Shown here: in pieces, positions 1-51,282 of the stretch | How the letters are laid out: each line of letters begins with the position of its first letter | How positions within the stretch are numbered: position 1 is the stretch's first letter | Assembly (NCBI GenBank): GCA_000934665.2 | Contig: KZ538724.1 | Coordinates: 1 to 51,282 of the forward strand | Direction: 5' to 3' | DNA from: Catajapyx aquilonaris | Taxonomy: Eukaryota | DNA length: 51,282 nt | Notes under the pieces: generated by a model | What the model was told of the DNA's origin: nothing | The model's input: only the letters and a program-made list of their open reading frames with translations | Database searches by the model: none | Translations under genes and position numbers: made by a program

Positions 1-132
1 AGCGCACCCGTTCCTCGTCTATGAACCCCCTCTAGATGGCGTTTCCGGACACGGTTTCCTATGTCAAAAATGTTTGTCTTGGTCCCCTCTATCACCCTTA
101 GAAGTTTGTCGGTTGAATTCATTTACACCCTG
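1..132. mobile_element. Right arm of a Tc1/mariner-type MITE (ends CACCCTG|TA), same family as 46362-46925
   Basis: About 95 nt nearly identical to 46791-46890 (ccgttcc..tctatgaaccccctctagatggcgtttccggacacgg..cctatgtcaaaaat); terminus caccctg followed by TA. Confidence 0.85.
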
Positions 133-368
133 TATATTCAAGGTCTTAAATATTACAATGCACTACTACTATTCAGTTACAACTATCACTAAAACATCAA
201 CAAATGTAATGTACCATAAAGGTGAATAAAAAACAGTCTGTATCCCTTTTTAACTCACATTATTATCAGCTCATACATCTTGAGCCCCAAAAAATTCACC
301 ATACACTTTCTGTAATGGCAAAGTCGTCTTCCAATATCACAACAAGTGAACCAGATGTTCTTTCTCTT

Positions 369-3300
369 TCAACCATCAATCTCTTCATCTCCCAGGCCTG
401 TAATCCATGGTTCCAGTACAGGTACTATTAGTACCTCCTGTCCTTTGTCTTCTATCTCCTTGTCCTCAATCTGAAAATCCTCCTGTACTTTGTCGCCTTT
501 CTCTTTGACATCAATCTGAAAAGTCATGTGTCTCTGGCACAGATCCTGCAAAGGACAAAGAAAAGGTTTTAATATGCAGATCCAAGCAGCTTTAGGAGAG
601 GTAGACTATATCTTCTCACAGTGACATTGAGGCTGTGTTTCAGAGTGTTTCTTTCCTCACTCCCTTCTGGTAGTGGAGGCTTGCTCCTCTTCAACTCCCA
701 CTCCTGCAGTCGTCTGTGAGCTCTTAGGATGGGAATGTTGCTGGTCCTAGCTATATCATCCATATCCCTGTAAGCTTCAAGATACCCAGGCACGAAGCAC
801 TTCTTCCTTTGTTCATATGTGTCCTTCTCCTGGATCAGATCTGATCCTCTCAAAGATTGGAGCACCTTAGACTGACTTTCCTGGATGTACTTAACTCTTT
901 GCTTCTCTAGGAAAGCAGCGCCTGTGAGCAGCATCATATCTGGAGAAACAGGCCGCACTTCCTCTCTCTCCAACTCATTGCGAACCTCCTGCATGGCCTC
1001 GCCTGCTTTCAAAACTAGGAAGTTCTCTATCAGAAGAGCAGTCACAGCATCCTCCTTATCCAAATGTAACTTGCTATGCTCTGTTAAGTAGTGGTACAAT
1101 GAATAAATCTTGGGGCGAAGAGCCCCAGGAAGAGTCAGCAGAGAGGGTCCAGGTTCAATGGCTGCTGGGGTGAAGTTATGGAGAAACACTTCAAGGTTGC
1201 CTGCTAGTGGCAGTTCTGTTTCTGAAATGTAAAAAACATCTCATGTTATTCCACAGAGATATACAGTATACAGAGACATCAACATTTCTAAATACAGATT
1301 AAATCATTTCTGATCAATCTGTCACATCACTCCAAATGAACTCACATGAACTTATGAATCACTAGAAACTGGAAAATAGAGCAGGAATGCAAAGAGGTAC
1401 GGTATGGTGATTAAATTTCTTCCCTTACCCATAACCCATTACAACTCTTCTTGGTTGGTTTGTATTTGTATGCTTTCCTACTAATGCATCCAGAATAATG
1501 ATTTGAAATGGGGGAGGTGTGGTGGCCTTGATGGTAACGTCTCGGCTTGCTGTGTGAAAGGCCCCAGGTTCGATCCCCGCCTGGGGAACTTTCCTTTCAC
1601 CTGCGTCAGGAGGGTCTCTGACCTGCACCAAGGAGGTGTCTGGCAACCTAACCTCCTGGGGAACAGCACATGACCCGTTTTCAGACGTGCACTTGCACCC
1701 ATGTTCCCTCCCCGAAAATCCCCATCCTTACCTCTTGTCCTTTCATCCTTGCACCGGTGTTAGAAGAAAATAATAAGAAAATTTAAGGAAAATGGTGGTA
1801 ATCCACCCCCCTATAAGGGCCCATGGCCCTAGCACGGGGTAACGTAAAAAATAAAAAAATAAATAAAAAATAAAATAAAAATAATGATTTGAAATTCCTT
1901 TCTCTGACCAGAGCCACAAGAATAGATGTGGCTTAAAGAGAGTCCAAAATTACTCAAAAGATACTCATGGTTCCTCAATTGGAACTCTAAGGCTTTGTTG
2001 TACCATGACAGCTGGCGCCAAAAGTGAAGACACAGTAAGTCGCATTTCCTGCCAAAATCAGTTATCGTCACCATCGAATGCTTCTTATCGAGATGCACCT
2101 AATGTACGAGAAATGAGAGAACGCTCTAACGTCATCAAGGTTCCATAGAAATACCCTCACAGAACAATATGAGTAAACAGTGTCAACAAAAAGCAACAAT
2201 GGAAGAAATGATGACTTCAGATCGTTCTACCATTTTCCGTACACTACTGGTATTTTTTTTTGTAGATCTAACTTCAGTCTAAGGGCCAGTTGCACCGGCC
2301 TCAGTATAACTTAGAACCTCGGGTGTAACAAAAATTGCCATAGCAATCATTGTTGGTCAACAATGATTGCTATGGCAATTCTTGTTATACCCGAGGTTCT
2401 AAGTTATACTGAGGCCGGTGCAACTGGCCCTTTAATAGACTCTAAGCTGAGGAAAGGCTGAAACGAAAACACAGTAAGAGCCACCCTGTGCACTTTTGGT
2501 TGTCTTGAGAATTTATTTCCCACAAGTTTGTTTCACTAAACTACTTACTGTGTTTTCGCTTTTGGCAGCAGATCTTCTCAACCATAGGGTTTCTCCTATT
2601 GTTAACTGTCAGCAACACTGAACTGTTAATGACAAGGGCAATAACCCATGTTTGAGGTTATACCTGTAACAGCAGAATTTGATCCTAAGTAAGTAATGAA
2701 AAGTATAGGTTTGTGCTAGACCTTAAAGGCTGAAAACAACAACAACAACATCACCGTCATGACATTTCCCTATAAGGGGTAGTCAGCGATTATGGGAGCT
2801 GCAAGCTAACCCAAAATATGAACTAAATTAAAACTTGTAAATAGAAAAAAACCTACACACAACCCTTCCCGCCCCTCACCCCTGCCCATCTCAGACAACA
2901 AACACTCAATATTAAATTAAAATATAACACTATGCAACGCAGTACTTTGCGAAATCCCCCCCCCCCCCCNNNNNNNNNNNNNNNAGAGGAATCAGCAACT
3001 GTTAAATTCCTCCAATTGACTAGAAAATTATTTTACCGGTTAGTGAGGAACGCCAGTATTTGTTAAATTCCTCCAGTTGCCTATAAAATTTACAGGTTAG
3101 TAAGGAATAACAGTATCCATTAAACTCTTCCAAATGACTAGAATATTAACAGGTTAGTGAGAAGAATCAGCATCTGGAAATTCATACTCGAACTCTAAGT
3201 GCTGTCCAGGACAGAACAGAGAGAGGCAGATACCCTTACAAGCATTACTGTGCAAGAGATATATGCCAACCTGGTAGTTCTCCACATGATGTGCAGAGAA

Positions 3301-3979
3301 TTTTAAGAATAATAATAATTCATACCCCTTTATCAGCCTATCAGCTCTTTAGGGGGGAAGTTTTGTTTTGCCTGGAACTCTTGGCTTTTCATTTTACTGC
3401 GCTTTTTGGGATAGGATAGGGACGGAAGGAAGCGGCTGTGGCCTATTAATTACGGAAACAACTCCGGAATTTTCCTGGAAGGACCGTGGGAAACCACAGA
3501 AAACACGGTCAGAGCTGCCGGCCCCGGGATTTGATCCCAGGACCTGCCGATTAGCAGTCGGACACCATATCCCCTACATCCGCATACACTGTAAGCTTAT
3601 ATAAATGCTGGGGGCTTAATAACATACTTGTTATCCTTCCATCCTTGTCCCTGCTCACACCAAGCAAGGCTTCCTCCTCCCTCCACAGCTGGCAGAGAAC
3701 AGTAGCAATTGACTTCCCATTATTAGAGCTCCTCCATGTCAGCAACTGATCCAATGCAGCAGGGCAGTCTACCATGTCTGCCAGGCATCCCAGAAGGGGG
3801 ACGTGAAGAGGTTGGATGCTCATTGCTAGGATATCCAGCAGCAGGAACAATCCCTCATAAGAGAGGAATCCCTCCAGGCTAGGGAGGCAGCCCACCACAC
3901 AACTCCATGCACACTCCACCACACAGACACCTAACCTGCAAGGCATAATCATATTCTACATGGAAGGAAAGTCATGTCA

Positions 3980-4031
<52 letters not shown>

Positions 4032-7000
4032 TTTAACAAGCAGCTGTAATTCCATTGGCAACTTACCTTTGGAAGGAATGGTTTATTTTATTTTATTTCA
4101 TTTTTTATTTAGAGTACCCTTTTATGGGATCTTCAGGGGAACCTCTGCCCCTATTTACATTTGAATCAGAACCATAACCAATAATTTTACATTTTTTTTT
4201 TTAAAGAAATTTGAGGAAAGGTTTTGTATATTAATCACTAAGAAGGTGATCGCTAGGGGTAAATGACCTTTAAAGTAAGATTCTGTGCCTTGTATCAGGC
4301 ATATTTCAGCATAACTCCGGTATAGCTTCTGGAATTTTCCAAATCCGCCATGTCTCGCTGCTTCAAAGTCGCCAGGATTTGTGGGAGAACAATCGAAATA
4401 TCAACTTTTTCTGCTGGGAGGCAGGGTACATTCAGATCTGCCAATAGTTTATCAAATTGAAAGACCCAACTGTAAGCTGCCTTCGACTCAGACTAAGTTT
4501 CCCGGCTTGCGTATGCCACTGCTAGACCTGTCAAGGACTCAGGTGATTTGTCAAATAACTTGTTACGGAATTTAATCGTCTGGCAAATTAGGCAATATGC
4601 CAGAGGGGGCAAATTTAATTCAATTCTTAAGAAGAAACCTGCCGTAGATCTTGGCAGCAAAAAATACTTTTTAAAGCATTTTGAATCGTTTCCAGTTCAT
4701 AGACATATCATAAACCCGAAATCGGAAGACCATATTACAAAATTGGCACTATCTTCGAATAGAATAACTTCATTGCTATCCCGTAATCCCGGACCTGAAG
4801 GCGAATCAAAAGGGGCCATGAGGAATTGATTGCCGCCATTGCTTTTGCTTTACTCCTTATTTGGAAGGTAAGGTATTTATGTAGTAAACTGGCATGTGCA
4901 GCGCCTATGAGGTTGTGAGGCATAAGAGGTCAACTCAGAACACTAAGGCCCATGTATTGAAAAATTTAATGTATTGTTTGGAATAACCTGTCACACACTT
5001 TTCAGAAATGTGCAATGATTTTTGGAGTGTAAAACACACGTAGTTATGAAAACTCTGTTTGTAACTCACTTTGCCCACAAGAGTGTCTCTTGATTGTGTG
5101 GGCTGATGAGGTGCTTGAGCTGCTTGATCAACAACTCCAGTCCTCCCTCAGTACCAAAAGCCCCCTTCAGAGTGGCATCCTGCTCACCAAAAGAACATAG
5201 CAGAAGGAACCCAGAGTAGAGCTGCTTGAGATCCAATATATCCAACTCTTCATGGTCAAGCACTTGGTCCATGAGTTTCATGAGAGCGGGGACTACTCTG
5301 TGCTCAGTCATGTCAAAAGCAATGTCTGAGTTGTGGGTGGATGAAGCTGAGTAAAGTGCCTCCATACAATTCCACACCATCTCCTTCCCAAAAAAGGATG
5401 GGTGTTTCAGGATGGACACCAAACTATTTGGATTAATGAGGCAATAATCAGCCACATTGGAGAGAAAAGAGCTATAAGGGTATTTTCCAACCATTTGCTA
5501 CACATCACGACATAAAATTTTCCTGACAATTTTCCTCCGTCTTGTTCCATTTACCATTTGAATTTGTATCCAAGAATAACATGTGAGTAGAAAGTAGTAG
5601 GTAAGTAAAGTCAATTATTGCATAATTTGGAATTAAATTACTCAGAGCCTCATCAAGCTCACATGGTTCAGAAACCAGACCAGAAACAATCAGGCAATCA
5701 AATACACGTACTTCTTAGTCCCATGATGTTTGAGATACTCATTGGGCATTTGTGAAATAATTGTTATAAGTGAGTAGATCCCAATCCTCTGCAAGTAGGC
5801 CCTCTGCGAGGATGTCCATGACAGACTTAGAAAGTGCTTGCGTCTTAAAGGTATCCTCCACAACTTTTTCTGGCAGACATCCCTCATTGCAGCACTCTCT
5901 TTGCACCTTTTTATCCTATCACTGTGCCTCTGCCACTCTGGCCTGCTTCCCTCTATTGCACCACTCCCATCACTTGGCACGTCTGTCACCAGAGCAAGGA
6001 TGGAGTCCATCATGCAGCTATTCTCCCAAACCTTGATCCCAATAGAGCCCATTGGAATAAGGGCCTCTAGTATGTTCAGCACTATGGCTATCAGCTCCAA
6101 GTTTCTGTTGCTAGGATGTGACCTGGCAATTATATCCAGGTTCTGGGTGGTGGCAGGTGCGTGGGCTGCAGTTTTCATTATCCCTGGGCGGGGCTTGAAC
6201 GAAGTGGTCAACATGTAAGTGCTGTTGTATGCAGTCAAGAGGTCCCCAGCAAACAAATATGCCAACTCTGAAATAGACAAAAAAAATGGTGTCAATTACT
6301 ATATCATTGAAAAGTTATGAGGAAACATTGTCACTTCTAGAGCATGTGTTAATCTTATGTACACATACATTACTCTAACTAAGGGAGGCGAAGTGGTGCT
6401 TCGGTAAGGTAAAACTGCTGGAAGGCTAACGTTACACCCTCCCCCGGAGATATGGTGCGCCGAATAGGTACCCCAAGCCGCAGGCCTAGAGAAGAGCAAG
6501 CGAAGCGAGTGGTTTTCTAGGCCTGTGTCCTAGGAAAATGCGAGCGGAGCAAGGGTTTTCCTGGTATTGTTTAAACTAACCATGTGCTAAGCCAACATGT
6601 ATGAGTTGAAGCTGTGGGAACACCTGCACCAGGAGCAAGATGATAGCGGCCAAGTCATTGCGCCTCTCTTCATCAGATTCCTTGCAACCCTTCCGGAGAA
6701 AGTACATGAAGCAGTAGGCCAAGGTGCTGTAGAAAAACATGGCAGGGTTAACGGGAGATGCAGAAGGGAGCCATGGGACTTGGAAAGGTATTATTTGGAT
6801 ACCTGAGAGACCTTGCAGATGGATTTAGTTTGGTGGAGTCAATGGATTCCAGAGTCTTAGTAGCAGTCAACAGGGTGAACAAAATATGAATTGCTGGCTC
6901 CACCAAGTCACCTTCAGGGTCAATCAAACAGTGCAACAAAAACTCCACAGCACCTTCTTTGACCAGTTTTTGAGCTGGGGAGTAAGAAATAAAAGAATTC

Positions 7001-10000
7001 CACATATTTGACAACTGTCAGCATTGCAAATAATTTAACATACAGGTATCAAATATAGTTGCCAATTGAGGTACTCAGGCGTAAACCTTGGTATATACCA
7101 CAAGATGAAGCTATTTCAGACACAATGAGGAAAATGTTTTTCACTAGCTGTGGTTATAAAGCAACCAACCACTTGGTAGACTGCGTGAGTTGTTATTTTG
7201 AGTCACAAAAATTAGTAATAACTGGTTACCTGGTGATTGGCTTGTGACTCCCTAGACAGAGGGGTTCCTCTTTTGACTAATAGTGGTATACAATATTGCT
7301 CTGTTGTTAATTTTGTTGGTGGAGGAAATAGGAGAACTCTTAGAAAACCCATGTTAAAATAGAGAGAACCTATAATGAAACTTGTTCATGAGAAATTTCC
7401 TCTGTCCGATCTGGGAGGTCCAACTCAGGGTCTCCAAGGTGATCCAAGGTGGTCCATGGCTGCTGTACCAACTCTTACTTTGGGTTCATTTGGAAGAGGA
7501 GAAAATGCCATGTCCAGCTTTACATCCCTATTCCTTTCTATCAGTGGCAAATTGAGTTATAGTAATGGCTGATCACTCCAGAAGGGACTGTAAATTTTCC
7601 ATACGTCACTAAAAAAGGCATGAAGACTGTCATATACTGCACCAATATTTTGTTTCTCTGGGAAGCACCTAGTACATGCAAAAAATACTTAGAAGAAGGG
7701 GTCCACATTTCGACCATGCACCTAATTCCGACCACCATGCTATATCCATGGTAACGCATTGCAAATTGCCGGTGACAGTGGTAAAATGTCACAAAGACGT
7801 AATTGGTGAGCTGGCAGCACTGATGCGAACATCCGCGCATTGTGGAACCTTTGACACCAGTTTGTTCTTAAGCGCATGGTGGACTGCAGCGCATGCTATT
7901 ATTCGCTATCATTTCCCAGCAATTAACCTATGCTATTCAATAATTTATTTTAGCCTATGATGTTGCTTACACTGTTTATTTGCATGTTTTAAAGTATTGA
8001 CATCATGCTGCAACTTGTCGATGTGAACCAGCAGCCCCAGTAGAAAGTTGTCCTGTTCCTAATTTCGACCACCTAGGCATTCCTAATTTCACGAATAACG
8101 TACTATCATGCTCATTTTGACAGTTCCATTTATTTCGCGGAAACTCAAGAAAGAAATCACAGAAAACGTTTGTATGATTGTATTGATCAAGTCATTATTC
8201 AACAGCATAATTTATTTATTTTACAAATAGGGAAAACTTTTCATTTTCATCATGCATATAAACCAGTTTTCATTGTATTGCTATTAATCAAGCATTTTAA
8301 AGCATTCACAAATTTAGAAATGTTCTTTTACACCTTTTCTCCCATTAAAACGCAGGGGTCAAAATTATGAACATTTTTTTAAAACTGAAATAATGGGTGT
8401 TTTCACTTTTTCAATTTTGTGCCCTTTCCAATAACTTTTGTTAAAATTTTCATTGCGGAATCTAGTAGGTAAATGTTCAATGTATTAACATTAATTTTCC
8501 TTACATTGCTGCGTTCACCCATTTTCTAAGAGGAAGAAAACAACGTAAGGGTTTCAAAATTTGGGCCCCTTACCCTACACAAATTTACCTAAAAGCATTA
8601 GCCTACATATTTTCAGATGGATAGAGAGATCTACCTTGTCTGATGAATAATTCTTTGGCACCAGTGTCCACAGACCATTATGATTAGTTTTAGGCAGACT
8701 TTTCCAACCTTTGTCTGATGTGATAGGCACAAGACGCATCAGAGCCCTAGGAATGCAGTTCTTTGTGCTTCTCATTAGGTCTCTGACGTCACCCACACCC
8801 ATCACCTCATGATGGTTACGTTGCTTCCAGGTCAAGACTGACAGAAAGTGAAAACTAAGTGGAGGTCAAGCGAAAATATCTGGTTTAAAAAAATTTGCAT
8901 TTATTCAGAAATGAACATTTCAATATTCAGAATGTTTCCTTTAACCTACTTAGAATCCTACATAACATATCTGAATGTTGGTGCCTCCTTAAAAATTGTT
9001 ACATCATGCACAAGCACATTGCACTTTTGACATACCTGTAATATTACCAGTCAATCATATTTTTTACCATATTACGCACCTCTCAAAATTACGGATGATC
9101 CTTCCAATCTATTATTTGCATTAATATTTTAATAACTTACAACTGCTTAAAAATAAGCCCTCTAGTTATTGTTAACTATTAGGGACATTTAAATATGATT
9201 AGTGTCTGATATAGCTGCATCTTACACTAATATTGACAAGTTCACAATATTGAGTTGAGCATGAACTGATTAAATTAATTGGATCATATCATGAGCTCAG
9301 GCAAAGATATATCACATGAAGTGGCGGAGATATCACTTATGCTGCAAATGTTAAGTATCATCGCCAGGATATAAAATGTGTACATTCAATTATTCTATGT
9401 TCTTGAAATCCGTCTAATTGGAAAGTTTGACGATTTACAGTTTTACACCCAAGAATTTAAAAAGTTCTACTGCACTGCTGTCACTGGATGTCTAGGTGAT
9501 TATCATCCAATATCAAGGCCTTAATGACCAACTAGCAACTTTTAAAAATTTGATTACATTAACAGTTTAATTTGTACAAATTACATATTTCGGGTGTCAA
9601 TAGAGATTTAATTATTTCACTTTGAATCAGGCAGTCTTTCACTCACCAATGATGGTTGATTTGGACACAATAATCCTCAACAGCTTCATCATCTCTTCAA
9701 TTATGTCAAAGGTCTCTGCCAGCTTCATGACCTGCAGCACAATTGATGGAAGTTCGCTCTCCTCAAGGCACTTTGTCATCATTTTCAATGGTGCAGGCAG
9801 CCAGCTCCCATCAGGACTCACTTTCCTGACTGAGTTATTCAAGTCAAGAATGCTTGTTATGGCACAGTAGACAGTAATGTGCACCTCGTAGTGCTCCGAC
9901 ACCAAGTAGCTTCCCATAATTGAAAGGAGGTCCCGAAAGGCATAGTCATACTTCAGTTCATCTGAACGTAACTTCATGCAGAGTGGACAGCTCAATTGAT

Positions 10001-10427
10001 CTATAATGCTTAGAAGCATGAACAAGTATCGAGTGTCTTCATTTACCCTTGCCTCGACGTGAGACATGACGCAAAAAAGATATGGCAACTCTCGTAGGGG
10101 AATTCCATCCTTCTTGATGCAAGCGAGATACAATTCAAGCAACCGCCCATGACGATCCACCATGTCCATTGACCATGGATCTCTCATGAGCTGGCACAAC
10201 TGTCGCAGGTAGGCCACACTAGTCTTGTTCAAATCAGATGGGTCCAAATGCATCTCACTTTTATTCTCTTCTGTTTCACTCATATCATCCTTCCGCTCCA
10301 ACACCTCATCATCATCTTCAACCAGCTCATCTGCCTTACCTTCAGAAACATCCTCAGGAGGCTCCACTTTGAGCAGGCTCAACTCATCCTCCAATTCACT
10401 CACAGTGCAGGAACATCGCAGGGACAT
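369..10427 (-). CDS. CFAP69: Cilia- and flagella-associated protein 69 (ARM-repeat, ~1047 aa). Exons 10427-9647, 6974-6803, 6726-6581, 6267-5712, 5471-5070, 3935-3628, 1221-620, 545-369
   Basis: Exon peptides match remembered CFAP69 motifs: 'CAWSCVVGC...FLSYEGLFLLLDIL...LWREEEALLGVSRDKDGRI', 'RRNDLAAII' and 'LRPKIYSL...EDAVT...FLVLKAGEAMQEV...LEREEVRPVSPD'. All junctions are GT-AG and phases join into one frame (3144 nt). The 5471 acceptor and the last intron (619-546) are the least certain; without that last intron the CDS stops at 569. Confidence 0.88.
1510..1879 (+). mobile_element. tRNA-derived SINE with A-rich tail and 16-bp TSD
   Basis: A box TGGCCTTGATGG, B box GGTTCGATCCC, (A)nT tail at 1846-1879, and TSD AATAATGATTTGAAAT at 1494-1509 and 1880-1895. 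Confidence 0.9.
2101..2245. mobile_element. Decayed ~140-bp MITE, inverted copy of 45508-45648
   Basis: Core 'acgtcatcaagg..ccctcacagaacaat..gagtaaacagtgtcaacaaaaagc.acaatg.aagaaa.gatgac' is the reverse complement of the ELYS-intron copy. Confidence 0.7.
2283..2430. mobile_element. Near-perfect 148-bp palindromic MITE (GGGCC termini, PIF/Harbinger-like)
   Basis: Arms GGGCCAGTTGCACCGGCCTCAGTATAACTTAGAACCTCGGG...CCCGAGGTTCTAAGTTATACTGAGGCCGGTGCAACTGGCCC with a 2-nt spacer; flanked by TAA on the left and TTT on the right. Confidence 0.85.
2970..2984. other. Assembly gap (15 N) after a poly-C run
   Basis: The N run is visible in the sequence. Confidence 0.99.
2985..3183. repeat. Minisatellite with ~57-59 bp unit, about 3.5 copies
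   Basis: Repeated 'gaggaa..cag.a.tgttaaattcctcca.ttg.cta.aaaatt..ac.ggttagt' starting at ~2986, 3045, 3101 and 3159. Confidence 0.8.
3400..3582 (-). mobile_element. tRNA-derived SINE fragment of the widespread insect 'ggaaggaagcgg..gtggcct..tttcctgga..ggaaaccac' type
   Basis: Minus-strand B-box-like GGGATCAAATCCC in a tRNA-like head; the body resembles SINEs remembered from polyneopteran insect genomes. Confidence 0.6.
3982..4023. repeat. (CT)n microsatellite
   Basis: About 21 perfect TC units. Confidence 0.95.
6378..6565 (+). mobile_element. Helitron-like fragment with two tandem 3' hairpins
   Basis: Hairpins caggcctag..gcgaagcgag..ctaggcctg (6481-6525) and aggaaaa..gcgagcggagc..ttttcct ending CTGG|T. 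GCGAAGC-loop hairpins before CTRR are typical of insect Helitron 3' ends. Confidence 0.45.
7691..8575. mobile_element. Decayed pogo/Tc1-like non-autonomous element
   Basis: Left end 'aaggggtccacatttcgacc' versus right-end reverse complement 'gggtaaggggcccaaattttgaaac', with TA after the right end. Internal repeats 'cctaatttcgaccacc' at ~7721 and ~8058. Confidence 0.45.
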
Positions 10428-10955
10428 GGTTCAAACCTGTCATAAAAAGTTTTACTAATGAGGAAATAAAGAAAAATTATATTACTACAGTCATGGCTAA
10501 TATTTATTACATTAAAAGGGGAAAAAAAATGAGATCATTCATGTTCAATACATGAAATACTGCACCAGGATTCAGTCATCTCCGTAACACTCAGTACAAC
10601 ACAAAAAGGGGAAGAAAAGAAAAAGGTTCAAAAACCTGCTGGACACCTCAGTATAAAACTTGTGTAGTTAAATGTTGTCTCCTTGAAACAGATCACAACA
10701 TAACAATTCAGAGGGGGGGAAAAAAGCTGTTAAGAGAGACATATCAGTAATGCAACTTGGGAATATCAATGTCTGCATCTAGATTCACTCCCTGCATGTC
10801 AGATTTTTTTCTCCTGCGACACCACCTTCAAATCAACTTGTCACTTTTAAACCTATGCTAAAACTCTTGGTCCTGAATTTTATGGGGGGATTATGCATGA
10901 GGACTTGTTACAAAGTGGCACTTCATTTGAAATGTAGCACAACAGCAGTCTTTCT

Positions 10956-11696
10956 TTACTTAAGTTGATTGGTGTACTCGTCAAGTTCAGCATCTAACTC
11001 TTCGGCAGTAGGAACACGCCGGGTCTGGCCACCTCGAGCACCACGTCCACCTCGTCGTCCACGTCCCCATCCACCACTCATGCCTCGACGCGGCCAAAAT
11101 CCACGCCCACGTCCACCACCACCACCACTGGTGCCTCCACCTGCAGCTCCAAGATACATAGGGGCATGCATGGGGGCCACTGGGACTTCAGACGTTGCCA
11201 GCTGGATCTTCATAGGGCGACCATCCAACGGCACACCCGTGTACTGCTTCATGGCCTTCACCGCATCAGCCTGCCTCTCAAACGTCACATCAGCAGTGCC
11301 CAGGGACCGCCCGGACCGATCATAGTGCACGGCAGCGGAACGAAGCGGTCCAACCTCAGCAAACAGCTCCTGTATATCGAAGTCGGACACCCCAAAGTCC
11401 AAGTTGGACACCATGAGCTTGCTGGAAGCCAGCAGACCCTGGACACCCGGCTTGCTGCCAAAGTCGTTGAACTTGCCTCGCTGCCAGGGCCGGTTGTTGT
11501 AGCCCCTCATGTACGGGGCCACCCTGCCAACTGCGCCTCCCCTCCTCAGGGTGCGGACGGGCCCAAACCCATCGCCCCTGCCTCCACGGCCGCCTCTTCC
11601 TCTCCAGGACCCCCTGGTACCTCCGCGTCGTCCCCCACGCCGGGTACGGTTCTGCTGGATGATGGCGTCCAGGCTCAAGTCGAGGTGGCTCACCAT
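10956..11696 (-). CDS. ALYREF: THO complex subunit 4 / Aly-REF export factor-like, single exon, 246 aa (probable retrocopy)
   Basis: N-terminal UBM 'LDLSLDAII', RGG region, RRM '[20 protein letters not shown]...[19 protein letters not shown]...[14 protein letters not shown]', second RGG region and C-terminal UBM '[13 protein letters not shown]'. The ORF is uninterrupted. Confidence 0.95.
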
Positions 11697-11895
11697 GATT
11701 CTGCTGCCTCTGCTCCAAACGGCCGGACTCGAACGTCAAGTCAGGGGTCGGGTTGTGGGTAACGTCGATGGGGTCGGGGATGGGGGCTGGGAGAAGGCGG
11801 ACAGCAATGCAGGGAAAGAGCGTCCCGTGGTTTCCTCGCAGAGTTTCAGTCAGGTTTCAGTGGCAACAAACGCCTCGGGACAACTCAGCTGATGG

Positions 11896-11919
11896 GCGCA
11901 TGCGCATTTTGCATGCGCC
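11896..11919. promoter_or_regulatory. NRF1/Ewg-type GCGCATGCGC sites upstream of the ALYREF-like gene
   Basis: GCGCATGCGC at 11896-11905 and GCATGCGC at 11911-11918, about 200 nt upstream of the ATG. Confidence 0.5.
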
Positions 11920-12517
11920 AATTGTAGCAGCTCTTAATAACGGCTAATTAAGTATGCGCTATGCAATTAGTGAATGGGAGTGTCTTCAGCGGTCTTTAGT
12001 CTTTACAGGTACGACAGGAATACGACTTTGGAAAACGCCTATAGAGGATCTATAGGCATGAAATTGCTCGCTAATAGTGTGCTAAATTATGCAACGTACT
12101 GCTTGCTTAACTCAACTGCTATGTACATAACAGCATAACTATATTTCTAACTGCTATGTTACAGCCGGGTACAGTACGGTACTGATCACGGTGGTACTGA
12201 TGTACTGTATACATGAAATGATGCGACTTGCTGCGCCAACAGGTGCAATCGGGCACAACATATGTAAATATGACACCATCAGATACTAAAAGACACCAGA
12301 CACAATGCGGCTTGCGCACGTGCTGTAAACAATCTCGAATGTCAATGCAGCTAATGGTTGTTTGTTCCCATGCAGATAGTTTTGAGTTTAATCTGGTTTC
12401 GGCCGGTCCAGCATAGGAATTCCGACTGAACATTACACTTCCTAAATCGAACCTTAAGGTTTCGCGAATTTCAACTGTGAAAATAAATCGTCCGAATATG
12501 AGCTACGCACACGTTAC

Positions 12518-12780
12518 CTCGCCTTGCATCACGTGCTGCAGCCCGCGCAAATATTTCTCTCTTCCCAACTCCGTCCGTCCACTGCACTACAACTCCCCAA
12601 GCAAAAATCGAACGCCACTGAAGTACGATACCCGTACCCGTATTTTCTCAATGTAACCATGACAGCTCGATGCAACATCGGCAACATCGCACAACAGGGT
12701 GGCCCTCTGATTGGCCATTCCGAATGAGCCCAACCAATAGGAGAACCCCGGCTGCAAAAGCAAGGGGCAAAACCAATGTT
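12518..12780 (-). promoter_or_regulatory. Candidate promoter and non-coding first exon (CCAAT cluster, X-box-like site, donor at 12517)
   Basis: CCAAT/ATTGG boxes at 12710, 12734 and 12773; RFX X-box-like GTAACCATGACAGC at 12653-12666; minus-strand donor GAG|GTAACG at 12517; CpG-rich. Confidence 0.4.
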
Positions 12781-13605
12781 GAATCTGCAACCATACGATT
12801 TGTCCTGAATGCGCAAAAAAAATGCAAATATTGACGTAATTATTTTTTGCGAATATTTTGCAAATATTTTGTAGTGATGTAGTGTACTGACAGTAGATAG
12901 TACCAGTACCTATACTTCCTGCTACCCCCCCTTCAGTACTGCTCCCCCTGCCTCCTCATCACCTCATTAGCAGAAAGCCCGTCATAAACCAAGGCCGTCG
13001 ACCACCAGCCGCAGCAAATGTGACTCACTGCATGGGTTGAACCGCTGGCTGGACCATCGAAGCTTCTTCACACTCCGTATCTCATCTGTGTACACACAAA
13101 CTTGTAAGCCATGCAACAACTGCCCACCATAAACCCGCCCACTTTCATATACTAATCAAGTGATAAGATCTGGCCCCTGGTTTGGGGTCAAACTGCCACA
13201 GAGCAGTCAGTTTTTTTTATCTGCCCAGTTGAGTGCATGTCAGGTGACGCTCTGGTGGGCACCAGTTTTCGCTACCTGGTATCTAGAGTGTGACCAAGTC
13301 TCTCGGGGAAGTGTTGTCTCGCAGTGTTGAGCCCAGTTGCAGAAAATGGTGTTTGCAGGTACTGTCAGGAAGGGTTACGTAACTGACATTTAACTGGCAG
13401 GAGTGATGGGTTGTGAGGAAATGGTGGGTGTGGCCAGTCTTGTCAGCCGTTATATGATTAGGGCGGGTGGCTAGTCTTTCTGTGCATTGCTCGGTCTTGT
13501 TTCAATGAGCTAGATTGCTGGGAAGCCCGTAGAGCAGCTTAAGACCTTGCAGATTATGATTACAACAGTTGTTGATGATTTAATTTTTCCTCAGGAGTGA
13601 CCAAG

Positions 13606-16600
13606 ATGTTAGCCTCAAGACATGGGTCCACAAATGCAGATCCGTTGGACCCCAACTCGGTGGAATGTGTGGTTCCGCCAACAACTACCAAACGGGGGAG
13701 TGGAGGAGAGAAGGCACCGCTTTTGAACCAGAGGCGCTTTCCATGGCGGTTGCTGGGGAGCCTGCGGTACTCCTCGTCGTCTTCGGCTGCGCCTGGAAAT
13801 CCACCTGCTGAACAGCCGACTGCACGGACTCTCAGCACGTTTGCTGGGGTGTTTTCACCTGTCACATTGTCCATGTTTAGTGCGCTTCTCTTTTTACGAG
13901 TGGGATATGTCATTGGAAACGCAGGGCTTCTGGAATCACTCATTCAGCTTGCCATCGCCTACTCCATACTTGTTTTTACTGTCACTTCGATCTGTGCCAT
14001 TTCCACAAATGGAGCAGTGGAGGGAGGAGGTGCTTACTGTATCCTTTTGTGCTGTTGTGTACATTATCAGTTTTTATCTCTCATAGTGCTACTTTTTATG
14101 CATAAACACAGATACAGGAAATTGACACCACTCATATCCTGTATGAAAGTCCATATTTTGCAATTGTTTTCCTTGACTAAATTATTTTATAGTCATGGTG
14201 AGCCGGACTCTTGGTCCTGAACTTGGAGGGTCAATTGGGGTGCTCTTTTTCTTTGCTAATGTAGTCAGCAGTGCCCTCTACATTGCTGGCTGCACTGAAG
14301 GTCTCATCCAGAATTTTGGGCCATCAGGTATGAAGGGCATGTTGTTTTATTGTAGAGATAGTTGCAATTATGTGATTACATGTAAGAAGGAAACAAATTA
14401 TGACAAATTAGGACCATGTGAAATTATTAAATGTACGCGTCCCTATCTGACTCGTTATAAAAGCAGCGTGACTGCCCTCCTAATTTAGACTTCCTGGTGG
14501 CTGCTCTTCATATCAGTGATAAACCGTTTTCCAGAGGGGTGTGAGTTTCTGGTTCAGTATACAAATCTCATCTTGACTACATCACAACCTCATTTTCTAA
14601 CACATCCTTAAAAAATTTAAATCAACAAGTGGTGCTTTGTCATAGCTGTAAAGGACATGGAGCTTTTCAAAGCTGATTGCATAAGAAGGGGAATTATTGT
14701 TTAGCTCTGCAAGTGTTTACAAACAGATAAGAATAATAGGGGTGTGTGCCTGAGACCATCCAACATGATTGGCAGCTACATTGGAATGATTAAGCCACAC
14801 GTGAACCATATATGCTGAGCATCTGTAATAGTTGCTATCAGCTTAATACATGATATCCATTAAATATGAACATAATGCAAATTGCAAAGTCATTGTTAGG
14901 CAGCAAATTTAGTACTTTTAATTGACACCTTTGTAATATAGGATTATAGGTTACACTCGTAACCTGCATTTCACATGAATTTATAACAAGTGATCCTTAT
15001 TTTCAGGGTACTTGTTAAGTGAAGGTGAGACTATTCTGCCCGACGGTCGGATGTGGCGCTTTCTTTACTGCTCTTGCCTGAACACACTTGGCCTGTTTGT
15101 CTGTCTTATTGGTGCCGCAATGTTTGCCAAGACCAGTGTCATCATCCTGGCTGTTGTATGCATCTGTCTCTCATCAGTGATTATCAGCTTTTTTGTGGAA
15201 GGCCCGAAAGAGGTGAGTTACTGCACCATCCGGATGCTGTATGACACTGGGAAAAATTCATTCCACTGTCACCCACCCAGCAGGCTTGCGTGGCATTTTA
15301 AATACATGCAGCCAGTGTGGCATAGATTGATAGTTTTCTCCGTTTTCAGGTTGGCCTTCCTGCATCCAACACACTAGTGCAGAATAGTACTCATCCAGTG
15401 AATGGCACGTACACTGGCCTGAGTTCTGAGACACTCCATGAGAATTTTTTCAGTGGATATAGTCGAGACTATACCATGGATGGGCAGCTGGTGGACTTTG
15501 CAACTGTATTTGGTGTCCTCTTCAGCGGTCTGACTGGAATAATGGCAGGTGCCAACATGTCTGGAGAGCTCAGAAATCCAGGACGTAGCATCCCCAGGGG
15601 AACTCTCTCAGCGATTGCTTTCACTGGATTCGTCTACGTGACATTAGCTCTTCTGACTGCAGCCACGTGCTCACGATTCCTTCTTCAGAATAACTACATT
15701 TACATGCTGGGTGTAAACCTGTGGTCACCATTTGTCACCATTGGTATAATCACTGCCACATTCTCAGCAAGTTTGAGCAACCTGATTGGCTCTAGCCGAG
15801 TTCTAGAGGCTGTGGCAAAGGATGAGATATTTGGATGTGCCCTTAACTTTGTCGTCAAGGGCACCACAAAGGGCGGGAATCCAGTGGTTGCCGTGGTCGT
15901 TGCCTGGCTGCTAGTGGAGCTCTTCCTCATGATTGGATCTTTGAACCTGATTGCACAGCTGAACTCGGTCCTGTTTCTGCTGGCCTACCTGGCCATGAAC
16001 ATGGCTTGCCTTGGTTTAGATCTGGCTTCTGCCCCAAACTTTCGGCCTACATTCAAGTACTTTGGATGGCACACTGCTCTGATTGGTTTGCTTGGGACTG
16101 TCACCATGATGTTTGTCATCAACCCAGTCTACGCCAGCTTAAGCATGGTTGTCTGTCTAGTGCTGGTTATTGCCCTTTACCTCTTCTCACCAACGAGGAG
16201 CAACAATTGGGGATCAATCAGTCAAGCTCTCATCTTCCACCAGGTCAGTTGGCAGTGTTGTTAATATTACAATTTCTCTGCTCACTCAAATGCAACTTGT
16301 GCCTTGTTCTTCATCAGGTACGCAAATACCTCCTAATGCTGGACTCTCGTAAGGACCATGTGAAGTTCTGGCGCCCCCAGATTCTACTTTTGGTTTCGAA
16401 TCCCCGTGCCGCCTGCCCACTGATTGACTTTGTGAACGACCTGAAGAAGGGTGGCCTGTACGTTCTGGGCAATGTCAAAGTAGGGCAGTTTGAGCAGATG
16501 GAGACGGATCCTACTTTGGAGGAATATTCATACTGGCTTTCTCTGGTGGATCACCTCAAAGTCAAAGCATTTGTGGAGCTTACTGTTGCTCCGTCTGTCA

Positions 16601-17798
16601 GAGAAGGAGTGCAGCACATGATGCGAATTTCAGGTCTTGGAGCGATGAAGCCAAACACCATCATCCTGGGCTTCTATGACCATGATAGGCCTACTGACTT
16701 TTTTGAAACGTAAGGAATTTAAAATATCGATTGCATTTACTCCAGTCTAGATCATTGGACAGGCTGATACATACGTATCTGTTGTTACACTAATTAAGAG
16801 TACTGTAAGTAGGCATCTAGTCTGAAGGAGCACGATGATTTGCCTAATTGAGATAACTATTTCATGTTGTCATGAAAAACTCCCGACAGTATGTGATAAG
16901 CTTTGGGGCTTACCATTTTTGTCCTTGCAGGGAAGAATCCCCTTTCAGAACAGAGCGGTTCAGATCCTGCATGGTGGAAGGTATAGAAATTTACACCCTG
17001 AGAGCCACTGAGGAGAAGTCTGTGGATCTCTTTGAATATATGGCCATCGTCTGTGACGTTCTCAAGATGAATAAGAATGTATGCCTATGTCGCAACTTTG
17101 CCCAACTTGACAAGAACGTTGTTGCCAAGTGAGTCTCTTAACATCCCTTGCACTGAGAATAGTGATGTAATTATTTATTCCCTTCTTTTTTAGGAGTCGC
17201 CGCCTGACTTTCATAGATGTGTGGCCAGTGAACTTCTTTGATCCTAATGATGTGGGTTGCCTGTTTGACACAAGCAGCTTATTCATGCTTCAACTAGCTT
17301 GCATCCTGAACATGGTGAACAGCTGGAAGGGACTGAAGATCCGTGTCTTTGTGTGTGGAACACAGTCAGATACCGATGCCCAGAGGAGAAAAGAGCATCT
17401 GAGTACCCTTCTGGCAGAACTGAGGATACACGCTTCCATCTGCATCCTTAGGCTCGACCAGGTGGTAAAGGCTCAGCAAGAGGATGCTCCTGAGGAAGAC
17501 TCGACATCTCCATGGCAAATTGGGGCCATCAAAGATGAATACATACAAGGGTAGGTGATGTGTGAAACCTTCAAACATCGCTGTGTGTAATATTGTGAAA
17601 TATTGTATTTACAGAGCCAGACAGTTGATGAAACAACAATCTGGCAATACGGCTGTCAGCTTGCTCTATCTGCCTCCGCCACCAAAGGAATCCGACGCCT
17701 GGCAGACCTATTTCCGACTTCTGACCAACCTGACTGAAGCACTTCCACCAACTGTCCTTGTGTCAGGAGTCAGTGCTGTAGTAACCACCACCCTCTAA
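13606..17798 (+). CDS. SLC12A9: Solute carrier family 12 member 9 (CIP1-type cation-chloride cotransporter, ~932 aa). Exons 13606-14038, 14193-14327, 15007-15212, 15350-16243, 16318-16709, 16931-17128, 17194-17550, 17615-17798
   Basis: Motifs '[27 protein letters not shown]', '[32 protein letters not shown]', '[13 protein letters not shown]', '[38 protein letters not shown]' and '[10 protein letters not shown]...TTTL*' match remembered SLC12A9. Phases are consistent; total 2799 nt. Confidence 0.95.
14039..14192 (+). other. U12-type (minor spliceosome) GT-AG intron in SLC12A9
   Basis: 5' splice site GTATCCTTT at 14039, branch site TTTTCCTTGAC at 14167-14177, AG 15 nt downstream, no long polypyrimidine tract. 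Splicing restores GGAY-F-MVSR. Confidence 0.92.
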
Positions 17799-19301
17799 TC
17801 AAGAGCGAGGCTGTTGTTGGACCAGCTCACCTAACGAGTGTAACCTATAATTTATGATCAGTGAACTGCCATCAGTGGCCATCCGAACCACATTCACCTG
17901 GGATGTAAGATCCTGTCGATAGAAGTGCAGAGATGACGTTAGCATTTACTGAGCATTCTACATAGCTAAAATTGTAGCACGTAGCTAAGCACTAATAGGG
18001 CGTTCTGAGTGCGTTTCTGTGTTTAGCTTTCGACTGACTTCGCAGTGTCAAGACAATCATGTTTTAACCCCGTAATAGGCTTCCTGGTCTTCCATAAAAT
18101 GCTTGGGAAATCATATGTACTCCTGCGCTCCCCACCCATTATGCCCCATTATTTAATATAAAGCGTTGTGCCTTAGCACATGAACATTGCAGGCATTTCC
18201 CACAAAAAAGGCAAAAAAAAATAGTGTACCTGTTGTCATTCACCATAAAGTATTTTCTTCCTGCACACAGTAATGCGTATTTAACGCGTGTCTTGGAACC
18301 AAAGTAATAATAGTGATAACGATGTAATTATTGTAATAGCTGTAAGGGAAGTAACATATCTAGTGTTTGTGTGTTGAAAGTTGTATTTATGTAACTAAAA
18401 ATCTACTTAACGTGCACTGAGAGTCGAAGGAAAACAATTCAATTCCAGTAAAAACGTTTTTATTTCTGTTTTGTAAACATGCAGAATTTTTTGGGGCTAC
18501 CCTGACAGTATAAAGTTTCCAATTGCTATATACACAAATTCAAAAAAAATTATCCTACCAGTTGGGAAGGTCATTTTTTTATCAATTTGTTTTTATATCT
18601 TTCAGGTTTTGGGTGAAAAATTCATCACACATTTAAGATCTACCCTAACAAGTGAAAAACTTGGAGAATACAGTTTTGAGGAATAGTCGGGATAAACAAA
18701 CAGGACAGGGAAAGCAATAGGTCATTAGATGTTGCATGTCACTATTATTATTTTTAGAATAACAGCAATGTAATCTGATTTTAAAAAATGAGGTGGGTTG
18801 CTAGGTCAGGGGGAGGTCACGTATTTTGTGTAGACATGAGTCCACCAGTCAGTTCCCCCGCCCACACCCCCGCTAAAATTTGCACCCCACATACGTATTA
18901 CCCTGATCAGACCGACATATATCAGAAAAAAAATTGGAATGACGGCATTTTGTTGAGTCTCTTAAGTCCATTTTTAAGTCATTTTCTTTTAAAACCCTAT
19001 TTTGTTTCTAGGTTGGATTCACCCAAATTTTTTGTCAGACGCTCCTTGAAAGGCACAATTGACCATATCTTTTTATAGATCCCCATATGCTTTTTCTTAC
19101 TTTCTTTCCTCCTTTCCCCTCGTCTTCTTTTGATAACCTTCGCACAAAAATTTTGTATTGCTGGGTTTGGGGGGGTGTCAACATTTTGTGTATTGTGTAC
19201 TACTGCGTAATATGGTTGTGTCAAGCATTCTATAGATAAGTTTGTCACATTTCCTTGGCACAGCGTCACCATTCATGTCACTTTTTGTGAAACACTTTAA
19301 A

Positions 19302-20234
19302 ATGCCACGTAACTACGCCCCACCATCATCACGCTCTGGGAGAACCTCGGATTCAATTGGAACAAATTGCTGTGAAAAGGAAAAAGGTAATGAAATATTA
19401 ATTGCAATGCACTACATTTAGACGTAATCATTAGCATCACTGCAAGAGAGTAGTGAAAGTTGGAAAGTGAAATTATTACCAGGCTGAATTTAAGTTGGGA
19501 TTTAGAATGCTATGGTGCACTATCACCATAACAATTGTTACAATTTCATGAAGTGTAATAATAATTGCGCCATTTTCCACTTCATTTATGTGCTCTTTCA
19601 CACAAACCAACTTCTTATCACTACCACACTATCAGATATGATGCAGGTAACTATTGTGCTACTTGCTAGTAGTATTAGTGTGCCTAGATGGGTGGGGGAT
19701 AGGGATAGGTCTGCACTTACACCATGTCAATCTAAGCATTTTAAAAACCATAGCCCCATATTTTGTAAGCCTGCTCTCTCTCTGCTAAGTCTATTCCTTT
19801 TGGTCACTTCATTAGCTGCTAAAAAACTTTTGGTAGGTGACAGAACAAGTCATTATGCAGCGCAAATCCAGATCACAGTCTGGATGCTCAGTGATGCCCC
19901 ACTTGAACTGTTCAAGGCAGAGTAATGCCAGTACGTATATGAACTACTGTTTGCAGTCAGATGCTATCATGAGGCACAGTCCAATAATAATTCAAGTTGG
20001 ATGTCTCTGAGCATTTTCCAAACAGGACAGACCGTGGTACCAAATAAATGTATTGACATATACAGTCCACATTCACTCACCAAGGTGGTGGATAGGGAAA
20101 AATTGCTACAATATCTGACTCCCTGTAGCAAGCTTGTAGGCAAGAGTGGCGCATTTTGTTCAAAAGAATTCACAAATATTGCTTCAAATATTAAGGTGGA
20201 AATGAAGCGACTTGCTAATCAAATGAGAGTCTAG
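19302..20234 (+). CDS. Candidate small orphan protein (132 aa). Exons 19302-19386, 19636-19646, 19837-19930, 20026-20234
   Basis: GT-AG exon chain with donors GTAATG, GTAACT and GTACGT whose phases (1,0,1) join an ATG to a TAG in one frame. No recognisable homology. Confidence 0.3.
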
Positions 20235-21597
20235 AATTGGAATGTTAATAAGAAGGGCTAAAATCAGGGAAACATACGCAACCGATGCAGCAGGAAATGC
20301 TGTTCAATCCTATGCATTCCATTCGAATCTGCGTTTTAAACTCGATTTAATATGGGCCTATTACCGGCTGCAAGTTTTTGTGCGCAGGCGCCATTTTCAC
20401 GACTGCCAACTTAAACATGGTATTTGGAGGTGTGCTTAATATTTGTTATTTTTGATGGAAATCGATTTAATCCGGTCGTAATTACGAGGTCCCAATTTGT
20501 CATAGCATTTTTAAAAGTTCAGTTCCGAAAGGGGAGCCTGTAGCTCTTCATTTGTGTCGGATTTGGAACACGTTCAGTTGGTACGCGTGTGACAGGTAGA
20601 AGCGGCAACGCAGCACAGGTCCGGGCCAATTATCGCGTAGCAATGTGACGTCATTGCCGGGTGGATTCGAATGATTCGATTTTTATATTATAATTATAAC
20701 TATATAAACTAATATAACGGTTCTGACGTCTGACAAACACCCCCGCCAAACGAAAATCCTGTGTGAGCCATTGTGAAAACCATCATACTAACTTGCACTC
20801 ATATTTCGCGGTCGTATGCAACCGTATCTCGCTTCCGTAAACAACGCAGTGTTGCCACGTCCTCACTCGAGTGGAGCAATGTGACGTCACTGGATCATTT
20901 TCGGATAGTTTTTCAGCGATACAAATTGAAAGAGCACGGTGAGGCAGGTTTTTCTTTTTGCGGTTACGATCAGTATATAATTCCCGACATATTCCACATT
21001 AAAATTCAAAATTCTCATTTGCTTATCATTTTTTTGTGGACTATTGAAAATTCTGCCATAAGAGCCCATGTTAAATCGCGAACTTCTGAGCCCTCTAGTT
21101 CGCTAATTTGCACGGTGACGTGTATTTTTCTTTGCACCATTGATAAGAGGACACAAAACTGCGTAACATATGTTTTTTTCATAAAATTCTCATTGAGTGA
21201 CTCTAGCTTCATTTCCACCTTAAACAACTTGTTCACACATTCAAGCGGCATCTTTAGTCCATGTGTCAACAAAGTCCTCACAAGTTGTTCCAATTTTTGA
21301 GAATGATTTTTTTTGTGGTTGACCAAAAACATTCCCTAGCAACCTGCAGACTTAAAAATTCTGCTACTAAACAAAAATCCACATCAACAAGTAAAAATTG
21401 GGAGTGAGTAATCATCCCACTCCCTTCTCATTCCCCCCTTGGACTGAGGACATCAGCAGTACATCATCTTGTAGAGTGACTTCATCAATCTAACTACAAA
21501 TGAACAAAAAAAAAAAAAAAGTGCATAACCACCAGGTCTATAGACATAAGGTGGATATAAGGCTACATGACAGTGTCCTGGCAGTTAAGAGAATCTC

Positions 21598-24500
21598 TCA
21601 CGAAGTTACGCTACTTACTCTCTCCTCAGACTCCCTAAGAACTTGGGCCACAGGATTGCTGAGCGCACGCCGCAAGTCCTCATCCAAAGGTGACAGAGGT
21701 GAGGTGACCAACACACTAGGGGTAACCTGGTGATGCTGCTGGTGGTGATGGTGGACCAAGGCAACCCTTGGGCTTCCCCTAGTTTGCTCTGAATGGTGGC
21801 AACCTTCGGGACACCTACCACCACCACTGCCCCCTCCGCAAGTGTACACACACACTTCCTGGTCCAAAAGTGCCTCTTGATATCTCTCTTCAGTCTGATG
21901 CACCAGGGTGCGGCGAAGCATTGACTTGTCAGCCTTCAGTTCCTCTGAAAAAACAAAAGGCACAAGTAGAAAATGTCACATGGAGGGATGGCTCAAGCTG
22001 ACAAGACCTGGTTCACATAGGTTAGTTAACCCTTTGGGCAATCTTGGAAAGGACATTAGTAAAATTATGGCAGTTGGGTTTCTCAACTAAAATAATTGGT
22101 ATATGCTGCAATCGATGAATGTCATTTTTTTTTTAAGGTTGCCTTCCATGTCAAATGTCAAGGGTCAACAGTGCACTTGATGATAAAAGCATGAAATTTT
22201 GTAGGCATGTCCTTGGGACCATACTATTCTAATTCAGATTTGGCGCCACGCCCGATTTCGTCCAAGAGGCCCGTAATTGCGGGTTGCCTACCCTTCACCT
22301 AGTGAAAAGTATTTTTAAAGTCGCTGTATCTCCAGAAATACGGACCGTACGTGGAAAAGGTACTTGTACATTTTTGTAGAATACATGTTTCTCTACAACC
22401 TTTGTTTGACACATATCCTCCTGAGAAGCACAGCTCACTCAGAAAAATGCTTTTCACTCGATTCAAGGTAGCCAAACAGCCTCCAGGGCGAAAACGGGGG
22501 TGGCGCCATATCTGCATTTGAAGAGTGTGGTCCCAGGGACATTTGCACCAAATTTCGTCCCTCCAAACCATGTTAAGGAATAAAAATAATAATTTTTCTT
22601 AGCGGCGGCACGCCAACATTCTTCATAGCAGCCGCCATTATGGATTCTTTTCTTTTCCCACGGTGCAGGCTTTTCCCAACAGATGGCTAAGTACACTTAT
22701 AAGTTACTAGAGGTTGTATCCCCGAACATACACCATCCATTTTCGAGCACTTCTCTCTGGCAGGCTCGTTTAAAATGTCTGAAAACAATTTATCTCCAGA
22801 GATACATTGCTAATTAAAGGGTTAAGTTATAGAATTTGCATTGCTCCATCTCTAAATGCTGTTCACCTGACCCAAAATTTGGGGAAATTGAGTATGCTAC
22901 TGGTAAAAAATGTATTGACACAACATCCACCACAAATGTAGCAACTAACCAGCGAGGTGTGTTTGATGCAACAGTCCCACAATTTCCTCATCATCACCAG
23001 AGTCGTGATGTTGCAGTCCTGCAAATTGGGGCCGTTGTTTGACAGCCATTATAAAGCCCTGGGGTGGTCCTGGAGTGCTGCAGGCACCTGGTGTGGTTGG
23101 CCCTCCTCCACCACCACTGCTGCCTTGTGAAGAAGCCATTACACAGGTGACCTCTAGGTCTTCGTCGTCATCATCCCCATCTTCATATAGGGCAGCAATG
23201 GACATTTTGACTCGGCAGGATATTCGTTGCAGTGCCACAGGGGTGGCCAGACGCAGACTTCGCTTGTTGCTGCGCCTGGCCACACTGAGTGGGGTGGCTG
23301 CAACAGGAGTGCCTCGTGGAGTACACAGGAAAGGAAGCGAGTTCTTCAGACCACTGAAGGTAAGTTGTAAGTGGCAGTTTGGAGGCAGCACTGTCTTCTT
23401 GGCAGGGGTAGTGAAGATCACCTTTCCCTCACCCACTTCTCCGTTGAGAGTTAAGTCAAAATCCTCTGCAGTCAGGGTTTTCTGTACAAAACCAAAAACA
23501 TACAAATCATGAAGACTACTTTTAAAGAATGCACTATATCATTTAACTACGGCACAGTTGGAAGCGGGTATGAAAATTCTACTATGCACAGTTTGCAACC
23601 TTACCTCTTCGCAAATGGTTTCTTCCAGAGGCTGGACTGCAATGTCTAGATTGGAAGAATCTAGTTGGCAATTGTGCAATTGTGGTGAGCGTCTTGCAGG
23701 AAATTGCAAGGTCTCGCCAAAGCATAGTTGATGCTTGGCCCTGGGCTCCTTAAACCTCTCTCCGCTGGCCAGCAGCGGTGCAAGAGACTTTATTTGTGTT
23801 GTTTGCGACACTACACTCTTGATATTCCTTGCAGGCAATAATATCTGCCGCCTGGGCTTTAACCTGGTCGTCAGGGATGGCCTTAAAGGTGGCCTTCTAT
23901 TCACAATGCTTAGTTTTTCACCAGATCTATTCTTGATCCTGATGCTGCTCCTATCCAGCTGCCTCAGTTGCTCCTGCTGAACTGACCGAGGAACTCTCTG
24001 GGGCTGTAAAACTCCACTGGATTCTTGGAACTTAGTTAACCCTCGCTGCTCTGAAAAGGAGGGTGTTGTGATCCTACTCTTGGTCCTGTTATTCTCCTCC
24101 AACTGTCTCAGTTGCTCCTGTTGAACTGACAGAGGAACTCTCTGGGGCAGGATAACTTTTGTGGTCTCTTGAGAATTAACTGTAGCTCTTGGCCGTGAAA
24201 AGATCTGTCCTGTGGTCTCCTCAGTCTGACCACCGACTGATCCTGGGGGCCTTCGAGGTCGAAATGTGAACTGAAGGGCGTTGGAGGTGTTGCAAGGCGT
24301 TTGGGTGGATGGGAGGCACCTCTGAGGGCGAAATAAAGGAAAAGTTGGGGCAGGGGAGAATGCAGGTAGACCCGCCTGGATCCTCTGAACAGACAAGGGG
24401 ACTCTTTGGGGGAAGAATCGAGGTTGAGTGGTGAGAGTGCTCGTGGAAACCACAGGTTGTCCTAAGGTTTGTCCAGGAGCTGGGTTGTGTGGACCCAGGG

Positions 24501-27500
24501 GCCCCCTCTCGTCCCGGTGGTGAGGGCGAAGGAGATTCAGACGTGGTGCAACTCGAGTGAGGCATCCTGTGGTGTCCTCAGCAGGTACATCTTGATCTTT
24601 GGAATACTTTGGCTCATCATTGCCGAATCGGAATGTAATTTTCCTAAAAATGGAGACAGATCCCCTAATGAATGGTAAATAACAACAGTACAGTTCTGGT
24701 CATATATCGAGGCAACCGCCAGCGACATTTTCCGAAGCGGCAGAAGAAGGAATCGAAGATAAGCATACTTCAAGCATGGGCGACCAAGATTCCTTCTTCT
24801 GCCGCTTCTGTCGCTGGCGGTTGCCTCGATATATGACCAGAACTGTACTGCAAATAAATGCACAAATATCTCCTTCATTTCTGCACTAACCTAGAACGCA
24901 AGTGTTGAATGCAACTGGACATGGCAACAGCTTCACAGAATTTCATAGTGCTTCCTAAACCACATTCATTCCCAATGGTACCAATAATGTGCTATCAAGT
25001 CTTAACCTAATGAAGCTTATTGTAAGCTCCCCCAAAAACAAAACCCGTTCATGGCACAACTCCCTTACCAAACTAACAAGTAATTAGGATAGAGTGCATC
25101 CAACTGGCCTGACAATTATGTCATGGGTACATTGTAGCCAGAATCTTCATTGGTGAAAATCGAAGTGTTCATATGCACATTTTTAAAAAAAAGAAGTGGC
25201 ATCCATGGTTGTGTGTAGATGACAATGATCAATGTGTAAAAATTCTGTTCCTGTCATAAACTGCCAAATATGTATTTCAAGCATAAAGTAAACAATAAAA
25301 TGTATTACATGCACTGGCTAAAATTACCATTAAAATATGCAATACAGCAAGTGATACAAAGAACACTGCATGTAAAGTGTTATTTTTGATTCAGGCTAAC
25401 AAAATGTTGTGGTCATTGGTCAACTGAGCCCCCTGATACATCCAGCCTAGCCCTGTGTTGAAGGTTGTTTAATATAAAAGGCTCCGCTAGGCAGGGAATG
25501 TGGCGCTGGCGCTCCTCCACAGCCTGCTACTGGAGGGTAGATTCGGATTGGCCACCTTCGGAACCAACCCAAACCATCCTTTCCTTACATAGGAGGGTGT
25601 TCGCATGCGAACGGGCTCTGAGGAAAGGACGGTTTGGGTTGGTTCCGAAGGCAGCCAATCCGAACCAACCCTCCAGTAGCTGGCTGTGGAGGCGCACCAG
25701 CGCTACATTCCCTGCCTAGCAGAGCCTTTAATATTAAACTACCATATCATATTTGTGTCAGGGGGCTGGGTAAACTGCTGTGACGGTATCATGCCCTATA
25801 CTGTCCCCCATTTCAACCACTAAGAGGCCTATTAATGCAACAAAAAAAGAGTCAAAAAACAGTGAAGGACAGTGAGAAGTAACGACAATGTCCATTCTGA
25901 ATCCTTTTGTAATGCAAGACTTCACTTTTATGCACTGTTAGGCATCTTTTGCACACCACTATTTTCAAAACACAATACTCATAGCTTGCCAAACACTTTC
26001 TGCCTGATTTGGCAGTATTCTTTAGTAAAACATGGATACTTTTTCACATTACATTCCTCACCTCAAGTTCCAGGTATGCTTCTAGTTATGAGCATATCCA
26101 TCAGCATCATAAAATTTGAGTGATTAAGTTCTGAGATTCTGTGGCATTAGTCACACAAAGCAGTAATGGCAATGCTTCTCAGAGCACAGAAACAATGATT
26201 AAATTGGGATGGGTGCATCAATGAAACCATGGATCAGAACCTAGCACCTACGCAGAAGTGTCTTATGTATGCTTAATTCTTCTGCTTTCAGGCACCTTGT
26301 ACTCCCGTGAAAAGTCAAAACCGTCTATCTGCATTTTCGCGGTTTTCCATTTTATAATTTCAACATGGAAGTGAGGGCACCCTCCTGCCATCTGGCATTC
26401 TGGTGGTGTTAGAATCACCCATCTGCATGAGGGTCCGAGATTCAGAGAGGGCAGAACCGTCAATCTGCAGACTGATGCCAAGAGAGATGTCAGGTCAAAA
26501 CCATCTATCTGCAACCAGCCAATGAGGAGGCATATAGTTTGGTCACGTTCCAGCTAAGCAGCTCAAATGACAGTTCTTCTAATTTAATGCTCTAGCAAAT
26601 ATTAATATTCTACTTATCACACAAACTTATGATTTGGGAGAGCTAGGAACTTTAAATGCAATTTACTCAGAAAGTGAATTTTGTCACTTAGAGGGTTTTG
26701 ACTTTTCATGGGAGTAACTGAAGGGCCACTGCCTCCAGAATCAGAGATGTTGAAATAATGAGCAGAATGAGCTCGAGCATGCAAAAAGCAATGTATCATG
26801 ATAGAAATGCGTTAACCCAATAAAAATTTGAAAACAACGAAAGAGGTGCCCCCGCACCCAGTCTATTCCAGCCATTCCTGCTATTGCCACACATGATGCC
26901 ACCAGTCACCTGGTCCAACTAAGGTACTAAGCATGTGGCAGAGGGAAGACTTTGGCAGCAAATAGAGCCATTATAAGAACATTTCAAATGTCTGGAAGAG
27001 CTTCTGCCTCAGTCCAACTTTTGTGCAGCTCCTTGCCATTGGTCAGCTCTACAATTCCTTTTTTTTTAAAAGAGCCCACTTAACAGTCATCCTCAGGGGG
27101 GATGAAATGGCAGATTCTCAATTAAGGCTAAGAAAATTTGGATGTTAGGTAACATGGTCTTACATCAGAGCAAGTTTTGTAACACTGGAAGTGGAATTCC
27201 ATTTGGTTCTGAGTGCTACTCATTCTGGTCCAGACCGCAGTTTGAATCCTGGAACTCATGTAGCATGGGCTGTATGAGATTTGATATACACCAACATGCC
27301 TCGTACAAAGCAACAATAAATCTGGATAATTCAGGTTTGCAAGTAGTACTTATCTCTTACATACGCTGGCATGCTTTTTCTGCCACGAGTAGGTCAAGGA
27401 TTGCACAGCAGTGATGTACAAAGATTAGTCTTTTTGTCCATTCAAACTACGTAAGGCAATCTGAATCCCTCTTAGGGTTTTGACATATCTAATAAGCTTT

Positions 27501-27955
27501 TGGCTGCATATTAAGTTGAACAAACCAGGTGGACTGTGTACAGGTGTGCAACACAAGAAATCCCTCAATGTTTTCCTCCTCAATTAAAACCCCTTTAAAA
27601 ACTTCTGGGGTGAATAACTGGGACCATTTCATGAAGGTCATAGTTTTTATCCAGATGCTAGAGAAAACCTAAGTGAACTTGTTGGTGATCTATATTATTA
27701 ATACCCTACCGTGATGGCGATTCCTCCCGCTGTGTACGACCCACAGCATTGGAAGTGATATCAAAATTTAGCCCGCGTGTCCTATATTTGCAATAAACTT
27801 TTGTTTTTTGGAAATCGTAGTGTCCAGGGAATTTATAAAACGCAAAAAAAAGCCAACCACTACGGAGATCCCATAAACGCCGTTCCGGCCACAGGTGCTA
27901 CCTCCGCACCGTCTTACTTCGGTACTTCGCCGTCCGATGTCGCTGCCTGGTCCGC

Positions 27956-28010
<55 letters not shown>

Positions 28011-31000
28011 TCCCTCCTACTTTTGCCAAATTTTGTTTGCCAAATTTTGTTTGCCAACTTTTGGCAAGTTGGTGCCTAGTACATTGTATATTTTTCGGGG
28101 AGGCGGAGTGGTGCTGCGATAACGTGTGCGCCCACGGATGTTAAGGTCCCGGGTTCGATCCCAGCCCGGGGACACCCCCTTCATCTCATACATAGTTCAG
28201 GGTCACCTCTGGCTTCGTCTCGGGTGGTATTTCCAACAGACCAAACCACCCAGGGGAGTTCACTAAAAATGGCCACGTTTAAGACATTGCACTGCACCTT
28301 GCACATCCCCTCCTGTCATCCTGCCCATGGGCCCGGGCGTTACATATAAAGGCTCCAATGTACTGTACTTGACATAATAAATAAAGGTCCGTGCTGCATA
28401 CCTCAAATGAGGTCAAGCAATACCCCGGATATTGTATATTTTTGTCACGCACCTTATTGCTGCATGGTTAGTGCAAACTATGAGGCAGGTAAAGGAATAG
28501 GCCACCATAATTAATGTGCTCTTCAAAACCTCCTACAAAGACATGATTTTCAAAAGGTGAAAAAAGGAAAATCTTCCAAATGTTGGGTTTTAGAAGCATT
28601 ATATTGAAGAAGAAAAAAACATTATTAGCCCTTGTCAGCACCGATGGGGTGCTTAAACGCACCCAGCCCAAGTGCACCTGGGACAAAACTCCCCCGGCCC
28701 AAACGCACCCTGGAATGAATGCACTCGGCCCCTACCGCATTCAGCCCAAGTGCACCTGTCCCAATATCCCCCAGCCCAAAGTCTCCCAGCCTAGCCGCAC
28801 TTCGGCCCGGCCGCATAGGAGCTTTGCTTCACCCGGCAATCCCAGCGATTTCGTCGTCTTTTCTTACGTGAAGATAGTGCTGTATCCGCTGAGGATAGGG
28901 CTGTATCCGCAACGAGTGAAGGTTAGGTTTGGTTAGGTTGGGTTAGTACATCGTACTAAGTATACTAAGCATACTAAGCAAAGCTTCGGTGCGGCTGGGC
29001 TGGGAGAATTTGGGCTGGGGGATCTTGGGGCAGGTGCGTTTGGGCTGGGTGCGGCAAAGTCCGGTCGCGTTTGTTACCGAGTGCCGCTTGGCCTGGATGC
29101 GTTTAGGCTGGGTGTACTTGGGCCGAGTGCGGCCAAGACCGGGTGTCTTTGTTTGCATATGCTCCTGGGCTGAGTGCGTTTAGGGCTGGTGCGATTGTTA
29201 CGGGGTGTGCTTGCGCTGGTGCGCTTGGGCCAGGTGTTTTATTTCTCAGGTGCGCTTGGGCTGGGTGCGGTTAGGCCTACGGTTCGTCAGCACAGTACTT
29301 CATGTCCATTTCAGGTTCATGTCTGGGCAGTTAACTGTGCTGTTGTGCAGATTGGTGAATCAAAAATTTATTTTACAACTTGTGCAACAGAATTGCACTG
29401 CCTCAGCACTTTTAATATGAATAACCCGAATCATGCTGCATGGCATAACAAGCACATGCTGCCCAGGGGCTGCCTAACAGTGCCAAAATAATAGCCTGGT
29501 GTCAATGTTATAACTACCAGCCATTATTTCAGGGGAAAAAACATCATTCAAATTCAGTGATGCTAATGGAAATGATGCCTTAATTTTTCCAATATTTTGC
29601 ATTATTTCAATAGTATATAATCAAATTTAAAGTGAACTCTTTCATTTCAAGAAGCAACAGATCACCTCTCATTCCTGCCTTGTCCAAGTGCCAAAACCAT
29701 TTCTCTATCATTACATACAGTACTTCCTAGAAAAGGTCTCTGTGGTTAAGAATTAAAAGGTTTCTCATTTCACTTCTGTCTCCATTTCAATGATACGTCG
29801 GTCAGTTTTCTTCTGGGGACTCTTATTTCTACCATCAGCTATTGGCCAATTTCCTGTACACAGGAGTTCCTGGTAAAACTTTCATGTAAGCTAACTCAAA
29901 ATCTAAATATAACTCTCTAACCAAAAGTATGGCCAGTGCAAGACAATCCCAAAAATACCTGTTGCAGAGAAAAATTATTGCCCTTCCCTCCAAAAAGAAA
30001 ATAAAACTACGTAGATGTAACAAATTTTAGGATAAACTCAAATAAAAATCAACTAAGGAGTCAAACCTCGAAGTTGCCCCATTTCCTTTTGTATTTTCTT
30101 TGTTCTTCAAGGATGAGGGTAAACGAACCAATTTTGGGATCTGAAAAATGGAGATCAAAAACCAAGGAATTAAGATTTTGTGAATAATAAAAATCATGCA
30201 TGGAGCTCAAAAAATAACATATTGAACATACAAGCCAGCATCTTAGGCAATTCAGAAACAAATACTGTGAACATCTCATCAGATATTCCATCTTCATCCA
30301 GTGAAATCAATAATGTACGATAATCACAATAGGACTATAGAAACAATGAGAGCGTGATGTTCAAATTACCGGAAAAAATTATTTTCAAGAAAGCAAGACC
30401 TTCAGAAGAAAGCACTTTTTGACTGGGACCATAATTGGAAGTTTATATGTTACTAGCCCAAGGTGTTGCTGATATACTCCTTATGCTACAAGTTCAAATC
30501 ATTCAATGGATGTGAGAAAAATATATATTAAAAAATTGAAATAAAACTTTAACCTAAAATTCCATCCAGCCTAACCCTGCCCTTGACCTAACATGCAATC
30601 ATTTAATGAAACTAATAAGCACGTAATGAACTCTTCACAAGAACATTATGCCTACCAGACATGAATAACCTGCTTAACTCAGCCACAAAAACTGTGACCA
30701 TGGCATATTGAAACAACTGTTCTTTGAACCATCTCTTTTCACTTTTCCAGAGAAACATGCTGTCATACAACACTCGATGAACAAGGTGCTTGGTATCACA
30801 TTTCTTTCCATACCTACTCAACCCTTTGCATTTTATTACGGTATTGCCAAAACTCTTATCGCTCTCAAGTGCTGGAATTTTATTGGAAAAGACAAATTAG
30901 TCGATTTCCTGCAAAGTGCTAACTTGCATCATGTTATCCTGGAAGCATCAAGTGTTCTGTAAATAATGGCATTACCAGACATATGCTGGCAGATTGTAAT

Positions 31001-31491
31001 TGCATAAGTGGACAGAAAGAATGGTTTATATCCACTTTTGACTCTTAATCAACAGAAAGATGGTAAGCCATGTAACCATATGGCAATTTCAGCTTCTTCA
31101 CAAATTTACGCTCATTTTGAAAATGCAGATCATTTGCGCCAATCTATGAAGCTCGTTATCTTCATCCAGAATATAGCCTAATCCCATATTCAAAATTCTT
31201 TTCCACGTAAATATTTTGATAATGCCATCCCTTCAGTCGCAGCATGTACTGTTTCACCAACCCGATGTACCTAATCACTTAACGACACCGACTCCCTGTT
31301 CACGTTCCTTGAAACCTCTCCCGCAAATCACTTATCGCAGATCAGGCCTGGATCCACCTTATGGTGCCAAGCACTCACCGCAAATGACCCTCCGCACTAC
31401 CCTGTACCCAGTGCCATACCTGTAGGTGCGTGGTCCCTTCCTCTCCCTTCTGGGCAAACCCCAAGCTCAACTTGCTCCCTTTGGCTTCCAT
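21598..31491 (-). CDS. Tastin/TROAP-like Pro/Gln/Arg-rich protein (~685 aa). Exons 31491-31420, 30140-30067, 24643-23605, 23481-22950, 21944-21598 (or a donor at 21618 to an unresolved last exon)
   Basis: Three long open exons with strong splice sites and consistent phases. C-terminal motifs 'YQEALLDQEVCVYT' and 'LSNPVAQVL' resemble the remembered tastin C-terminus 'FHEARLDDECAFYT...CTNPVATLL'. The two 5' exons are phase-consistent but less certain. Confidence 0.7.
22030..22821. mobile_element. piggyBac-like non-autonomous element with TTAA TSD
   Basis: TTAA|CCCTTT ... AAAGGG|TTAA. Internal inverted repeats at 22191-22265 and 22486-22556 (gaaattt..atgtcc.tgggacca.act..tggcgccac.ccg). Confidence 0.6.
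24691..24845. mobile_element. 155-bp MITE with TA TSD (Tc1/mariner-type CAGT termini)
   Basis: TA|CAGTTCTGGTCATATATCGAGGCAACCGCCAGCGACA ... TGTCGCTGGCGGTTGCCTCGATATATGACCAGAACTG|TA, a perfect TIR of about 37 bp. Confidence 0.88.
25480..25726. mobile_element. ~250-bp palindromic MITE (GGC..GCC termini, Harbinger-like)
   Basis: GGCTCCGCTAGGCAGGGAATGT..TTCGGAACCAACCCAAACC pairs with GGTTTGGGTTGGTTCCGAA..ACATTCCCTGCCTAGCAGAGCC. Confidence 0.82.
26302..26714. mobile_element. MITE with CTCCC termini and TA TSD
   Basis: TA|CTCCCGTGAAAAGTCAAAACC ... GGTTTTGACTTTTCATGGGAG|TA. Internal direct copies of 'aaccrtc(t/a)atctgca' at ~26319, ~26455 and ~26499. Confidence 0.8.
27956..28070. repeat. (CT)n microsatellite followed by a 15-bp tandem repeat (tttgccaaattttg)
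   Basis: About 25 TC units, then about 3 copies of tttgccaa(a/c)tttt. Confidence 0.9.
28096..28430 (+). mobile_element. tRNA-derived SINE with 13-bp TSD and no terminal poly(A)
   Basis: Head GGGGAGGCGGAGTGG..GGGTTCGATCCC (B box); TSD ATTGTATATTTTT at 28083-28095 and 28431-28443. Confidence 0.85.
28647..29282. mobile_element. Foldback-like element with inverted arms of tandem 'gcacccagcccaag' units and a central GGTTAG/GGTTGG tract
   Basis: Left arm units cgcacccagcccaagtgcacctg at 28658-28815; right arm reverse complements caggtgcgcttgggctgggtgcgg at 28988-29270; aggttaggtttggttaggttgggttag at 28920-28946. Confidence 0.7.
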
Positions 31492-31802
31492 CACATCCTG
31501 AAACCTGAACAAAAGCCATCATATGCCAGCAGTGATCTTCTGACAGTTGCAAATAAGAATGCGAAAAAAAGAGAGGATGGGCTACCTTCAGGAACCACCA
31601 CCTGAGCCGTCGTCCCGGGGGCAACGCAGACGGAAGGAGCGAGGCAGAGTGGCAAAAAGGAAGAAGGAAGGCCCCGGATTTCTACTCCGGATTTTTTCTT
31701 CTTTATCTCTCTCTCCCTCTCTCTCACTCTATCTCTCTCTCTTTCTCTCCCTCCTGTCTCTCCTCTCCCCCCGTTGGTGCGGCGAGTGGAGTCGACTTGC
31801 AA

Positions 31803-32830
31803 TCTGGCAACGCTGCGGGGAACTAACCACTCCTCCGTCACCTCCTCTTCCAACAGTCCTTCCAACCCCTCCCCCCCGGTTTCGATATAAAAATAATAAT
31901 GGGGGTCGCACCAATTTTAATAAATTAAAAATGTTAATGTGCTGGGGCATTTAGCTTAATTTTTTGCTCAGTTTCGGCGAACAATGGGCAAGGCTACTTG
32001 ACCGAGTGGACGGATTGGTGGGGGCAAATGATGGGCGTGGTCTAGGTGGGGGAAGGCGGGGGAAGGATTTGGAATGATGGGTGCATTCAGACACTCCTGG
32101 CAAAAGGGTGCTTATGGTACAGTACAAATGGCCAGGCAACACCCATCACACGACAGTACCGTGCAGTACCGTACTGTACCGTACGTCACGGTACAGTACG
32201 TACAGTACGTGGAAAAAAATTGTCATATTCACAGAGAGCACGTGGAGACCAGCCTCCAACGTGGCATCAATTCTGAACGCACCCACTCCCTCTCTTTCCT
32301 CCCCGCTCCCACTAATACGGACTTTGTCATGCAAACATTAAAACCGATTAAAACACATTGCCACTAATTATATTCACAATAATAATCCTCCTGCCAATCA
32401 TCTACGACAAAACTACATAAAACGCTAAATTTATTCCTCAACTGTGAACTTCACAATAATTTAAACTCGATTAAAACCACAAAGCTTCTGTCACTGGTCG
32501 GATTCGTGTATTCCAGCGATCTGATTGGTTGGCAGCACCTGGATTGTGTGAACAGCCCTGCCTCACTGTTAAAATTTCCAGGGTTGCCAGACCCGCAACA
32601 AAAACGTTTTTTACGTTTCAGTCAACAGTCAAGCGCATCATGGCGATCATCGGATCCTTTCGAAATTTATCGTCGTTGTGAGGCGGAGTGACGGAGCGGA
32701 GCGTACCCGGCTGCGGATGAAGTCCTGGAATCCGCTGCCTCCAGCTGACCAGCTCTGCCAACGTGTGAGGTACCCTCCCAGGGTGGCGAAAGTGGGTCAA
32801 AAGGCGTGCTCAGGCCTGGCTCTTTGGCGC
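31803..32830. promoter_or_regulatory. Divergent promoter region of the tastin-like gene (-) and ELYS (+)
   Basis: CpG-rich. CAG(C/G)GTTGCCAGA lies in sense orientation at both ends (31815-31803 minus, 32579-32591 plus). ATTGG CCAAT box at ~32524, Inr-like TCAGT at ~32618, E2F-like TTTGGCGC at 32823. Confidence 0.55.
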
Positions 32831-33371
32831 CAGAAACTTGCATGCCTCTTTCTAGTGCCCCTGTCCTTGTGACTACTCTTTCTCACAGCTGCAGGAGTGT
32901 AAATGCATTTGTCAAGTGGCCACGTGTAAGTGTGGTGAAGTAAATTTGCATTCATGTTTATGTGGAGTAATGCGCCAAGTTTGGTTTTGTAAGACCATGC
33001 ACTTTCATTCAGGTGCTTTTACCTGAGCTGTTTGTCAGTATGAAAAGTCTCATGTGCAAGATTACATAACAATAACACACCGTAAGCCCCTGGTTTTCCA
33101 GTCCTTGCGAGTGACAAATAAATATGAAATAAAATTATTAAATACACTATACGCCTAATTATCCAGCCTGATGGCTGCATGGGCATCGGAGAACACTGAT
33201 AATTAGAAAGTCTTTTTAGATAGCGTTAAACTGAGCAATTAGGAGATTTTTAACGAACTAGTGTAGGCCTGTACATATTTCATGCTGCTGTATGAGGTTT
33301 AATCAAAATGATAACATTTATCATAGATTTTTAGATTGTCATTTGGAGAAAGTCATATTTCTTCATTTGAA

Positions 33372-33603
33372 GGGCTTGGTGCTTGGTGCAACACCACCCT
33401 AACCCACCAAATGGTGCAAATTGAGGTAAGAGCATTTCCATATACTACACTCAAGTATTTAATAAAATACACTGAGATTGTACATTTTCAGCCGTCTGTC
33501 AGTGAGATTGCTACACATTGTGATATATGGGACATCTCAAACTTTACCTTCAGTTTCCTCAAAAACAGGTTTTGGTGGGTTAGGGCGGTATTGCACCGAG
33601 CCC
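33372..33603. mobile_element. MITE with ~33-bp TIRs (GGGC termini, Harbinger-like)
   Basis: gggcttggt[gcttggt]gcaacaccaccctaacccaccaaa pairs with tttggtgggttagggcggtattgcaccgagccc; the left TIR carries a 7-bp duplication. Confidence 0.7.
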
Positions 33604-34047
33604 TGCATTTGTGAGACGTTGACATTTTTTGGATTTATATTTTACTTTTTGGCAATGCACGGATAATCTGAAACATGGATAATCCGCACCTCGATAATAG
33701 GGTTTACCGTGTATAGAAAAATGCAACACTTCATTACATTACAGTGTTGTTATAATGATCCTGGGCCCATGAGCAGGGTAATGTAGGGAAGCAAGGTGCA
33801 GTGTTGGTGATTTTGGGCTTTCCCATGGATTGTTAGTCTTGTGGAAATCCAACATGAGACAAATCCATAGATAACTTAACTCCACAGAGGGTGGATGGGG
33901 AGAAGACCAGCTAGAGATCAATCCTGAGGCCTCCTGTTGGCGGTATACATTACTGAAGTGCCGCACCATCTCCCTTGCAGTTTGATGATTACATGTTTCG
34001 TTTCAGGTTGGTAACTTTTGGAGGTTCAAAATTCCCAGTAGGCAGCC

Positions 34048-37000
34048 ATGGAACTCTTGTTATCTCCAGTTGAAGTTCACAAGCAAGGAACATTTGGAGA
34101 TGTCATTCATGCCAACCTCAGTGGAGCTGGTCCTGACATGGTCAAGAGGGGAAAAATTTTAAAGGGTAAGCAGCCACTACAATTGATCACACAGTTACAG
34201 TTACACATCCTACCATGAGCATATTAAGTTAAATGTATTTTAAAAAGTAATGGGACATAGGGTTCTTATGTATAAAAGTATTTGCTGACTGACAAAAAAA
34301 TAAAATTCGCTTATAATGTCCAACATATTTATCATTTTAGATGGAGTTCGTGGGTGCATGAGCTGTGGGTTCCAATTAGTTGTGTTCAACCTGGTCACGG
34401 GACAGCCTCTCAACAAATGGAACTTACCATGTGGCCCTTCAAGGGAATTTGAACCTGAATTGGTGTCCGTGGTGGAACTGTCTGAAGATGAGTTATGTCT
34501 AGGACTAGACTGTGGTGTTGGTGGAATGGTCTGCGTTGTGGAATACTCTGGGTCTGTCTTGTCCAGGTATGATAAAGGATCAGATTTTGGATTTATTAAA
34601 AGGGCCATCAACAGCTAGGCCAAGATTGCAAGCATACTATGTTTAGAAGACGTATACCTTAGCCTTTGCAGCAGATGAAACATACTCTGCATATGAACTC
34701 ATAGCACTAATGTTGATGCATTTTATACAGGGTGGTCGGTAAATGGTGCGCAAGCTTCAGGTAGTGAGATTCTTTGGGAAAAACCAGTATATGGAAGTGA
34801 AGGTCCTATTGCTCTACGATGCCTGGTTAGAGCTCACGAGACCTCCAAAGTTTGGGCCAAATCATGACGTCACATCCGCCAGCGAAATTCAAACACTACC
34901 ATATTGCTACTGTCTGCGGTGTGTTGCCAGGGGTTGCCATGTTGACATCCCGTACGCTAGTGTTTGAATTTCGCTGGCGGATCTGACGTCATGATTTGGC
35001 CCAAACTTTGGAGGTCTCGTGAGCTCTAACCAGGCATTGTAGAGCAATAGGACCTTCACTTCCATACACTGGTTTTTCACAAAGAATCTCGCTACCTGAA
35101 GCTTGCGCACCATTTACCGACCATCCTGCTTATTTATTTACCTTAGTCTGGAAGGGTTTGCTTGTTGCCTAATAATTTCCTGTATGCTGTACTTGGCATC
35201 ATTGCAAATGATAGGTCTTGCAAGTTATTATACAGTGTGCCCTGAATTTCTGTGGTAACATGATGTTTATTTCTTCTGGTCACAGATGCATTCAGATACC
35301 ATTCCGTGTTACTTCCCTCGCCTTGGTTCACCTGCCAGAGGAGAAACATTTACGGCACCTCAGTCCTGATTTGCAAAGCTTTTGTGGGACTGTGGCTGTT
35401 GGCACATATGACGGACAAGTTCTTATGTTGGACCTTGAGTTTGGAAAGGCATCCAGAGCCAGTAGAGATGTCCACGCCTGCTTTCCCATAGTGGGGATGT
35501 CACAAAGGCTGACAGGAAGAGATGGACAGAATCAGGTCACAGCCATGGAGTTTATTCCACAGCTCCTCAGTCTAGCCATTGGATTCAGTGGGGGTGCATA
35601 CCATGTCGTTAGCATGACCAACCTGCAAGAGTGAGTTGATATTTTGCATGAATTCTAAATTATTATAACTGCAGTATTTATTTTGGGTGCAATTTTAACA
35701 AAGGAAACCCTTGAAAGAGGCCCAAAGCTTGTAATCCGTTTTTCTGCTTGCTTTTAATCAATCACTTATACCAGAAAATTACAATATTATTGACTCATCC
35801 AAAATCACACCACATGTGTGTATGGTGAAACTTTGTAATGTGAGCCTCCAAGGGTCAGGAGAAAACGTCGAGTCATATGGCATTTGACAACACATTTCAG
35901 GACAGATTTCTGACATTATACTCTCTTGACTGTCAGGATTTGCTCTGGAGGATGTGAAGAGGTGGGTGCTCCTGTCACCCACTTTGCGTTTCAAGAACCT
36001 GAGAATGACCCTTGCCACTGCTGCTACTTGTGGGTGTCACATAGTAATGGAGCAGATGTAGTGGAAATTGCACTCTATGCACTCATCTTTGGCCACAAGG
36101 ACTTTATGGATGAAATTGGATTTGTGTACAGGGTGAGTTGAAATGTGGTTGGGTGTGGGGATCAGTTGGGGGTAAGAGCATAATATTAAACTAATGGAAT
36201 GGTAAATAGTACTTTTCTGTAATCAAGACCACAGTCGTCGGGTGAGATCAATACTATTGTAAGTCACAAAATAGTAGTTTCACAGGAAAAAATTTTGAAA
36301 GTGTTTTACTCTGTGCAGCTGGACATACAATAATTTCGTTCTAGTGATGTCACAGGCGCATGGTGTAAGGTGGACTTGAAATAAAAATTCAGCAGATACG
36401 TCTCTTAGAGTAGAATATGGTGGTGGACTTACCCTGAAATTGAATTTCTTGGACTTACAATAGTATTGATCTTACCCGACGATATCTGAACACCAAATTA
36501 ATGCTTATGGTGGAGCAAATATGTTAGAACTTTGTAGTGTTTCCTAATCTATTGTAACACTCAATTAACTTGAGTTGTGGATTATTTCAGTCCCTGCACC
36601 AGGTAAGGCTGCGCTTCTGGCACAGCCTCCCAGCCTCGTGTCGCATGCTGTCTTGCCAGGTAGTCCCCAATCCTTGGGGTCCAGCCAGCCCAACCAGTGA
36701 GTCTCATCCAGTCCAGGTGGACGACCTCAACTTTTGCCTCCTAGTGTGGCAGGGCAGCACACCATCACCCGACAGCAGGCCATCCACGTCATACGTCCAT
36801 CTGGCCCTTTTTGACCTTAACATGTGGTATCTGGCCCACATGCCCGACAGCATGGCTTCTCCCTATGAGACTGAGGAGCTTTGCCCGTACGTTGGGTACT
36901 TCTCACTCCGAGGAGTAAAGTCAGTCCTGGATGTGGCTATTAGGAAGAAGACACTCACAAAGTTTCTGCCATGTACAAAGTTGACTGAGGAGCAGTACTA

Positions 37001-40000
37001 CTATCCCAGCAGCCTTTCCTTTGGTGAGAACATTTTTGCTTCCTTTGAATCGGTGGAGTAAACCTAAACCTCCTTCAACAAGTTGACTGCTGTGAAAATC
37101 CAGCAGACATTACCTAGCTAAAAAAAAGTGCAGTGGCATGTTCCTGGCTCATATGGAAGGTCAAAATCTATGCTACAGTCGTTACCTCTGGGCTTTAAAC
37201 CAAACCCTTTAGTTGTTCACTAATGTTAGCCTTATCTTCAAACAATTTTTATATTGCATTTGTTATTGTTGTTGTCATTGTCCTGTTTTGATTCATACCT
37301 TGTTTTATTCTGGTTGGAGGGTAAGAGTTAATCATAGTCATTGTATGGGAATTAAATGTGCTGAGTAGTAACTGCTTGTGGTAATTATGTGATGTTTGCA
37401 TGGGTTGCAGAGGTGATGTGTCTGACAGAATCGGGAACCAAGGTGGCCACATTCCTGGGTGCGCAGAGTAAGGTGCTGCATCTGATGCAGAAGGAAGGCC
37501 CCACATGCATTGTCCACCCTAAGAAGGCCACCCATTTGTGCCACGTGGTTGGTCTAATTTCATCTGCAAACTACCCTCATCCAAGCCAAGAGAATAGAGA
37601 AGTGAGTAGTTGTCTGAAGCAACTGAAGTGAATAATACTTCTTTAGGGAATGGAAAGATCAGATTGTATTCACACATTACATTACGAAATAGTTTGCCGT
37701 AGCAATTTTAAGGGTGGGTTGCATCAGTTGTCGTCAAATATCACTTGTCGTCATTGAAATTATTTTATAATACTGAAATATGTAGTGGTTACAGAAAACT
37801 TGTGTTGTTTCCCATGGCAGTGGCAACCAAAAGTTGCTACCTGACTGTGGCGAGTTTTATTCTTGTACTAAATATGGCAGTTGTCAACTGCAATGTAATA
37901 TTTTCTTGTTACAGCAGGTGGTCTCAGTGTAGTGTTAGGTATAGAAATGTTGTGTGACTCATATGTGTTATATGATCCCTCTCTCTGAATCTTCAGGCCC
38001 ACAGTCGAAATGTCCTTTTGGATGTGGCTCTTAAAAATAAAGCCACCAGCCTATTAATTAGATGTGTCACCAGCTGGGCAGATGGAAGCTATGCAGCCTA
38101 TGGATGCACTGTTCCTATGATCATGGAGTGGGCATCAAACCAGGCCAGGATAATCAAGAAATCCATCAATAAGCTTAGTAAGTCTTTCAATAGTGATATG
38201 TGGTCCTGACTTACAGATGAGTTTATTTTCAATGTAGCTGAGCCCTTGTTTAACTACTCTGGAGTGCATCCCAGCTCAGAGGCTATTTCAATGCTGTATC
38301 ATGACTCGAACATGCTCCATCAGCTCAATGAAGTAATGACAGAATGTGAAAAGCGACAGGCAAGATCCAGTGTGTCAGGTTTGTGGTCACAGATTTTTTA
38401 AACAAATTTTGTCTTGAGTCCTGACAGCGCAAAAAAATGTTTGGTCAGGCACCAGGCATCAGTAACAATAACAGTTTATCGCAGGGTGAATGTGTACTAT
38501 GATAATGACAAAAATTCAGGGGCCCTGCCGAGGAGGTTCTGCACATTTTTGTGGAGAAGGGAGGGAGACAAGGATGAATTTGTATGGCCTTGCGCTATGG
38601 ATTATGAATTTTTTTAAAGTAAGTGGCCAAGCAAAAGAGGCTTTTTAACTATCAATGGTTCTGACATTTTCACCCCGGGCTATGGCTTTACAATCGACTT
38701 ATTTATGATTGTTTAATTGTTATTAAGACATAACCAAAACCCAGTTATCTCGTCTATGTGCGTTGGAAAAGGAGGTGGGAAAAGGGGAAGATGGAAGACG
38801 AGGTAAAAGTGAAGATGCTGTGAATTAATGTAGGCTACTGGATCGGTAAATTGCAAATGAATGCGGGAATTTGATGATGGGCACCATGGCCTAATGTAGC
38901 TGGGGAAGGCCAGAAATTTTGGGGAATGCGTAACGTACTTATCATGCTGGAAGTAATGCCCAGGCTCTGACATTGAAATCGACGAATTTTTTGCACCACA
39001 AATGGATAAGATACCTTGGTTTTTCTTGTCTTCATTACAATTATTAAACAATCATAAATAACACGATTATAAAGCCAGAGTCCGAAGTGAAATTAAGGCC
39101 GATGGTTTAAAATGCAATTTTTTTGATTGAACGTTTGCTTCTCCAAAAATATTCTCAATTAGCCTTCATCTTTGTCGCATCTTTGACTCGAGTACCAACC
39201 ATTGCTCGTAGCGCCACAATGACAATTACACATTATGCAGAAGCTTATACCTTTATCATAAGAGCCCCACATGACTTTAAGAGGACGTTGTTAAAGCGAT
39301 GTATTAGCAAAAAAATATGGTAACAATGAAGCCCTTGGTGACGACCTAAACAAACTTGTGTATGCATGGGCAGCATAATTATGGAGATTCGACATCGTCT
39401 ACATTTCTGCGGCCGTACGTCCGCAAAAATGGTTCAATCAACACAGAAATTGCACCTAAAAATAGTAGATGATCTGGTGCTTTTCCATTTTTGGCCTAGA
39501 AGTGACCTTTTCATCGAGTTGAAGAGAGAGGAAAATGGCGTCTCCGAAAAGTCAATTTGATTAACATGGCAGACGAAATCGCGTGAAAATCAGACACATT
39601 TCTGCGCCTGTCTGTACGTCCACAATTTTAAAAAGTTCCCTCGAAAATGCGACTACCAGTAGGCTGCCGCATTTTTGCTAATGCGCCACCTTAAACTATA
39701 CTCTGATGTCTGATGGGTCAATCTTTGCTGCCTAGTTCCGCTATTCCAAGATGGGCGCCATTCACCTGGCAAAATCGAACAAGGCGCCCTATGCGAAACT
39801 CGCTTCGCCTAGCAACCTGTGTTCAAAAAATGAACAACAATGGGCTCAGCCGCTCCCGCGGCAGATGCTGAGTTTAACAACAACTTGTTTACCTCCGCTG
39901 CTGCAGCCTCTGAGTTTAACAACATCCTCGAAATAAATTTTCTGTCATTTCCTGATAATATTAACTTGTAGGGGCCCCGCATCATTTTAGCAGTTGGAAA

Positions 40001-43000
40001 CTCGAAATTTATTCGTTAAGGTTCTTGTTAATTTATGTTGAAAATACACATTGTAATTTAATGATGGTACCTCTAAAAAGGTAGGCCCGCACAACATGTT
40101 ACAAACCCAAGAGGCCTCCGCTGCACGGGGTCTCCTCGGGGCTGCCCCCACCTTCCCCATGCCCACGCGCCATCCCTGCTCGTAATGACATCTTTTGTGA
40201 CCTTTTTTGCAGGGTCAGATCCTTTCGTGAGGGCAATTGAGATTGAAATGTTAGCCACATACCTGGATTTAACATTATGGTTCTATGAAATGGAACTCTT
40301 GCCGCAGACTCAGCAGCAAGCATACTCGGTGGGAACTGTACGGGAGACTTTTCAGACGAGGTGAGAGGTTTTTCAAATATATAATTCTGCAGCCCTTTGA
40401 CCTTTGAGAATGTACAGGAAAAGTGGAACTGATGTCACTATCATTTGACTTGGGTCTTGACAAAGAATTAAGTGACATTCTTAAGACTAGAAAAAAATTA
40501 TTTTCATGAGCAAATATGGGCGTTTTCTTGAAGTAATTCCTCCGCAATGTGTTAGTGAAAATGAAGACAAGAATTTTTGGTCACAGTTGATTTATGAAAC
40601 TACTGCTAACTTTCACTCAGGCGCAAGGACCTAGGTGACTTGGAGGACAAAGACCTTCTGTTTATTGATCACCTGGTGAAGCAGTATGACGGCAAGGTGG
40701 AGGAAGTGTGGCGTACGAAGATGTGTGATGGAAATGATGGTGATGATCACTCAGTCTGGAATGGTACATATCCACCAGCATCCATGCAACACCTATTGGC
40801 CATCTATTTATTGGAGGACATCCCTTTGTGTTTCAAGCATCGTATAGTCCAATATTTTTTTCTGGACTTGGCTGCATTGGGGGTATTAAAGTGCCACGTG
40901 GATGACATTATGCAATTTCCTGCTACCTTTGGACTGAATTCGACCATATTGAAGGTAAGGTCACTCACAGTTAAAGGGAATGAAGTTCACAATGCAGCAG
41001 TGACCATTTTTTCATTTAGTTCCGAGTTGAGTTCAACCTCTTAATTATGTACCTCTTAATTCAATGACCCATTCATTTTTCAATTCGTCCTGTTCATTTA
41101 AATTTGGTTCACTTCCCATTTCTCTCCATTTAATTCCATTAATGTCGATTTTTGAGTGATTGCAGCTTTCTTCCGTTAAATTCCATTCAAGTCACCAGAA
41201 TGGTACAGTTTGTGAATAAATTATATCCCAGATTGAATTATGCCCATCATTAGTGACACGTCACTACCAGATCATCTGAAAATTATGTCATTACTGATCT
41301 TGAACACTTGGTGACTTGAGAAAAAGATAGCTTTTAGATAGCCTGTAAATAATAAAATAATTGTCATAGGCATGATATCATTTTCTCCAATGAAGGTGAC
41401 ACAGGGGCTCTGGCTTCTCGATCACCGTGACTTTAATGAAGCTATGAGCACATTTTTGAGCCCGATGTCAGGAACCTTGGCTAGTGTTGTGAGTGAGTGG
41501 GAACATGCCCTGGTGCTTAGGTCATTCATGGCCCAAGGGAAGCATAAGAGGGCTTTAAAGTACTTGAGAGCCATCCGACCACCAATGCATACGTTGGACG
41601 ATGTCAAACTCAAGTTGCGCCTACTGCTGGACAATGGACTGGCAGCTGAGGCACTTCATCTGCAGAGGGAATTCCCAGGGACAAATCTCCTGCAATACTA
41701 CTTCAAAGGTATGAGCGATACAAATGTTATCTTGCTATCTGTTGGCCAGGATGTAACTGAAATGCCACTGCTTTTCCTAAGTAAAGGTTAAGTGAATCTA
41801 AGTTGATTCTGTTGCCACAGCAGCATCACTTTAAAAACTTGTTTGTGGGTCTCTTGGGGTGACCTTTTATATGTAGCCAATGACACAAAACAACTAATCT
41901 TGAAATCATCTGATTTTGATTTGAGCGACTGCCTTACAATTAACACGTAAACCGATCATTTTGGGAATTTTTCAAAATTACAGCTTGCAAGTAGGGCATT
42001 TTTTTTCTCTGTATTGAACTGATGCTCAAGAAACTATTAATTATGTTTAAAATAACAATTTTTATTGATGTGTAAATGGATTGGTCAGTGTGATGGTAAG
42101 AAGACCACACAGAGCTTGCCCAATGGTTTCCCCTTTGTGACTGCACATATTTTTAGGGAGATAATAAAATTAGTCATATTGATTAGTCAGCTAGAATAAT
42201 AGAGATAAATTTTGTTATAATATGTATATTTTCCCACGCAGCATCAAAGGATAGAGGCATGATACCAACTGTGATGAAGCTTGCTTTAACACCACTAGAA
42301 GAGACCTCATTGGTGGAGTTTCTTCGCTCAGGAGATGATGGCTCAGATATGACAATGAAGGACTTACTACTGATCTATTACATACAGCGGGGCCGCTATA
42401 TGGAGGCATCTAATCTGAACCACCAAATCCGCCAGTTGATGTCCAACTCCCAGGCTGGCAGTTTAATTACCACCGGACCCCACCAGAAAGAGCTGGCACT
42501 GCTGCGGGACACTGTGGTGGCTGGGTTTTTGCGAAGTGTTCCTGAAGCACTTCGGCAGAATATGAGGCACAGCGATGTTTCAGTTGGATCAGAAGGGTTG
42601 AAGGGCAGAAAGTCAACCATGCCACCACTGTCAGTGCAACTTTGCAAACAAAATACTTCAGCGACAGTGGTAGCAACTATAATCAAGGAGACACGCAGAG
42701 TGTGTGGAGCAGACACCAAAAAAAGGGCTCCACTGGCACTGCCATCTGCATCTGTCAAGCATAGGACTCCTAGAGTGGTGTTTCCATCAATTTGTAAAGC
42801 CAAGAGAAAAGCCAGCACAGAGAATGAGGAGCTTCCAGAAGAGATTGCTCCTGCAATCAAGAAGTCTAGAATTGACAGGTCAGTGTAGTTTGTTGACTGG
42901 CAGTAAAACCTTGCATATGCTTTAAGCAATGAGGTATGCACAACAGTGTGACATCATGAGCCATATTAAAACTAGCTTTCCATGCATTCCTGTAATCTGT

Positions 43001-46000
43001 GCAATGAATTACTTTGTCAGGCTTCTCTGGGACGATTGTCATGGGAGAAGTGATACCCCAAGTATTTAAAAAGTGTAATAGAATTCCAATATTGAGATGC
43101 AATGTAATTAATGCAACACTGAGAAGTTCTTGAACTAGTGATGTATTTTCAATTGTATTATTGCACTCTTTTCAGTAGTGGCAATCCCAGAATAACAGAA
43201 TCTCTTCTTGAGACTCCTACCGTGAGGAGAAAGGCTCCCAGGAGATCACCTGACATGGGAAGCCAAATGGAGAGTGTAACATTGACATCAATTCTTAAGG
43301 TGAATCACAACTCCATTAATTTGCAATTTGATGCAGGAAATTTTAACGTTTTGTACTTATAGGTACGAAAGCAGGCTTGTAAGTCAGTCAGCCCAGCTCC
43401 GACTGCTTCAGTCCATTCATGGAGTCCCAGTCCCAGCCCTGATTTTTTGGCACTGGATCAAGATGTGAATGATGGGGACGAGAAGGAAGATGGAGAGGAG
43501 GAAGAGAGAATGGAAGAGAATGCAGCAGAAGCTGATGACCAGGTAGTAGAGAGCGAATGGAATGAGACAATGGAAGTGAACACAGAGGTGGATGACACGG
43601 ATGGAGAAGAGGAAGAAGAGAATGAGTTGATGCGAACTGATGCAACACACCCTCTCAGTTCTTCAAAGCAGCTTAGGTTTATTCTATCACCTGAAAAACT
43701 CTCTCCCGAGAAGCTGTCTTCAGTCGAAAGGTTTGCTGAGTGTTTGTCTTTTTTATTGCTACGTTATAGAAAGGTATTGCTCAAGGATTGATTTTGCTTC
43801 TGTCACAAAAAATTTAATAGTAATTGACAAAAAATAATAATTTGTTAATGAATTGTGAAAATGTGGCCTTGAAAATCTTTTTCACTGAAAAATTCTAGAA
43901 AATATACTGGAACTCGATTATTATTTATATCAATGGTAAATGATGCCTAATAATTATGGTCACTTGCTGGAAATTGAATTAAATTGTATTAAAATGTATT
44001 CATGATCTCAATTGTAATACTCCATTTGAAGTTTTGCCACTTGCATTGTGCAAGCATTAATTTATGGAACATTAATAATATTATTGTGAACTACATGTTC
44101 TGCATTAAGAATTCATCACTTAGGGCTGGGTGTATGAATGAAAATTATGGGAAAATCTGTTATTTGTAGGTGTTTACATAATCTGACATCATCTGAGACT
44201 TTCACCTTTGTGTTCATACAACCTGCCAGAACAATTGAAGTGCAAGTTCTGGGCGGCTCCTGCCTTTGCCTTTTGTGGCCATTTCAAAATATGAAGTTTA
44301 CCAAATGCAATATTTTCACAATGGAATAATAGCAATTGGGGAAACAAGTAGGAAAATATTATTGCTTCACCTTTCTATCAAATGTGATGAAATATCATAA
44401 GAAAATCATTGGCCTAATTTTGTGTAATGTGTTTCACTTTTCATACACCTTGCAGTGAGACTTCAATGGAAGTGAAGTTGACTGCAAAGCCGAGTGAATT
44501 AGACTTGTCCAGAAGGAGAGAAAGTTTTGCATCAATACTGGATAGGTCACGATCAGCTGAGGCACTTCCAAGCCCACAGCCGAATTGGGCCCTGCTCTCC
44601 CCCAAAAGCAGGAGCTCTATGGAGGTGGAGGAGAGGGTGAAGCAATCCATGGCAATCCTAAAGGAGCTAGTCAGTCCTCCCTCCTCCAGGGCTGTGTCCC
44701 CCCAAACTTCTCCTGTCCCTGAAGCTGCGAAGCTGACAGCTGCTGTTGATGAACCAGAAACCAAGGAAAGGGAAGAGGAAAAGGAAGATGTTGAATCAGA
44801 GTCATCTTCATTTCACCTCCAAATCCAGGACACAAATACCAGCATAGAAAGTGAGGAGTACTTTAGTGTGGATGAGGATGACATCCATCCAGAAAGAGAG
44901 AGGAAAGTGAGTAAATATGAGGTAAGTTATATGGATTCATACACATGCGCCATTCAGTGCACAAGCAATGATATACTTCTCTGGCTGAAATTTATAGATT
45001 TCCTGACCTCTATTGGAGCAATAGGGGTGGGAAGCACTAACTGAGAAAGAAAAGTCAGGCCAACTTGCACTTGTTATTAATTTCATACTCAAGCTAAACA
45101 AAAATTAATGAGAAGGGAAATCTGGCCAGATTTGTTTTGCTGAGCTGAGTTTGCCCCGAACTCATGGTAGATTAATTTTATGGACTTCGATGCAGTTTAG
45201 CCCCGCAAAAATATTACAAGTTTCTATAATTGTATATCCTGAATCTACTCGACCAGCTGAGTTGGATGACACTATTCCTAGGTTGCGGAAATGTTTAATT
45301 CAAAAGTTACAGAATTTTGAAATTGCAAGAAATTGACCCAGATATGGCGGGGAAGATTTTTGTGGAAGTGTTGAATTTTTTTTGTTTTTATTAGTTCATA
45401 ATAGTTCCCAAAACACAAAAGTGGAGATAAAACATTTTTCTGGCATGCTTGTTTGCGAGAAAATTGCCTTTCCCTGTAATTATGGGATGCCAATGAAATG
45501 TCACCTACAGTGCGGAAAACCAAACGAGCTGACGTCATCGTTTCTTACATTGTAGCTTTTTGTTGACACTGTTTACTCTTATTGTTCCGTGAGGGAGTTT
45601 CCATGGGAGCCTTGATGACGTCAGATCGTTGTTTAGTTGTCCGCACTTTAGTATGGCTGTAATAGTTGTTGATTGCATTACCATGGCAACAACGACATTC
45701 AGCAATATCCATAGCTAATAATATTGTTGTCCCAGTTGCTAGGCAAATGTCAGGACAACAATATTACCCTAGATGCCTCAGCCTGGCCAAGGATAGGGAG
45801 TGGTCTCTCTAGTTACTATACTATACAGGGTGTTTCAGAGTCACGGGTCAAGCGCGCACGAGGGGGTGGGGGAAAATCGTTGGTGGCGACAACCCCAGTC
45901 GGTTTTATAAAACCACTAGAAATACAGGATTAATAAATTATTTTATTACGGCGTGACGTCACATCCTTTCTGTTCGAATTGACTGGTGTGGACTGGCAAG

Positions 46001-49000
46001 TGCAGTGGGTTGAACCTGGTTGAACAGCTTTGTAGCCTTGCAGGTTGCACTGAAAAAGGCGCTCTCATGCTATACCGGGAGGGTACTGTACAAAGTAGTG
46101 TACTGCTGTGCAGTAGTGTGTACAGTACCCTGCCTTGCCGGTGAGAGTGCCTTTTTCAGTGCAACCTGGTTCACCCCACGGCACCTGCCAGTCCACGTTA
46201 GTCAATTTGAACAGAAAGGATGTGGCATCAGACCGTAATAAAATAATTGATTACTCCTGTATTTCTAATTGTTTTATAAAACCGACCGGATTGTCCCCAC
46301 CTACAATTTTTCTCCACCCCCTCGCGCACGCTTGACCCATGACTCTGAAACACCCTGTATACAGGGTGTCTATTGTAACTCTGCAAAGACTTTCAGGGGT
46401 AATAGAGGGGACCAAGACAAGTATTTTTGACATAGGAACCCATGTCCGGAAACGCCATCTAGAGGGGGTTCATAGACAAGGAACGGGTGAGCTCAGACGC
46501 GTCACGTGAGAGGCGCTAGGGGAGCGACCTGTTTTGTTGATAGATGGCGCTCGGATAGTAACCAACGATGCAATGTGTCATAACCTGACAACAGCAGAGC
46601 CATCTAGCAACTAAAGTATGCCTCCTAGGAGACGCGCGGATAGTCAACAGCGGTTCTGTTGTTGCCAGGTTATGGCGTATCGCGTCGTTGTACGCAAACA
46701 ACAACGCGATACGCCATAACCTGGCAACAACTGGGCGCCATCTACCAACAAAACAGTCCGCTCGGCTAGCGCCTCTCACGTGACGCGTCTGAGCGCACCC
46801 CCGTTCCTTGTCTATGAACCCCCTCTAGATGGCGTTTCCGGACACGGGTTCCTATGTCAAAAATACTTGTGTTGGTCCCCTCTATTACCCCTGAAAGTCT
46901 TTGCAGAGTTACAATAAACACCCTGATTAAAGCAGAACTCTTTGATGCTGAATGATGGTAAACATCTCATTAGCTGGAATTTGGAATTGGGCATGCCTTC
47001 CTTGAAGAAAGGAAGCAGGTGTCTCTTGGGCCACTGCTCGATGCCTCTGGCCTGCCAACAAGTAGTGTTTCCGTGAGAGGAATCCTATTCTTGTTGATTA
47101 GTCAATGCATATATTCAGCCGCTTATCGTGTTGGTGTTATCTGTGAGGCGTTGGAGTGACTGCACCAGTACTGTCCGTCTTGTGGGGCTGCAGGCCAACA
47201 AACGTTAGTATGGCTTTGCCAGAGCCATCTCCCGCAACATCTACACCGCCAGAAGACGGACAGTTATGTTGCTGATGCACAACCCACAGATTACCTTTCA
47301 TATTACCAAGCAGATTCCTTCTCGCAACAATAGGAGCAAACAGTTTCAACAAAGGAACGCTTGCTTATCTTAATTCATTGATTGTTAATTACTTACAATT
47401 TCAAAATTCAAAAACTTATGAAGGAAACATTTCCGCACCATAGGAATAGTGTCATTCAACTCAGCTGGTTGAATAGATTCAGAAAATATACAGAAACCTG
47501 CAATATTTTTGCACGGCTAAACTGCACCCTTATAATTTTATTAACCAACATAGCAATATTATAAACTAAACAAATAATCAACAACACACTGCACTTTCCT
47601 GAGGATGCTGTTGTCACTGCAGAATCATGATGCGCAGTCTTTGGCTAAATTATGTTTTTTTCATTCGTATGTTGTCTAAGTGACAACCATAGAAACATGT
47701 TGTGGTGCTTGGTTGTCATAAAAATTTGCAATGTGTGAAGCTTTACTGAAAATGTTTCTCGTTGCCCTCCCCCTCTCCCCACTCCTCCTGTCACCTTTTC
47801 GTTATTTTTTATTTTTTACAAAGGGAACCACTACTGAAATGGGGTTAGCAGGCTCAAAGTTTTTGGAGTGTTCAACAATCCCAGTGCAAAAATTAACTCC
47901 AGGAAAGGATAGCATATCTGCCGAGATTACAGGGAAGAAAGAGCAGCCTGAGACACCAATGAAATGGAAGGACATGGATAGTAACGAATTTTTCAGTCGT
48001 CTACTTGGCGCTACTGCTGAACGGAGGAAGCAGGCAGAGGAAGAAAGGAGACTGTTGCAGCTTTCAAGAGAGGAAGAGGACAGGACAATTCTGCCATTGT
48101 CAGAAGAGGTGATGGAAAAGGAGGTTGAGGGTGAGAAGGAAGCGGAAATGAACTTGATGGAAGACCATGAGGGGATAACAACGAAGATTTCTTGTGAAGG
48201 GGAGGTGCAGGAGGGAGAAGTGGGAGATACTGCATCTGATGCTTCCCTTGGGAGAAAAATAATGGAATTTGTTGAACGGTCAAGGAATGATATTAGACCA
48301 GGTGATATTGAAGGGACTCAGGGTAAAGACATGGAAATTGAATCACATCAGCCCCACAGAACAGTGGCTATTGTCCAGAGTGAAATGACCAGGCAGGTGA
48401 CTGTGTCCTACGGAGAGGAATTAACAGATACTCCGTCCAGTGAGGCAGTAGTATCCTTAAGTGGTGAGCAGGAAAAGTGTCAGGAGGAAGAATTGGCAGA
48501 AGTAGACAAGAAAGACGGAAGCAGTGATGAGGAGAAACTGACCGTGGTTGAATCAAGCTTCACATGGACAGCACATAGTAAGTTTTGTGTGCCTTTTACA
48601 ATATTCTCATTCTCTGAGTAATTGTATTTGGTTGATTTAATTAATTTGAAGTTAGCTGTCACTTGTAAAGAGGCAGATAAGGAAATGGCCGAAGGCATCC
48701 AGTAGCAGGGAGCAGGATTGCAAAATACCTCTGCGTGCAAAAACGTTTATTTCTTTTTTTGAATATGTCTCAATGCAATTAGCAGCTCTTAAAATGAGGG
48801 GCTTTTCTCCGAAGGCAATACTAATCATAATGAAGAACAGAGGGGTTCGCTTGTATCGTAGCAGTGTAGGTGGCATCACCTTAAACGTCTTGCTTGATCT
48901 TTATGACCCTGAAGTTACTATGTGATGATGATTTGCTTTTGTCTTTACCAACTATTGCACTTTAAATGATTGGATATGTCATGTGGAGAACAGTGTCATT

Positions 49001-50877
49001 TGTTTTGATAATGGTTACTCAAGAGTAAATGAGTCTTTAAGGAGTTGATGTGCAAAACTTTCTGTCTTCCTTGCAGCTGAAGTCTCAGTAATCCAAGCAA
49101 GCTCTGAGACCACACCTCTGGAAGATGGTGCTGAGACAGGATTAGAAGATCCTATCTCATCACGAGGGTGTGATACTTTCATACCCGAAGTCGATGCCAA
49201 GGGTAAGGATAATTTGGAGTTGGGTGAAGAGGCAGGGGTAGGGAGGGTGGAAGAGCCAGAGGAGCTTGGAGTAGTAGAAGGAGTGTGTCGAGGAGAAACA
49301 AATGAAGAAGTAATTGATGCCAAAGCACCTGAGGAAACAAAAGAACTGAAGGATCCAGGTCCAAGACAGCTGGACTTGACGGAAGTGCGTCGACTGACTC
49401 GCAACCAGAAGTCCATGCTCTTGAGCCGCATGGCATCTGCGTCACCCCGTATCTCTGGCATTACATCTCAACAAAGCCCTCTGAGCCGCCGACTCCATTC
49501 TCCTGAAGCAACCAAGTCTTGTGATCCATCAGCCACCAGGGGCAATGAAGAATTAACATCTAGTTTCACCTTAAGCCCAACTCCTGAGAGTCCAGCCGAG
49601 GGATCCTATTACAAGCTAATGCAGTAAGCATGTCCTTGCACTTAATTTCATTTTTAATCCTTATGTGTATCCACATGCAATATTTTGAACATGTATACAT
49701 GCATTTATTGGAAATGCTGCTGCTAATTGGGAATTACTGCTAATCTGTTGCATGGATTTTTTAAAAGTACAAAAACCAACCGTATAATAACTGGGGACAT
49801 TAGTCAAGTGAAAGATAAATATCTGTCATTCTTGAGCATTTACTTTTACTCAAGGGGTGTTCATCAAATTCAAAGTCCGGGCATAACGGAAGAGGGGTAA
49901 TTGGGCTCACCTAACTTTGGCAATGTAGGTTTAGAAATGGCCAAATACACCTGGTATGTGCACCTAATGCTGAATGACGAATGCACCTGCACTCATCCAG
50001 GTTTTGGATCAGAACTTGAAGAACGCTGTGAAATATGTTACTCTTTGCAGAGCGAAGAGGGCACGTGAGGCCCAGGATATTAAGAGGAAGCAGTTGAAGG
50101 CTGCAGCCCTGCACACTGCTAGACAGAAGGACAAGAAGGTGAGGGCGGAGAAGGAAAAGCAGGTGAGGGCGGAGAAGGAAAAGGAGGAAAAGAAGGAGGC
50201 AGCAGCTAAGGATAAACCCAAAAAGGCGAAGGTGGAGAAAGCAAAGGTGGAGCCAAGCCCAGCACAACGATTAAAGAAAGAGAAGAAAATCCCTCCAAAG
50301 GAAACAAGAAAAAGTGTGGCAGCAAAAGGGAAGAGCGAAGCAGGGGAAAAGGTGGCAGTGGAAAAAGAGGAGGCCACAAAGGGAGAAAAAGTGGCCGATA
50401 AAGCAGTGCCTGAGGTTTCTGAAAAGTCGCCAGAATCTAAGCAGAGCCCAAGTAGAGAAGAGAGGTTGGAGAGGGAAAGAAGTGTCTCCCCTGCTTGCTC
50501 GACAAGCAGCATTGTGTCTCACTCCTCCCGAGGTGTCGATGGAGACGGGGACGTGGTCGGCTTGTCTACTCCTCGTCGCAGCAGGCGCATCCTGGAGAGG
50601 TCCGTGACTCTGGAAAACACTCCAGAAACAATCAGTCAAGCCTCGAGTCAAGCTTCCAGTGAAAAGAGCCTGGATGGTCAGTGTTCAAGTGCTTTTTAAA
50701 TTATTTTGACACCTTTGTGGATTAACATTCAATTTTCTTGCTCGTTTATATGCACAGATGGGGCTAGTGTGAGCTCCATGACAACTCGCAGTGGACTAGT
50801 ACTTACTCCGACCCCTACCACCTCAAGAAAATTCAAGTTCTCTACGCCTACAAAGGTCATTCCCAAGCAGTCACCAG
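34048..50877 (+). CDS. AHCTF1: Protein ELYS / AHCTF1 (MEL-28) nucleoporin, 3'-incomplete (>2089 aa). Exons 34048-34165, 34341-34566, 35286-35630, 35937-36132, 36591-37023, 37411-37601, 37997-38177, 38238-38378, 40213-40360, 40621-40954, 41396-41708, 42242-42878, 43176-43299, 43363-43730, 44456-44921, 47824-48577, 49077-49623, 50051-50676, 50758-50877
   Basis: ELYS motifs 'FQEPENDPCHCCYLWV', 'FDLNMWYLAHMPDS', 'LWFYEMELLP', 'YPPASMQHLLAIYLL', 'QGLWLLDHRDF' and 'LLLIYYIQRGRYMEA', followed by a long disordered acidic/basic tail. All 18 internal introns are GT-AG with consistent phase; a donor follows 50877, so the gene continues past the window. Confidence 0.93.
34728..35128. mobile_element. 400-bp palindromic Tc1/mariner-type MITE (CAGGGTG termini) in an ELYS intron
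   Basis: ~170-bp arms with few mismatches (CAGGGTGGTCGGTAAATGGTGCGCAAGCTTCAGG...CCTGAAGCTTGCGCACCATTTACCGACCATCCTG); TA at the left end. Confidence 0.9.
36235..36482. mobile_element. MITE with ~30-bp TIRs
   Basis: TCGTCGGGTGAGATCAATACTATTGTAAGTC pairs with GACTTACAATAGTATTGATCTTACCCGACGA. Confidence 0.75.
38422..39360. mobile_element. Large decayed inverted-repeat element
   Basis: Inner arms 38667-38760 and 38997-39093 pair well (ggcttta.aatcg..ttatttatgattgtttaat with attaaacaatcataaataa.acgatt.taaagcc). Weaker pairing extends outward (gacaaggatgaa with ttcatctttgtc), so the outer limits are approximate. Confidence 0.55.
45508..45648. mobile_element. ~140-bp MITE (TA|CAGTGCGGA termini)
   Basis: CAGTGCGGA...TCCGCACT ends with internal TGACGTCA palindromes; a second copy lies at 2101-2245. 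Confidence 0.75.
45826..46357. mobile_element. ~530-bp imperfect palindromic Tc1/mariner-type MITE (CAGGGTG termini, TA TSD)
   Basis: TA|CAGGGTGTTTCAGAGTCACGGGTCAAGCG...CGCTTGACCCATGACTCTGAAACACCCTG|TA; the arms pair to the centre at ~46105. Confidence 0.9.
46362..46925. mobile_element. ~565-bp Tc1/mariner-type MITE with ~160-bp TIRs and an internal palindrome
   Basis: CAGGGTGTCTATTGTAACTCTGCAAAGACTTTCAGGGG...CCCCTGAAAGTCTTTGCAGAGTTACAATAAACACCCTG. Inner hairpin gttgccaggttatggcgtatcgcg/cgcgatacgccataacctggcaac at ~46658-46731. Confidence 0.9.
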
Positions 50878-51282
50878 GTCAGTTATCTTTCATTTTCAGA
50901 GATTGCATTGTTGTAATATCTCTCATCATTAATCACTTGTAGACACCCTGTAGTTCTATTCACACAGCTTGTTTTTGGTGTGGCATACGTGCCCTATAAA
51001 ATAACAGTTCCGATCAAGTTACTCACTCGTTCATCTTATATGAGTGGCGTTCATCTTACAGTTTGGTCATAAGTGCAAGAGTTAGAATTTGCAATTAGTT
51101 TGCATGGTGCTGGGTGAGTGTAAAGGAAGATGCTTTTTTGGATTGCACATTTATTGAAATTGAGTATTTTAAAATACAAATGGTAATTCCAATTGTGTGG
51201 AACTGTGTCATTCTGGTTCTTGGTTGTTGTGTGGCCAGCTACAATTCGGAGTGCTGGTGCGCATTGTCTTTCTTTGGAAAAT

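What the first reader, a model, noticed from the sequence alone, without database searches (positions are those of the whole stretch)
10436..12780. ALYREF-like gene appears nested, same strand, in the 5' UTR intron of CFAP69
Seen: the CFAP69 ATG (10427) is 9 nt into an exon that starts at a splice acceptor (tttttatgacAG at 10438-10437), so a non-coding first exon must lie upstream. The only minus-strand AATAAA after the ALY stop is at 10508-10503, about 65 nt from that acceptor, which leaves little room for a separate promoter. A donor (GAG|GTAACG, 12517), a CCAAT cluster and an X-box-like GTAACCATGACAGC (12653-12666) lie upstream of ALY. Known: RFX/X-box sites drive ciliary genes. Inference: CFAP69 splices over the whole ALY gene, so ALY polyadenylation competes with CFAP69 splicing, and the retrogene may use a ciliary/sperm promoter.
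Basis: partly seen in the sequence, partly recalled or inferred. Interest (0 to 1): 0.7.

Follow-up and report, generated by a model that had tools for sequence, protein, structure and literature searches.

The report
ALYREF retrogene wedged against CFAP69's start
An old, transcribed, intron-free copy of the mRNA-export gene ALYREF sits on the same strand just in front of the sperm-tail gene CFAP69, its poly(A) signal only 76 bases before CFAP69's start codon, so CFAP69 likely starts upstream and splices over the whole copy, an arrangement already known from mammalian retrogenes.

Summary
All motifs are at the stated coordinates. ALY (11696-10956, minus) is a real retrogene: its parent elsewhere in the genome has four introns, the pair are sisters in a tree, dN/dS is about 0.13, and an RNA contig covers it. 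Three blocks of the parent's 3' UTR survive in order, down to the poly(A) signal, so retro-derived DNA likely ends about 73 nt before the ATG of an intact 1047-aa CFAP69. The gap has 2 CpG in 528 nt; the nearest CpG-rich, promoter-like stretch is 11.7-12.9 kb. Nesting is therefore likely (about 0.62) but not shown: no junction could be tested. Corrections: the 10437 acceptor, the 12517 donor and the X-box are each chance-level. A much stronger acceptor lies at 10455, and its pyrimidine tract is where ALY's downstream poly(A) element would be. The best donor is at ALY's own start codon (11693). A ciliary promoter for ALY is unsupported; it has an NRF1-like site of its own. Known kind (Utp14b/Acsl3, Taf9/Ak6); the scan has noted like cases in other genomes (shark HSCB/ASTE1, octopus MDN1/NSUN2), not this pair.

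The parts
369..10427 (-). CFAP69 coding region, 8 exons (10427-9647, 6974-6803, 6726-6581, 6267-5712, 5471-5070, 3935-3628, 1221-620, 545-369), open frame of 1047 aa
   Evidence: Pfam PF21049 in 4 stretches; hand-built GT-AG model, open throughout; RNA piece 9852-10090
10437..10438 (-).
10455..10483 (-). Stronger predicted 3' splice site: branch-like TAAT (10483-10476), pyrimidine tract 10478-10457, AG 10456-10455; the same U-rich tract lies where ALY's downstream poly(A) element would be
   Evidence: best 9 of 6460 AGs; 3 of 212 AATAAA have its equal downstream; dual role inferred
10500..10513 (-). ALY poly(A) signal AATAAA (10508-10503) with flanks matching the parent's distal signal at 13 of 14 positions
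   Evidence: 0 of 208 other AATAAA sites match; RNA contig stops at 10492 (weak hint only)
10585..10604 (-). 20-nt 3' UTR block identical to the parent's 3' UTR
   Evidence: exactly 2 matches in the 285.6-Mb genome, reversed control 0; same RNA record as parent coding sequence
10859..10875 (-). Second conserved 3' UTR block (16 of 17 to parent; core present twice in the parent UTR)
10956..11696 (-). Intronless ALYREF/THOC4 retrogene, 246 aa; WxHD motif changed to WQRG
11688..11696 (-). Donor-like ATG|GTGAGC at ALY's start codon (GT at 11693), best-scoring minus-strand donor in 10440-13300; rival first-exon end for CFAP69
   Evidence: sites this good occur 0.94 per kb per strand, so not beyond chance; use untested
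11787..11811 (-). Acceptor-like site 90 nt before the ALY ATG (could join an upstream exon to ALY)
   Evidence: 159 of 6460 AGs score as well; the RNA contig runs through it unspliced
11896..11918 (.). NRF1-like palindrome plus half site, the only one in the window; candidate ALY promoter, followed by an ATG-free leader (11900-11697)
   Evidence: motif recalled
10492..12250 (.). One unspliced, unstranded RNA contig of 1759 nt with no differences
   Evidence: run X1
12518..12620 (-). Candidate non-coding first exon of CFAP69 (start guessed at an Inr-like TCAGT, donor GT at 12517)
   Evidence: untested
12653..12839 (.). Candidate bidirectional promoter: X-box-like site 12653-12666, three CCAAT boxes 12710-12777, CRE-like site 12832-12839, inside the CpG-rich stretch 11697-12900 (o/e 0.85-1.18)
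13575..13608 (+). SLC12A9-like gene, head to head; ATG 13606 also 11 nt inside an acceptor-led exon
   Evidence: six spliced joints downstream in run X1

Best explanation
An intron-free, transcribed ALYREF retrocopy lies on CFAP69's strand with its poly(A) signal 76 nt before the CFAP69 start codon, and it likely landed inside CFAP69's 5' transcribed region, so that CFAP69 would start in the CpG-rich stretch upstream (11.7-12.9 kb) and splice over the ALY reading frame. Shown: retrogene origin, purifying selection, transcription, parent-derived 3' UTR, intact CFAP69 frame. Inferred: the exon start is more likely 10454 than 10436; the donor is 12517 (my estimate 0.38 overall), ALY's own start-codon donor 11693 (0.2) or another (0.05); the branch point and pyrimidine tract of that acceptor occupy the 50 nt where ALY's cleavage site and U-rich downstream element would lie, so one transcript would be either cut to give ALY mRNA or spliced to give CFAP69 mRNA. 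ALY itself probably uses mainly its own NRF1-type promoter near 11900.
For: Parent gene with 4 introns on other contigs (G000:C6936 and C698). Parent and copy are sisters, 96/93, in a tree of 36 rows (34 chosen from 120 hits); dS 1.78, dN 0.23 over 242 codons; dS 2.19, dN 0.10 over 80 RRM codons. Three colinear parent-UTR blocks at 10875-10859, 10604-10585 and 10513-10500, leaving at most 157 nt and probably 72 nt of non-retro DNA before the ATG. 2 CpG in 10428-10955 (o/e 0.12), against o/e 0.85-1.18 in 11697-12900; 8 of 9 control ciliary loci have a 250-nt bin with o/e of 0.7 or more within 500 nt upstream of their most 5' Pfam match, CFAP69 has 0.2 and 0.1. Strong acceptor at 10455. No minus-strand donor above 0.5 between 10440 and 11690, where sites of 1.2 or more average 3.9 per kb, so an upstream exon most likely ends above the ALY frame. 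One RNA contig bridges 12250 to 10492 unspliced, so RNA extends at least 554 nt above the ALY ATG and beyond the NRF1-like site. SLC12A9 mirrors the layout on the other side.
Against: No junction evidence. The pyrimidine tract is also what a poly(A) downstream element looks like, so it need not be an acceptor. An acceptor-like AG just before an ATG occurs at IFT20 beside its promoter. Both donors are chance-level, and 1 of 6 RNA-proven donors scored -5.2, so a weak donor inside ALY's UTR cannot be excluded. The parent's 3' UTR is CpG-poor too (o/e 0.27), so low CpG may be inherited; two of the nine controls are near-duplicates and DRC1 is also CpG-poor. The poly(A)-flank match was noticed after the fact and TGTA-AATAAA contexts may converge. 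All four candidate junctions put a short upstream frame before the CFAP69 ATG. Later deletions could have brought the genes together (the copy's UTR is much shorter than the parent's). The contig is unstranded and could join a plus-strand RNA.
Confidence: 0.62

Rival explanations
1. Tandem, not nested: CFAP69 has its own compact, probably germline-specific promoter inside ALY's 3' UTR or in the last 70 nt before its ATG, with no intron or a short one; the pyrimidine tract is only ALY's downstream poly(A) element.
For: 10437 acceptor, 12517 donor and X-box are chance-level; IFT20 counter-example; short testis reporters such as -177/+136 work in Drosophila (PMC3674997, passages); a testis retrogene start inside another gene's coding exon is known (UTP14C in ALG11, PMC5750009, passages).
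Against: The promoter would have had to arise inside retro-derived UTR or fit in 72-157 nt; 2 CpG in 528 nt unlike 8 of 9 ciliary controls; no good donor below 11690.
Confidence: 0.27
2. Read-through without cis-splicing over ALY: CFAP69 is made from an ALY-CFAP69 co-transcript, either as a bicistronic RNA or by 3' cleavage coupled to spliced-leader trans-splicing at the acceptor, as in nematode operons.
For: Poly(A) signal, U-rich tract, acceptor and ATG within 90 nt resemble operon junctions (recalled); several genes here have an AG shortly before the ATG.
Against: The tree places the organism among hexapods, where I recall no spliced-leader system; the trait is patchy across animals (PMC3342872, passages). 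An AG of modest score before an ATG is expected 0.46 times per 60 nt.
Confidence: 0.06
3. One reading: ALY is driven by the ciliary RFX promoter at 12650-12780 and is a cilia or sperm-restricted retrogene.
For: The X-box-like site is the only one with at most 1 mismatch in 9600-13600 and lies beside three CCAAT boxes; RIB43A has a related palindrome 219 nt above its match; RNA reaches 12250; acceptor-like site at 11787.
Against: 11 such sites in the window, near the shuffle level; only 2 of 9 ciliary controls have a match, none close to the start; an unspliced leader from 12620 would carry 13 upstream ATGs, while 11900-11697 has none; own NRF1-like site.
Confidence: 0.25

Closest known systems
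Utp14b in Acsl3 (mouse, rat, vole; PMC5750009 passages; PMC10901741 passages)
   Same: Intronless retrocopy of an RNA-metabolism housekeeping gene in the first intron of a host, listed among pairs where the retrogene can trap host transcripts; parent retained.
   Different: There the retrogene is the testis gene and the host is broad; here the presumed host is the sperm/cilia gene. Here the copy's poly(A) signal abuts the host acceptor, and nesting is inferred only.
Taf9 in Ak6 and other host-intron retrocopies (Carelli et al. 2016, PMC4772013, passages)
   Same: Retrocopy in an intron, expressed with upstream host exons or from a shared or head-to-head CpG-island promoter; 13 human and 14 mouse cases reported.
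   Different: No cap or junction data here; an arthropod; the 11693 model would reverse the roles, with the host borrowing the retrogene's leader.
Poc1b/Galnt4, Mbtps2/Yy2, H13/Mcts2, Herc3/Nap1l5 (PMC10901741 passages and section 8; PMC3467052 abstract)
   Same: Same-strand intronic retrogenes whose processing signals or transcription cut short the host RNA; competition of polyadenylation with splicing.
   Different: Those lie in internal introns and act through SAFB masking, imprinting or transcriptional interference; a direct overlap of poly(A) element and 3' splice site is not described in the passages I read.
ALYREF/THOC4 (Drosophila Ref1, ref2; PMC3674997 passages; PMC4797287 abstract)
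   Same: RRM and C-terminal motif; second paralogue beside an intron-bearing parent.
   Different: WxHD, needed for eIF4A3 and CBP80 binding in human ALYREF, is changed to WQRG; 118 of 120 listed homologues and the parent keep it.

Membership tests
Functional retrogene | Lacks the introns of an intron-bearing parent at another locus | tested here: met
   4 parent introns, none in the copy
Functional retrogene | Carries parent mRNA sequence beyond the coding region | tested here: met
   three colinear 3' UTR blocks; no 5' UTR likeness found
Functional retrogene | Open frame under purifying selection and transcribed | tested here: met
   dN/dS about 0.13, RRM about 0.05; RNA contig
Functional retrogene | Poly(A) remnant and target-site duplication | tested here: inconclusive
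   no A run after 10500 in the sequence; no duplication search was run; loss expected at dS near 2
Same-strand intronic retrogene | Same strand as the host, host acceptor downstream | tested here: met
   (sequence only)
Same-strand intronic retrogene | A host exon upstream, spliced across the retrogene | not testable with these tools
   one run of contigs only; nothing laid above 12250
ALYREF/THOC4 | Central RRM with terminal UAP56-binding motifs | tested here: met
   PF00076, PF13865; 165 of 242 aligned residues identical to the parent
ALYREF/THOC4 | WxHD motif | tested here: not met
   WQRG in the copy; a divergent paralogue
RFX (X-box) target promoter | X-box above chance near the start, as in other ciliary genes of the species | tested here: inconclusive
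   chance-level in window; 2 of 9 controls match the recalled consensus, far from their starts
Trans-spliced operon | Common spliced leader on downstream genes | not testable with these tools
   no 5' ends available

The most novel reading that the evidence does not exclude
The retrocopy landed directly on CFAP69's first acceptor, so ALY's inherited poly(A) site and CFAP69's branch point and pyrimidine tract share the same 50 nt: a hard-wired either/or switch in which cleavage factors and U2AF compete, giving an EJC-independent (WxHD-less) export adaptor or a sperm-axoneme protein from one pre-mRNA. In its strongest form CFAP69 now borrows the retrogene's leader and splices from the donor at ALY's own ATG, so the whole ALY frame is a 1.24-kb intron and its start codon becomes a start-stop upstream frame.
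Probability: 0.2. Interest if true: 0.6.

Novelty: new member of a known kind. Interest (0 to 1): 0.36.

Why it matters
If nesting holds, this is an arthropod case of a housekeeping retrogene fixed inside the leader of a sperm/cilia gene, with poly(A) and 3' splice signals overlapping: a 2-kb, minigene-sized test of how cleavage and splicing compete, and of how old retrocopies gain expression without destroying their host. The class is well known in mammals, so surprise is moderate, and the key junction is untested. For annotation, CFAP69's 5' end should not be called without 5' data.

Tried and rejected
RNA: one run was listed, kind not on record ('no RNA holder listed'); it behaves as RNA, with 6 GT-AG joints in SLC12A9 among 11 joints listed. 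It shows no joint from 12518 or 11694 to 10454 or 10436, and no cover of 12251-13950 or 10091-10491. Contigs drop rare forms, so this is no evidence either way; their depths (ALY 20.5, parent 25.7, CFAP69 piece 2.1) cannot rank genes and were not used. Relatives: two searches with CFAP69 exons found none at threshold, the full-library search gave one unrelated-looking repeat hit, the Atlas gave only generic helical-repeat clusters under 0.9, and a metagenome scan with ALY gave 22 distant loci, none with the UTR motifs; no genome without the retrocopy could be compared. Rfam on 10300-13700: one chance-level match. A shared hairpin at the first UTR block was not supported (5 pairs, -3.3 kcal/mol). 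The idea that the 11693 donor was selected for was dropped: the copy's N-terminus differs at several neighbouring residues. X-box as evidence: rejected. Three further B9-domain loci (L031-L033) were fetched but not scored as promoter controls because their first exons were not placed. My first CFAP69 model broke at exon 5 and was fixed by moving the acceptor to 5472. Literature: searches (ALYREF, retrogene, testis; CFAP69, insect, sperm) listed nothing on this pair; the library lacks most subscription papers and no supplements were read.

Full report
Setting. The window is an arthropod contig (G000:C1364). On the minus strand lie CFAP69 (PF21049 in 4 of 5 stretches scanned) and an ALYREF/THOC4 gene (PF00076, PF13865); an SLC12A9-like transporter faces the other way from 13606. 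A hand-built model gives CFAP69 eight GT-AG-bounded exons and an open frame of 1047 aa from ATG 10427; the Pfam model begins at residue 74, so no coding exon is obviously missing in front. In a tree of 36 ALYREF rows (34 chosen from the 120 listed hits) the organism's genes fall with hexapods, outside the neopteran groups sampled, with weak support.

The observation. Several are not beyond chance. By a simple acceptor score, 782 of 6460 AGs in the window equal or beat 10437, and six RNA-proven acceptors scored 4.5 to 14.5 against its 5.2. The TAG at 10456-10455 scores 12.6, among the best 9 of 6460; of 212 AATAAA sites in 157 kb of this genome, 3 (this one included) have such an acceptor 20-75 nt downstream, against 85 for the 10437 level. 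A branch-like TAAT sits 21-28 nt above it, so 10454 is the likelier exon start (inference from scanning to the first AG). The 12517 donor scores 1.2 (3.9 such sites per kb per strand); the best minus-strand donor in 10440-13300 is ATG|GTGAGC at ALY's start codon, 4.0 (0.94 per kb); nothing between 10440 and 11690 exceeds 0.5. The X-box-like site is one of 11 in the window, 17 strand matches against 8.8 +/- 3.2 in shuffles (consensus recalled).

ALY is an old functional retrogene. A search of the genome gave one close paralogue among 7 matches. It has four introns: exons on C6936 (6815-7057, 12129-12293, 12354-12501, 12578-12727) and a last exon on C698; one 3716-nt RNA record carries letters of both contigs (compared). 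The window copy has none of the introns. Parent and copy are sisters (96/93), the copy on a branch about four times longer; dS 1.78 and dN 0.23 over 242 codons, dS 2.19 and dN 0.10 over the 80 RRM codons. The copy has WQRG for WxHD, kept by the parent and 118 of 120 listed homologues (lead from e1-7708396); in human ALYREF that motif is needed for eIF4A3 and CBP80 binding (PMC4797287, abstract).

How far the insertion reaches. A 20-nt block at 10604-10585 occurs exactly twice in the genome, here and in the parent's 3' UTR. A second block at 10875-10859 and the poly(A)-signal context at 10513-10500 match the parent's UTR in the same order (parent offsets 1188, about 1558 and 3228). The last match is 13 of 14, met by 0 of 208 other AATAAA sites, but I noticed it after the fact and its sliding-window score alone is not significant (p 0.14). 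So retro-derived DNA reaches firmly to 157 nt and probably to 72 nt before the CFAP69 ATG. CFAP69's older promoter cannot have lain in that DNA: it was pushed upstream, or a new one arose inside the UTR, or later deletion closed the gap.

Where a promoter could be. 10428-10955 holds 2 CpG (o/e 0.12), while 11697-12900 is a continuous CpG-rich stretch (0.85-1.18) with an NRF1-like palindrome at 11896-11918, three CCAAT boxes, the X-box-like site and a CRE-like site (motifs recalled). Of nine ciliary control loci from this genome (IFT20, BBS5, two B9 copies, IFT57, IFT46, RIB43A, RSPH3, DRC1), eight have a 250-nt bin of CpG o/e 0.7 or more within 500 nt above their most 5' Pfam match; CFAP69 has 0.2 and 0.1. 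Limits: starts are not mapped, two controls are near-duplicates, and the parent's UTR is CpG-poor as well (0.27). Only 2 of 9 controls match the 14-nt X-box consensus, far from their starts, so RFX control is not validated. IFT20 has GACAG 11 nt before its ATG about 100 nt below three CCAAT boxes, which shows that such an AG does not force an upstream exon.

RNA. The single run listed is spliced at six SLC12A9 introns. One contig with no differences bridges 12250 to 10492 unspliced, and a 239-nt piece lies in CFAP69's first coding exon. So both genes are transcribed, and RNA runs through the 11693 donor, the 11787 acceptor-like site and the NRF1-like site. The junction itself could not be tested.

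Mechanism. Most likely (0.62) the copy sits inside CFAP69's 5' transcribed region. CFAP69 would start in the CpG-rich stretch, shared head to head with SLC12A9 (whose ATG also lies 11 nt inside an acceptor-led exon), and splice to 10454 or 10436 from 12517 or from ALY's start-codon donor. By established 3'-end rules, cleavage falls 10-30 nt below AATAAA (10493-10473) and a U-rich element follows; here those positions are the predicted branch point and pyrimidine tract, so cleavage and splicing would exclude each other on one molecule (inferred). Each of the four junctions leaves an in-frame upstream frame of 1-5 codons that stops 3 or 24 nt before the CFAP69 ATG. ALY more likely uses its own NRF1-type promoter: the leader below 11900 has no ATG, whereas an unspliced leader from 12620 has 13. 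The main rival (0.27) is a compact CFAP69 promoter inside ALY's UTR; trans-splicing or a bicistronic RNA is a minor one (0.06).

Comparison with what is known. Same-strand intronic retrogenes are an established class: Utp14b in the first intron of Acsl3 (PMC5750009, passages), Taf9 in Ak6 among 13 human and 14 mouse host-intron cases (PMC4772013, passages), Galnt4/Poc1b, Yy2/Mbtps2 and Mcts2/H13, which trap host transcripts when SAFB is lost (PMC10901741, passages and section 8), and Nap1l5/Herc3 (PMC3467052, abstract); PMC7290577 (passages) counts 22 same-orientation human cases near host 3' ends. Two searches found nothing on this gene pair. The scan has noted similar first-intron retrogenes in other genomes (unchecked) and no look-alike of this stretch. 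The retrogene is a confirmed member of its class; nesting is probable; the overlap of poly(A) and splice signals is the one feature that could make it a variant. Verdict: new member of a known kind, interest 0.36.

Noticed in passing
window 10859-10875 and 10585-10604 (-); G000:C698:7870-7890, 8975-8995, 9346-9365: Two short ALYREF 3' UTR blocks stay nearly identical between parent and retrocopy although synonymous sites are close to saturation, so they are probably selected regulatory elements; the first occurs twice in the parent. No Rfam match, no supported common fold.
   Followed up: partly
window 11470-11490 (-), ALY residues about 70-74: The retrocopy has lost WxHD (WQRG) and evolves about four times faster than its parent; a possible EJC-independent export adaptor.
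   Followed up: partly
window 11900-13594 (+): SLC12A9's non-coding first exon is unmapped; plus-strand donors at 12009, 12836, 13104 and 13424 are candidates, so the NRF1-like site could also be bidirectional.
   Followed up: partly
window 546-619 (-): The long CFAP69 ORF 569-1240 ends in a stop that is probably intronic; a 74-nt intron leads to a last exon of 58 acidic residues ending near 369.
   Followed up: yes
G000:C1679:64547-65264, C1305:47441-48173, C2113:45878-49839, C7061:6733-7008: A B9-domain ciliary gene is present in at least three close copies, two with nearly identical promoters, plus one with a stop; recent duplications.
   Followed up: no
G000:C6839 and C1309:2307-2639; C1577:26285-26833: IFT46 has a second match on another contig with profile positions 101-211 in one open frame, and RSPH3 lies in a 460-codon open frame; possibly more retrocopies or intron loss among ciliary genes.
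   Followed up: no
window 35215-50699 (+): ELYS/AHCTF1-like gene (PF16687 at 36558-37058) with long acidic C-terminal exons.
   Followed up: no
L009 (G000:C6936:15001-18291): Long nested inverted repeats in the last intron of the parent ALYREF, probably fold-back transposons.
   Followed up: no

Follow-up and report, generated by a model that had tools for sequence, protein, structure and literature searches.

The locus analysed here raises the question of what becomes of an ALYREF-family gene, and of the TREX adaptor function associated with it, when the encoded protein lacks the H and D of the conserved W-x-H-D motif. In human cells, the substitution WQHD>DQAK in ALYREF abolishes co-immunoprecipitation of eIF4A3 and CBP80 and not that of UAP56, and lowers both the binding to and the export of spliced reporter RNA (PMC4797287). 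Similarly, BTZ/CASC3 with HD>AK in its own copy of this motif no longer binds eIF4A3 (PMC4797287). In cryo-EM, WxHD docks on EIF4A3 through interface b, in addition to two interfaces formed by the RRM, with human R144 as an “R-finger” toward EIF4A3-MAGOH (PMC7614608), and E124/E128 and Y166/V169/P170 of the human RRM contact the cap-binding complex (CBC) (PMC11405014). The role that an earlier note on this DNA had assigned to WxHD, namely the contacts with the exon junction complex (EJC, through eIF4A3) and with the CBC, agrees with all three reports. As WxHD is the one element of ALYREF at which mutation in human cells uncouples these contacts from binding to UAP56 (PMC4797287), an expressed animal ALYREF without H-D would be a natural separation-of-function variant.

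The gene in question is located in a window of 51,282 nucleotides (the whole stretch of DNA that was analysed) and is an intact, transcribed and intronless member of the ALYREF/THOC4 (REF) family. Its open reading frame on the minus strand consists of a single exon and starts at the first in-frame ATG past a stop, in a good context (A at -3, G at +4). Pfam analysis of the encoded protein, hereafter the ORF protein, detected RRM_1 at residues 94-162 (E 4.9e-12) and FoP_duplication (PF13865, the FoP/ALY C-terminal duplication) at residues 185-242 (E 3.5e-08). Of all solved structures, that of human THO complex subunit 4 (ALYREF; 7znk_L, E 1.5e-52, residues 2-243) matches best, and the ALY RRM chains in the PDB match at E 1.7e-38. 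Other traits of the family are also present, including Arg/Gly-rich regions on either side of the RRM and a C-terminal duplication region with an LDxxLD UAP56-binding motif, and the order of elements (N-UBM, RGG, linker, RRM, RGG, C-UBM) is the same as in canonical metazoan ALYREF/THOC4 (human 7znk). An open frame alone would be weak evidence here, since the antisense frames of the same G+C-rich Gly/Arg-coding stretch are open too, up to 254 codons; the Pfam RRM_1 and human THOC4 matches to the 246-aa product bear out the earlier description of an intact single-exon ALYREF-type ORF with an RRM. The coordinates of all features are collected in Table 1.

Table 1. Features of the ALYREF-family gene and its surroundings (positions in the window; a dot marks a feature without strand)
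Feature	Position	Strand	Basis
Coding sequence, ALYREF/THOC4 family, 246 codons + TAA	10956..11696	-	ORF, Pfam, structure match
N-terminal UAP56-binding motif, residues 5-13 LDLSLDAII, core SLDA not SLDD/E	11658..11684	-	alignment; motif definition after PMC4797287
Arg/Gly-rich region 1, residues ~17-60	11517..11648	-	translation; domain naming after PMC7614608
W71-Q72-R73-G74, in the place of W-x-H-D (eIF4A3-binding element)	11475..11486	-	alignment to human and 117 relatives
RRM, residues 93-169; F115V and N153T unique	11190..11420	-	Pfam, structure match, relatives
Arg/Gly-rich region 2, residues ~183-226	11019..11150	-	translation, FoP_duplication match
C-terminal UAP56-binding motif, residues 229-241; LDxxLD core kept, A240E unique	10974..11012	-	alignment
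5' leader without upstream ATG (11697-11880) and probable promoter; GCGCATGCGC at 11896-11905, GCGCATGC at 11911-11918	11697..11918	-	sequence scan
Probable 3' UTR, AATAAA at 10508-10503	10492..10955	-	X1 contig end at 10492, hint only
One collinear 1759-letter X1 contig, no joint, no differing letter	10492..12250	.	RNA-like run X1
First coding exon of CFAP69-like gene; ATG 10427-10425	9639..10430	-	pyrimidine tract and AG precede ATG

Alignment with the human protein (7znk_L) places K-W-Q-H-D-L-F over P-W-Q-R-G-K-F of the ORF protein. The best 120 matches from a search of 5.8 billion protein clusters were taken as relatives, and W-x-H-D was observed at the aligned place in 118 of these (82 WKHD, 33 WQHD, 2 WTHD and 1 WHHD), the two exceptions being a 381-aa multi-RRM protein (P0002) and a 155-aa fragment (P0112). 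Removal of these two and of a tandem fusion (P0001) left 117 full-length relatives from arthropods and vertebrates, in which H and D are each kept in 117/117, and the ORF protein has R and G. The replacement of W-x-H-D by WQRG that had been read from the letters is thus borne out by both the human alignment and the relatives, and the loss of H and D in the ORF protein is, by comparison with these sequences, derived. In addition, 22 metagenome loci were matched, nine of which span the motif; W-x-H-D is kept in eight (seven by tblastn alignment, L001 by translation) and L015 is ambiguous.

Variations were also observed in the other functional elements. At position 11, which closes the N-terminal SLDD/E core, the ORF protein has A and all 117 relatives have an acidic residue (114 D, 3 E), so that the N-terminal UAP56 motif reads LSLDAII, with S, L, D, I and I kept and A as the fourth core residue. 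The C-terminal UAP56 motif, ELDAELDEY, retains L234, D235, L238 and D239 and carries A240E, a change unique to the ORF protein (A in 117/117 relatives). Within the RRM, F115V is likewise unique (F in 117/117), as is N153T (103 N and 14 H among the other 117), and the equivalents of human E124, E128, R144, Y166, V169 and P170 are all retained. The statement of the earlier note that both UAP56-binding motifs are kept holds in part: both are recognisable and LDxxLD is preserved, but the N-terminal core is SLDA and A240E alters the C-terminal motif.

Evidence for transcription came from a sequencing run, X1, whose kind is unrecorded and which contains all sampled words of the window. Adjacent to the ALYREF gene is an SLC12A9-like cation-chloride cotransporter gene (13579-17614, plus strand) with GT..AG introns of 64-75 nt that are confirmed by RNA-like contigs. 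The X1 contigs skip these introns (17128>17194, 17549>17614, and 16240 joined to 16315) and the DNA run X2 reads straight through them, indicating that X1 behaves as RNA. The single collinear X1 contig over the ALYREF gene therefore indicates that this gene is present in RNA without an intron, and the prospect that the ORF might be untranscribed, which the earlier note had named as adverse to its reading, is not borne out, as the RNA-like run covers the gene unspliced. At the 3' side, AATAAA lies 11 nt before the end of the contig, a contig end being only a hint of a transcript end. At the 5' side, no ATG occurs within 184 nt of the start codon, and some 200 nt in front of it there is an exact GCGCATGCGC palindrome, a putative NRF-1-type housekeeping site. 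With at most one mismatch, the GCGCATGCGC pattern occurs twice in the window, where 0.37 occurrences are expected, and as many are found in 5 of 100 shuffles. The X1 contig extends 554 nt upstream of the ATG, past this palindrome and through a stretch with several ATGs (11900-12250); as contigs give no strand or start, the coverage there may stem from a transcript that is divergent or lies upstream, and not from the ALYREF 5' UTR.

On the other side of the gene, only 65 nt separate the ALYREF poly(A) site from the ATG of a CFAP69-like gene, and the pyrimidine tract and AG in front of this ATG resemble a 3' splice site (10425-10492, minus strand). CFAP69 may accordingly have an upstream non-coding exon, with the ALYREF gene inside its first intron or sharing its promoter. 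In X1, no joint was found from the CFAP69 exon to anything upstream, that exon being covered by only a 239-letter piece. The introns of CFAP69 (1-667, 1335-2001 and 2002-4002) contain very high-copy repeats, with a DNA word depth of 10,000-131,000, compared with about 32 in single-copy sequence, and with many contigs that have joints, and these are probably SINE-like elements.

The gene had been proposed to be retro-duplicated, and this proposal survives in part. Consistent with it, there are no introns in either the coding sequence or the transcript, as seen from the single-exon ORF and the collinear X1 contig. Against it, no A-run was found beyond 10492, the 3' end of the transcript, and a direct-repeat scan of the transcript flanks returned only short chance-like pairs and no target-site duplication. 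An old insertion would have lost both the poly(A) tract and the target-site duplications, and retroposition is a possible origin that has left no hallmark, to which we give somewhat less credence than to the view that the gene is a paralogue at all. No second ALYREF-like stretch was detected in the window by tblastn with P0003, and the depth of the DNA run X2 over the ORF (32.5-35.4) equals that of the single-copy flanks, which indicates that there is no near-identical duplicate. The observed/expected CpG ratio is 0.71 in the ORF, 0.12 in the 3' UTR and 0.12-0.58 in neighbouring exons, values that point to a CpG-depleted genome and an old locus and that do not tell housekeeping and tissue-specific genes apart.

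The degree of constraint on the protein was assessed from conserved alignment columns. The ORF protein keeps 75 of the 81 columns that are conserved at ≥95% among the other sequences; its six deviations compare with a median of 0 and a maximum of 7 in the other 117, and two canonical-looking proteins deviate as often (P0071 with 7, P0014 with 6). With thresholds of 90% and 99%, its deviations number 11 in 93 columns (maximum of 10 in the others) and 4 in 59 (maximum of 3), respectively. By this measure, the ORF protein is at the upper edge of family variation, not outside it. Neither the ORF protein itself nor any relative above about 60% full-length identity was found in the protein database (5.8 billion clusters), and the best full-length identity in metagenome contigs was only 44-49%; synonymous sites would be saturated at such distances.

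The neighbouring SLC12A9 gene provides a yardstick for these distances. One of its exons (312 aa) is about equally distant from all hexapod orders, springtails and Daphnia among the best 120 matches listed, with 66-71% identity to insects of many orders, 67% to springtails, 66% to Daphnia and none above 71%, which indicates an isolated hexapod-like branch that is unrepresented in the protein collection. Fifteen insect species with both ALYREF and SLC12A9 among the matches were chosen; as the branch of the ORF protein enters into all 15 comparisons, these are not independent of one another. Against these species, the ORF protein has a mean identity of 56% over the full length and 83% in the RRM, at 67% SLC12A9 identity, compared with 65% (minimum 57%) and 89% (minimum 84%), respectively, for 51 other insect pairs of similar SLC12A9 identity. 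The full-length regression residuals of the ORF protein range from -0.008 to -0.07, with one at +0.018 (SD 0.05), and are thus within about 1.4 SD; those of the RRM range from +0.009 to -0.077 (SD 0.024). A tree of 63 rows, comprising the ORF protein and 62 hand-chosen members of the best 120 (32 named and 30 unnamed; 58 left out), placed the ORF protein at the base of the insect clade with SH-aLRT 98. Its terminal branch is the longest in the tree (0.82 vs a median of 0.083), followed by those of Cloeon (0.59) and P0089 (0.50), and its root-to-tip distance in the insect clade (0.82) is inside the hand-summed range of canonical insect proteins (about 0.26-1.0). Taken from these comparisons, the acceleration of the ORF protein is real but mild.

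Motif-less ALYREF proteins as a kind are not new, as annotated “-like” copies exist in several insects. In a family screen, a regular expression for W-x-H-D within 70 residues before the RRM was applied to the 150 best representatives of a library clustered at 50%, yielding 82 with the motif, 38 without and 30 not assessable; the resulting 38/120 is a crude figure, as plants and broken gene models are among the 38. Ten of the 38 were looked up, and named motif-less copies were found in five insect genera. Contarinia nasturtii has an “aly/REF export factor 2-like” protein (P0326) that reads WKQG besides a canonical WKHD copy (P0403). W-x-H-D is also absent from two “THO complex subunit 4-like” proteins, one of Uranotaenia lowii (P0307) and one of Toxorhynchites rutilus (P0357), from a Trichogramma protein (P0268), and from the representative (P0296) of a Leptinotarsa decemlineata cluster. 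These “-like” copies have both UBMs and the RRM, and Contarinia P0326 has the D>G change in common with the ORF protein. However, their RRMs are more diverged, and they are not close kin of the ORF protein, to which P0326 is 44% identical. In terms of RRM identity to Blattella, nine motif-less copies range from 57% to 81% and seven canonical copies from 79% to 88%, with the ORF protein at 83%.

We consider, with a little better than even confidence, that the gene encodes a functional TREX adaptor and that it would most likely be an additional, lineage-specific copy, with a canonical ALYREF located elsewhere in the genome. The constraint on the protein (75 of 81 conserved columns kept, RRM 83% identical to insect orthologues) suggests that it is functional. 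Several observations suggest that it is additional: the motif is intact in every canonical arthropod and vertebrate copy of the close sample, with H and D in 117/117; the one motif-less insect copy checked in this respect, that of Contarinia, is additional to a canonical one, which by analogy provides a precedent; and the terminal branch is the longest in the tree. Other observations suggest the opposite. The divergence is only mildly raised, with a root-to-tip distance within the canonical insect range and an RRM as conserved as in orthologues, and the canonical-looking P0071 and P0014 deviate at as many conserved columns. In addition, the RRM is more conserved than in 9/9 motif-less copies examined, and the gene has neither a poly(A) tract nor a flanking direct repeat, nor another copy in the window.

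A less probable reading that still deserves serious consideration is that the gene is the sole ALYREF orthologue of an isolated hexapod-like lineage, a native gene that lost its introns and in which three short linear motifs drifted while the housekeeping TREX role was kept. The position at the base of the insect clade is what the SLC12A9 similarity of this lineage to all hexapods would predict, the ALYREF divergence is near the expectation from the SLC12A9 distance, and the conservation of the RRM equals that of canonical orthologues. A housekeeping-like promoter with the exact palindrome (a putative NRF-1-type site), the presence of the gene in the RNA-like run and a DNA depth that leaves no room for a near-identical duplicate are consistent with it as well. 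What argues against a sole orthologue is that H, D, F115, A240 and the acidic position 11 are kept in 117/117 relatives, as it would be unusual for a sole essential gene to carry unique changes at four or five invariant positions, and that in the one case checked (Contarinia) the motif-less copy accompanies a canonical one. A third reading, in which a transcribed processed copy without protein-level selection is becoming a pseudogene, could draw on the loss of residues invariant elsewhere and on the open antisense frames, but is very improbable in view of the intact 246-codon frame with 75 of 81 highly conserved columns kept, an RRM 83% identical to distant orthologues, an uneven spread of changes, the good ATG context without upstream ATG in the proximal leader, and a 3' UTR CpG ratio that indicates long residence during which the frame survived.

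If the gene is a functional adaptor, as we favour, the consequences of its altered motif can be outlined by analogy with the human protein. The R-G in place of H-D would cripple interface b, with the RRM interfaces and the CBC-binding surface predicted to be intact, and the EJC coupling of the ORF protein would be expected to be weakened, not abolished. The proposal that the protein is uncoupled from the EJC and the CBC was thus overstated: the RRM retains both the R-finger and the residues that contact the CBC, and loss of coupling to either complex may be partial. RNA binding and hand-over to UAP56/NXF1 are expected from the preserved RRM, the two Arg/Gly-rich regions and the C-terminal UAP56 motif. 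In such a scheme, the ORF protein would still bind RNA through its RGG regions and pass it to UAP56/NXF1, UAP56 binding being kept at least via the C-terminal motif, with the N-terminal core presumably weakened. Its recruitment to mRNPs would then depend less on the exon junction complex and more on the cap-binding complex, on surfaces of the RRM and on direct contacts with RNA, a mode well suited to messages that have few introns or none.

The two leading readings differ in what they would mean. If the gene is an extra copy, it joins several annotated and unstudied insect copies, and as a group these would point to a repeated origin of splicing-independent export adaptors. Were it the only copy, the more surprising outcome, TREX would operate without the eIF4A3-docking motif in an animal whose genes contain introns. 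A broader proposal, which we regard as rather unlikely, is that the gene belongs to a recurrent and undescribed class of insect ALYREF copies that independently shed the H-D of WxHD (WQRG here, WKQG in Contarinia, others motif-free), kept the RRM and UAP56 motifs, and would serve as splicing-independent TREX adaptors for intron-poor messages. A literature search on ALYREF with WxHD, retrogenes, insect paralogues and Ref1/Ref2 in testis returned nothing on motif-less insect copies.

Known systems offer partial parallels. Human ALYREF has a gene with several exons. The ORF protein differs from canonical ALYREF/THOC4 in WQRG, SLDA, F115V, A240E and N153T, and its gene in the lack of introns in the transcript. 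In the mouse, Alyref2 and Refee (Gm4340) are ALYREF-derived, stage-restricted copies that bind UAP56 and NXF1 and are partly catalogued as retrocopies (10.1101/2025.08.21.671216); they are lineage-specific copies whose origin is mammalian and independent, and mALYREF2 keeps a near-identical WxHD (PMC11405014). The yeast ALYREF orthologue Yra1 is without WxHD, as is the ORF protein, but budding yeast has no EJC at all (PMC11405014), whereas the ORF gene adjoins ordinary spliced genes. Within insects, Ref1 and ref2 of Drosophila provide an example of a two-copy REF family (PMC3674997); the earlier note had likened the present gene, as a possibly germline-specific adaptor, to Ref2. The Leptinotarsa decemlineata cluster represented by P0296 is a case of higher number: ten ALYREF-like proteins (P0296 and P0389-P0397) fall in one 90% cluster, nine of them on one 8.6-Mb contig, which looks like a tandem expansion, and no report of such an expansion in this species was found in the literature.

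Other frames were observed elsewhere in the window. A 386-aa open frame at 23539-24699 on the minus strand has no Pfam match and contains repeated “PQRVP.SVQ..QLRQL” units. In addition, an ELYS/AHCTF1-like nucleoporin gene occupies 34000-51000 on the plus strand; it encodes beta-propeller and ELYS domains and continues into long exons of low complexity that are acidic and rich in lysine.

Follow-up and report, generated by a model that had tools for sequence, protein, structure and literature searches.

We favour the interpretation that a spliced, minus-strand gene of the arthropod Catajapyx aquilonaris is a divergent orthologue of vertebrate tastin (TROAP), specifying a mitotic regulator of 699 aa that is predicted to be intrinsically disordered; we regard this as likely. 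The gene was found in a stretch of 51,282 nucleotides (contig KZ538724.1, positions 1 to 51,282 of the forward strand; referred to as the window), where its flanking genes, as assigned by Pfam, are ELYS on one side and an SLC12A9-like gene on the other; ALYREF and CFAP69 are more distant. An arthropod tastin homologue had been proposed in the initial annotation from two short motifs near the C-terminus. That proposal gains from a third motif, which follows in the appropriate order on the best candidate for the last exon, but not from database searches, as all of those performed with the exons were empty. We also consider a broader proposition, which we judge to be evenly balanced, namely that tastin arose as a mitotic regulator early in bilaterian history, before trophinin and embryo implantation, and has gone unrecognised in arthropods. 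Its one deeply conserved part would then be a docking module of three C-terminal blocks, probably for DYRK1/minibrain-DCAF7.

Three short blocks at the predicted C-terminus

The two motifs of the initial annotation are both present on the minus strand and within a single exon (exon 5). Block 1 (LDxExxxY) is YQEALLDQEVCVYT at 21882-21841, corresponding to residues 594-607, and block 2 (NPVAxxL) is RRALSNPVAQVL at 21672-21637, residues 664-675. The Gly/His-rich insert that had been described between them is likewise there (21673..21840, minus strand), so that LDQE and NPVA are separated by 70 residues. A linker of this length would fit docking motifs that act separately better than a single folded domain comprising both blocks. 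When compared by eye with the human strings quoted in the initial annotation, block 1 is identical at 7 of 14 positions and block 2 at 5 of 10. Among 200,000 shuffles of the model, none contained LDxExxxY followed by NPVA (each alone was seen in 184 and 1201, respectively), although, with patterns taken from the match itself, this count cannot be read as a genuine P value. Taken alone, blocks 1 and 2 are the weaker part of the evidence, since they are short and were matched post hoc against an entire proteome.

The strongest evidence for the tastin reading is the third motif, because it is prospective. The initial annotation had predicted a further short exon and had quoted, beforehand, a FIPV-like motif for the human C-terminus that it had not found in the window. 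The best candidate for that exon, which would be joined at 19369, carries such a motif: block 3 (QFVPI, 19369-19355, minus strand), with its F at residue 683. Among the 294 acceptor-like sites of the window, xF[IVLM]P[IVLM] occurs at this one only (1 of 146 on the minus strand and 0 of 148 on the plus strand). Between 21560 and 17612 there are 13 such sites, for which 0.002 matches would be expected by chance; six of them fall in the stretch aligned to transcript data and are skipped there by the transcript contig. With the exon joined in this putative way, the three blocks follow each other at residues 599, 669 and 683 of 699, in the order presumed for the human reference, and the F of block 3 stands 10 residues after NPVA. 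The human C-terminus presumably has its three motifs in this same order, the last being of the FIPV type, and we take its NPVA-to-F spacing to be 10 residues, equal to the spacing between blocks 2 and 3 here.

Searches for relatives

Similarity searches were made with exons 3, 4 and 5 singly and in one direction, exon 3 being compared with Pfam and PDB only. In two word searches with exon 5, none of 555 candidates and none of 11, respectively, reached E<=10, and neither did any of 2353 for exon 4. With exon 5, phmmer found nothing at E<=0.001 among 1.84 billion representatives. A metagenome search gave 0 of 591. There was no relative in the PDB, the matches to exon 5 being His-tag/antibody noise (E>=0.21), and no Pfam family scored over the cut-off for exons 3-5. 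There was no tastin cluster in the ESM Atlas, where the best matches (0.87-0.90) were MYO5B fragments and coiled coils; the matches to MYO5B, RABE1 and TACC fragments (0.84-0.90, with at most 128 of 256 features shared) were rejected as generic helical look-alikes. No arthropod orthologue was found in the word, phmmer and metagenome searches. The neighbouring ALYREF is absent from the sequence collection as an exact sequence. The human TROAP C-terminus was not found in the paper text sought, and there was no TROAP row among the supplement rows listed of PMC9010637, PMC13370473, PMC11697256, PMC5121339 and PMC10237035. Blocks as short as these three, interrupted by a low-complexity linker and by an intron, would be expected to give empty searches, yet the link to TROAP is left unproven by them.

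Such a result is also what one would see if the gene encoded an unrelated, lineage-restricted, disordered cell-cycle protein, its likeness to the tastin tail being due to chance or to convergence of short motifs upon a shared partner. This alternative, which we consider unlikely, draws further on the shortness and post hoc choice of blocks 1 and 2, on a linker much longer than the human one, on an Aurora A docking motif that was not found in the coding frame (with the pattern given below), and on the KEN, RVxF and S/T-P motifs, which are frequent in disordered proteins in general. It would have to account, however, for a third motif that occurs in order and with the spacing presumed for human tastin, on an exon the position of which follows from RNA length and a poly(A) signal, and the empty searches lose weight against the tastin reading because short blocks interrupted in this way are expected to escape them.

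Comparison with human tastin

Human tastin (Q12815) presumably has gene neighbours that differ from the ELYS, SLC12A9, ALYREF and CFAP69 found here. The Gly/His-rich spacer adds about 50 residues between blocks 1 and 2 in the present protein relative to the distance presumed for the human one, and an internal duplication of 48 aa here contrasts with human repeats that we take to be 33 aa long. No TACC3-like motif, according to a pattern of the F-x(1,2)-D-P type, was found in the coding frame of this protein, a probable difference that would speak against full equivalence with human tastin.

The likenesses between the two proteins comprise the order of the three C-terminal blocks (as presumed on the human side), the Aurora- and CDK-type sites, a Pro-rich and presumably disordered chain with a basic N-terminal part, and the length, which is 699 aa here and 778 aa for human tastin in a passage of PMC7838256. 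QRVP, found in three copies here and seen once in human, at S334, is a weak likeness as it is a 4-mer; the latter copy is given in supplement rows of PMC10400926, together with KRVL near S156, a residue described in the same paper as an Aurora A site. The human numbering assumed here agreed with all three of the PMC10400926 windows, which are N-terminal and central (3/3), so that the assumed C-terminus is supported by these rows but not verified by them. In passages of PMC10600473, human tastin is described as rising in G2/M, binding to microtubules and maintaining spindle bipolarity. TROAP is a reproducible interactor of DYRK1A according to passages of PMC10600473 and supplement rows of PMC6461666, and parts of a preprint (10.64898/2026.05.13.724911) predict that it binds DCAF7 directly (ipTM 0.74). 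According to PMC13370473, Aurora A is bound by a peptide of human TROAP through a TACC3-like sequence; the range given for this peptide in a figure legend (442-456) repeats that of the preceding panel.

TROAP is mentioned in hundreds of papers, those listed dealing mostly with cancer expression. A true arthropod orthologue would move the origin of tastin to the bilaterian ancestor and would uncouple its function in mitosis from its supposed part in implantation. Some 30 residues would, moreover, stand out as a conserved core that can be mutated directly in human cells. If the three blocks are indeed the only deeply conserved part, human TROAP would gain a defined functional core as well as a pattern with which orthologues might be found in genetic models. 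The PANTHER/InterPro 'Tastin' family includes non-mammalian members, and to specialists such an extension of the range may thus seem modest. No description of an invertebrate tastin was found among the titles and abstract openings listed from the literature searched, the coverage of which excludes most subscription journals. Passages of a 2007 review (PMC2771125) restrict tastin to mammals, and trophinin, the partner to which tastin owes its name, is described there as mammal-only.

Protein features and proposed function

The composition of the protein points to intrinsic disorder. The open reading frame had been described as basic, which is correct for residues 1-395, with a net charge of +28 (Pro 10%, hydrophobic residues 25%), but not for residues 573-699, where the net charge is -8. 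A motif scan detected a KEN box in exon 2 (residues 38-40, 30101-30093, minus strand) and three QRVP motifs in exon 3 (24408, 24144 and 24000, minus strand), two of these copies being accounted for by an internal duplication of 144 nt within that exon (repeat D2, 72%; 48 aa). Exon 4 contains a KRSLRL motif (23265-23248, minus strand) and KVIF, one of two RVxF-like sites in all. There are, in addition, 15 S/T-P sites and four R-x-S/T-hydrophobic sites according to the same kind of scan. AlphaFold2 was uninformative when applied to exon 5 alone (pLDDT 33.6).

Judged by these features, the protein is most likely a cell-cycle-regulated spindle protein, and we have fair confidence in a mode of action like that of disordered, spindle-associated proteins with a KEN box. 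CKAP2, TPX2, HURP and NuSAP are KEN-box spindle proteins that are basic, disordered, CDK-regulated and destroyed after mitosis. The protein described here may be placed in the same works-like class, being basic and probably disordered with CDK sites and a KEN box, but it differs from them in that exons 3-5 have no Pfam match and its C-terminal blocks indicate tastin instead. A shared build, with KEN box, basic half, CDK sites and KRSLRL, would also fit a mistaken reading as tastin of what is in truth an orthologue of some other disordered mitotic protein (of the CKAP2, TPX2, HURP/Mars, NuSAP, Bora or sororin type). We consider this very unlikely, as Pfam has models for conserved domains of several such mitotic proteins and no family rose above noise in exons 3-5, the part scanned.

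For a tastin orthologue, the motifs and the literature on the human protein lead us to propose the following. The protein would be made in G2/M, and its basic N-terminal half (net +28) would bind to spindle microtubules. This binding may be switched by CDK1 and Aurora sites in conjunction with the two RVxF-like sites, which could serve as PP1 docks, and the N-terminal KEN box would permit its removal through APC/C-Cdh1 as cells leave mitosis. The conserved part would consist of the three C-terminal blocks, each a short element to which a partner, conserved as well, could dock; this partner is most likely DYRK1/minibrain with DCAF7, or else a dynein light chain or Aurora A. This genome contains exons of DCAF7 and of a kinase of the DYRK1 type, each gene extending over several exons; as both genes are common to animals, their presence shows only that the partners exist. 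Proteins that bind DYRK1A-DCAF7 (FAM53C, FAM117B and GLCCI1, along with TROAP) resemble the present one in being disordered and in having short docking motifs, but none of these families gave a sequence match here.

Gene structure and transcript support

The arthropod origin of the DNA, which the initial annotation had assumed, is borne out by a profile search of the genome, which assigned 66 of the 70 candidates scored to the R&R cuticle family. The insect origin also supposed there gains no such support: of 15 candidates examined with 7tm_6, one matched, and its score is better for a gustatory receptor. A foreign contig can be rejected, as the genome contains 108 matches (from 40 of 131 scored candidates) to an inverted-repeat element located in an intron. 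A retrocopy or paralogue was rejected as well, because exons 4 and 5 have a single genome match each (one among three candidates in both cases).

Transcript evidence comes from a public run (X1), a single run from a single study, the kind of which is not on record. It was taken as RNA because one of its contigs, contig 5, skips both introns at GT-AG ends. X1 contains 55% of the sampled words from 21300-24800, and its contigs, which were aligned to 19500-25400 only, are unstranded, so that fusion of overlapping messages is possible. Contig 5 has 4449 nt and matches 24645-23605, 23481-22950 and 21944-21619 without mismatch, its two joints (23481/23605 and 21944/22950) both corresponding to GT-AG introns. 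The gene is spliced across exons 3-5, and the multi-exon reading frame of the initial annotation is thereby confirmed; it is a single-copy gene with a spliced contig in the one run aligned (1/1). Exon 3 (23605..24643, minus strand), which is basic and Pro/Gln-rich, agrees with contig 5 at every letter up to the joint 23481/23605. Exon 4 (22950..23481, minus strand) has both of its joints in contig 5 and contains, according to the motif scan, a cluster of T-P sites together with acidic and Gly-rich stretches. Exon 5 (21619..21944, minus strand) carries blocks 1 and 2 with their linker, and the aligned piece of contig 5 ends at 21619.

Exons 1 and 2 lie outside the stretch aligned to X1, and we infer them from splice sites, frame and length. 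The predicted coding part of exon 1 (31420..31491, minus strand; 24 aa, from sequence and frame) begins with the ATG that opens the 699-aa frame and ends at a GTATGG donor, and exon 2 (30067..30140, minus strand; 74 nt) was placed by splice sites and phase. Of the 337 nt that precede exon 3 in contig 5, these two exons account for 146, leaving 191. Contig 5 extends 2 bases beyond the start of exon 3, which is expected if the preceding exon ends in AG, as exon 2 does. No further exon in introns 1 and 2 passed a scan for acceptor, donor and open frame. The leftover 191 nt would form a 5' UTR at 31492..31682 (minus strand) if exon 1 is unspliced, with an out-of-frame pair of upstream ATG codons at 31522/31519. 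The 4449-nt length of the transcript model equals that of contig 5 by construction and is not evidence.

At the other end, the initial annotation had placed the gene within 21598..31491. This has to be corrected, as the gene continues past 21598 and has its modelled stop at 19313. The GTAAGT donor noted at 21618 is present and in use, since the aligned piece stops at 21619 and contig 5 runs on for 2215 nt, none of which match anywhere in 19500-21618. A nearby last exon at 21489-21413 was rejected because it has zero depth and is skipped by contig 5; a depth bin value of 7.24 reflects the cover of 21619-21666 alone. Other near candidates (21537, 21493 and others in 19500-21618) were rejected as they are also skipped by contig 5.

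Two acceptor-like sites are found just under 19500, one at 19439, which opens on a stop codon, and one at 19369, with pyrimidines at 16 of 19 positions, where the exon begins with QFVPI and stops after 18 residues. Acceptor, motif and length fit together indicate that the last coding exon most likely starts at 19369 and ends with the stop at 19313 (19313..19369, minus strand; 18 aa plus stop), the acceptor of the putative 21619/19369 joint lying 131 bases outside the stretch aligned to X1. If unspliced from 19369, contig 5 would end at 17155, which is 19 nt beyond an AATAAA (17179-17174). Among the five exon starts tried, with hexamers scanned down to 16800 only, 19369 is the one that places the end 10-35 nt past a hexamer, a position that by chance is taken by 78 of 2513 possible ends. 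It is highly improbable that the true protein end differs, with contig 5 either entering another exon below 19500 or fusing with the opposite-strand SLC12A9 message and QFVPI being coincidental, as this would require two coincidences, in the motif (0.002 expected) and in the poly(A) fit (78/2513), and the adjacent acceptor at 19439 offers only a stop codon, even though the joint was deduced beyond an aligned stretch that starts at 19500, from unstranded contigs of one run in one study of unrecorded kind that may fuse overlapping messages, and with the limited sets of hexamers and starts just given.

With the last coding exon placed at 19369, the remainder of the 2215 nt would constitute a 3' UTR of 2158 nt (17155..19312, minus strand). 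The longest ATG frame within it has 91 aa, and the putative 3' UTR overlaps, in antisense orientation, the two final coding exons of the SLC12A9-like gene.

Gene organisation around the candidate tastin gene

Two upstream ATGs of the tastin (TROAP) model are out of frame with the main coding sequence, and in the inferred transcript model they open a spliced minus-strand reading frame of 66-67 aa (window 31522-24619), which spans exons 1 and 2 and terminates early in exon 3. Translation of the candidate tastin could possibly be damped by this predicted overlapping upstream ORF. The gene lies head-to-head with ELYS/AHCTF1, the ELYS domain of which was recognised by Pfam at 41345-41788. The stretch at 31682-35215 may contain a promoter region common to both. 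ELYS/AHCTF1 is likewise a mitotic gene.

At its other end, the candidate gene meets an SLC12A9-like gene on the plus strand, with a stop codon at 17796-17798. According to the length fit, the inferred minus-strand 3' UTR of the candidate tastin gene would overlap this gene in antisense at 17155-17798; provided that the fit holds, the convergent overlap would be unusually deep. In the SLC12A9-like gene, this overlap would take in the final two coding exons.

Inverted-repeat, MITE-like elements occur within introns of the candidate tastin gene at 22193-22556, 24686-24850, 25463-25743 (108 matches in the genome) and 28651-29276, the second being a loose end point of many contigs from a public sequencing run (X1). 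Within the linker between motif blocks 1 and 2, the minus strand encodes a His-rich run, HHHHQQHHQ (21750-21725). His tracts can act as nuclear-speckle signals, DYRK1A itself being an example.

Other genes

Among 15 candidates from a 7tm_6 search of the genome there was no odorant receptor or Orco; the sole 7tm_6 match (L002, 1471-2100) is gustatory-receptor-like. Either the source is possibly a hexapod that branched early or lies outside the insects, or such receptors escaped the search. The window also contains a multi-exon CFAP69 gene (cilia- and flagella-associated protein 69; 569-10430; Pfam PF21049, E 5e-15) and an intronless ALYREF gene (10956-11696). The ALYREF product aligns with the human protein, THO complex subunit 4, at E 1.5e-52, but carries WQRG in place of the human WQHD.
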